A DNA stretch of 61,550 nt, filler included, from Hausera hauseri (lineage: Eukaryota): the NCBI GenBank assembly GCA_046269625.1. It is 8 parts of 8 records of this genome, joined end to end, with 100 filler letters (N's around TTAATTAATTAA, not from the genome) between each part and the next. Parts side by side here need not be neighbours in the genome. Positions count along the whole stretch, not along the records: positions 30,921 to 43,533 come from JBJURY010023341.1; 7 more parts are not named here. The stretch is one strand, 5' to 3'. Positions 1 through 61,550 of this stretch are shown here, piece after piece. The notes beneath the pieces are model-generated. The model was not told the DNA's origin. It worked only from the letters and a program-made list of their open reading frames with translations, and made no database searches. Both the position numbers and the translations under genes were made by a program. The first letter of the stretch is position 1, and every line of letters begins with the position of its first letter.

Positions 1-1865
1 TGATAATAAGCCCCTACTCTGCAATGTGTTTTATGTTATGAAATTTTGGCCAATAAACCAATGAAACTCTCCAAACTGAAGCGTCATTTTGAATCCAAGC
101 ACTGCAAATTTTTTAATAAATTTTTAGTGCTTTTTGAGAATAAGCGCAGAGTTACAAGAAAAGAATGGAATATTGCATCTTTTTGTTTCTGGTGATAAAA
201 CTACTAAGGCTACTGAGGCATCCCAGAGTTTTACTATTGATTGCAAAAACCGGAAAAAACCACACTATTGCAGAGAAGTTGATCAAAACTGCTGCGAAAC
301 TAATGATAAAAATAATGCTTGATGAAAAGGCGACAAATGCCCTCAACAAAGTTCCCCTTTCGAATGATACGATAAATGTCGAAGAAAGACCATAGCTGAA
401 AGTGTGGAATGTCAGCTGTTGATGAGTTTACTGATATAGCGAACAAAGCAAACCTTATGGCATGTGTCAGGTATGAATATTTAGGCGCTGTTTATGATGA
501 CTTTCTTCTGTAAGTCTGTAACGACCAATGCTGCCGGCTAGAAAATTTTTGAGATATTTAACAATTATATATAACAAAGTTGGTTGGACCCTGTGTCGTT
601 ATTAGAACTGATAGTACTGCATCAATGACAGGAAATATTAAAGGCTTGAACACATCAAAAAAGTTGCTCCACTGGCAATAGCAACTCACTGGCATTTATC
701 GAGAACAACTCGCAACAAAATTCCCTGCTATCTTAAATCAGTAAAACTTATAAACTTTATCAAAAGGCGCCTTTTAAACGCGTGGATATTTGAATCTTTA
801 TGCGTAGAGATGGGAGTGAACATATCAACCTTCTTTTTCATACATAAGTTTGTTATCGCGTGCAAAAGTGCTCACTCGTCTGCTTGATTTACGCGAGGAA
901 GTTAAAATTTATTTTCGCGACTGTGACCATCGAACTTTCCACTTGTTGGATTGCATGCATGACTTTTAATAGCTTTCTCAGTTGGCGTACTTGGCTGACA
1001 TTTTTAGCAATCTAAATACACTTAACATAATTCTGCATGGCAGAGATGTCACAATCTTAAAAGTTCGAGACAAAGCAAAGACTGTGTATAAAATTAGAGC
1101 TGTGGAGTGATCGCCTCAATCGATGAGAATTTGACTCATTCCCAAACCTCAGTGGTTTTCTTGCGCCATAACCACAGTAAATTGATGAGCAGATTATTTC
1201 AAAGTTCATACCGCACTTAGAGGGTCTGCATGAGCAATTCAGAATTTATTTTTCAGAGCCGGAGAAAAATCTGGATGGATCAGAAACCCACTGCAATCAT
1301 AAATACAGCTAAAGCAGTCGGTACCAAACTTACTTCAAGCGATGTTGATAGTCTTGTGGAACTTGCTTCTGATGGTCTCCTGAAAATGTTGTTTGCTGAG
1401 AAATGCTTGACAGACTTTTAGCCTCAAGTAGGATCTGAGTATGGTAAAGTTGCTGACATCGCTGTGAAGCATTTATTGCCATTTCCAACAACTTACTGTT
1501 GAGAAATTGGATTTTCAACACTTGTGGGACTGAAAACAAATAAGAGAAGCCGATTGGACGTGGAATCTAACATGAGATTGAAACTCTCCAATACTGATCC
1601 AGATATTATCACCTTAATATCTCATCAAAAACAACTACACTCATCATTAACCTTTTAATTAATAAAGAACTTTATTAAATTTGTAATTTTATGTAACCCT
1701 TTTACTATACCAGTATCACTAAAGTACATTTAGCTTTGAATCTTAATGAAACAAATGCGACAATTTAAATTTGAAATTTACGGTAATTATTTTAAGCATT
1801 GGTGGTCCGCCGTATTCTTTTTTTTAGTAAAGTGTATTGGTGTCCGAAAAGTTTAAGAGCCAGTG
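1..1865 (+). mobile_element. decayed hAT (Buster/Charlie-type, ZBED5/SCAND3-like) DNA transposon, left end missing
   Basis: Broken frames give MKLSKLKRHFESKH, LIAKTGKNHTIAEKLI, KVPLSNDTI and C-terminal LLPFPTTYC*EIGFSTLVGLKTNKRSRLDVE. Right terminus AAAAGTTTAAGAGCCAGTG is followed by CTTTAGAT (Buster-type NNNTANNN target). Many stops and frameshifts. Confidence 0.88.
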
Positions 1866-1999
1866 CTTTAGATAAATTTTAATAAATATTTATGGCTTCA
1901 GAAAGGATATGGTGATCACTATTTACTAAATTATCTGTCGATTAAGTGAATTACCACATCTAAAATTTTGCCACATTTTTAATGAATCACAATGAACGT

Positions 2000-2638
2000 T
2001 GTGGTAAAATTTCAGTCAATTTGGTTTGTCAAAGTTTTTTGAGTGTTCTCTACTCAGTAAATAAGACAATCTACATTCATTTTCATTAAAAACATTTCCG
2101 TCACCATTTCTGTCCTGTGAGGATATAATCGAGAAGTGAAATTTCAAATTTAAATTAAAAGCAATTTTAAATTTAAAAAAATCCAACCATGAATTTAATT
2201 TTAAAATGTAATATTAAAAGTAAATTTTAATGTCGGAAAATTTTCGCGAACCAATTGTTGCCCAACAAATTCAGGAAAAGCGACGACGTGGAGAAGTTCA
2301 TTAAAGGATTTGAAAAATTCATTAAGTATATGAACATCCCTGCGGCTAAGCAGAAAATCATGGTTGGATCCCTCTTGGAGGAAGAAGCACTAGAAAGGAA
2401 CAAGGCAGTAGATGAGAAAATAATGGGATATCAAAACCAAATGCGGAAGGCTTTCGCCCGATCCTCAACGCTGTGCGAAGATCTTAATGAAGCTCTCGAG
2501 TACAGAATGAATGGAGCGAAACCGGAGGCTTACTTCAAGGCAATCGAAAAACTGATGACTAAAGTCATGAAGCACGACTTTTTCACGCGAAACTCTAAGA
2601 GGAACTATTGTTCCAATGTTGTAACAGTAGATAGATGA
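2000..2638 (+). mobile_element. Ty3/gypsy 5' fragment: short LTR-like segment (2000-2106) plus gag remnant (2255-2638)
   Basis: TGTGG...CACCA segment of ~107 nt, AT-rich leader, then gag-like ORF PNKFRKSDDVEKFIKGFEKF...; no pol follows. Confidence 0.5.
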
Positions 2639-3842
2639 GAAGAGAGGTATACCTTTATTAGAAAATGTGTTGATCGTACAAGCGAAAGAAAGATATTGTC
2701 TTGTTCGTTTCGTAATCAAAAGTAAATCAGATGTACATAGTCTAGACCCGAATAAATCTGCCTCAAGTAGAATATTTTCTTTGTTTTGACTTCTGTCACC
2801 AAAAGTAGTTGGTCAAACGGAATTGAATAATCGAATAAATAGTCAGAAATTTCGGTTATGGTACAAACTGACCCGTAATAAATTGGTTGAATACATAAAA
2901 TCCCGCTCATGTGTAAACAGATTCAATATTTTAAAAAGAACGGAAATTGAAATTGAAACACAAATTTTTCAAATATATGGCGAAATCAAATTCAAAAAAG
3001 TGATTCCGTTTATCATTATTTAAACAAAATAATATTTTTACATTGTAAAGTTTCAAAAAGATGCTACATAAAAAGGGACTGGTAAATCCGATAAAATTGC
3101 AAAAGAAATTATTGTCTGTAACTGCAACAAGATAATTCCCATTTGAACTCATCTCGACACAATTTATGATTGAATTTTTGTTCACTTCATTCATATTGTC
3201 AGTTTGTTGTCGTCCGTTTATACTCATTTCGTTTGTCGTATGAATGTTCAAAGTTCAACTTTTGTCATTGTAAATGTTATCGTCTTCAATGTTGTCTGAA
3301 AAATTTTGAATAAAGTTCGATACACATTGTTGGTCAGGTGTGAAATATTCATGATGAACATTCGGAAAAGTTCCAACAGATATTATAGAAATAACGACGA
3401 AAACCAAATGTCGTCATGTTTGAAAATTCCCATATTGTTCAGATTTTTAATCATCTTTACAACATTATGGGAATTCCAATTTAATTAATTTTGCACTAAT
3501 TTGAGGTCGAAATTCAGCACAATTGAAATTCCATCGACGGAGTTGTTTTCCATTTCGTAGAGATTTTATAGGTCAATCAGTTCACAGGGCCATGCAAAGA
3601 TTTTTATACCTTTCGATATAAACGACTCATCTTCACCGAGAATAAATGTTTTAGATGACTTAGGAATTTTCATTGCCGCAATCTCTGATTGAATCAGCAG
3701 TTCCACGTGAATAACTTCGTCTGAGAAGTCGTACGTTTGCTAAGTAGAGGATTTCGATCTGTTTAAGGAGTGGTCGAGGTTCAATGGTTTTGCTTTAACA
3801 GCCTTTTACTGCGGAATTTTTGAGTAAGAGAAATTGTAAATT

Positions 3843-4842
3843 TTTCGAAGCGGAAGGTTGGGCTCGACTATGGGTCCCACGCGGCGATAGCGGACGCCCG
3901 GCCGTGCCCAACCAAAATGGGCCGAAGGACACCGGCCGCCGTGGGCATCACAACCCAGAAAGAGATCAAAGAAATGCAGAGATTTGATGCCTTTTTAACT
4001 ACCATATACGTTCGCGCTTGGTTCCAGGAACCCTTGCAGAAACAATTAACCCACTACCATGACCTGTCCATCTCAAGTGCTGCAGTTACTTCATTTGCAC
4101 GACACCAGTGGTATCTGAGGGAAATCTTAGTTTCACTAGCATATTTCCATCTGGAGATCAATGTCGCCGTCAAGAAGCGGATGGTCCAGGCATTAGTTGA
4201 AAAAGATGGTTCAGCGAAGCCCTTGAAGAAAATCATCGTCGTCAAAGATGGGCAAAAATTTGCCAACGCGACAGTTGCTGACTATGTTACCAAATACTCA
4301 GTTCGATTTTTCAAAATAGTGGGAATTTATCGCAGTAGGCCCTGCGGAAGGACTATAAAGCATGTAAGGAGGTAGTTCAGTTCGTTAAGCTTGTCAAGGA
4401 CTGTCCCGAACGAGGAATTGTATTAATCCAGAATTTCAATAACCTTCTGATCAAGGCCGAGAAGCAGAAATAGTATCGCCTGCAGGTGGTCGAGGAACAT
4501 CGACGCAAATTTCCTTACGCTAGAAAACTGAGGATAGAAGCACTACAGCACACCGAAAGAGATGATAATGGCAGTTAATTAGACACTTAATGAAACTGCG
4601 TATTAAGTTTGTACCTGCTAATTATGTAAATTTAATATTAATTTGCCATTAAAATACAGTTGTATGCGTCTTTGTATTAAATATAATTAGATATATTATT
4701 AACATATAGGGTATATATTTCAAGGTTGATGTGTGTGATGCTCACAGCGGCCGGCGCCCTCTGGCCCATTTGGTTGGGCGCGGCCGGGCGTTCGTTGCTG
4801 CCGCGTCGAGCCCATAGTCGGGCGCGATCTTCTGCCTCAAGA
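3843..4842 (+). mobile_element. C-terminal fragment of a hAT-related (tentatively hATm-like) transposase enclosed by ~110-nt GC-rich inverted repeats
   Basis: IYVRAWF, RHQWYLREILVSLAYF, KLVKDCPERGIVLIQNFN, LQVVEEHRRKFP; 3843-3952 and 4734-4842 are imperfect reverse complements. Confidence 0.75.
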
Positions 4843-4959
4843 CCACCACGAGATAGCGATGTCTAATCAGTCTTTGGGCGAATTATGAACGTTACTTTTG
4901 GACAAAGGTTGAGAAGAGCAATTCTAATTCCACCGGTGATATACTAAAACAGCCAAAAT

Positions 4960-5230
4960 TTGAGTGTGTATTCGGCAATTTCAACACGATTCGAATATTA
5001 CGCGTCCACAACTGCAACGCATGGTCTAAGTCGAATTGGATTAACAAAGTCATTCAAAGCAAAATTGTTTTGGGGTTTCTGTATACTAGCATCGTGTGGC
5101 GATCTAACATATCATTCTCTACAGTCACTCCACGCATATTAGAGCTATGAAGGATGAACGGTAATGACTCATGACAGTTTTGTTTTCCCAATGCCTACAA
5201 TAACTCTTTGTCCAGTTATACCATTTGTTA
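4960..5230 (+). pseudogene. DEG/ENaC channel N-terminal fragment
   Basis: YASTTATHGLSRI (HG motif), KLFWGFCILASC (TM1), then FPMPTITLCP; in-frame stops after HAY. Confidence 0.75.
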
Positions 5231-7076
5231 AACGATTTCAAAATAACTTTCAAATCGTTGCATATAACTTAAGTCTACTAGACATTTTCTACATTCTGAA
5301 TCAATATTGGCATTTGACAAATGTCATCTTTATTTGATTCGAAAAGCCGCATGACATATTCAACAGTGACTCTAAAGTACAGATTAATTCCGGAATAATC
5401 CGATTTTATCATATTCTGCAAATTCAATGAAGATCAATCCATTTTCGCAAACAAGCTGACTCATTTCCTTATACTGTACCACGTTGCATACGGACGTTTA
5501 AATGAATTAAATTCATCATAGCTAATTTCTACCTTTAACTTGAAGACGTATGTAAGTACATTGACCCATGTTTGCAATGTTCATATTCTAGTTTTTGAAG
5601 ATTATCTGTCACTTTGATAAATTGAACAACGCCACCAGCGATTTCTACGCATATTTTCCTGAAATGTCTTCAGATCATGAATCAAAATCAGTTTTACTTC
5701 GATTGAAGAAAAAAAATGGCATCGAAATTATCCAATCGATCTATTGTCAAATTATTTTCCGATAAAATCTCATGGAGAATTCTCGACAATTTGTACAAAA
5801 TAATCCGAACGTACACGAATTCCAAAGATGGCCAACAAAATTATCAAATAGATATTGGCAATCAGTACAAAACTGTTGATTTTGTTTCAGTGTTTTGAAG
5901 GAAGATGACATTGCCATTGGACAGAAAGTTTACTGGACACTCGGTACGGCTGCCGATTGTTTTCTGAATTTAAACAGTACGAAACGACGAACGAAAAACA
6001 TCACAGACCTATTGAACATTTTGATGGAAATATTGCTCATTTGGCTGGACGGAATTTATCGGAAAAGAGTGGAACGAAAATTGAATTCTGTGCATCGGTC
6101 ATTTTGACTGTAGATTTTCTAACCGTGATCTCCAATGACGAAAAATATTGGAATTTTGTGGAGGAAATCTGTGATGATCTGCAGTATTTGTTGGACAGGC
6201 AGCTCTTGTAAACAAAACAGATTCGTATTTATTTTCATTCCAGTAAGTAAGTGTCAATTTCTGAACTTTTTTTTCATGTAAATAAATGGCTTTTATTTTG
6301 TTTAAGTATTGCAAAAAGAATAAATACTCAATATTGCCTTATTGAATTTTCAATTTGTTCATGCCATTTTAGAAATTTTTTGACTTTTAATTAATGGATA
6401 TAATACAGAACCACAATGTGGCACCCTTTCAACTTATCACCGAAATTTTGTACTTTTAGCCTCTAATTACAAAGAACAAAATTAGAATGTTGGACTTTGA
6501 CATATTGAAGAAAAAATTTTTTGGATCACCTTAGTGTTCAGTGCGATTGTATACATTTATAATTTTTGGTAGTATTGTAATCTATCTCTCAAACTTGTTT
6601 GGTAAAATATGTCAGCTAATTTTGTAATATTCTGCTAAATCGTTCAATGAGTGCAGCCTTGTACTGTGAGTAAACTGAGTAATGCTTAATACCATGTTTC
6701 TTTAACAGTAGAGGAAAATGTGCATTCTCTACCACCCCCTGGGGGTTTCGCAGTGCAAATCAATATTGCATCCGGAGCACTATCGATCTGTAAAGTGCTT
6801 AGCAACTGTGCCGAATGGAACCGTTGATAAGCACGTTTTGGCACATTTCACTTATCGATCGCTGCACATTGCTCTGTTGATGAAATCGATTAGCACAAAG
6901 TGCTAATCGATAGTGCACATCGAGGCGCATTGATCTGTATACAGTGCAGTGCACATGCACATGTGCAAATTTAGGCAAATAAATAATATGGGTTTCCCGA
7001 TAATTTCAATATTTATGATTAACACATTGCACTGTGTGCAATCGATTGGAAGAACGGTGAACTATACAAATATGCA

Positions 7077-7176
7077 NNNNNNNNNNNNNNNNNNNNNNNN
7101 NNNNNNNNNNNNNNNNNNNNTTAATTAATTAANNNNNNNNNNNNNNNNNNNNNNNNNNNNNNNNNNNNNNNNNNNN
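7077..7176. other. artificial contig spacer
   Basis: 44 N + TTAATTAATTAA (stops in all six frames) + 44 N; identical at seven places. Confidence 0.99.
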
Positions 7177-7438
7177 CCGAAAATAGCGCACGCACCCTGT
7201 ATATATATATATATATCTGGAAGTTGGCCACGACTATGATAGTTCGTTTTTCAATGTACTTTCATCGCAAGACGGGGAAATTACAACAGGAGTGTTAGAA
7301 AAGGAATGGATACTAAATCTGGTGTTCCAAGAACCATTCACCTAGATTATGGAAAGAATTTCTCTTTAGCTAGAATGAATATATTTCCAAAGAAATACAA
7401 AATTCACTTGCAGTTCTTAAGTCAAAATCACGCAAAAC

Positions 7439-7616
7439 ATGTCCGACTTTAGAACCCGCAAAAATGTGAAAATTTGTCTATTTTAAACATATTTTTATTC
7501 GTCGCAAAGGCCTTCGCTTCGCTCCGTCCAAAAATAGCTCGGAATAAAAATAAGTCACCCGATAATGAACAATAAATCGCAAAATTTCCGGTTCAAGTGT
7601 TGCTGAAGTCGGACAT
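7439..7616. mobile_element. MITE-like element (~178 nt)
   Basis: terminal inverted repeat ATGTCCGACTT / AAGTCGGACAT, extendable with mismatches; non-coding interior. Confidence 0.5.
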
Positions 7617-8846
7617 ATTGTGTTAGACAATACAACTTTATGTTTTAAAAGATACTAGAAACATTTGTTATAAAATTAAAATACCAATTGTAACGATTAA
7701 AATTCTCAGAAAAGCTTTCAGGAAGCTTTTATAAATACAAGAGGATGTGTTTAGGTGGATCAACAATTGTATCTATCTTAATTAAAAAGAATTCAAATAT
7801 GAAAGTACAAATACAAAATCAGTAAGATTACATCAAAAAGCTCAGAAAATTACAAGCAGATTTAACTAAAGTTCAAATAAAACCTGAAGGAAATAGATTC
7901 TTGGCAATCGTACTTAAACAAAACTGGAAACTATTTAATATTGACTGAATTTTAAAAATTACTCCTGCATTTTCCGTGTTTGTCTTTACTATTGATAAAA
8001 ATAAATATATTTGTTCAATTTCCCAATATATACACAAAAATGTTTGGATGAAATTTCTGTCCCTTGTCGACCAATATTCATTTAATAATTGGCTATCTGT
8101 GTCGCTCTTCTGTAAAGCCAAAATTTCTACACGGGCGAAAAAACATAAGCTACATAAACATTTTTAAGTTTTGCAGAAATAGAATATCGGTCCAAAAAGG
8201 AACAATAACTTTATAAAAACTCAATTGGACTCTAAGCGATTTAATTCAACCTGGGTATTTAATAAATAATTTAATATATTTCCCATATGTACAATTTGCC
8301 TAAATAAAAATTTAATTTTCATTTAAAACTATTTTTTCTTTACAAAATTACTTTTAAGAACAGTTTTGATTGAAAATTTGCATGCTGACAATACTGCTTA
8401 CGATGATTTCAATATAAATCATTTTTGCTCTTATCTAAATTTTTCTTAGGTATTCACAATAAACTTGGATTAGCAATGTAATATGACCCTAAACTGTTAT
8501 TGCACTTAACACTGAAATTATTCGTTGAACCTAACAATAATTTAGAGAAATATCGCATAACTAATTCAAGTTTGTTAATATCTAAGGAAATTCTAGTTAA
8601 GAGCAAAAATAATTTATATATTTGAAATCAGTGTAATCAATAACGTCAGCATGCACATTTTCAATCAAATCCGTTCATAGAAGTAAACTAGTGTCCCATG
8701 TTAGTAAATAACATGGGACGCTATAGTTTCAACTATTTATAAGCAAAAATACGGAAGCCTCCAATCAACAAATGTACTCAAAAAATGTAGAAAACTCAAA
8801 AAACCAATTATGTATTTAGAAATGACAAATAAACGAATCTAAGTTT

Positions 8847-11800
8847 TTATGGGCTTTTCGGAGAAAAACTGTTCAATTGAGAACTAGACGGCGCATATCC
8901 CGGCGTTATAGGTGAAAACGACGGCGATGTTGGACTGTAACTCAGATTTCCGGAATACTGAGCAGTAGCTGAAACTGTACTTGGAGAATTAGGAGAAAAC
9001 GCAGGTGATGTCGGAGTGTATCTAGGAGAAGCAGAATACGACAGTGAATATGAGGGAGATGCCACCGACCCATATCTAGGTGATGTTGGCGAATAGGATG
9101 GCGATGTAGCAGCCCTAGGAGAGTTTACAGAATAATTCGGCGAAGTCGGAGAATAATTCGGAGAAGTCGGGGAATAGTTAGGTGAAGTTGGCGAATAATT
9201 AGGTGAAGTCGGGGAATAATTTGGAGACGTTGGAGAATAATTGGGTGATGTTGGAGAATAATTTGGTGACGTTGGAGAATAATTTGGTGAAGTGGATGAA
9301 AAATTTGGAGAACTTGTAGAATAACTTCGAAGTGCAGGCGAAGATGGACTATAGTTCGGACTTGTCGGAGAATATCTTGTCGATGCCTGATTAAAAGAAG
9401 GACTATTTGGTGAATAAGAAGGACTGGCAGGAGAATATCCCACGGTTGACGAGCCTATTCTTGGCGAAGTTGGTGAATACGACGGTGACGTGGGCGAATA
9501 ATTAGGGCTAGTTGGACTGTAAGAAGGTGACGTCGGTGAATATCCAGGACTTGTGGGAGAATATGAAGGTGAAGTGGGAGAATATCCAGGACTTGTAGGT
9601 GAATAAGATGGAGATGTTGGAGAATAATTCGGGCTCGTTGGAGAATAAGACGGTGATGTTGGTGAATATCCAGGACTAGTGGGTGAATATGATGGTGATG
9701 TCGGTGAATAACCTGGACTCGTTGGCGAATATGACGGTGACGTTGGAGAATATCCAGGACTAGTTGGTGAATATGACGGTGATGTCGGTGAATAACCGGG
9801 GCTCGTTGGAGAATATGATGGTGACGTCGGTGAATATCCAGGACTTGTTGGAGAATATGTTGGTGAAATTTGAGAATAGCCAGGACTGTTTGGACTGTAA
9901 CCTGGACTGGATGCTGGTGAGTACCCACTGCCCACCGGACTCAATCCAGGACTGACCGGGTTCATACTGGGAGAAAATTTACTACTAAAACCGTAATCAG
10001 GTGTTTTGGGACTGAATCCTTGCATCGGACTGAACCCTAGGCCAAAACTGGGTGACATTCCCATTTCCGAATATCCGCCAGGCGAAAAAGCAGCCCCGTA
10101 TGCCGATGATCGTGGAGATGACCCAAATGGAGACAAGGAGTATTGCGACAATTGAGGAGAGCCGAATTGGACGGGCGTCGCACCTCCAACCATATACAGA
10201 TTCTGAGCCAATCCCGCCATCAAAGGTAGAGGCTGTGCCTCATTACATTTTTCATAGTTCATCAAAATGTCGAAACATCCGCTACCTATCTTGGCAAGCT
10301 GACCCAACATGATTGATTCGCTTACACCTTTCATTGGATCAACTTCTGCATGAGCCCCAGCTTCCATGAGGATGTCCACCGTTTCCTCGAATGACGACCT
10401 GGCCAAGGCGCCAGTTTCCTGTCTGTTAATACCATGTCGATCAATGGACATAAGATGGCCTTTGTGTGTCATTACTTCACACAACAACGCCAAATGTCGA
10501 TAATTGACGTATGAACCGTCGAACGATATAACATTGTACATTTCCCTTTCAATAGAACATCTAGCCGCCTCTATGCCGAGCGTTTCGAATATTTCCGTTA
10601 TGTGGTTACTCACAGTCCGCTCAGTGTCAATATCCCTTTCTGCAAGAACCTTCTGCAAACACGTTCCATCCGTCTCGACTAACCATTCAGGGATTGCAAC
10701 AAAACGTCCATCATAATCTTCAATAATCCGTTTTTTGTCATTGGACGTCGTCGGATAATGCAGATAGACACGAGATATCTGTGGAATGCCCTGCAAACAG
10801 ATCTCATCAAGAATTAAGTTCTCGATTAGTTCCAGATATTTTCTGTCCTCCATTGCCGTTTTGTCGTCATCACAATCTTCCTTCTTCAGCATACGAATTC
10901 GCAGTGTCAAATTCAGATTGTCATCGGGAATGTGGCAAATAATATCGTTGTGAAAATATTCGGTAATTTTCTCAGAAATAGTTTGCAGTGTAATTTTCTT
11001 ATCAGTCATTTTCTTTCTATTTAGCACAATACGCAGAAGGAATGGACTGATTTTCGTTACGTCAAAATCCGGTAACTCATAATATGTTCTTACCCAGTCC
11101 CTGTCCCTTTCTATAACGGAATTTTCCGGATCGGGATCGTAATAAATTTCAGATTTATACGCGATTTTTCGTAGAGTCGTGTGCTCCAATCGGGCTGCAA
11201 TTGACTTTGCCATTTCGGCATCCTTAGCAGCCTGACCAACCAAATAAACGGTAAGTGACGGTGTCTTTGGATTCCGACTGACGTTGATTATTTCCTTAAG
11301 TCGCGGTACACCTAAAGTAACGTTCTTAGCAGACACACCGGCGTAGTGAAAAGTATTCAGTGTCATCTGAGTAGCCGGTTCACCCAAACTCTCGGCGGCC
11401 AATGCGCCCACCATTTCTCCAGGATGAACAAGTGACCTGTCAAATCTCGTTTTGATCTCGCCAATAACCCACTCGAATGCTTTAGGACTCAGTCTATAGT
11501 CTTCAATGACTTTCTTGGAGCACAACAAACTTCTAAGAAGGCAACATATAAGCAACGTGGCGTTTTCGTTAGCAACTTTGCTCATCTTGTCATCACCACG
11601 AACGACTATTAATTGTGTACACAATCGACGGACTTCGTCGATGATATCCATTGGTGACAAATTCGACTTACCCAGTTTATCGATTTTGAATATCTTCTGT
11701 GCATTTATCACCAATCTAGTGATATTACAAGGAAGGACAACTCGTCCTTCAGTTACATACTTCAAAATTGATCTTATAGTCGCCCTGTCTTTTACAAGCT

Positions 11801-13155
11801 GCTCCCATTCTGAATCCAGCTTTCGGATGGCTTCCGACTCGGTCGTTATCTTTCGCACGACGTCTTCAGTCAAGTAATGGTTCAATTCCTCCTCATTCGT
11901 TATGTCCAGCCTGAACCCTTTCTGGAATTCCGAATTACTCAGCAGATATGTCGGCAATTTCTGAAATTCAACGAATGCGCCATCTAGGCCATCCTCGCCA
12001 TAGCGAAACTGAATGATCTGGTCTATCTGATTTCTAACTGTGCCGTCATATTTCACCATAACCGACTCCATAGCCTTGATCAATCGTCGTTGAATATACC
12101 CAGTTTCAGCAGTTTTGACAGCAGTATCGATCAAACCTTCTCTACCACCTATTGCGTGAAAAAAGAATTCTGTTGGCGTCAATCCTGCCAAATATGAATT
12201 TTCCACAAAACCTTTTGATTCTGGACCATAATCGTCTTTAATAAAATGCGGCAAAGTTCGTTGTTGAAATCCAAACGGAATACGCTTTCCCTCGACGTTC
12301 TGTTGACCGACACAAGCGATGACCTGAGAAATATTAATTTTTGATCCCTTAGCTCCTGACATGACCATCAAATTAAAATTGTTGTACTTAGACAGAGATT
12401 TCTGTGCACTGTTGCCTGTATTTTCTCTAGCGTCGTTTAAAATTTTATTGACATTAGCCTCAAATGTTTGTCGCAACGTATTACCCGGAGTTGGCTGCAA
12501 ATCGTGATTGTGTGCCTTATCAATAGTGTCGAACACAGATTCTTTTGCCTTATCAATGGTTTGTTTGATGCTCTCCCTCGTCTTTGAGTCGTACAGAGCA
12601 TCTACAATACCAATCGTGTGCCCCTCTATCAACAGCCAATTATTTACAACAGTCTGCACGTTGTTGAAAAACATTCCAATTTCTTCAGGAGTGTGCTCCA
12701 ATGCAATTGTGTGAATAAGAGATCCTGCACTGCTACCCAATGTTTGTTTACACAACATTCCCACAATCAGTTCACCGTCCTCAATAAGCACGTGTGTATC
12801 ACATGGTGACATGTACTTATCTTCTGCAGTTACCATTTCTGGATGAGTCGAATGAAACCTAGTGCAATTTATTCGTCCTGGAATTATTAGTGAGAACAAT
12901 TGTTTTCCCGTCCACAACATTTGCGGCTTATAAATTGCTGGTTTCGGCAAACGACCATTCCATGTCGGCAAGTACATAAGAAGATGCATCATTTCGGCAC
13001 GATTGATAAACACGTCTCTACGGGTCATTTTATTGGACGCAGTTAGTGTATCCTGTACGATACTCATAACTGGCTTGTTACTTTGAGGAGTAATAACCAA
13101 TTTTGTGACACGGGCTAGATCAGATACTTCGGCCTTTGTTTCAACGGATTGTGGC

Positions 13156-13187
<32 letters not shown>

Positions 13188-14700
13188 GGCGTTGTAAGGT
13201 GTTGTGACACTGAGGTTCAATCGAAATGTTGAGAAGGGCAAAACTTTCACTCGATGGCACATCATTGACATTTTGTGCAGAGTTGGCTGTCGATTGAATA
13301 CCACAAAATCGTCGTTAAGCATATGACGCTCCACAGTGTACCCGTACTGTAATCGAACGTCTGATGTATCTGCCCGTCTTTTCAGGTCAATTCGTTCACC
13401 ATTGTCTCTTATAACAAATGCAGCACCAGGGTACATTGATCCATTGTTGACCAATTGTTGGAGATAATTGATGTTATAAGGTGTAACCTTCTCTGGAAAC
13501 GTCAAATTTTGAGCAATCATTCGAGGAACACCGACTTGATCCAGATTTAAATTAGGATCGGCGGTAATGACAGTACGAGCTGAGTAATCCGTTCTCTTTC
13601 CCATTAAATTTGACCTAATTCGACCATGTTTACCCTTTAATCGCTGCTTTATGCTTTTCAACGGTCTACCGGATTTTTGCGTTGCGACCGGCAAAAAAGG
13701 ACTCTCATTATCAAATAACGTTGCCACATGATATTGTAAAAGATGGATTTTTTCTTGAATGATTGTTGAAGCAACGCCGTTTTTTTCCGATGATTTAATT
13801 TCGTTGTTAACTTTGACAATTTCCGTGAGTTTATGCGTTAAGTCGTCATGTGCACGACCGCTATGGTTCATTACTACGGCTGGTCGAACGGCTAAAGGTG
13901 GCACTGACAATACTGTGATGATCATAAAATCAGGGCGAGTGAACTTCGGATTAAACCCCATTACAATGCAATCTACGTCTGAAATCCGTTTAAATATTTC
14001 CAGCACCCGTTCAGCATGTAGTAATGATTTGCTGTCGTTATCGCCATCTTCACCTCCTTTCAAAGTGATTGAGAAATCCAATCCCAAACGTCGATAAACC
14101 GGTTGAACAGAACCACAGCCGTATTTTCCCAAATCTTCCATTCTATTTTCCTGATCTTCCTTTTCGTCAGATACTGCAATGCATTGTTTCTTTTTTTTAC
14201 ACTCATCGTAGATGAAATCAAACCGTTTATTTGGCGATCCTTCCGTTCTTTTCAATATGTCTTTTATATTCTCACTCGTTGGGTCAATGAGCAATTTTGA
14301 ACAATTATAACAAACACAGCGTAATATTTTTAATATTTTCTCTTTAAAGCCAATGTGAAATACCGGTTTTGCTAAATCTATATGACCGAAATGTCCAGGA
14401 CATTCGGATAAATTTCCACCGCATGTTTGACATAGACTATATCTATCGGCTGGTCCTTGCCGAGGATCCATTAGACCATTTCTCTTTGGTTTCCCATCTT
14501 GTGTTTTTTCAGGATGTTCGATACCTTCGACAACGGACATTCGTTTCTGTAATTAATGGAAATTGAAACATTTACTCATTTAAATAATATTTATGAATTA
14601 GTAAATTTAGATAACTTACAATTTCTTCTGGCCCAAGTACTCCGAATTGTACATACTTCACTTCTTTTAATGGAACTGTTGGGAGCTGTAAATCTGCCAT
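8847..14700 (-). CDS. RPB1: RNA polymerase II largest subunit; exon 1 14700-14620, intron 14619-14547 (73 nt), exon 2 14546-8847; ~1926 aa
   Basis: [27 protein letters not shown]|KRMSVVEG with GTAAGT...TACAG intron; zinc sites CQTC/CPGHFGH; catalytic NADFDGD; bridge helix [18 protein letters not shown]; trigger loop QMTLNTFH; YSPTSPx CTD. Confidence 0.98.
8850..9930 (-). repeat. RPB1 CTD heptad repeats (21-nt coding tandem repeat)
   Basis: 19 contiguous YSPTSPx at 9459-9857, 7 contiguous YSPTSPN at 9135-9281, degenerate heptads around them. Confidence 0.97.
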
Positions 14701-15564
14701 TAAAAATATTCAAACAACACCATAAAATGAGTACAGTAAAACAATTTTTGAAAGCTGCATAAATTAATCAAACGTAATAATTTTTTATTATGGTACTTGT
14801 TCGAAACTTTTTACATATTTAGTGCATAGTGCGGCAAATAAGTTCGTAAACTGAAATAAAGGTTATAGTTCATTAAGCGTGGTATTTGCTTATGTATGAT
14901 ATTTACATTTTTACATGCCATTTTATTCATTTTATTTATGTCAAATAGTTAAGAGTTAATGTGTAAACATAAAGAAATTAAGAAATAATGTTTAAATAAA
15001 CGCCAAAATGCTTGATGATAAATGATTTCTTGCCTGAAACATATCTCGAGAATATTTGTATTTTCTCTTATGTTCTAACATTTAAATTTCAATTTTTTTC
15101 AATATAAAATTTTTGTATGAAATGCATTCATTCCATGTTCTTTTCATATTTACAGATTTTTTTTCATATTTACAGATTTGGATTTTTAACCAGGATGTAA
15201 GCAAAAAAATATTTCGTCGGTGTATATCTTTTTACTTTGCCACAATTGAATATTTAGTTGATACTGTTTTACTTTGCAAAGTATTACTAAATACATGCTC
15301 TGCAAAAATTGTAGTTTTAGTTCATTTTTGAAATTTTGTTTTGGGATATATCATTTTAATCTCATTCCCTGACTACGCACATGATTTCAACAAAAAACTT
15401 CGCTGATCATACGGTCTAACTTCATGATAATGACATTCGTGGGTCACAGGATAGTCGTTTTCGTTGAATGTCGCTATAAACAGAACTAAATACAAATGAT
15501 AAAAAATAACGAAGAAAGGTCTTGGTGTATATCTTAAAGTTATTATATATTTTATTTAATTGTA

Positions 15565-15664
15565 NNNNNNNNNNNNNNNNNNNNNNNNNNNNNNNNNNNN
15601 NNNNNNNNTTAATTAATTAANNNNNNNNNNNNNNNNNNNNNNNNNNNNNNNNNNNNNNNNNNNN
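15565..15664. other. artificial contig spacer
   Basis: same 100-nt N/TTAATTAATTAA linker. Confidence 0.99.
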
Positions 15665-18597
15665 CTCTGTTGGAAGTCGGACGGGGGTTTGAGTCAACGA
15701 CTGGTCTGCTGTGTTGCTACGTCCTGCTCTGTCGACCACTCAAGGCTGATCAAAGTTCATCAAAGAGAGACTGTATCCAGATGATCTTGCACTGCGGGAA
15801 CGACTGCTACTCTGGACGCCTTCTGATACAGCAGATAAAGAACTGGGGCATCTCAAGTCGTCTCAGTGGTTCTGATGTGTGTTCTCATGATTGATCCTGA
15901 ATTTCTCACCTCTGATCATGTGACCTGAGTGCCAGAAGCCCGATCCTGAGGTTTGCTTCAGTCTGTAGGTTGGAGTCAAGAGGGATACCAACAAACTTGG
16001 TAGTGGTGAACTAGTTCTTTTGAATTTTTGTATTGTGTGATGCCACTTTTCCTCTCCTTAATTTAGTTATAGCACATACGTGCCCTGCTGCCTTCACGTC
16101 CTGAACCCCTGTTGTTTAATGCTAAGCGGCAGGAGACGGGTCACCTCATCTCCTGGTGTGAGAGATTTACAATACAATTGGAGGGTTGGTGTGAAGCAAC
16201 TGTTACAACTCTCTGCATTTCTCGGAAATGCATTAAGTTCCTTCAACATTTCTGTGTTTTTTCTTTTCCACCATGATAAGAATGGGAAAGAAAATGGTCA
16301 TTATAATTTTATGCTTTTTAAAAGTCATAACTGAATTGCTTTATGTGCTACGCTTCAACTACAAAGGTGGACGATGTGAATTTTATTTGGTTCATATCAC
16401 AGTGACTATCATTCAGGAAAAACTAAAAGTTGAACTAAATTTGAAATTTAAATTAAAATGCTAAATTGGACTGAGGGGTGTCTGTAGAGCATACTGAGCT
16501 GAAGACACCAAGTTCTGTCTTACTTTTCTAAATTCTGAACCAAATTTAAAATTCTTTGATTGAGGTGTGCAGATTGTAACAGCATCTGCGACACCATGTT
16601 TAAATTGCATCTAACTGTATTGTATGGCAGGAGTTAGCAGTGGCAGCAGATTTCATCTAAATGATTTTATGGGATTTTATTATATTCTATGACAGAACAT
16701 TTGAAGTTCTGTTATAGAATAAAGAGGGAATTAGTTTATACAAAATAGTGTTTCCTAAAAAAGGGAAAGTGATCGTTGGATTGTTGCATGTGTCTTTATA
16801 GGATTTAAAATAGGCTCTTTAAATCATCCAGGAAGGTTTAAACTAAACATTTACATCATTTAATAAACTTGGTTATATCAATCTTCTCCCCAAAAAATTG
16901 GAAAATATTGATAATTGATAAACAATATAAAAAGGGTAATTCACTATTCAATCAAGTGTTTAATAAAATAGGTTTTCAAAAGAATAAATGGATCAAAGGT
17001 TAATGGCTGAAATTTTGGGATTTAAAATCATGATTAGAATGAGAAGTCATTTTTGATATTTGGTGACACGGTTAACTTTACTCTTGTAAAACAGGCTAAT
17101 CATTCTTTAAGATTTTAAAATGACAAATATAATGATTCAAATTAAATTGGTCTAAATTGGAGATTTACAAATTAGCAATTATGGAACTGCTTCTAAATTA
17201 AAGTTAAGTTTTGGGTTCATGAATGGAAACATTAATTTCTCGTGTAAGCCTTATATAAAAAGAGGGTCAAAGGATTGACAAAATACAGTCTAAAGGAGCA
17301 GCTTTTTGAAATGCTAAGTTTACTGAGCTACAAAATACAAGGACAATTACAAGAGGAGAGTTAATATAAGGAATGAAGTTACAATTATGAATGAAGCTTT
17401 AAAAGAGAAATAAAAACAACTAAAAGTTACTACAAAAACTCTCCAATAATAAAATAAGTAGAACTATTGAAATAAGATTTGATAACAAGACCAATATATG
17501 ATTTAAAACAATAAAGAATGATTAGAGTATTAATTGGCAAATCAGTGTAAATGAAACATTGAATTCAAATAGGAAGGAATGACTTATCTTAAAGTACATT
17601 AAGGAGATCTAGTAGGGTCACAGACTGTTCCAGTAGGCAGACCAGCTGATGACCCCATCAAACATCAAAGGACCACAACCTGGTGACCTGAGAGTCTTCA
17701 GCCCTGACCAGAGGACAACCTCACGCCTAGATGTTCACCATTTACATCTGTTCTGCCTTTGATGTCACCAAATTGGAAAAGAGGGAACAACCTCTTTGTT
17801 AAACTCACCAAATTCTGGGCACAATAATCCCAAAGGTGAGCATCGGTCACTCAGGTGACAATCCTGAGTTCAAAACTATGAGGAAAATGGGCTGCTGGAG
17901 GATCATCGAGAGGACGAGAGGATCATCTTTCTTGTTTATTATCAAGTTTTCATCTTTCATCTACGACTTGCCAACGAACTCGTTCTACTTTAAGGAGCAT
18001 CAAGGAACAAAATGAAGATATGTTTGAAAAAAAAAAAAAGAAAAATTGTACAACCATTCTTACTAATCAATTCTTTCTTTCACAGCAACTGGAGGTTTAT
18101 TGATAGATTGTAAATCTTACATATGCAGTATATTGTGTCTAACTTGATCATTCATTTCATGGGTAACTTTGGACAAATATTTATGCAACATCTTATTTAC
18201 ATCAGGGATATTTGATTGACTTTTCTGAAATATCATTTTAAGTATAACGTTAAGATTTGTGGTAAAGCTTCTGTTAGACATTGATAAATCTATCTATTTT
18301 TAAATCATTATTTTTCTGCTAAGATATGACTCTGGGCTAGACAATTTTGAACATTTATTTTAGGATTTGAATCTTTTATATGATTTTGCTGTCGAATTTG
18401 GTTTGATTATATGTGCAATGAATATGTCAATGATTTAACAACAATTAACAACAAATGTTATGTAGAAGGTTGCATTTTAAAAGGGGGTGAAATTTTTCAG
18501 CTCATGGATGGTATTTCTGAATTTGGGCTTATTACTTACTACATTTTAAATTTATATTTTAGAGTGTAATCTCTTTGAAGAGATTAAAAGAGGGAAC

Positions 18598-19295
18598 TGT
18601 TACGAAAATAAATTTAAAATAAGCTAGTTTTAAACTTAACATGTCCTGATTGAAATGACATAAATATAGCTTTAAAATTAAGAACTTATTCTGCCCTATT
18701 GACCTTTGTTTTACTTGTAGTTACAGCAGATCATTTGCTAAGATTTCGATCTGCCCTTTGTCTGTCTGGGAAACAATCAGTAGAGGTTCCAGCTTTTCAC
18801 ACTGATCTGTGAAACCACAGGAGTTCAGGCTGAAGTTATCTTCGTTTGTTAAACAAAAGAGCAAATGGCCTTCGATCACAGCAGTAAATTAGGGGCGTTT
18901 CTAAATTTAAATAGGGTCAGAGACAGCTTTTAGTTGGTCAAGCAGAGATACGCCTTTTTTAATAAATTAAAATACAAGAGGATAAAACTTTACACACAGA
19001 GTAACAAATCAGATTTTGCCCTTGCAATTTCTCCAAAGATGCTTGCTGTCCATGTCTTTGCTGTTCCTATTTCTTGCCTCAGGTAATGAATGTATGTCTC
19101 TATTATTTGGTAATTTTCTGTTGTTTCTTATACTTTGTTCCACTTTGTATTAAATCCTAAACTTCTGTTACGTCATCACGCATTGTTGTGTTTCTGTCCC
19201 ACACACGGGGGTTTAGAGGACCCGGGATCCAAAGGAAGATAGAGCCAGAGTTTGTCCTAAATTTGATACCGTAAATAAATTATTCTTCCTTAACA
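18598..19295 (+). repeat. LTR (~698 nt)
   Basis: starts TGTTACGAAA, ends TTCCTTAACA (imperfect IR); preceded by PPT AAAAGAGGGAA (18586-18596), followed by PBS. Confidence 0.85.
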
Positions 19296-19297
19296 TT

Positions 19298-19316
19298 TGG
19301 GGGCTCGTGGCCGGAT
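19298..19316 (+). promoter_or_regulatory. primer-binding site, tRNA-Pro-like
   Basis: TGGGGGCTCGTGGCCGGAT versus canonical Pro PBS TGGGGGCTCGTCCGGGAT (first 11 nt identical), 2 nt after the LTR CA. Confidence 0.8.
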
Positions 19317-22300
19317 TGGCTGTGTGGACTTTTTGATTCGTCTCGGCCAGATGCTGCGGTGTGGTAAGGCTGTGTTTTATCACTTTTGATTGCCTACAGC
19401 GCCGTTTCATTTGGCTCTGGTAAATTCATTATCTTTGCTGTGTGACGTCTCAGAAGTTTTGGTACTCTCTGCGATGTACTGAAAATTCCCCCGAAAAGAG
19501 CTTATAGTTAACGTGGTTTGTTGAATACACACTACAGGGGGCTAGTGGCGGGCCCAGGCAGTAGATCACGCGCAGTCTCTGTTTTAAGCTAGGTTTTGTT
19601 TGTGGCCTTCAGGAATTTTACTGTGCCTGTAAACTACAAATTATTCGGATTGATTGTGTATTCTTGGTAGTTTTGGCTTGCATCAGCCAGGGAATTCTAG
19701 GCTCATTCCCAGTGGACTTATAATTAAACGGGTTATTTGGAACGGGTTGAATCGCCCTACTGTGGCACTCTAGATCGGGTTTCCTGTTGGGACTTTGAAG
19801 CGAGTTGCCGTTAGTATAAAGGACAGTGCTAATTTGGTTGGGCTGAGTGTCGCCTCTCCGCTGGGACATAAATTATGTTGCTGGGCGGATGGATTGAAGG
19901 ACACAGTGAAATTGGGGTTTCCTTACCCAAAGAGCAAAACCCGGCTCTGACAAGTGTTGTTTGTGTATGAAGTTGGAATGAAAAATGATTGAGAATTGAA
20001 GTTGATGGGAATTTCTTACATTTGCAGTAGACATTTTTTGCCGGCATTTCAACCTTTTTCCTCTTCTGTTTTTTCCGTTACCTGAGGCTTTCTGTCTGTC
20101 TGTCTGTCTGTCTTCCGCCGTGTGTCTGAGTGGTGTCTGAGGTGCGGAAGTGATTTGTGTTTCACTGCGTGTTGTGTGTTTGTCTTGTGATTTATGTGTT
20201 GGTGAATGGTGGATGAGATTGTGTTCTGTACAATTCTCAAATGTTTTTGCTGGATGTTGTGCTGCTGATTTACTGTTAAAACATGTTTCTGTGACGGGGG
20301 ATTCCTTTTGTAGGTCTTGCAGTCCTTTGTTTCACAGCAGAGGGACTGAGTGACCATTCCATTTGCATTTTGGAAGTTCTGCAGTTCTGTTAACCCTGAC
20401 ATTTGCAGCTCACTCTTGCAGGATTTTGGGATTTTGATGTGACTTTCTTTTGAAATTGTGTTGTATGTGGATTGAAAATGTACACATTAACAGATTTGCA
20501 AATGTTTCTTCTTTCTCACCAAGGAATGCCGTCTCAAGCACTTCTGGCTTCAGTTATGGGCCTGAACAGTGGCTATAACCATGTATCATTTACAATCACT
20601 TCGATTTCTAGGTTTTCTGACACTGGATGGAACACCCTCACTGGTCAGAACAAGGAAGCAGAAACGTGGAACATACGGATATTGTTCCTCTGCTTGACAG
20701 TGTTTTTACAACTGTTAATGCAGGACATGTTGAAACACTAATGAATGACTTTGTTTCTTGTAGGAGGATCTTCAAAGACAGTTCATACATTTTGTGTACA
20801 CATGGGTGATGATTTGATCTCGGACAAGAAATTTGAACAATTGTGGAATTCTTGGTTTGTGCTTTTATATTTTTGTGGACCATTCCTACAGGGGGTGTAG
20901 CCATTGACTGACACTTGGCTATCATGAATTAAGGTTAGATGACTAAGCTGGATTTAAAACAGGTTCACTCAATCCTAAACAATATTAGAACTATTGGATA
21001 ATTATGTTTCTTTCAGCCATGGTGTTATGATGATTATGTTACAACTTTGGACGGGATGATTTTGGTTTCGAAATCTGGGGACACTCATGCCTCAGGTTGT
21101 CTGGTCAGCTCGATCTGGGCAACATCCTGCCTTTATGGAGTGTGAAAGAGTCTGCTGAAGTGTGAATGTGTGTGAATGTGTATGCAGATGATTTTTCATG
21201 GGTTTTTAGGAAGCGCTATGTAAATATGACGTCACTTTAGTGAGTAGCTGTGTGATATTTTTTCTGGTTAATCTGTTTGAACACAGTGCATGTTTTTGTT
21301 AATGAATATATTTTTACTACTGCTTTACGGATGATTTTAGGGTGATAATGATTAAGTTTTTTGGTATCATGCTTGAAGCGGATACATTTAGTGATTAGGA
21401 GACTGACTAGGCCGCTGCTTTGTTTATTTTATTCTGTTTTATTTTTACTATGATATACTAACTTACTACCACACTAACCTACTAACTGGATTAACTGTTT
21501 ATCTGGCACATGATGCCTTGCTATATAGTAACTGATTGGACGTGTTAAAATTTTAGCATATTGGGGACAATTCTTCGATTTTGGTTTTCCACCTATTAGT
21601 TGTTTTTCTTTTAAGATCAGAAAAACACAGGGGGATATTATAAAGATAAGAAATTACTGATAGAACTTTGGAATTTAAACATCTATTAAACATCTGAGTC
21701 TATTTTGAACATTAGACGGATGATTTGGAGAAAAATGGTGGAACATTTAAGTATTTTGGATTTTCAGCAAATTATCATATAACAGTAACATAGAGTCCAA
21801 ATTGTTTTCAAAATGATGATTATATCAACAGGGGGAGAAGGAGAAATAGATTCTAATTAAAACTGGTCAATTTATGGGTAGAGTCATTATACTGCCTTCC
21901 TGCTTGACTAGAATATGCTGTCTGTGATATGGAAGCTCTACTAAATTAAAATTGGTAATCTAAAATTGGACGGCTTTAAACAACATCTATGCCATGTTTA
22001 TTTCATTTGAAATTGCTGATAGATTTCTGCATCACTGCTGATTTTTGATTATATAAAGGTACAGTTGGGTGTAAATTGTTAATTTTGACAAAAACCTTTG
22101 GTTATAACTACGGTGAAATTCAAATTAAATGTGAATTACTTCTGACATTTAAATAAAATGGGAGTTCTTTTGAAAATCTCACTATTACAGTAATGGTTCA
22201 ATTCAAATCAAAGTTTTGAAATAGGACTTTGTCTTGAAGCGTTAGACAATGACAAGGATGTTTTGGTATTTGGTAGAATGATATTAAATTCATAATTATT

Positions 22301-22635
22301 TGACAAAATACAATCAAATGACAACCTTTAAAGTGCTAGTACCAGGACATTCTAGATTTTGTTTAAATTCTTGAATGAGTTTCTGAGAGGTTGTGATTTT
22401 AAAATTTGTAGTTGAGACACAAACTGAGTGAATGGCCTCGAGGTTCTGACATTTATTGACTTCAAACAGTAAGTGTCTTTATTTTCTTAATTCTGACACA
22501 TCTGATGGTGAATCATCTTTTCACATTTCTATTTTTTCTTTTGCAGTTCAGGTTCTGAAGCGGTTGACCGTTTGTGCTATAACATCAAAAACGAATCCAA
22601 AAGCCACATGAGAGGATGCATCACAAGATAAAATT

Positions 22636-22735
22636 NNNNNNNNNNNNNNNNNNNNNNNNNNNNNNNNNNNNNNNNNNNNTTAATTAATTAANNNNNNNNN
22701 NNNNNNNNNNNNNNNNNNNNNNNNNNNNNNNNNNN
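22636..22735. other. artificial contig spacer
   Basis: same 100-nt linker. Confidence 0.99.
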
Positions 22736-22767
22736 ATAGTTCCCTCAAAGGATTTCTTGTAAATATT

Positions 22768-23490
22768 TTGAAAACGAATAATTTCTCCACAGTTTGTATA
22801 ATGGCCGAAATTTCTTGCTTTTACTCAACATGTGATATTAGTACCGTTAAGGTATTCACTGACAACAATTTCTCATACGCCATGACAATAATTGAGCAGA
22901 CTTCCGTTAAACAAGATAACAATCAAGATGAAACGCCACGTTTCATGGCAATGTTGCCACTGACTGACATGTTAGAAAATACGCATATTGAAAATTGTTT
23001 CCGAGAATCATGGAGAATCAGTAAGTTTAAAGCAATCTGTAAAGCGATGATGGCCAATTTTCCAGAAACTTATTACGACATTGCACTTAATCTGCTATTA
23101 TTGATAAATAAATTTCCCGAATTGGAAATATCTTTAGAAAAATACTTGATAAATAATTTGAAATTATTCAAATTCATCATAAACATGACCGTCCACGATT
23201 GCAATATTGTTGCTATATTGGCTTGGAAATTGATCAACAGATATTCACAGCCACGGAAAATCGTCCAAGATTTTCATCGGGATTTCGTTGCTGGTCATGA
23301 ACAACCAATTGATCAAAAATTAGAGAATAAAGAATATAGCAATACAGATCCTAAAGGAAATAATGTTGAAAGTTCTCAATTAAAAGTAAACGATTGTATA
23401 GACGAAGAGAAATCAGAAGCAGAAAATAGCGATGATATTGTACGTAAAATTCTTCATTATAAACAGAAAATAGCCGATACCAACAGTTAG
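22768..23490 (+). CDS. uncharacterised ORF (may be a partial exon or pseudogene; frame appears to continue past the stop)
   Basis: 240-codon open frame in AT-rich DNA with protein-like composition; no motif recognised. Confidence 0.35.
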   Translation: MKTNNFSTVCIMAEISCFYSTCDISTVKVFTDNNFSYAMTIIEQTSVKQDNNQDETPRFMAMLPLTDMLENTHIENCFRESWRISKFKAICKAMMANFPETYYDIALNLLLLINKFPELEISLEKYLINNLKLFKFIINMTVHDCNIVAILAWKLINRYSQPRKIVQDFHRDFVAGHEQPIDQKLENKEYSNTDPKGNNVESSQLKVNDCIDEEKSEAENSDDIVRKILHYKQKIADTNS

Positions 23491-24129
23491 AAGCAGGAAA
23501 TTTATATCGAAGTACAAAAGTTGCAAAAACAATTGCAATCTAAAATAAACAGATTTAATGAATTGACATTAATTCACAAAACACTGTGCCAAATTACCGA
23601 AATTATACAAAATATTTGGTGATGAACTGACGAACAACAGCAACTCGTTCGAGACTGAGTCGTGTATGTTCGAAATTCTGTTCGATGGTCTTCCCGGTAA
23701 TAATAAATTACCGTTGTTCAACCATTCCGGTGGTGAACATTCGGCTTTCCTTGTCAATTCGTGTGTTTCTAGTGCCAGTATCGACGTTAGGAATTTTGGG
23801 CTGGCACGGAGTTCCGTTAAACAGCTTATTCTTATTCCCGAGGATGCTGAACTTATTGCTACCGTTCAGAAAAATGTTGTGCAATTGGCAATGTCCAGAC
23901 TGTGCCATTCGTCTTATGAAATGCCTCAGTCTTCAGTTGACATTGTATACACGAAATATTATGAAGACTCCGAATCTGCAGATAGCAGTCCAAAAGAAGC
24001 AAGCTAATTTATTAAAGACAAGAAAGTAGAATATCATATCATTGATCAAATTGATGAAGTGGATGAAACGCAAGAGAATATATCCGATATTACTGAATGT
24101 GGTAAGGAAGTACAAGAAATTGTTGTGAG

Positions 24130-24780
24130 AAGTTATTATTCCTCTGTTGGCACTGATTAACGATCAAATACTGAATTTAACACGACATGGAATTAATGCT
24201 GCTACGATCAATTCTAAAACCAATTCAAAGTATCGACAGGCTATTATTGCGGATTTAACTACCGACGCATTTCAACAAAAGTTCTAAAATTCGATTGTTG
24301 TACGTTACTCCAGAATAACGTCAAACTGGCACATTCCATAATATCGTCGGCAAATTGGTTAGACGAAACAAATTGAATTATTTCGTTATCGATGCGGCCC
24401 ATTGTCTGTCGAAATGGAGGCACGATTTCCGGCCGGATTACTTTAAATTGAGCAAACTCCGACTGGAACTATTGAAGGATGTTCCGTATTTGGTATGGAC
24501 AGAAACTGCGACTGGACGTGTGGAATTGGACTTTGTAAGTACGTTGTGTTTTCGTAATCATCGAGTGTTTAAAATGCCGGTTTTGGAGAATAATTTGTTT
24601 TATGATGTTCAATTTACCGATTTGATTGAACAATCAGAGAAACACATGTTTGATTTTCTGATAAAATCATTGGGAAATCCCAAATTGTCTTTTGATAATT
24701 GGAATCCAATTGCATCCTGCATTGTGTACTGTCGAAAACGTCATGACTGCGACGAAATATCGGCAGTATTGACGAGATTC
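24130..24780 (+). pseudogene. RecQ-family (RECQL5-like) helicase fragment
   Basis: PLLALINDQI, LLYVTPE*, VIDAAHCLSKWRHDFRPDY (DEAH degenerate), TETAT, NLFYDV, CIVYCRKRHDC; stop codon and frameshift; no Walker A and no C-terminal half. Confidence 0.85.
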
Positions 24781-24921
24781 GAAAGACGGGAATCGAATGA
24801 CGACAACGTGTCCAGCAGCGTGAATTTTGAATTCAATTATCGAGCATTGAGAAATTTGTACGGGAATTATACGACGACAACCCAGAAATGCCGAGCAACA
24901 TTGACGGCACCTTTGAGGGGA

Positions 24922-27900
24922 AACTCGGGCACCCTGCATTTTGGTGCCCGCCCTGCCGGGGCGGAGATCCCGACCGCCAACCCTGCGTTGGTCGGTCGGG
25001 ACGCACCTTCGACTTCGGCCCCAAATCACGGCCCCCAGGCCTACCACTGCTCCCCTCTCCATTCTTTTTATAACAACATTCACATATATACCCTTCATAA
25101 AACACACCCGCACATCCCCACCCTTCAGACCCACATTTCTATCCTTGGTTCTTCTGACTTCTATCTTAGCCATCACGGTACCATCATACATCTCAACGAA
25201 ACTACCTTTTTCAAATCACGCTTGCCTCAATATACATCTCCATATCCATGGTGGAATGAACTCCCCACCAACTATTGACACCACGGATACAACCACCACA
25301 AAAAAGCCAATACCCATTCTTTACTACTCCAAACCAAACCCTCCACCTTCTTCAATCGATGGAAATCCCCACAAAAATCCTTCAAATACTCCACACTGCA
25401 CTGAATACTTCATAGATAATGAAAAGTCCAGTAAAATGTGGCTTCACTTTCATCAACTCTGGCTAAAGTCTAATGGTATCACAGACTCCTTATCTAAAGC
25501 CACAGCTTACTCAATCGTCTTCCAAACTTTATAGAAGCCTAAATACATAACTTACTAGACATATTTCAACACCCTGACCCTTATACCCAATTATACGACG
25601 CTGTATTGAAACAGACCAAACCTTCAATTGACACCATAATGCAGCGTTTCTTTAATAAAAATACAATGGGGACACAAAAACCCACTGACTTCTTACGCAT
25701 CTCCTTAGCACACTTGCGTATTCTTGGCATCACTAAGGAACATAACCCGGATCTTCTACGCCATTATTTTCTGAATGCCCTACCCATCCAAATCCGGGCC
25801 CTTATCGTGGAGGGAGGCTCCACGCCGCTTGAAAAATTGGCCGAATTGGCCGATAGGACATATGATGTCCTATACAAATTCGCAACCAGTAGTTTCAGCA
25901 GTAGTTGCCACTAACGCCATTCAAACAACTAACACATCCATAGAACAGCAGCTTAATCAGCTACGTGCTGAAAATATTGCATTGCAACAACATCAATAAT
26001 AAATTAAATGAATTGTCTTTGTCCCGACGAAGGGGTTTTGCCGCTGACCGCGCCCGTTCCACGTCAAGAAACCGCTCACCATCGCCTGAGCGTTCGTCGA
26101 TCTAATATTACCACAGCAGATTTAACACTAATGCCCAGAAGTGTTGCCTAGGATGCAAGCTTTATAATCAGAAGTTTTCCTCGGACACCGTTATCAGCAT
26201 CTACCATGCAAGGTTCAAAAATCAAGCTCGTAAATGTCTTCCAGACTGCACTTTCAAATCCAACACAAATGACGGCCGTACTGCCTTTCCTTCTAATAGT
26301 CGTCCTAATTCACCTTTTCACAAATACTAATTTCGCTGGCAGAAGTCACGGCAAACTTTGGCAAAGGCACTACTTCACATTCTGAACGCCGTCACGTCTC
26401 CTTAGCTGTTTTCACTTTAAAGGCTGCAATCACTGCTCATACTACGCAATCTATTGACTTTCTTATTGACACAGGTGCAACGATTTCTCTATTACAGCAA
26501 ACCTTTCCTGTTCAAAACTTTCCATTCAAACTTAAGCCCTTATACACTGCTTCAGGCCAACCGCTGCACATCTCTGGCATGGTTAAATTATCCTTCACTC
26601 TTCCAATTTTTCAACACCTTTCCGCTGGACGTTCACAGTCCTAACGTCCAGTCGACAATTCTAGGATCTGACTTTCTTTCACAGTATAACCTACCGGTTG
26701 ACTGCAGCCAACGATGTCTCAGGAACGGCACCACTGGCCTCATTTCTGAGCATGTAAATAGCATTTCGACTACCGCGCAGTCGACCGGTATGCGAAAGTC
26801 AATATTAAAAAAGTCAATGAATAATTCAATTTTTATAACAATTCTGTTCGTAAATTTTTAAATAATAATACTGACATTCGATCAAAATTCAATGTCGACA
26901 ATTGTGGTACTGCTACAAACGTTCACTCATTCGACGAAAATACTTCAGCCAACACCATTTTCAATTCAACAATCTTGCACCAAATACCACTTGACTGCAC
27001 ATCATCTAACAACTCACAAATTGCATCTACTACTGTTCAAGCCGTTTCACCACTTTTACCGAATCTCTAACAGCTACCTATAACTTTACAACAGTTCATC
27101 AACACATCTTGCCCACGCGTACTTAAAAAAGACGGTACTTTTACTCCCGCAAACATCACCTTACATCACATAGTCACACAGCACCAACGTCCAATACGCC
27201 AAAAAGTACGGCCTCTGTCACCTCGCCGTAGACAGGCCGTAGAAGCCGAATTTCTTGAACTAGAACGTTCCGGAATAGTACGCCGTTCCAAATCTCCTTG
27301 GTCATCACCGTTACATGTCGTATAAAAAAGGACATTACCTTTAGACCATGCGGTGACTACCGACAGCTAAACAACTTGACTATCATGGACGCGTATCCTT
27401 TACCACTCATGAAGGATATCCTGCACCGTCTTAATTCAACCACCATCTATTTAACCATTGATTTAGCAAAAGCATACCATCAAATACCGGTAGCACCTGA
27501 AGACATAGAAAAAACTGCAGTAACTACTCCTTTTGGTCTCTATGAATACGTATTCATGCCATTCGGTTTGCGGAATGCCGCATAAACTTTCCAGCGACAT
27601 ATTGATTCAATTCTTTCAGATTTCTGGTTTGCGCACCCTTACACTGATGATATTCTGATCGTATCGTCTTAGGTTAAACAATACGAGGAACATCTTCACG
27701 CAATATTCTAACGCCTTCACCACTACAATCTCCAAGTCAATTTCGACAAATGGGTATTTCTTCAAAAAGCGCATTAACTTTTTTGGCCACGTTATCACAC
27801 CAGACAGCCATTCTCCCCAATCAGACCGAGTCGAAGCTCTTAAAAACATCCAATTGCCACGTACCACCACCGAAATGCGTAGCTTCCTTGGCACACTACA

Positions 27901-30312
27901 CTTTTTACATAAATACGTCCCATACTGCTCGGAATTAACAGCTCCATTCGCACACCTAAGCGTTGGCAAAAACATCAACCAATCTAGTAGACACCTAAAT
28001 TGGTTGACAAATTCGATAAGCTACGCGAAGGCATCAAAACCGTCGATATACTAGCTTTTCCCAAGCCTGATGCAAAACTTATCCTCACTACAGACGCCTC
28101 AACCACTGCAGTAGGAGCTGTACTCCACCAGATCTACAAGGGAAAAAATCAACCATTAGAATTTTTTTTCTCGCAAGTTGACAGCACCTGAAACCAAATA
28201 TTCCACGTTTGACCAAAATCTATTAGCAATCGTTCTCGCTTTAAAGCACTTCTCACACCTACTTGTCACTCGTCATTTTATTCTACAAACCGATCACAAG
28301 CCTTTACTTAACATCATGGCCATGAAACACCCTTCCACACGCCAAGAACGACAGATATCATACTTGTCGACATTTAACTTTGACATAAAACATATATATG
28401 GGGTTAATAATTTAATTGCCGACTTTTTATCTACGTCGGTTAGTTCGATTAATTTTTCACTGATTTTTACGCAAGCTCAACTTCAACAGAACCAGCCACC
28501 TCAGGACATGCTTAATTCTTTCAAGTCTTGCACAATTGTTGACGGCGTGGCTTTAAACACTTCTAAACCAGGTCAATCTGTAATAATTCTTGCACCACCT
28601 TTGCAAAGGCAAGCATTTAATAGTGTACATTTGCTACACCATCTTGGTGCTAAAGTCACTTCGTTTACTCCACCGACAAGTAGTTTGGTCGTCAATGCGT
28701 CCCGATGTACAGGCATGGGTTAAGGAGTGTGTGACTTGCCAAAAATACAAAACAACTAAGCATCGAAAGACACCACTATTCCACTTTCCTTGTACATCGC
28801 GTTTCGAATCCGTGCATACTGACATCGTCGGCCATCTTCCTGTAGACAATGGTCATCAATTTATTCTCACCATGATGGACAGTTCCTCGCGATGGCCAGA
28901 AGCCATCCTTCTGTGAAGCACAAATACCGAAACCATAGCAGACTTTTTTATTCGTACATGGATTAGCAAGTTTGAATCATCTCGCTTCACCATCACGGAC
29001 CAAGGTCCACAGTTTGAATCCAACCTGTTCAAATCCCTTGCTTACCGATTGAGAATCCATCACATACATACGACGCCTTATCACACCCAATCGAATAACC
29101 TCTTAGAACGTTTCCACCGAACATTGAAAGCATGATTTAGAATTCTTTCAGAGTCCAACATTAGTTGGACAAACCTTCCTCCGTTTGTTCTGCTTGGCTG
29201 GCGGAACACTCTGTACACTTCTACGGGATGCGCACCTACTGAAGCCTTATTCGGACCTCCTGTACGACGATTATTCGAATTAACTTCCATAGACGACACT
29301 GCTACAGATGAGACGATACGGGCAGTGCAAAACCACTTCGTTACGGTCAGCAGAGATTCGTTCTGCAGGTTACTTCACAAAGACAAAACAGATTTAATCG
29401 AAGACTTGTATTCGGCAAAATTCGTATGAATAAAAAATCAAACGCCGTGCGGTTTTCAGCCGCGGTATCTGGGGCCCTATAAACTGGTGCAACTACATTC
29501 GCATAACTCTATTATTTCTAAAGATGGCAAAGACCTTACTGTGCATATTACCAATTTAAAGCCTGCCTTTTTCGTCAACGGCACCTCACCACTTGACACG
29601 TCGACTTCTTTTCTAACTCATACACTTCCTGCTGGCCCTATATCTGTTGCTACACCTGTTCCCCCTTCTCATTTCGCTTCTAGTTCTGCTTCATCATTTT
29701 CTTTACTTTCTACTTCTGTTCCTATCTCTTTTCCTATTTCTACCACTACCTCTGTTTAACTTTCTACTTCTACTCTTTCGCCTAATACATTTCCAACCCC
29801 TATTCCAATTTCAGTCCCTCCTTCTTCATCCGTCACTACATCTTTTGCCAATCCTTTGTATTCTAACGTTCTCTCGAACACCCTCAATTATCCGTCTTCA
29901 ACTATTTCTCTTATTTCTTCATTTTCTTCTTCCCTTCTTCTGACTTGCTTTGCACGACATAACACCCATAACAAAATCTGACAATTTTTTACCCCAACTT
30001 CAAACTCTGCAGGCAAAAACATCGCATATAGACAAAACACGCAGATTCACATTTACTATACACAGCAGGGAAAAATCAGTAGAGGGCACCCAACGTCTTA
30101 TTCACACTAAGACCAAGTGATAGAAACATTTTTCCGTTTGGCCTTTTTGTTTCCGTTTATTTTGCTCTTTTATACTTTCAACTTCGCCACGAGTGGGGTA
30201 ATATGGTGCCCACTGCGGCCGGTGCCCTTTGGCCCATTTTGATTGGGCACGGTCGGGCGTTACGTTATCACCGCGACGGATCCATAGTCGGGTCCGATTT
30301 TTCGCCTCAAGA
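24922..30312 (+). mobile_element. decayed Ty3/gypsy (Mag-like) retrotransposon, gag-pro-RT-RNaseH-IN
   Basis: gag FLNALPIQIRAL..LEKLAELAD; protease FLIDTGATIS; RT PCGDYRQLN, IDLAKAYHQIP, MPFGLRNAA, YTDD; RNase H TTDASTTAVGAVL; integrase CVTCQ, HTDIVG, TDQGPQFES, ERFHRTLK; many frameshifts and stops. Confidence 0.92.
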
Positions 30313-30820
30313 GTTTTATCTATTATAATGATTTCAGTCAATTGTACCATGACAATTCGTATTCCGGTTATGTTTTACGACCCAGTCATAAACACATCGT
30401 AAATGGATATGCACCAAATCATTATTCAATTAATTATATCGAAACCAAACTACCTATAGATAGTCAGTTGAATTCCGATGAAATTACATCAGATCGAAAT
30501 TATCGCCAATAGCTTTTTGTAAAGTTAGAATTCCAATCGATTAATACTGCAAACCGTACAGACACATATATCTCTATGATTCATAACCGCATTGCCTTCA
30601 TTCAAATAAATCTTGAAAGGTATCGATTATCCCACTGGTCGATTACTGATTTGCTCGTTCCCATGTTTTAAGATGCTATATTACTATTACTATTGGTTTT
30701 ATTTAAACATTTCGTAATTACTGTTTAATCTGGGGGGCGGGGTTCTGTTTTCATATTTTTTAACGAAACTGTACAGTTTTATTTATTGATTTTTCGTGAA
30801 ACGCATTTTCTGCTGTACAT

Positions 30821-30920
30821 NNNNNNNNNNNNNNNNNNNNNNNNNNNNNNNNNNNNNNNNNNNNTTAATTAATTAANNNNNNNNNNNNNNNNNNNNNNNN
30901 NNNNNNNNNNNNNNNNNNNN
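30821..30920. other. artificial contig spacer
   Basis: same 100-nt linker. Confidence 0.99.
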
Positions 30921-32518
30921 GTTTAGGGGGAATTTCTGGCAGAATTATGGCACAGAGGCGGCAGCGGTATCTGGATGAGTTGGCTGCACGTGAGGAGGAG
31001 CTAGATAGACGGGCTCGGTTGTCATACAGTCCACGTGAGAAGGAGAGAGATGAGGGATGGACAGAGGATCCAGGAGCTAGTGGGAAACATCGCACTAAGA
31101 CTAAACATCTGAGAGAGAGTAGAACTACCAATAGCCCGATGGAGAGACAAAACACACTGTTTATTGAGGGTTCATTGACGGGAACAGTCGAGGTAACAGA
31201 GGGGGTGCCTGAAAGGGGAGTGACAACAGGCAGGTTGAGGAGGCAGCCTGACAGGGGGCCGTCTGTTGGTCCAGGTAAAAAAGAGGTGAAATCAGCTCTT
31301 GAGGAGGAGGAGACGGAGACAGCGTCAGAATCAGATGCAGATAGGTACAGCATTGTGTCTCAGCTTCCTTTATTGAGTACTCAGGGACCAACGGGTGCAG
31401 TAGCAAATTACAAGCCGTTCCATGTACGTGATTTGGAGTCGATAACAGAGAAGCTGCCACCGTTAGCGCAAGGAGGAGGTCGATGGTTGGAGAAATTTAA
31501 TGCGCTCACATTAGGGGTGACCCTGGCATTGGGGGATCTGAATGCCATTTTTGCTCGATGTGCAAATCACGCCACAGTCGAGACGTACATGCACTCCATT
31601 GTAGCGACCGCTCGGGGTCGGTACAGAATATTAGAGTTACCTGATGATACTCCGTTGTGTGACGTATTTGTGCAACTCGCGCCAATCATAAGAACGCTGT
31701 ACCCATTGCCGGTCGGAGTAGCGGTTCCTGAATTCAGGTGGGATAGAACTGTAGACCCGTGGGAGTTTATGGAGCAATGTAAGGACACTTGGGAGAGGGT
31801 CACAGGTGTACATGCGCAGGCCATACAACAACGTCCGTATTTCAGAAAAGCTGTGCTGGACGCCCTGCCGAGAGAGGTCGTAGAAGAGTTGGAAAAGAAT
31901 GCTGATTTAATTACAGCATCCCCAGAGCGCTGGGAGAGAAATGTAATACATCGTTTAAACTATGAGAAAAAACAGAAAGACAAAGAGGCGGCTGAATTAG
32001 ACAATATGAAAGCCCAGCTACTTAAACTACAGCTGTTTGATGCCAGACATAAACAGAGTGATGATAAAAAGAACAAGGACAAAAAACAATTATCTGTTCA
32101 GTCAGTTGTAGAGGGAAATGACGAGGCAGTGACCTCTGGTACAGTTGCTCTGCAGCAGTGGTCGGAAACACAAGGCCGGTGGGCCAGAGGGGGACATCCG
32201 GTGAGAGGGACCGGACGGGGAAGAGGGGGTGCGAGATCACGACCGGTGTCATGGGGTTGGGGTGCTCCACAGTGGGGACAGCAGGGTGATGCCTGTTTCA
32301 TCTGTGGCCAACAAGGTCACTGGGCTAGAGATTGCTACTACCAGCCCACACCACCCCACAGGTCAAGAGGGGGCCAGCAGCCATTCCAACGGCACAGGGG
32401 CCCACCACCGCCTTTCTCTCATCAAATGAGGGGCCAACCACCGGTCCAGCAACCACAACAACCACAAGCCGGCCAGCCTCCTCTCGAGCAAGGGGGAGGA
32501 GGTTTCCAACAACAATGA
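30921..32518 (+). CDS. gag: ERV Gag, copy 1 (5'-truncated by contig start)
   Basis: CCHC knuckle CFICGQQGHWARDC, RG-rich NC region; frame open from contig start; colinear with copy 2. Confidence 0.93.
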
Positions 32519-35500
32519 GACACCCCACAGAAAATTATGAGTGTTGGAGGAGGGGCAGACCCAACACTCGAGGTGACAGTCAGAACAGAAAAGATGCAGT
32601 TTCTGGTGGATACAGGAGCAACATTTTCAACGATTACTCACACCCCACAGAACTGCGAACTGTTACCAAAGTCGGTGGAAGTTGTTGGATTTTCTGGGGC
32701 TAGACAAAGACTGCCGGTGACACGTCCGCTTGTCACAAAAGTGGGCACACAGACTCTGTTACATCCCTTTGTGGTAGCTGAAAATGCACCAGCGAACCTT
32801 TTAGGGAGAGACCTTCTCATCAGACTGGGAGCTTCAATTTTGTGCTCTGCAGATGGACTTGTGGTGAGGTTGCCAGATGGCACCTCCCTGGAGTGCGGCA
32901 TGGTCACCACTAGCCACTCTCAGTGTGTGATCCAACCTGTCCATGATGAATATGTTGACATCTACTGGGGGCTGCTGGAACCTGAGGTCATGGGTGGAGG
33001 GGGTGTTTATTCTGCCTACCTGGTGTGGAAGCCCTGGCTCCTGACTTTACATCCATACTCCGCCCCCCCTGACCCCCCTCATGTCACCCTCTTTTATGAT
33101 CGACGGGGAGATGAAGTGTTTCAAGACCACTTTGCAGAACAACTGGCAGGGAAAATCTGGCCTATTGATAGTGGGAACATTGTTGTGGGACGTGAGGGGG
33201 TGGCTGCTATAGTTAACTTAACATCTGAGCAAGAGGGGTGGTACAAGATGGGTGCAGAAGCAGTACCCCACATTTCATTAGCCTTAAATCCAAAGTTTCA
33301 GGCTAAAGACTTAGGGCCGATGGTAAAGAGGGCCTCAGGGGCCTCAGATTGGGTACAAACACCCTTGAAATACGTCTGGTACTCCCACAGCTGTGAGTGT
33401 TATTCAATCGGCTCTGAAGCACATGATGCAGTTTTGATGCAGCATGAGGTGCTCCCCAGAGAACACGGTCGTGAACTGACTGATCACCCGCTTGCGAGCT
33501 CTTTAATTGATAGTATGCCAGGGTCGTTGTGGTCAGAGGGACCCACTGATGTGGGACTGATAAACTGCCCTCCCATAACTTTCCAGGTGCAACACACATA
33601 CCCAATTTGGCTCACACAGTATCCACACAAACCGGCTGCAGAGATGGGCGTCGCAGAAACTATTCAGGGTTTAAAGGCCAGTGGAGTCCTTGAGCCTTCT
33701 TACTCTGAGTGGAACACACCTATCCTACCTGTACAAAAACCAGGTACAGACAAATTCCGTATGGCGCACGATTTGAGGGCGATTAATAAATTATTGATCA
33801 CTCAGACTGTACCTGTTCCCAACCCATACGTGGCATTAAATAATTTGACCCCAAAACACGAATGGTTCAGCTGCCTGGACCTTGCGAACGCATTTTTCTG
33901 TCTTCCCTTAGCTGAAGAGTGCAGGGACATTTTTTCATTCACCTTTCGTGGTGAACAGTTGCGATACACAAGATTACCACAGGGGTTTGCGCTGTCGCCT
34001 GGGATCTTCAACCAAGTGTTAAAGCAAGTTTTGTGTGAGGTAATGCTCCCACCAGACACAGTACTTGTGCAGTACGTGGATGACCTGCTCATCGCTAGTC
34101 CTACTGCACAAGACTCACTGGAAGCGACACAGAAAGTGTTAGAGCATTTACACGCAGCAGGTTTTAAAGTCAGTAAGAACAAACTGCAGCTGACAAGGCG
34201 ACAAGTGTCATTTTTGGGGAGAATGATCTCGCAGAAGGGGGCGGGACTCTCCTCTTCTCACCGCGACACAATTTTACATCATTCAAAGCCAGAGACAGTT
34301 AAAGAAATGATGTCATTTCTGGGGCTGACGGGGTACAGCAGAAATTACATTCCAAATTATGCAGGCCAGACCCAGGTTTTGCGCGCTTTGGTTAAAGAAC
34401 AGGGCATGAGAAACCCCACTGCCAGGCTGGTTTGGAATGAGGAAGCTGAGAGGACTTTCATTGAGGTGAAACAACAGATGAGTAGAGCCACAGAGCTGGC
34501 TTTGCCTGATTATGGTCGGCCTTTCTATTTGGATGTTTCTGAAACAGAAGGGGTTATTAACGGTGTTCTGTTTCAGAAACATGATGGGGGAAGAAAGGTT
34601 TTGATGTATGTCAGCTGTTCATTGGATAACACAGAGAGGAGACATCCACCGTGCACACAACACGCAGCTGGACTGGCTAAGCTGGTTCAGAAGACAGCTC
34701 ACCTGGTGATGGGACACACACTGCATGTTTTGACATCTCATAGTGTAGTGGCCTTTGTGAACTCACATAACTTCACCATGTCACCATTAAGACAAGAAAG
34801 AATAAACAAGGTCTTGGAAGCACCTAATTTGTTATTCACACATGAAGGGATCAACATGGCAGACAGGATAGGTGGAGGAGAACTGCATGTCTGTGAAAAG
34901 AGAGTGGAGGTTGACGACAGAGTCAGACCAGATTTAAAAGCTGCACCTCTTGAAGAGGGACAGGTGATGTTCTGTGATGGGAGTTGTTTCAGGGCCCAGG
35001 ATGGACAGCTCAGTGCAGGTTTTGCGGTGGTGCTTGAGACAGACCAGGGCTATCACACTGTAGTTAGCGAGAGATTACAGGGATCTCAGTCGGCGCAAAG
35101 AGCAGAAGTGAGGGCCTTAATTTCAGCACTAAGATGGGCGGAAAGCAAGAAAGTGACGATTTTCACAGACTCAGCTTATGCCTTCGGGGCGGCACATGTA
35201 GAACTAGGACAGTGGAGGAGAGGAGGTTTTCTGACAGCAAATGGGAAACCTATCAAACATGAAGCAGACATGAGAGAATTAGAAACAGCGTTAATGTTAC
35301 CAGCAGAAGTTGCCATTGTGAAGTGCCGAGGTCACGATTCAGAGTCATCAAACACAGCAAGAGGAAACTGTCAGGCGGATCTGGAGGCGAAGAGAGCCTC
35401 AGGATTCATCAGTTGGAGTCAGATGGTCATGGTAACACCAGAGGAAGAGGATGTGATCAGATGGGATGAAGAAACCATCGCCTGTTGCCAACAGGGCGCA

Positions 35501-36634
35501 GCACCGGAGGAAAAGGCTGTGTGGACTGACCGGGGAGCTGAAAAAAGACCAGATGGACTGTGGATAAACCCAGAGGATGGAAGATGGGTGCTCCCACTGA
35601 GTCTGAAGAGGAGAATTTTCGAAGAAGCCCACGGGTTGGCTCATGTAGGGGTACACCAGATGAGGAGGAATGTCCACAACTGGTGGCACCCGTATATGAA
35701 CTCTTTGATTCGAGCGTTTGTCAAAGAATGCACGTTATGCAATTTGTATAACTCCAAGCCAACTTTAAAACCGCGTGAGCAAGGCAAATTTCCTACGAAC
35801 ATGACACCAGGTCATGAGGTAATAATTGATTACACTGACATGATTCAACCAGCAAGGGGATTCAGATACCTACTGGTTTGCGTTGACGCGTTCACGGGAT
35901 GGCCAGAAGCCTGGCCAGCTAAAAAGGAAGATAGTCAAACTGTGATTAAGTGTTTGATAAATCAGTACATCCCCAGACATGGGTTCCCTACAACAATTAG
36001 GTCAGATAATGGTACTCATTTCAAAAATGCAGATCTGCAGAAAGTTGAAAAGGCCCTGGGTTTGAAACATGCATTTGGGACAGTTTATCACCCACAATCT
36101 CAAGGGAAAGTGGAACGACTAAATAGAAATCTGAAACAAAAATTATCAAAAATCTGTGCACAGACAAATTCTAATTGGCTAGATGCTTTACCAATTGCCC
36201 TTATGGCAGTGAGGGCCTCTGTTAACAGAGGGACGGGTTTCACCCCGTATGAACTGACCACAGGAAGGTCGTTCCCAGGGCCACAGCAAAATATAGAGTG
36301 GCCCACAAAACAGGTATCTGAAATGACACACAAAATGTACATTGATACACTAAGAGGTATGTTGTCCAGTTTCGCTCTACAGATTCCTGAATCCAGTACT
36401 GAGGACGAGGTGAGGCCCACGTGTCCACTCTCAGATTGGGTACTTCTGAGAGTCATTAAGCGAAAGTGGGCGGAGCCACGGTGGACGGGTCCATATGAAG
36501 TAACAGAACGCACTTCATATGCAGTACGCTTGAGAGGTAAAGGTTCCACGTGGTTTCATCTCAGCCAGTGTGCACCAGCTGCTGAACCACAAAGATCGTT
36601 GCAGCAGGTCCGGTCAGACCTACAACATCAGTAG
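32519..36634 (+). CDS. pol: ERV Pol (protease - 2H-phosphoesterase-like insert - RT - RNase H - integrase), in frame with gag after one UGA
   Basis: FLVDTGA and NLLGRDLL; WNTPILPVQK, LDLANAFF, LPQG, YVDD; FCDGS, SAQRAE, TDS; HGLAH...CTLC, IDYTD, SDNG, GKVERLN, WTGPY; uninterrupted 1365+ codons. Confidence 0.97.
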   Translation, partial: DTPQKIMSVGGGADPTLEVTVRTEKMQFLVDTGATFSTITHTPQNCELLPKSVEVVGFSGARQRLPVTRPLVTKVGTQTLLHPFVVAENAPANLLGRDLLIRLGASILCSADGLVVRLPDGTSLECGMVTTSHSQCVIQPVHDEYVDIYWGLLEPEVMGGGGVYSAYLVWKPWLLTLHPYSAPPDPPHVTLFYDRRGDEVFQDHFAEQLAGKIWPIDSGNIVVGREGVAAIVNLTSEQEGWYKMGAEAVPHISLALNPKFQAKDLGPMVKRASGASDWVQTPLKYVWYSHSCECYSIGSEAHDAVLMQHEVLPREHGRELTDHPLASSLIDSMPGSLWSEGPTDVGLINCPPITFQVQHTYPIWLTQYPHKPAAEMGVAETIQGLKASGVLEPSYSEWNTPILPVQKPGTDKFRMAHDLRAINKLLITQTVPVPNPYVALNNLTPKHEWFSCLDLANAFFCLPLAEECRDIFSFTFRGEQLRYTRLPQGFALSPGIFNQVLKQVLCEVMLPPDTVLVQYVDDLLIASPTAQDSLEATQKVLEHLHAAGFKVSKNKLQLTRRQVSFLGRMISQKGAGLSSSHRDTILHHSKPETVKEMMSFLGLTGYSRNYIPNYAGQTQVLRALVKEQGMRNPTARLVWNEEAERTFIEVKQQMSRATELALPDYGRPFYLDVSETEGVINGVLFQKHDGGRKVLMYVSCSLDNTERRHPPCTQHAAGLAKLVQKTAHLVMGHTLHVLTSHSVVAFVNSHNFTMSPLRQERINKVLEAPNLLFTHEGINMADRIGGGELHVCEKRVEVDDRVRPDLKAAPLEEGQVMFCDGSCFRAQDGQLSAGFAVVLETDQGYHTVVSERLQGSQSAQRAEVRALISALRWAESKKVTIFTDSAYAFGAAHVELGQWRRGGFLTANGKPIKHEADMRELETALMLPAEVAIVKCRGHDSESSNTARGNCQADLEAKRASGFISWSQMVMVTPEEEDVIRWDEETIACCQQGAAPEEKAVWTDRGAEKRPDGLWINPEDGRWVLPLSLKRRIFEEAHGLAHVGVHQMRRNVHNWWHPYMNSLIRAFVKECTLCNLYNSKPTLKPREQGKFPTNMTPGHEVIIDYTDMIQPARGFRYLLVCVDAFTGWPEAWPAKKEDSQTVIKCLINQYIPRHGFPTTIRSDNGTHFKNADLQKVEKALGLKHAFGTVYHPQSQGKVERLNRNLKQKLSKICAQTNSNWLDALPIALMAVRASVNRGTGFTPYELTTGRSFPGPQQNIEWPTKQVSEMTHKMYIDTLRGMLSSFALQIPESSTEDEVRPTCPLSDWVLLRVIKRKWAEPRWTGPYEVTERTSYAVRLRGKGSTWFHLSQCAPAAEPQRSLQQVRSDLQHQ

Positions 36635-36780
36635 AGGCGGAAGCAAACACCTGAGAGCTGGAGGGAGGAATCTGCGCGAGGCAGCAGTGAGCTGGAAAAT
36701 TGCCTCTTGTCCGGAGGGGTGCTGTGTAAAGAGTGGAAGACCCGTCGTTTGCTTAACCCATTGAGGTTCTTGTGAAAAGA

Positions 36781-36896
36781 AATAAAAGGCAGCAGAAAAC
36801 GCTGGGAATGAAGTCCCCTCTGTTTTGGCCAAAAAAGCTTGTGTGAAAATAAAAGGCAGCAGAAAACGCTGGGAATGAAGTCCCCCTGTGTTGGCC
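36781..36896 (+). repeat. ~50-nt direct repeat, two copies, between pol and env
   Basis: AATAAAAGGCAGCAGAAAACGCTGGGAATGAAGTCCCC at 36781 and 36848. Confidence 0.9.
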
Positions 36897-37454
36897 TAAT
36901 ATGCAGCAAGAGGAGTTGAGCTGCTGTTTTCTCTGAGGCCCCCAGAAGCAGGGGCCAGAGCACGGAAGACGCCGTCACAGAAGAGGAGACCTCCTGTGTT
37001 TCAACCAGGAGGTGCTGCATCCAGGCATCCAGTTAAACTCTGAGAGGAGCACAACCGAGAGTTTAAAACAGTGTTCTGGTTTTAATTAAGGGTGTGCATT
37101 TTGTCCAACTTTTGAACTAACAGTGTTGATATAACGAAGTACAAGTTTTCTGTAGTATATCATTTAATTTAGTAGACTTACAGGGACTTCAGTTAGACTA
37201 GTCTGTTAACCGTGCATGCATTTTGAATTAATTTTGCTTTACAGGTTTACAAGGGTTGATTTTTGAGTTGTTTTTTAACAAAAAAAAAAAAAAAAAAACA
37301 TTGTGTATAATCAAGTGGTATTTTATGTGACAAGTGTCTGGACTTTCTGCACTTGTTAATTGATGTTGGGTTGACATTTACACTGAAATTCTGGTATATT
37401 CAAGGTGTACACAGATCTGATAACTCTCATTTACAGGGTGTGGTGAGAACAAAC

Positions 37455-38915
37455 ATGGTTCTCATATCAAATAAGATGTTGACAGCAGGAGGGGTAATAA
37501 TGGGAATTATGATTTTTCTTGTTTTGGTGATGGAGTTTTTCTGTGTGATTCCAGGGCTTAGGCGGTGTCGACCCAGTCCTCAGAGGGCCAAGCGAGAGGG
37601 CCCGAGGATGGGGGTGTGGTCCCAGGTGCGGGATATTGATCAGTTACCGTTGAATTTGTCACACGCTTTCCAAATGAACAGTTGGTATCGGTATGCTCAA
37701 TTTTTGGCCAGGGGGCGTCATGATTCTGAATGTTATGTCTGCACCAAACTTCCTGTCACAGCTTCACATTTGCCCCTGCGTGTTAAACCCCTGGACCGGG
37801 GGCTGTCATTTTGTTTTATGCAGTACAGTTCTCGTGGTTATGGGAGGGAGCCACAGAGGTGTAAGGCCAAGCGATACGAGCTAACACAAGCAGCACAGAT
37901 GGTGGTGTTAAGTCAATTTGTGGAGTGGACCTCTAATGAGCAGTTTCCCATTTGTGTGCACCGACAACATCATCAGGACACTTATCAGGTGGCTGTGGGC
38001 TCACTGCCTCCTGAGAAGTGTCAGGCGGTGTATCACCCTGGGAATCATCACATTGGGGTACCTGGACGTAATGGAACATTTCCTGTTGAGGATCTGGCTT
38101 GGTTGTGTGGACATGCAGTATTGTTAACTCTCCCCTCTAATTGGACAGGTCTCTGCGCTCCTGTGGCCGTCACAGACGAATCGTTTCTGGTGTCTTTAAG
38201 TAATGGTTCCCATTATGTTAGGCAAAGAAGAGCTGTTGACGTCAGGCCGCATGACTCGATGTGGGGTTCAGACGTGCCTCAAAATTTTAAGCACTGGACG
38301 ACAGGTGAAAAGGTCATGCTTTCACTATTTCCTTGGGCTGGGGTTGGTAAACTCCTGTTACGTGTTGAGACTCTGGATTACCGCTTTGGAATTTTCATTA
38401 ACTCGACTATTAAAGCACTGGAGGGCATTTCGGCTGAATTGTCTGCTCTGAGGGTGATGGTTTTACAGAATAGAATGGTTTTAGATCTGTTAACAGCATC
38501 CAGAGGAGGAGTGTGTGAGGTGATTGGGGGGGATGCGTGTTGCACTTACATCCCGGATGAGAGTGGTACAGACCCTCAGGCTAGGGTGTCAGAGGCTCTA
38601 TCACAGCTTAGGGGGCTCAGGGAGGCAAAGACAGGTGATCCTCCTGCAGGATCGTTGGAGTTGTTTTCTTGGTTTACGAGTGGTTCTTGGAGTCAGGTGA
38701 TGGTCAAGATTTTGGTCCCTCCTTTGGCTATTTTGTTTCTTTTTTGTGTCTTGATGGGGTGCGTTGCACCGTGTGCAAAGATGGCTGTCTCTCGAATGAT
38801 TAGATCTGATGCAGTCGTGGGGACGGGGGCTGTGTGTCCTGTGATGCGGGCCAGCGAGGAATCCTCATCATCAGACCGCGATCACCTGCGACTGGCTGAG
38901 ACAAAGTATCTGTAG
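37455..38915 (+). CDS. env: ERV envelope glycoprotein (gamma-type class I fusion protein)
   Basis: ATG 37455 follows acceptor-like CTCTCATTTACAG; hydrophobic leader, SU CYVC, furin site RQRR, ISD LQNRMVLDLLTASRGGVC, C..CC motif, TM anchor. Confidence 0.93.
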   Translation: MVLISNKMLTAGGVIMGIMIFLVLVMEFFCVIPGLRRCRPSPQRAKREGPRMGVWSQVRDIDQLPLNLSHAFQMNSWYRYAQFLARGRHDSECYVCTKLPVTASHLPLRVKPLDRGLSFCFMQYSSRGYGREPQRCKAKRYELTQAAQMVVLSQFVEWTSNEQFPICVHRQHHQDTYQVAVGSLPPEKCQAVYHPGNHHIGVPGRNGTFPVEDLAWLCGHAVLLTLPSNWTGLCAPVAVTDESFLVSLSNGSHYVRQRRAVDVRPHDSMWGSDVPQNFKHWTTGEKVMLSLFPWAGVGKLLLRVETLDYRFGIFINSTIKALEGISAELSALRVMVLQNRMVLDLLTASRGGVCEVIGGDACCTYIPDESGTDPQARVSEALSQLRGLREAKTGDPPAGSLELFSWFTSGSWSQVMVKILVPPLAILFLFCVLMGCVAPCAKMAVSRMIRSDAVVGTGAVCPVMRASEESSSSDRDHLRLAETKYL

Positions 38916-38962
38916 TCTCCAACGTGGGATTGGTCTATCTTTTGATAGACCAAGAGAGGGAT

Positions 38963-39972
38963 TGAAGAATTTAATGTCTATCTTTTATTATTTTCTATCC
39001 AGACTGAATTGTCATGCGATAAAGTGTGTGTGTACGTGTCTTTCTTTAAAGGGTTTCACTATACTCAGAGACCTAAAATTAGTTAACAGATTAATCTACT
39101 ACATATATATAATCACACTTTAGTTAGTCCAAGTTTTAAATCAACATTCTAATATAATTACAAGCTAAAGCAAAGGAGCAAGGAGTCAGGTAAGATACTT
39201 ACTACTTCATTCCATCATTTTAATCACAACTACATGTCAGCTTATGTTTTAAATTACTTTACTAATACATTAGAAATAGCAGCACAAATATTAAGCTAAT
39301 AGTAGATTGCAAGTAGTAGTGACATTATTAACTAAACTACACTAAGAACATTAGATTACTAAAAAACCAGGGTCACGGTATCAGTCTCCAAGTGAAACAC
39401 TTCATGTGTGAAAAGACCACAGCTGCAGCTAAGGGAGGGGGTTGGGTAACTCACTAAACTTCTAAACAAATATAGCATTAAAGGGTTATCAATTAACAAC
39501 ACTTAAACATATTATAGGTAATAATAATTAACAGACATTAATTATTATTATAACAAATTAACACACAAATGGTGTAACGCCAATAAGGCCGAATAAATAC
39601 GTTAACTTAAAAACACAAATGAAGTGATCTCAGTAAAAGTCATAGAACATCGTTATCTATGGAATGTAGACATTTTTACGGCCTTGACGGGCAGAGAGGC
39701 ACTGTCTCCAACGCAAACTAACCTCTTAACCAATCAGATGCCTACACTCCTAAAAACAGTGATAAAACCCAGAAACACAAAGACTCCATCGAGCATTTGT
39801 TGGCAGAACTCATCTGATCAGGTCGGTTTTAAATGCTCCTGTATGCATACACATCTGTGTTCATTTGTGATGGTTTAACTCTGTATACTTGTAACCCCTG
39901 TGTTCAATAAATCTTTTAAACTAAGGTGCTCGTCTCAGCTGTTTTGAACACGATCAAGTGCCTGCCACTTCA
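38963..39972 (+). repeat. ERV LTR (~1010 nt)
   Basis: TGAAG...CTTCA termini; PPT AAGAGAGGGA just upstream; CCAAT 39730, TATA-like GATAAAA 39761, AATAAA 39906. Confidence 0.9.
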
Positions 39973-39975
39973 ACA

Positions 39976-39993
39976 TGGTGACCCCGATCGTGC
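39976..39993 (+). promoter_or_regulatory. primer-binding site, tRNA-Trp
   Basis: TGGTGACCCCGA(T)CGTG versus canonical Trp PBS TGGTGACCCCGACGTGAT; splice-donor-like AG|GTAAGC at 40074. Confidence 0.88.
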
Positions 39994-41292
39994 AGCGAGG
40001 CGCACTGTTGGCTGATTGGAACGAGTGATTGGTGTTCACACGCAGACGAAAGGGCCCTACAGGAAAAACGAAGGTAAGCTGGATACCTGGCCTATACAGG
40101 TCCGAATTTCTCAGCTATTTGGCCGTAAACCAAATTTTTTAGCGTCTGTGTGTGGATTCTGACCATCTCCGGAAATAAAGGTGGTTATTTAAGTTAATAC
40201 AGCGATTAGTGACGTTTCTGTCGCTGGGGTTACGTTTATACAGACCGGGTGCGCGCAGCACGCTTCGTGCGTGTGCGTGTGGGTTTCTCACGGCTTTGCT
40301 GCTTGTATGCGCTGTCTTTTTCTGTTTTATTAGTTAGTTACACGGCCTGGGGTCGTGTACCAGGTGTTTGGAACACGCTGGAGTAAACGCATTTCCCTTG
40401 CTGCGCACTGGCGAGAAACCGTCCCTCTGACGAGAGAGGCGTAATGATCTGGGATCGAGCTCCGGCCACGTCATCCGGGGGGAGGATTGCGGCACCCTGC
40501 TTTGACGTAATTTTGTAGTTTAATTAAAGGGAAATGCAAAAAAGTCTGGGACTTTTAGATCAGTTTTGACCTAAATTTCTATGGTCTGGGACCATTTTAG
40601 TTGTAGGGCTTCACTTTCTTCTTCATTTTTGCCGTGGTTGGTGGTTGTTTTTGGTTGTGCTGTGGACGTGAGAGACGTGAGGCAGAGGGCTGCAGCGTGT
40701 GGACAGCACAAAGAAAAAAAAAAAAAAAAAAAGAGGGGGTTTGGTGACGTCAGAGAGACATTTTGTGTGTGCGCGCCTCAAACAGAGAGTGTCTCTGTGT
40801 GAGTGTCTCTCTGCGGGTGTCTGCGCATGTGTGTGAGTGCTGCTGGAGTCTGTGTGTGTGTCTTGGTTTGTGTGGATGCGTGCCTCTGTCTTGATGTTTG
40901 TGACTGCTGTGTGAGAGAAAAGGGTAAAAAGGGGGGAGTGATTCTCTCTCTCTGCGTGTCAGCGTGCCTGGAGGTCGAAGGGGAGATTTTTTTCCCTTTT
41001 CCTCTGTGTGTGTGTGTGAATCTAACGGAGCCTACCTCGGCCGACTGTGTGTGAAGTTATTTTTTCTTTTTTTTCTTTTCCTTTCCTTCAGTGACCTGGC
41101 ATTGAAATAATACTGATGTGAGTGGGGCATCCATAGCCTGACCACAAGGGGGCGCTGTTGTATAAGGCAGATACAAGTCTGGAAGTTGGCTATTCTGACA
41201 CCAGATTTGTGACTGCATTGTCACAATAGAGCTAGAAGTGACTGATAATAAAACAATTTGAGTGTCTGGGGAAGGGTGAGTGTGTCTAAAAG

Positions 41293-42528
41293 ATGGAGCT
41301 CATAAATAAGAAACAAGTGAGTCCTGTGGAAACTTTACAGGAACAAGCAAAGAGAGTCACAGCTGTGATCAAAGTGATACATGCAGCGAATACAGGAAAA
41401 TGCAGAGAGTTGGAGAAACTTTTAGCCCAGCTGATCCAAGCTGAGGAAAACTCCTCAGAGACGCTTACACAACTAGTTTGGGATAAAGTTAAAGGACAAA
41501 ACAAACAAATTCAGGAACTTAATGAAGAATTGCTGACCTCCAAATCATTTATAACGCGCCAGAAAATAGAAAAAAAACAACAGACACGCAGACAAATACA
41601 GGCAATGTATGAACAATTAGCATTACTCTGTCAGAGTGTACAAAACTTGGGTGAAACAGAAAAAAGTGATCCACCGCCTTATCCAGCAGAAAGGATTGAA
41701 CCAACGGCGCCACCTGCTGGACTTTATCCTGTGTTGCAAGAGCAGAAAGGCAGAGTATCATTTGAGGAGACAGATGCTGAGGAAGGGAATCAGGACAGTG
41801 ATTTAGGAGGAATTTCTGGCAGAATGAGGGCACAGAGGCGGCAGCGATATCTGGATGAGTTGGATGCACGTGAGGAGGAGCTTGACAGACGGGCGCGGGT
41901 GTCATACAGTCCATGTGAGAGGGAGAGAGATGAAGGATGGACAGAGAGTCCAGGAGCTAGTGTAAAACATCGCACTAAAACTAAACATCTGAGAGAGGGT
42001 AGAACTACCAATAGCCCGAGGGAGAGACAAAACACACTGTTTATTGAGGGTTCATTGACAGGAACAGTCGAGGTAACAGAGGGGGTGCCTGAGAGGGGAG
42101 TGACAACAGGCAGGTTGAGGGGGCAGCCTGAAAAGTGGTCAAATGTTGGTCCAGGGAAAAAAGAGGTAAAATCAGCTCGTGACGAGGAGGAGACTGAGAC
42201 AGCGTCAGAATCAGATCCAGATAGGTACAGCATTGTTTCTCAACTTCCTTTATTGAGTACTCAGGGACCAACAGGTGCAGTAGCCAATTACAAGCCGTTC
42301 CATGTGCGTGATTTGGAGTCAATAACTGAGAAGTTGCCACCGTTAGCACAAGGGGGAGGCAGATGGTTGGAGAAGTTTAATGCTCTCACATTAGGGGTGA
42401 CCCTGGCATTGGGGGATCTGAATGCCATTTTTGCTCGATGTGCAAATCATGCCACAGTCGAGACGTACATGCACTCCATGGTAGCGACCGCTAGGGGTCA
42501 GTACAGAATATTAGAAATACCTGATTGA
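41293..42528 (+). pseudogene. gag: ERV Gag, copy 2 (N-terminus intact, truncated inside capsid)
   Basis: 41801 onward aligns without gaps to 30921 onward (offset 10880); PPPY at 41671 and PTAP at 41701; homology ends abruptly at ~42526. Confidence 0.92.
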
Positions 42529-43362
42529 GAAATAAAGTAACAGAAATACATGTCGACATAATACATGATTGGTCAATGATAAGTCATATGATTAGTTAAC
42601 TGCAAAAACCATATGATTAGCGCAAAATAAACTTTGCCACCAGCTACACCTCCCAGTATTCGAGTTTAGATCTTTGAAACAATAGCAGACTTGAAGCATT
42701 TTTGAAGATAAGTACAGAAATAAGTTTTCTAACACTTTTTTCTGCACAGATTCTGAGGACAGCTGTGTGTCTGGGAAAGAGTCCAAGGTAACCCACAGAA
42801 ACACGCCCACATATACTGACATTTGCTTTTAAAAGACTAATATTGTTCTCTGTTTATTTACTGAACCCAGGAGGTGAAGGAGGAGGAAGCGGAAAGAGAT
42901 GAGATGAAGGAAGCCATGAGGGCATGAAGAGTTTCCTAAATGCAGAAATGTTGAAGACATAAAAACGTTTTCCATGCACACCTCAAAACAACTGTTCTAA
43001 CATCTTAATGCTAATCCTGCATGGCAGCGATGCCTCTGTGGAGGAAACCACATCTGGGTGCATATTTACAGAAAAGGTACAAGCAAATGACATGAAAATG
43101 TATGCTTTTATGTAGTTATTCAGCAAATCAGTGGTTATTTAACAGTTACATGCAGTTATTCACCGTTATTCAGCAAACATCTGTAGTTGTTCAGCATTAT
43201 TCAGGAGATCTCTGTAGTTATTAACCGTGTAGTTATTCGGCAAACACATTTTGAGTCTGCCTGTGAGTGAGCTCTATCCTCTGCAGTGATCTCTGATATT
43301 TCAGGATCAGTGATTAAACTGAAACCAAAGTGCATTCCTCTCTGGTGACGGACGCCACTCAC

Positions 43363-43533
43363 CCGTCTGCGACAGAACGGTAAACCTTGCGCGATGATGT
43401 TGATGCTAAAGATCTTGAGTACTTTCTGGGGCGGTAACGATTTGGAGGCGATGTCCTTGGGGTCTTTCAGGTCCAAGGCCTGGCTCTCCTGCGGGACGCG
43501 TACAGCCTTCTCCTTCTCAGTGGCAGCATTTGG
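43363..43533 (-). CDS. fbxw7: FBXW7 gamma-isoform-specific exon (5' part cut by contig end)
   Basis: ...DLKDPKDIASKSLPPQKVLKIFSINIIAQGLPFCRRR followed by phase-0 donor GTGAGT; resembles vertebrate FBXW7-gamma ...VMKIFSISIIAQGLPFCRRR|MKRK. Confidence 0.88.
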
Positions 43534-43633
43534 NNNNNNNNNNNNNNNNNNNNNNNNNNNNNNNNNNNNNNNNNNNNTTAATTAATTAANNNNNNNNNNN
43601 NNNNNNNNNNNNNNNNNNNNNNNNNNNNNNNNN
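43534..43633. other. artificial contig spacer
   Basis: same 100-nt linker. Confidence 0.99.
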
Positions 43634-44080
43634 AAACTTCCGTGTCCGAATATATAATTATATATATTATCTGTTCTGTTTCATTCTACTTATTTCATAA
43701 GTAAGCATAACATATATCTAAAATTTTAGAATAAGGATAGGGAAATAAAATTTCTTATTTTCAAGGACTTGTGTGGATCTTATAATTTTCTATATAAAAT
43801 TAATTTAAGATTCAGTGAATCTTCAAAATTTTTTCATTAATAAATTACTTTAATTTATTATTTTCAGATTTAGAACTTAACGTAATTGTACTAGAAGCTG
43901 AACAACTTGACTTCCAGAAGTCTCTCTATTAATCAAAATTTAAAAACTAATCTGTTTTAATAATACTATATAAGAATTCGTCAAATCACAGATTTTTATG
44001 GACAGTGCATATTTACCAAAATGTTCGAAATACCATATTACGTGGGACAAGTGGTAGTCCTTCCCTGATTAAATTTCCAA

Positions 44081-44302
44081 ATGACAATCACTTATATCAA
44101 CACTGTTGCAACGTCGCGTTATTGGACTTTCTTACGATTATTACTCAGGTTTATTTTATTATCATTATTTATTGACGTCAGTTTCTGTCAGATGGAAAGG
44201 CAGTATTTATAAAATTATTTGGTTTGAATTATTAATTTTCACTCTTCTATATGCCGGTTTATCTCTTTTATACCGTTTTGGATTATATGGATTTTACAAA
44301 AG
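44081..44302 (+). CDS. bestrophin, first two coding exons (44081-44148, 44192-44302; 43-nt intron)
   Basis: spliced MTITYINTVATSRYWTFLRLLLR|WKGSIYKIIWFELLIFTLLYAGLSLLYRF; GT..AG intron; downstream exons not found. Confidence 0.88.
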
Positions 44303-44794
44303 GTATTTTGTTTGTTGTAGATTTGGTTATTATAATATTAACGTTCTTTTCTTAGAGCATTAGACGATTGTCGATTGGAATAGTGTAGTTGTCATGTCTA
44401 ATGCTCCAAGAATGACACAGTGCAGTCCTCGCCAACTTAAGTTAATTATTATAAAATGTTTGATAAATGTCGCTCATCTACAGTTCGTTACTTTGTCACA
44501 TTAATTTAATGCATGCTCTTGTTTGGAGTTTTTAATTAAATACTTAATGTGCCGTTAATGTGTTATTGCTGAATATTATCAAAATCGAGAATTGATTAGA
44601 ATGTTGTATTTTGGAAATATTTTGTAAATTTGTCTGTTTTATGAAAATATAAATCATTTCATCGTCGAATTGGATGTGGTAAAACGTCAGCGATTGTGTT
44701 CTATCCTTTTTATTGGCGCGTGCTAATTTTCATGGTCCTTTTGTTGTGTATCACACTCACAATGGAACTTTTCTTAGTCAGAGACATGGGAAAT

Positions 44795-45240
44795 ATAATG
44801 ATGATTGACATTATGAAAATTTTTTGCTAAGGAAACAAAAATAGCGCTCGCACTTGTTCAATTCCCCCACTGTGTTTAGGAATTCTGTATGTTGACAAAT
44901 TTTTCGTTCCTTTTTCTGACTAATTTTTCTATAGTGTTTTATTGGCGTTCAATCAATTTAAACAATATCCATTAAATATTTGATCTATGGTCTGTGTTAG
45001 TCATGTTTATGGACAAAATTTATTCATGGGAAAATATGTGATTGTTAATAAAACGAATACACTTCGCATTTACAGAACATCAAGAAAATACGATAAATCG
45101 AAAATTAACTTGAGAACAGGAACGAAAATGTCAAAGTTCAAAATTCCTTAATGTATTGCGGGGGTGGGAGATTTGAACAAGTGCGAAAAGGCTGTCTTGG
45201 TTGTCCAAAAGTTTTTTCATATAATTAATCAGCATTATTA
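44795..45240. mobile_element. MITE-like element with ~130-nt degenerate TIRs
   Basis: TCGCACTTGTTCAA / TTGAACAAGTGCGA and TTTTCGTTCCT / AGGAACGAAAA are colinear inverted matches. Confidence 0.7.
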
Positions 45241-45464
45241 GAGCGATTCAATAAAATGAAAGTGTGAAAATCAAGTTCCCCAACACAAAATTTTATATCA
45301 CTTCGCAAGAATTTACAGGATTATTTTCAGATTTGTTATTTAATATTTAAAACTTACTGAATGCAGACAAAGTTTTACATTATGAGCTAATACGACATTA
45401 GTACAGTACAATATGTGTTGACGGTCTTGCCAGTGTTCTAATGTTGTTTACATCAGTCATTTGA

Positions 45465-47588
45465 ATTAGTGTACAGCATCATTATAATCTGCTTCACTGT
45501 GTTCCACAACTCCAGTCTTTGATGGTATGTTATAATGCTTCCAGTGGTGTTGAACAAGTTGGAAGAGAAACTGTTTCTGTTCTTCATCGCGTGTTATCGA
45601 CGAATTGAACTCCTGGATTAATGCAACACTAGATCATTTACTACATTCAGCGAATGAACAATCATCCTATTGGCTCCAGTTGGATGGGTCAAGATCCAGA
45701 AATTAGCAGGGCAAGTTCGGAATTGTGAAAAAATTGGCAGTTGTTGTAACAAAGTCATTCAAATGTTTTGATGATAGTTTGTCAACCGGTTTAATTCTTT
45801 CAAGGGAATTCTGAGAACCTTGATTATTCATAAGAGCCATCACCATATTTCTCTTCAGCATCTGAAACTTGTTCGTCAAAGAAAGTTAACCCCATAAGTA
45901 TTTCGAAACAGTACCACGGATGACGCTTGAATGCTATAATGGCAGCATTTGCAACAACTGTTTCAGGATAATTGGTCACTAACTTCAACAGCTCAAGGTC
46001 GTTTCCTGGTGCTGCTGCAGCCGATATACAGGTAGACCAGTACTTAGCATATGCAGCTGTTACAAAGAGACTAACTTTTTTTAAGTGACCCCATACTTCA
46101 TTGTGGAGGTCTGCAACTCCCTGAGTGTTAGGCGCTGATTTCTTTGGAGTATACTGATTTTGAAAGAGCCACATTTTATACTGCAGATGGCTCTGTACAT
46201 TTACTGTGACCTATGGATAGCTCCAGGCTTTTAGGAGCAAGTTTCGGGTGGATTATTTCCGCCAAGAAAGATAATTGTCAGTTCCAAAAGTTCGCAGTAG
46301 TCGTCTCTTGGCTGCAATGTCTTAAGGTGGCTTACTGCAAACTCGATTACATTGTCTCCCGATGGAGCAATAACATCTGATATGGTTGGATCATCCAGAG
46401 AAGTGCTGAAATTAGCCCTAATAATGTTGGGCTAGTAATCCATATATTACCAAACAGTTCGATGTTGTCAGATTAGCTGATGTCAGATAGACTGAAGACG
46501 TGTTGCAGAACAATTTCAGGTATGTTATGGCGGCACGGCAAGTGGAGAAGATCACGACCAAACTCTTCTTCCAGCAGTACTCCTGCTCCACCTTCTAATC
46601 CAGTGTTTGAAGCAGTAGAGTCAAAACATAGACCTTGGACCCGATCACGCAATTCTCAGTCATCAACCGTGGTGAGTACTGCCTGTGTAATTACTACTGC
46701 TATTCCATTGGGAAGCTTTGGTACTTCAAGCAACTTTACAACATCAAGATCGGGCACTAGTATCGACAAACGTTCCACTTTTCACAGGAAGGTGACATAG
46801 ATATGTTTTCCATAATCTTACCGTCCCAATGTAACACCAAAATGCGTCTTTGATCTCTGGCTAGTAACTGATGACTCTTAATTCTTGTTCTAGGAGCAGA
46901 ACTGCAACTTTTAGCCAGATTAGCAACGACACCATCACTCTTGTTGGTAGAAGCCACTGCAATCAGAATGTGAGCAGCTATACGATCACTGGTGTTCGTT
47001 CTGACTAACGTAGCAGCAACCTGCATACTAACCTTGGACAGTTTCCAGTTACGGAATTGCTGGGATTTAATGACACTGTACCTATGGAACAAGGTGGAAT
47101 TTCAAAATCAGAATCTGATTAGTCGCTTATTTCACTGGACGACTGTTGAGGCTCCTCATTGAAAGAACTGACAATTGTTGCACACTGTGAATTCATTCTT
47201 TTTTCATACTTTGAAGCAGCAGTTTTTCTCTTCAGCACACGCTTCACTGTATGGTACAATTTACGATCAACTCCCGCCATTGTTCTCCGGCAGCCTTTCT
47301 CCTTCTGTGCTTCAAGAAAGTGACGATCTTCTTCAATCGTAATGATCTTCATGTAATCTTGATGCGCTACATCAAAAAGGTCATGCAGGTTAGTTTTAAA
47401 CGCCCCTTAATTTGCAACATCCGTCTCAGACTTTCTGTTGATATTTTTCACTCACATGATTAGTTGCTTTCGTTGGGATTCTTGACCTTTCCCATGCGTC
47501 AAGCAATTTCTTTTTTTCTTTGACTCTGTCCGTTAATATCATGTTAACACGATTGTGGTGATGAAATAGAACCCGGAGAACATCCCTT
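45465..47588 (-). mobile_element. decayed hAT-related (tentatively hATm-like) transposase
   Basis: LHWDGK, LCFDSTASNTG, LLHLPCRH, QPRDDYCELLEL, RHPWY, ALIQEFNSSITRDEEQKQFL; many frameshifts; same group as 3843-4842. Confidence 0.82.
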
Positions 47589-47688
47589 NNNNNNNNNNNN
47601 NNNNNNNNNNNNNNNNNNNNNNNNNNNNNNNNTTAATTAATTAANNNNNNNNNNNNNNNNNNNNNNNNNNNNNNNNNNNNNNNNNNNN
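47589..47688. other. artificial contig spacer
   Basis: same 100-nt linker. Confidence 0.99.
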
Positions 47689-47699
47689 TTGTCATATTG

Positions 47700-48672
47700 T
47701 AGTTATTGCTTATGTAGTTTATTATTATTTCTATTCCGGAATGGGATAGCATAATTGGCATTGCTTTATTATTTCTTCCTTCTTATCCGTTAGTATCCAT
47801 ATCTTGCTTGTTCTTGTCTTTAATATGCCATTTCCTATTAAAAATTTCCAATGCTCTTTCTTTGAGGTGTCCTCTTTTATTTTTTCAATTTCTTTGCTGC
47901 CTCATTAATATGAATATGCTTTCGTTGCTTCAACTGTGTTTATCCTCCTAGTCTTGATCTTATGTGTTTTGGCCTCTTCGTGAGCTAAAAAGCATTGGCT
48001 GCATGTGCCGAAATTGGTCCGGCATAACATGTCGGCGTTTGCGTGATTTGTTCCTTTCCTGTATTTTAGTCTTATGTCTGAACTTGACAGATAGTTTATC
48101 CAGGTTTGGAATTGTGCTGTTATCGGCTTTTTTGTTTTCAACATGAAGGTAATGACCTTGTGATCCGTTCTCAGTGTAAATCTTCTTCCATACAAGGAAT
48201 GATTAAAATGTTGACTGAAGTAGTAGCCAGCAACTCCTTCCGTGTAATTCAATAGCCATTTTCGCGATTATTCATTCCGTGTGATTCGTATACAATCACT
48301 CTTCTATGCCCGGTGCTGTTTTTCTGTGATAATACTACTCCAATCGTATCGTAGCTGGCATCTGTGTCCAGAATAAATTCCTTCTTGAAGTCTGGAAACC
48401 CCTGTATTGGTGGGGACGTCAAAGCCATCTTCATTGCTTCAAATGCTTCGTTGCAAGACTCGATCCATACCAATTTTTGTTGTTCGGTCCGCACATCTGT
48501 TCTAATGCATTAGCTTTTGTGGCGTATCCTTGAATTAATCTCTTGTAGTAATTGTAAATCCCTATAAAGTTTCTCAGATTTTTTACACATTTTGGTTTCT
48601 CCAACGATCTGATGGAGTTCCAGCTTGGATGGATCCGTTTGTATTCCTTTGTTATTCAGAATGTGGCCTAAG
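47700..48672 (-). mobile_element. Ty3/gypsy pol fragment (RT thumb and RNase H)
   Basis: LGHILNNKGIQTDP, FILDTDASYDTIGVVLSQ, FTLRTDHK, YRKGTNHANAD; stops and frameshifts. Confidence 0.9.
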
Positions 48673-48803
48673 TGTGGTGCTGCGGTCGCGGACACAAATC
48701 GTGTCCCCACTAAAATGCTGATCGTGTGAGTGAGGTAATTCATCAGCAAATATGTTATAAGATGCAGCAGCTCACGAGGAATTGACAGATTCTGATTTGA
48801 CAA
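48673..48803 (+). repeat. ~130-nt TG...CA unit (solo-LTR-like), copy 1
   Basis: TGTGGTG...TTGACAA; closely similar inverted copy at 52753-52881. Confidence 0.8.
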
Positions 48804-50070
48804 GGTCGGCCGAGAAAAGATGGAATTCTTTTTAAAATATTTGCATCCTGGCACACACGACCTTGCCTGAGACTGATATTTTATATGATAAATGCAGATT
48901 GGACTGTTTATTTCATAATGTTTGTCGTAAAATCGACAGCCCGAAAGACACTTCCTTGAGCCTCTGCGGAACGTTTCATGGTAGAAGTAAGTTATTCGTC
49001 TGTCCGGCGATTTGTCACGAAAAGAATGCATAGAGAGTCTACGCTCACGCCAGGGGCAAGTCTCACCTCGTCGAGATGCAGCTAGAGTATTTAACTGAGC
49101 TGCAATGGCCGAAATTGACTGTTTCAGGGAGTCGAATTGTATTTGCATTACTTGTAGTTGCTGTGTGAACATAGTCGTATCTGTTTGTGATTGCCTAAGC
49201 GGGGATACAACAGCTACTAGTTGTGAGTTGTTTGATTGAAGGATATCAAAGCTTTTATCAGCCGGTAAGGAGAGTTTTTCAAGTGCTGCTGAATCATCTA
49301 CAACAGTGAGAAATGCTCTGATGGAAGTGGGTAAGGAAGAAAAAAAAATACCGAAGAAGATCGGCATTGTTTGTAGGAGTGATTCCTAAGCAACTCAGTT
49401 GAGAAATTGCGGTTTTAAGGAAATCAGACGGCTTTTGAGTTCCGATAGCATGCTCATTAAAGTATTACTGTATTATGTTAACCATTGAAGGATCGGTAAT
49501 ATGTAGGACCGATTCATGGAGTATGTCGTACGGTAATGAAGAAGTGAGAATATCATCAAGATTATTGATTTTCTGTTTGATATTTTCTGGAAGTAACAAG
49601 CTGTTAGAACGCAAGAAAGAATCGGTGATATAATTGGCTTTATGCCATTGCAAATTAAATTGTAGCCAGGTGCGATTGAATTTGTTTTGTCAAGGAAAAC
49701 TCAGCACAAGGAAGGTTAGGAGAGGCAGATAGTGTAGGGTCAGCAGGACGACGACCCGATCTGGTTTTGGTGGCGTTTTCAACATAAGAAGGATCGGTAT
49801 CCGATCCATCCCGTATACGAAAGTGGAGAGTAAGATGGATTATTGAAGAATAAAAGGAAGCAAGTCGGTCACAGACGCTAAGGATTGACCCATGATGCGA
49901 TATATAAAAGTCTGAGGTTTGAAGCAGGAAAAATAAATGTGTAAAGCCATTGTGCAGTTTCTCTGTGTGTGTCGCACTGAGCGTATACATGTGCTTATGT
50001 TTAGAAAAAATAAAAAGGGAATGGGGACGTAGTGCAGCGGGGGTGGACACGCGCGGTCCCTCAACCAGAC
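48804..50070 (-). mobile_element. Mag-like gypsy gag remnant related to the element at 24922-30312
   Basis: SDFYISHHG, FFSSLPTSIRAFL..LEKLSLPAD, two tandem YH...C...C knuckles. Confidence 0.8.
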
Positions 50071-50194
50071 AATTCCTTGGTTGCGCATTTAGTTTACGTA
50101 AAATGTCCTCTAACATTTCATTATCGTCAGGAGAATTATAATCTATTTCCAAGGGTGGTTGTGGTTATGGTGATTATCTGTAGATGCTTACATT

Positions 50195-50875
50195 TTAATT
50201 GACATTAGTATGTGCTTTTCCAAACCGATCCATGCGCACTATTATTTCGCGATTGTGTACAATTTTTGAATTAAATAAATATATGGATAAAATAACTTCA
50301 TCAGAAGACTCGAATTCGGCCGTTCCAAATCCACGAGAATTACCATTCGGATCGGTAATGGGCGCATTAATTGGCTTCTGGTTTTCATAATCCATCGAAG
50401 TTACGAAAGATGCGGTTTTTGAAGGAGTTAACAATACCGTAGTAAGTTTGTCGAATGATTTTATACTTGAATTTGACGAACCGAGGGGGAAATTTGGTGA
50501 CGGATAAAACGGTAAATTGGATGTTGTGCCAAATATTGATTTACCAATAGAATTTGGTACGGTGGAAGAATGATTTGTTGATGTAAATGGTACCAGAGCA
50601 GGATTATCGATTAACAATTTTGAAGTATTACTTGGAAAACCAAAGAATTGGTTTGTTTGTAAACTAGATGATAAATTGGCTGTTGAATGAGACAATGCAG
50701 CCGAAGTGAGTGCGCCAAAATTTTTCCTTTGGTTCAAACTTGATGATGAAACCCATGGTAAACTGGCCTTTGTCCCTGGAAGAGGGTTTTCATTCAATCT
50801 CGTTTTCACCGTCTCATGTTTCATTTCTACTTTGTTTAATTTAGTAGTCACTGGAATTCGGCACACCATAAGCAA
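50195..50875 (-). pseudogene. mosaic ORF ending in a half RRM (hnRNP M/MYEF2-like)
   Basis: S/T/F/G-rich segment followed by DPNGNSRGFGTAEFESSDEVILSIYLFNSKIVHNREIIVRMDR (RNP1 plus C-terminal half of an RRM). Confidence 0.55.
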
Positions 50876-51039
50876 GAAAGTATTCGCAAATTTCTCCGTT
50901 GCTCAGTTGAATAGAAATAATTTGATTGATATCAACTTTTCCCAAATCTACTTTCCAATTTGATGAGATGCTGTACTCTGTTCGCGCAGAATCAGGGTTA
51001 TCCGTCGACATTTTGTCTGGTTCATGGAACTTTGAAATG

Positions 51040-52009
51040 ATCACCACTTCACTGACAGACTGAGCACCGCCGATTGGTGGCAATGACAAACAAGGAACAC
51101 TTTCGAATAGCCCTCTGGCGATAATGTGGCTGATATGCTCATTGACAGTGAATATTTCCCGATCGATGACTTCCCCATAGAGACTGACCAAATTCCGAAA
51201 CGACTCACAGTCAACAATCGTCAGTCCCGTCAATACGAGGTACAGTAAAGTCCAAAAACTGGAAGAGCCAATCCTGTATAGAATGTTTCAAAGTCTTGTT
51301 CAGACACTCGACAATGGGGCAACCACGAATTGCCGATGAGTACCGGCACGTATCGGCGTCACGGCCAACTCACAGAGCAACGTCAACAGCAGCTGATGGT
51401 TGTCAATAATTCCCATCAAACCAACAGATAGATTCTCCATTGATTTAACGTCATTGCAACTGTTAAATTCTTACATGTCGACCATTTCCAATGCACGCAT
51501 TAAATTATTCGTCGTCAGTTCGATTGAACAACTAAATGCCTCGTGCTTCCATCGGTTTTCTACGTGGAAACTTCGATGCAGAATAAAATTTTCCAATTGC
51601 GACAGACACTCACAAATAATTTCGTTTTACGAACCAGGCGGCTGCGGAAGTACGTTGAATGAACAAGGTAAACTGCCTAATGGTAATCCGTTCAAATAAT
51701 GTCCAGAGATTTTGACGTTATTCCATACGACAGAGGACAAACAGTGAAAATTAACGATGTTATAACTTCACTGAGGAAGAGCAAGGCAGACCGATGTAGT
51801 GGGCAACTCATCAACTCCTGATAAAAATCCGTTAGAATTTTCACTCGTTCTTCGTCAATTAAACTTCCAAAAGCATTACATGCACAATAAATTAATAATC
51901 GGGTTAAAATTTCACTGTCCTTAAATCGATCACCAAAATTCAACACGAAGGGCAAAAAGAATTTTATCAACGGTTCACATTCAAATCCCACTTCTGACAC
52001 CAATTTCAC
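51040..52009 (-). pseudogene. MED12: Mediator subunit 12 (LCEWAV domain) fragment
   Basis: ELMSCPLHRS, RSFHVENRW, LLCELAVTPIRAGTHRQFVVA, FRNLVSLYGEVIDREIFTVNEHISHIIARG are colinear with MED12; several in-frame stops and frameshifts. Confidence 0.8.
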
Positions 52010-52752
52010 ATAAAACTATATAAGATGTGTGAAGCATTTAACGCCGTATAAAGTTTATTATTCAAAAAAAACCATTAATCAATTTTTTATATACATTGTT
52101 ATAATACATAATACATATAATATAATACATAATTTACATAGGCCAAAAATGCATACGTAATCGACGGAATATGATAGTTAGACTAAAGCACTGCACTCTG
52201 GCATCACAAGATTCTTCTGCATATTAGTAGGGAAAATTGTAGAAGTGTGAAATGACGGAACAATCTCAGGTTTGCCTGCGAAATTTTTGTATCACACCCG
52301 GAATCTAAATATTCTGATTATCAGTAAAGTACTTTTCAATGTAATAAGGTCTTTGTACAGCAACATTCTGATGGATACAAACTTATCGTTATTTTTCCTC
52401 GAAAAGGTGATATGTGACTGATGTTGTTCATCATTTACTGGGAATAACTGTAAGATGAAAATATAAATTTCTAGCTGAAAGTTGAGATAAATAGTGAGAA
52501 AAATCTATGCCATGCTTAACCGATGGCTGAAGTGTTAGACAGCATCGTAACGTTTTTTGATGTTTTACCAATTTTACTACATAATATTGTGATGGTGGAC
52601 AACTGCTGATTTCAACTGTTCTTCGCTTCATTAAGCGCAATGTAGACCTGACATGGATTAATGTTACCACGATGAAATAAACTGCACGACATGTATCTGC
52701 CGAATGAATGGTCAGTTTTCAGCATCTGATTTTCTTTTTTTAATAACCAATT

Positions 52753-52881
52753 TTGTCAAGTCACAAACTGTCAATTCCTCGTGAGCTGCTGCATCTTCTG
52801 ATATTTTCTGATGAATTGCCTCATTCATACGATCAGCATTTTGGTGGGGACACGATATGTGTCCGCCACCACGTCACCACA
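52753..52881 (-). repeat. ~130-nt TG...CA unit, copy 2
   Basis: reverse complement of 48673-48803 with shared core TGTCAATTCCTCGTGAGCTGCTGCATCTT. Confidence 0.8.
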
Positions 52882-54266
52882 CCGATAACCAATGACAACA
52901 GTACGACCATAATACGGAAAAGCGCCAAATTCCAGGACCAGACTATGAGAGCCGATCGTCCGGAAAAACAGTACTCCGATTGTGCCCCAAAAGAACAACC
53001 TCCAATACCAGACCGAGTCAATAGCCCATCAAAGAGAAGATCAATATCATTCCGGGCTACCGAATCGCTAAGGTACCCCAGCGCATGTTGGAGCAGTTGT
53101 ACCAACTGGTAGTAGTAGTTCTTTTGATGAACCTACCGCGGAGGAGTGCTAATGGTCGAACCGGCGAGGCTCCGAGCCGCACATAGGGCAAAGCCGGGCA
53201 AAAACACGGCACGCCCCGCACCGATTCTATTCGGATTTCCGCGCAGTATGATAATTGTTGCACAAGAGTTGATTCGTGCGGCACTTGAGCCATCTACCGG
53301 AGAGTAACCCCTATTCTTTGCCACGAACTTGTCTGGGCAAGTTCTATGCAGATGGGGAGAACAGGCAACTGTTCGACTCTTCGGTTTTCCTGAGGATCTT
53401 CCTCAGATTGGTGGCCGAGACCGACAGGATGTTCTAGTTGCTGGTTCCATCGGACAGCCAGTTGATTACCCAGAACCGAACACACAGGACACGACGCCGG
53501 AGACTAGTTAGCACTAGCTCGAAGAAATCCTTTGAATCCGCGAACGAACTAAACGACAATGAATTCGGAAATATACGTGTTTTTTATTTTGTTGATCCCA
53601 GTCGTTTTGTTCGACTGTTTCGTTCGTATGTCCCGTAATGTTTACAAACCTGTTATCCCCATATGCAACACTGAAGTGTGGTAATTTTCAACTCTAGTAC
53701 AAAGACGGCGTTAATCGATTCTGGTTTCAGTAAAATGACTAATGACTTAAGGCAAAGGAATAGCAGGGTTGTTATGATATATGGTGTTGATTTTTGGTTT
53801 CCGTTACACCATTCTGCAAAACCAACAAGAAATCTTTTGAACCCAAAATTAACGACCTTTCAGGGTGCCGCGAACCGCCCCTTGTGCATCGTAGTCGCAA
53901 CACCCTTCATTTAATATCGTTTCCGGACAAGGGGATTTGGTTTTCTGTACAGCAAAAATTTTGAAACTCATGAAACTTTTTTTGGTCGAACAGACTTCGA
54001 AATTCCTTCTCCAAATAAAACATGATCGCTGCGTATCAATAATGTCAATCGAAAGAGATTTATGAATCAAAAGAAACCGACAAATATTAGATTAATACCA
54101 AATTACAAATTGAGACAATTAAAATACTTTCACGAAAAATAATTGCAAATTGTCGAAAGTGCAAATTAATGCCGTAGAATATGAACGAAGTATTGGAAAT
54201 TACGGTGTTTTAAAGATTTTGGTAATTCTGCACCAGAAATTTGGTCTATTTCGAAGTATGGTGCCC

Positions 54267-54366
54267 NNNNNNNNNNNNNNNNNNNNNNNNNNNNNNNNNN
54301 NNNNNNNNNNTTAATTAATTAANNNNNNNNNNNNNNNNNNNNNNNNNNNNNNNNNNNNNNNNNNNN
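54267..54366. other. artificial contig spacer
   Basis: same 100-nt linker. Confidence 0.99.
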
Positions 54367-54367
54367 G

Positions 54368-56307
54368 AATTTTGTAGAAAAAAAATTCGGGGATAAAAAT
54401 TCTCCTCTTTTGGTTTCAGTTCGCTCTGGTAGTGGAGTTTCTATGCCAGGGATGATGGATACCATCTTGAACTTAGGTATCAATGATATGGTAGTAGAAG
54501 GGCTTGCCATACAAACACAAAATGAGCGTTTTGCTTATGACTGTTATCGTCGTTTTATTCAAATGTATTCGGATGTGGTAATGGGGGTTTCAAACAAAGG
54601 GTTTGAGGAGATTTTAGAGCATAAAAAACAAGCTTTTGGGGTGAAAGAAGACAGTGAACTTTCTGTTTCCCATTTGAAAGATCTGGTGGTAGAGTTTAAA
54701 AAATATGCAGAACTAAAAACAAGAATGCCTTTCCCACAAGATCCAAAAGATCAACTTTGGATGGCAATTCGAGCAGTTTTTGATTCTTGGATGAGTGATA
54801 GAGCCATCTTTTATAGGAAAATCCATTCTATTAGTGATACCCTTGGGACCGCAGTCAACGTGCAATCTATGGTTTTTGGTAATATGGGAAATACAAGTGG
54901 AACGGGAGTTGCTTTTACAAGAGATCCGTCCACAGGAGAAAGAAAATTTTATGGAGAGTACTTGGTAAATGCCCAGGGAGAAGACGTTGTTGCTGGGATC
55001 CGTACGCCAAATCCTATTTTTAATGGATCTAATTCTTTAGAAAAAAAAATGCCGAAAGTTTTTCATGAGCTTTGCAATGTGTTTAATCTTTTGGAAAATC
55101 ATTACAAGGACGTGCAGGATATTGAGTTTACTATAGAAAATGAAAGGCTTTGGTTACTTCAAACAAGAGGGGCAAAGAGGACAGCAGCTGCTTCTGTTAA
55201 AATTGCTTATGACATGGTAGAAGAGGGCATGATAACCCCTGAAGAAGCCCTTATGCGTATAGATGAAAATAGCCTGAATCAACTCCTTCATCCCCGTCTG
55301 GATTCTTCAGTGAAAAAAAAATTACTAGGAGAGGGTCTTCCTGCATCACCGGGAGCTGTTTTTGGGAAGATTGTCTTTACTGCAGAAGAGGCAGTCAAAC
55401 GAAGTAAAAAGGGAGAAAAAGTTCTCTTAGTTCGCCTGGAGACAAGTCCAGAAGACGTAGAGGGAATGTATCACTCAGAGGGAATAGTAACGGCACGTGG
55501 TGGGATGACGTCTCATGCTGCAGTGGTGGCTAGAGGGATGGGGAAGCCTTGTGTCTGTGGTGTGATGGATCTTATTATCAATGAAGAAAAAAAGATCCTG
55601 ACTATTCGAGGAAAGGAATTTAAAGAAGGTGATGATTGGACGATCGAAGGTTCTTTAGGTCAAATTATAGATGGTATTCACCCCACTATTCCTGCAAAAA
55701 TGACGAAAGAATTTCTAAAAATTCTGGAGTGGGCTGATTCTGTTCGGACCCTCAAGGTTAGAGCTAATGCAGAAACAGTAGAAGATACAAAGAAGGCTGT
55801 AGAGCTTGGTGCTGAGGGGGTAGGCCTTTGTAGGACTGAGCATATGTTTTTTGAAGGCACAAGGATACAGTATTTTAGGGAAATGATTCTTTCTTCCAAT
55901 GAACAAGAAAGGCAAGTAGCCTTGAATAAGCTTTTACCCATTCAGCAAAAAGATTTTGAAAATATTTTTGAAATTATGGAGGAAAAGCCTGTTACCGTTC
56001 GTCTTTTGGATCCACCTCTTCATGAATTTTTACCACATACGGAAGAAGATATAGAAATTTTAGCGAAATCTTCGGGTTTTTCAAAAGAATATATCAAAAA
56101 TCGTGTAGTTAGTTTGACGGAAAAAAATCCGATGCTTGGGCATCGAGGTTGTCGCCTTGGTATCACGTATCCCGAAATTTATCGCATGCAGGTAAAAGCT
56201 CTTTTGAAGGGAGCTTATAATATTTTTAAAGCAACAGGAAAACATATTGACGTGGAGATGATGATTCCCGTAGGAGGGGAGATTAAAGAGTTAGAATATC
56301 TAAAAAA
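54368..56307 (+). CDS. ppdK: pyruvate phosphate dikinase, partial (both ends missing), probably bacterial
   Basis: LLVSVRSG..SMPGMMDTILNLG, NAQGEDVVAGIRTP, phospho-His motif GGMTSHAAVVARG (His codon 55514), GLCRTEHMF, VRLLDPPLHEFLP, NPMLGHRGCRLG; intronless; stops being PPDK after EMMIP. Confidence 0.96.
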
Positions 56308-56514
56308 ACACATTTTATACATACATTTGTGTTAAAATAACACATTTTGACACAAATTTGTGTTGATTTGAGTGACACAATAGTTGTGTTAAAATGACAA
56401 ACACATTAGTTGTGTCATAAATGACACACCGTGTGTTGTCCCTGAGCTGATTCGACACATGTGTTAAATTTGGACACATCATGCGCTGTTTTTGACACAT
56501 GTGTTTTAAGAGTG
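56300..56514. mobile_element. fish-type non-autonomous CACTA/EnSpm-like element end
   Basis: repeated TGTGTT/TGACACA subterminal motifs ending TTTTAAGAGTG (reverse complement CACTCTTAAAA). Confidence 0.55.
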
Positions 56515-57130
56515 AAGTGTCAAAAATGAACTGTCCTTGTTCAAAACATGTCTGAGTAAGATGCAGAACACAAACGCAGCAAAACTGAACGAGTTCATGG
56601 AAGAGTTTCAGATAGTAACCCCCTAACATGTTTTTTGTTTGTTTTATTTTATCTATTTTATTTTATTTCATACTTTGTTTGAACTTCTGTTACCCAAATT
56701 ATTGGAATAAAACAGGAGACGTGTATATTTTCTGTACGTTTGTTATAGAAGTTGTGAATAAGTGTTTTTTTGTTGTTAATGCTTGAATGTTCAATAAAGA
56801 AAAAAGTAATGCTTGTAATTGTAAATGAAGTTTTTGAGTAATAGTTTTGTTGAATATAAGAGAGTAAGTGTGATGTTTTTCTAAATGTTTCCCATGTGAT
56901 GTAAGTGAAAGTTTCTATGTTGGATTTGAAGATGTAAAGATTCCAAAGGTGTTGAGAATGAGCATTAAAAGAAAACATGTAAGTAAGCAAAAAGGGCTGA
57001 GCGTAAACTGTCCTGTTACCTGGTCTGTGTTTGACAGTAAAAAGAGCAAAGACACATGAAAGCAATATTAGGTAAAAGACAAATGTAAAATATGTGAAAT
57101 TAATGTTCACTTTGATTGCGCGAATCAAAC

Positions 57131-57200
57131 TGAGGCGGGGATCGAACTCTGGTCGGGAGGGCGTCTGCTTGGCAACCCTACGCGCTTCCAGTGAGCCATC
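57131..57200 (-). repeat. tRNA-derived Pol III (SINE-head-like) segment
   Basis: minus strand A box TGGCTCACTGG and B box GAGTTCGATCC; no cloverleaf. Confidence 0.55.
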
Positions 57201-57989
57201 AAGGAGGGCTATAAATTACTCTGGGATCTGATCAACGTGGTCTATAACACGTCAACGTGTTTATTTTGTTAGTTTTAGTAATGTTTCAGATTTAAATAAA
57301 TGAGCAGCAAATAATCAGAAGCAAATTTACGGATAATGTAAAAAACAAAAGGCAAATGCCGCTGGCTTTAAAGGAAATACACTTGTTTTCAAAGCTTCAG
57401 GGCTGCACTTCAATGGAAACAAATGGGACATTAGCACAAACCTAATGAAAACTTAATGTGAATTTATCTATAGAATCTGTAAATATATTGTCTTGTTCTT
57501 TTTTATACTTGAACACTATACCTGGCAGACACATGTTTGTAATGTTGATCAAAACTTACAAAACAAATTACCCGGCATTGATTAAAAATCAATTTGTTTT
57601 TATTTTTCCTTTTCTACTAGCTTCATGGCGATGTGAAAAATGTTGGGAAAGGCTCCGTTTACACCCGCATGTGCGCAAGCGCAAATCATGCATTGGGCGC
57701 GCGGGGTGGCTTGACTATGCCAGTTTCTGCTCGATTCTTCTCCCTGGTATATAGATCCATACTGGCACCAACCCCATATGCCACAGTAGCCTTTCCTAAC
57801 ACGATTTAGTAAGAACATTCAGCCTTTTTATGTACCTATTTTCAAAGGTAACTGTCACTTACGGTTATGACAAAAATATTTTGCGTTAAAATTAAATCCA
57901 GACAGAAAAAACAGTTCGTCAGCATCATTTTGAACATGTTAGCTCTTATTTTCAACCATTTTTCTTCTGTTTTAGCTGTTGGAGAGCAG

Positions 57990-58260
57990 ATGCATGATGG
58001 GAAAAGGAAGCGCGCCGCGTGACGTCATCAACGTCTAGTCCGGTTGTTTGTCGCCTCCTGGTAAAATAATAGAGGAACTGCAGTAAAAACGCAGCCGGAT
58101 CCTGGAGGGGGTTTCGGCCCTGATGAGATGCCAGATGCTGTGAAGCTCCGCTCATGTTTGCTGCTTTCAGCTTTAGTTTTCTTGCTGCACTAAACCCTCA
58201 CTAGCTGTTAGCAGGGAAGCTAACTAGCTACTAGCTGTTGATGGGCCAACTGTCATGGAC
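57990..58260. promoter_or_regulatory. teleost-type promoter/first-exon-like CpG-rich region
   Basis: CpG-rich stretch with CRE TGACGTCA and TAGCTA-type repeats typical of teleost 5' regions; the gene it serves is not identified. Confidence 0.35.
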
Positions 58261-58536
58261 ATTTAGGAGCTTTTAGTCGGCCTAAATGTGATTTATAATA
58301 CGTTATTTTATGTTTAAAACCGTGTCCTATTGCGTACTGGTGTTAGTTGTATTTTAATTAAACAAAATGTGACTGTCGCTCTAAAATAAGAAGGTAATTC
58401 TGTTATAAGATATGAGAGCTCTGTGATGAAGTTAAATTCAAAGCAGTCTGCTCCTCAGATAAATAGTGTTAAATTATTATTTTATATATCAGTGTTTCTG
58501 TCAACTTATTGTTTTTTATTATTATTTTTTAGTTAG

Positions 58537-60403
<1,867 letters not shown>

Positions 60404-60419
60404 GTACGATCAATGTCAA

Positions 60420-61075
60420 AACTTCAACTTCACACCGTTCAAGTTCAAGTTTCTTTATTGTCATTCACATCACATGTGGTACATGAGGTGGAATGAAATT
60501 GTGTACACAGTACCAGTTACATCCAACAATAAAATGTAAAATATGAACTAAGAAAAACGTTAACTAAAAATTTGCTGAGCACTAATGGCATAAAAGCAAT
60601 ACGCCGAACAGCAGCATGAACATGATGAGTCTGTGTGAGCAGATGAGTATGAATGAACACAGCAACAGGAAACAGATCAGCAGCAACATGAAACAGATCA
60701 GTAGCAACATGAAACGGATCAGCAGCAACAGCAAACAGATCAGTAGCAACAGGAAATGGATCAGCAGTAACATGAAACAGATCAGTAGCAACAGAAAACA
60801 GATCAGCAGCAGCAGGAAACAGATCAATAGCAACATGAAATGGATCAGCAGCAACAGGAAATGGATCAGCAGTAACATGAAACAGATCAGTAGCAACAGG
60901 AAACAGATCAGCAGCAACATGAAACAGATCAGCAGCAATGTGATGTGATTTTTCACAGTGATTACCCTGGTTAGAGATTCATGAGTGTAACAGCCTCAGG
61001 GTAGAAGCTGTTCCTCAGTCTAGTGGTTCTACACCTAGTGCTTCTTAACCTTTTTCCTGAGGGGCGCGAGTAAAA
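60420..61075 (-). mobile_element. LINE (Rex1/Babar-like) 3' fragment
   Basis: PSGKRLRSTRCRTTRLRNSFYPEAVTLMN C-terminus; tail AATAAAG...(CTTGAA)n near 60420-60460. Confidence 0.65.
60650..60938. repeat. 21-nt minisatellite
   Basis: ~13 copies of CAGCAGCAACA(T/G)GAAA(C/T)(A/G)GAT. Confidence 0.95.
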
Positions 61076-61079
61076 GATA

Positions 61080-61118
61080 ATGGATGGATGGATGGATGAT
61101 GATGGATGATGATGGATG
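61080..61118. repeat. GGAT/GAT microsatellite
   Basis: ATGGATGGATGGATGGATGATGATGG... Confidence 0.85.
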
Positions 61119-61550
61119 TGTAGTGATATACCTCCTCCATCAATCTGTCTCTCAAGACCTTTGGAAAGGACAGAAACTGTTATTCCATTAATTTGAATCC
61201 AGGACACAAAATTATCTCACCAAGAGACTTTTTATTTTTGTCCTAAGTCAAATAATCAGAAGAACAATCTTCTTTATTGTATTATCATTACTATTTTTCA
61301 ATATCTTGATAATCAAAAGACTCTAATCAAAGTCATTGTGATGACATTTTAAATCAACTGTGATTAATTAAGAGAAAAGAAACAACAATTTAATTTGTGT
61401 ATCTTTTGCTTATTTGAAGGTGTTTTAGTTCATATCATTTTTAATGTTGAAGTAATCATTTAAATCAACTGTGGAGACAGTATTAATGATTTTAAACTTC
61501 ATTAGTTAAATGTGTTTTACTGAGAAGTAATTCTGATTCTGCAAGAGTGT

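Follow-up and report, generated by a model that had tools for sequence, protein, structure and literature searches.

The window in this study, i.e., the whole stretch of 61,550 nucleotides of Hausera hauseri DNA that was analysed, consists of joined contigs that are separated by seven identical spacers (44 N, 12 bases, 44 N; 7077-7176, 15565-15664, 22636-22735, 30821-30920, 43534-43633, 47589-47688 and 54267-54366). The contig at positions 30921-43533 carries a class I endogenous retrovirus (ERV) of the fish type, whose features are collected in Table 1. Traits of the SSSV/ZFERV-like class I fish retroviruses were found in it, namely an in-frame UGA between gag and pol, a gamma-type Env (TLV_coat; for the comparison see PMC9967133) and an MLV-like reverse transcriptase (RT), which is closest to the gammaretroviral RT. 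The TGA that closes gag is in frame with pol and is likely to be read through; a UGA at the gag-pol junction was reported for SSSV and ZFERV and a UAG for WDSV (PMC13517186). The sequence-only reading had described an intact fish ERV with an uninterrupted frame. The pol frame is indeed open across all of its residues, as is that of env, but the start of gag and the 5' LTR lie beyond the N gap at 30821-30920, and thus "intact" holds for pol and env only. A blastn search revealed no second copy of the LTR in the window.

Table 1. Features of the endogenous retrovirus and their positions in the window.
Feature	Positions	Strand	Details
gag	30921..32518	+	5' part missing beyond the N gap; one CCHC zinc knuckle; closes with TGA 32516-32518
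pol open frame	32519..36634	+	1371 residues, stop-free; order PR - 2H domain - RT - RNase H - IN
Retroviral aspartyl protease (PR)	32558..32890	+	Residues 14-124; Pfam RVP E 1e-9; XMRV protease E 1.8e-8
PR/2H linker	32891..32935	+	Variable, predicted disordered; Gln-x-hydrophobic putative cleavage site, residues 135-137
CNPase-like 2H phosphoesterase domain (predicted)	32936..33454	+	Residues ~140-312, ~173 residues
First catalytic motif (putative), H-V-T-L-F-Y	33080..33097	+	HxTxx-aromatic; within PHVTLF
Second catalytic motif (putative), H-I-S-L	33269..33280	+	Within PHISLA
2H/RT junction	33455..33499	+	R-x-H-G-R-E-x-x-D-H; fixed length, conserved; without conserved cleavage-type site
Reverse transcriptase + RNase H, gamma/epsilon-like	33500..35398	+	Pfam; MLV RT Z 34.8 from residue 328
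Integrase (IN)	35594..36580	+	Pfam Integrase_H2C2, rve, MLVIN_C
env open frame, gamma-type TM	37311..38915	+	534 residues stop to stop; Pfam TLV_coat E 1.6e-8
Polypurine tract + LTR + primer-binding site (PBS)	38952..39993	+	LTR ~38963-39975; PBS from 39976, TGG start

The PBS at 39976-39993 may correspond to a tRNA-Trp primer site, and priming by a half-tRNA was rejected, as the site begins with TGG. Downstream of the LTR, the stretch 39976-42528 holds the PBS, a leader and a second gag copy at 41290-42528, which has the start that is missing in the first one, is 92.4% identical to it over 724 bases and ends early at a stop. The two gag copies either stand in tandem or result from different copies that were collapsed in the assembly. 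The sequence of the element was matched in 23 listed runs, none of which was RNA, and at least half of the words were found in 16 of the 23; no relative was found in viral_contigs.

Between the protease and the RT lies a stretch that has no counterpart in the XMRV and MLV proteins. The similarity to the XMRV protease stops at residue 124 of Pol, MLV RT residue 24 aligns to Pol residue 328 and, based on the comparison with the MLV RT, the RT fold begins at residues 321-328. The extra residues claimed in the sequence-only reading thus exist and number ~175-185, and the folded domain is slightly wider than the proposed 32954-33440. The two histidine motifs were located exactly as claimed, with the His codon of PHVTLF at 33080 (residue 188), that of PHISLA at 33269 (residue 251) and a spacing of 63 residues. 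These are the only motifs of this kind in the whole Pol; of 20,000 shuffled versions of the insert, 38 contained a pair with a spacing of 50-110 residues. Two H-x-(T/S)-hydrophobic motifs are the signature of the 2H superfamily.

An AlphaFold2 model of the domain, which was built from a 17-row alignment, had a mean pLDDT of 85 and placed both motifs on strands of a two-lobed 2H fold. Every PDB match listed by Foldseek was to CNPase or to the RICH protein of goldfish (best E 6e-7), and the proposed 2H fold was thereby borne out by prediction. When the model was compared with 48,161 representative chains, CNPase was found with a Z of 16.5 (rmsd 3.9, 169 aligned residues, model 16-188 on chain 160-378), and the next-best chains were drCPDase (8.4) and an archaeal 2'-5' ligase (8.2), followed by Acb1 (7.9), MHV NS2 (7.6), USB1 (7.6), AKAP18 (7.1), VP3 (6.8) and the penguinpox cGAMP PDE (6.4); the 21 chains with Z of at least 5 were all of the 2H type, as judged in part from their titles. 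In a second structural comparison, CNPase reached Z values of up to 17.3, the fungal Trl1 kinase-CPD 12.2 and NS2 7.9. Moreover, the nearest clusters in the ESM Atlas were annotated tRNA_lig_CPD (0.96, 212 of 256 features shared), while the best of the remaining clusters scored 0.83. The closest structural neighbours of the domain are therefore CNPase and the Trl1 CPD. The sequence-only reading had set the domain beside NS2, VP3 and Acb1, but the group of 2',5'-PEs (eukaryotic-viral LigT: NS2, VP3, AKAP7), Acb1 and the poxvirus cGAMP PDE lies about nine Z units below CNPase. The viral enzymes among them (MHV NS2, rotavirus VP3-CTD, Acb1 and the penguinpox cGAMP PDE) share the 2H fold and its motifs with the ERV domain, which appears to sit on a different branch of the fold.

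The likeness to vertebrate CNPase (PF05881; 2xmi, 1woj; RICH 2i3e) extends over the whole domain fold, with 165-169 residues aligned, the two Hx(T/S) motifs and an aromatic residue at +5 of the first motif. Unlike CNPase, the viral domain has no N-terminal kinase-like domain, is ~40 residues shorter, has its own 63-residue spacing between the histidines and is located inside a viral polyprotein; the identity in structural alignments is only 13-14%. The fungal Trl1 CPD (PF08302; 6u05) is accompanied by ligase and kinase modules, which the ERV lacks. In Pfam, nothing better than 2_5_RNA_ligase2 (E 0.015) was found for the domain, neither PF05881 nor PF08302 matched it or any of 35 homologues and searches of the PDB with the single sequence or a profile returned no match. 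Since no profile match was obtained, we do not file this CNPase-like domain as a member of either Pfam family; the link to CNPase is one of fold, and because sequence comparison alone does not make it, it does not imply an origin from the host CNPase. A further trait of this clade is the base-stacking motif HxTxxF, which is present in CNPase and ThpR and absent from AKAP18 and USB1 (PMC4201822); the ERV domain has Tyr in place of Phe, and HxTxxY/F was found in 132 of 156 homologues. The insert is thus a two-histidine domain that is predicted to fold like CNPase and the Trl1 CPD.

A search for homologues at E ≤ 0.001 yielded 271 cluster representatives, the best 150 of which were listed. Both motifs were intact in 95 of the 112 homologues that cover both, and the putative catalytic residues ranked among the best-kept columns of the domain (His188 in 147/151, Thr190 in 142/154, Tyr or Phe at +5 in the 132 noted above, His251 in 150/158 and Ser/Thr253 in 153/158). 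These figures, which agree with the expectation that the motifs would be conserved among relatives, are inflated since the homologues were picked by their similarity to the domain, and decayed copies were included. The named homologues came from hosts of many teleost orders and from the ray Narcine bancroftii, the closest ones being from teleosts. The mean identity to the query was 41% for the domain (n=46), 41% for the protease (n=34) and 56% for the RT (n=42), i.e., the domain has been kept across the retroviruses of teleosts and cartilaginous fish about as well as the protease. Additionally, the distances of the domain and the RT co-varied (Mantel r 0.79, 0 of 2000 permutations, 38 sequences). 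Among 185 homologous proteins with the domain, both flanks were recognised in 63, all of which had the order PR-2H-RT, 94 were shortened on at least one side and 28 had an unrecognised or deleted flank.

Selection was assessed from sequence variants. In the contigs of four runs, the domain showed 35 differences, of which 24 were synonymous and 11 non-synonymous, and none of the 35 alters a putative catalytic residue. The share of synonymous changes exceeds the expected 22-30% (p ≤ 3e-6) and corresponds to an omega of about 0.13-0.20, which points to purifying selection, although these variants are not independent events because the contigs stem from multi-copy families. In the wider stretch, where 40 of 133 differences were listed, the synonymous to non-synonymous counts were 6:1 for the protease, 13:7 for the domain and 11:2 for the RT.

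The two junctions of the domain differ in their anatomy. The linker to the protease is variable in both sequence (16.5% mean identity) and length (SD 3.6, 36 sequences), and in a 700-residue model of PR-2H-RT, residues 130-142 in this linker were the sole internal stretch with a pLDDT below 50. The WDSV protease prefers Gln at P2, while retroviral S1 sites prefer large hydrophobic residues (PMC3185560, PMC2790309); in the linker, Gln was found at residue 135 in 44 of 75 sequences and a pair of large hydrophobic residues at 136/137 in 56 of 75. The junction to the RT (residues 313-338) showed 47% identity, a pLDDT of 81-92 and a fixed length (61-62 residues between the anchors in 39 of 45, SD 1.1), and the best hydrophobic pair occurred in at most 17 of 77 sequences. 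The last strand of the CNPase fold, which runs to residue 312, spans the expected start of the MLV RT (~305). As this junction is fixed in length, ordered and without a conserved cleavage-type site, the domain is probably not released from the RT, and the mature product is likely to be a 2H-RT-RNase H protein from which the protease has been cut off. The earlier proposal of a protease-released, virion-packaged enzyme is thus retained in part: the cut from the protease at the Gln-x-hydrophobic linker and the packaging as part of Gag-Pol are both likely, but the domain likely stays on the RT. Some details of the element itself depart from this pattern, as its 2H/RT junction contains L320-T321, which a protease could cleave, and the upstream P1 residue is Cys and not aromatic; the Gln rule, which was taken from the WDSV protease, is also loose at the RH/IN junction of this family. 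The pTM of the PR-2H-RT model was 0.69, so the packing of the domains is not fixed by it. This anatomy predicts a larger RT with three activities.

The presence of such domains in fish retroelements, which the sequence-only reading had mentioned, is already in print. PMC9503650 cites Mazumder 2002 for 2H domains of fish retroviruses, and of WDSV, and PMC4977317 cites Basta 2009 for epsilon-like ERVs of fish that carry CNPase or macro domains. The domain described here resembles these, as it is also a 2H domain (a type that Basta et al. named CNPase) of an epsilon-like fish retrovirus. In the review literature, however, such domains are called additional open reading frames, whereas that of this ERV is in frame inside Pol. 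No 2H domain is mentioned in the consulted parts of PMC3185748, PMC8672886 and PMC9967133, and our literature searches, which ran without the originals of Mazumder 2002, Basta 2009, Fodor and Vogt 2002 and Holzschu 1995, turned up no experiment on the function of any 2H domain from a retrovirus. The domain is real, conserved and probably an enzyme; its presence by itself is an unremarkable find, and the predicted function is directly testable.

A Foldseek search of the viral structure library BFVD with the domain returned three entries with E < 0.001. The top match was the 2145-residue Gag-Pol Q2VF30, which we take to be that of SSSV (27% identity over the domain, 46% over the RT). The other two were the Env polyproteins of the walleye viruses WEHV1 and WDSV (Q9WHI8 and A4GTG3), with TM scores of 0.62 and 0.61, 14-17% identity and a high rmsd. 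The WDSV Gag-Pol matched the PR-RT model, yet was not among the 50 listed matches of the domain, and a WDSV domain in Pol was dropped as the BFVD matches place the fold in Env. In WDSV and WEHV1, a CNPase-like fold therefore seems to lie in Env, in contrast to the in-frame position inside Pol in this ERV; the location in Env comes from the Foldseek matches, since the sequence search gave no Env-borne copies among its 82 matches. No Env family was found in the 16 homologous proteins that were scanned, those with odd flanks included; P0250 and P0251, which are among the sequence matches and also carry an Env family, are probably joined gene models. A different addition was seen in P0008, a gene model of Garra rufa, whose Gag-Pol carries the 2H domain and, in its last 140 residues after the integrase, an OARD1/TARG1-like macro domain (E 9e-34).

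We consider it somewhat more probable than otherwise (about 0.55) that the domain is an active 2',3'-cyclic phosphodiesterase, borne by the virion and attached to the RT, that clears the products of host RNases. It would be made within Gag-Pol by read-through of the UGA and packaged with Pol, as is usual for retroviruses, and, judging from the junctions, the viral protease would cut off PR and leave 2H-RT-RNase H. The domain may then hydrolyse 2',3'-cyclic phosphates, on RNA ends or on free nucleotides, to a 2'-phosphate and a 3'-OH, as its clade suggests. In the least certain step, it might remove cyclic-phosphate products made from viral RNA by metal-independent RNases of the host and so blunt RNA damage or sensing. 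CNPase and the Trl1 CPD open 2',3'-cyclic phosphates to 2'-phosphates, CNPase yielding 2'-NMP, and CNPase can substitute for the CPD of the yeast tRNA ligase (PMC4201822). Because the fold groups with this clade, 2',3'-cyclic phosphates are favoured over 2-5A or cGAMP, and the placement narrows the candidate substrates, but the assignment is tentative as 2H enzymes readily switch substrate. The earlier guess at cGAMP-type messengers or 2',3'-cyclic-phosphate RNA ends thus keeps its second half, with the first remaining as a rival. The loss of OAS in most teleosts, on which it was premised, found no confirmation in the consulted part of PMC6307210, which lists an OAS of the elephant shark, and the domain also occurs in a ray. 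If the domain acts on cyclic-phosphate RNA products, this would hint at the host defence behind its capture and might inform the physiological substrate of vertebrate CNPase (PMC4201822).

A nuclease for immune messengers, i.e., 2-5A or cGAMP-type dinucleotides, would be a frequent role for a viral 2H domain (PMC9503650, PMC8406329) and would suit delivery in the particle, and NS2, VP3, Acb1 and the poxvirus PDEs do turn up in the fold searches. Their Z values of 6.4-7.9 against the 16.5 of CNPase and the scores of only 0.77-0.79 for the Acb1 and LigT clusters in the ESM Atlas make this role unlikely here; furthermore, the enzymes that cut 2-5A form the eukaryotic-viral LigT group, which was reported not to cleave cGAMP (PMC8406329). 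The seamless, conserved join to the RT and the domain order shared by the 63 homologues with both flanks recognised would fit an aid to replication, in which the domain repairs the ends of a damaged primer tRNA or of a nicked genome to a 3'-OH, allowing reverse transcription to begin or continue; CNPase chemistry leaves a 3'-OH and acts on tRNA halves in yeast (PMC4201822). We regard this service to the RT as equally improbable, given that the TGG lies directly after the LTR, as in ordinary priming by 3'-CCA, that no kinase or ligase partner was found in the element with Pfam, that MLV-type RTs work without the domain and that the 2'-phosphate may hinder extension. The apparent location of the fold in the walleye Env also indicates that attachment to the RT is not essential everywhere and weakens an RT-specific role.

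Two other possibilities are considerably more doubtful. Some 2H proteins act as binders, and the tight join to the RT would agree with a domain that binds RNA or is a structural appendage of this enzyme and has no catalytic role, but the histidines and Thr/Ser would hardly then be expected among the most conserved columns, which leaves this a long shot. Marginally less credible still is an enzyme for Appr>p: the macro domain of P0008 and the CNPase or macro domains reported in fish ERVs (PMC4977317) would speak for it, but such a macro domain was found in only 1 of 201 proteins and nowhere in the window, and the plant Appr>p CPDase reached a Z of only 7.3-7.9.

Returning to the cyclic phosphodiesterase, the common thread of the copies in Pol and, if that location is right, in the walleye Env is their presence in the particle, and the role may be that of a virion cargo rather than a service to the RT. 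It is conceivable, albeit improbable, that a captured CNPase-type enzyme is loaded into virions by these two routes, with the RT here and with Env in the walleye viruses, and destroys 2',3'-cGMP together with cyclic-phosphate RNA ends. RNase T2 and PLD3/4 make 2',3'-cGMP, the natural ligand of TLR7 pocket 1, for which 3'-GMP is far weaker; the consulted part of the same paper mentions neither 2'-GMP nor CNPase (PMC11470960). The low probability that we assign to this extension reflects that a core-bound enzyme would have to survive and work in the lysosome. If true, it would represent a viral antagonist of a class of nucleotide ligands that NS2, VP3 and Acb1 do not cover, and an RT that carries its own domain for healing RNA ends.

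Other observations in the window concern its remaining contigs. In the contig that precedes the ERV, broken pieces of a Ty3/Gypsy-type pol (RT, RNase H and integrase) were read by eye at 27659-29759, and a small RT/RNase H-like remnant with ~30% identity to the ERV Pol lies on the minus strand at 48261-48619. Tandem arrays with a period of 21 bases were present at 9081-9971 and 60597-60980.
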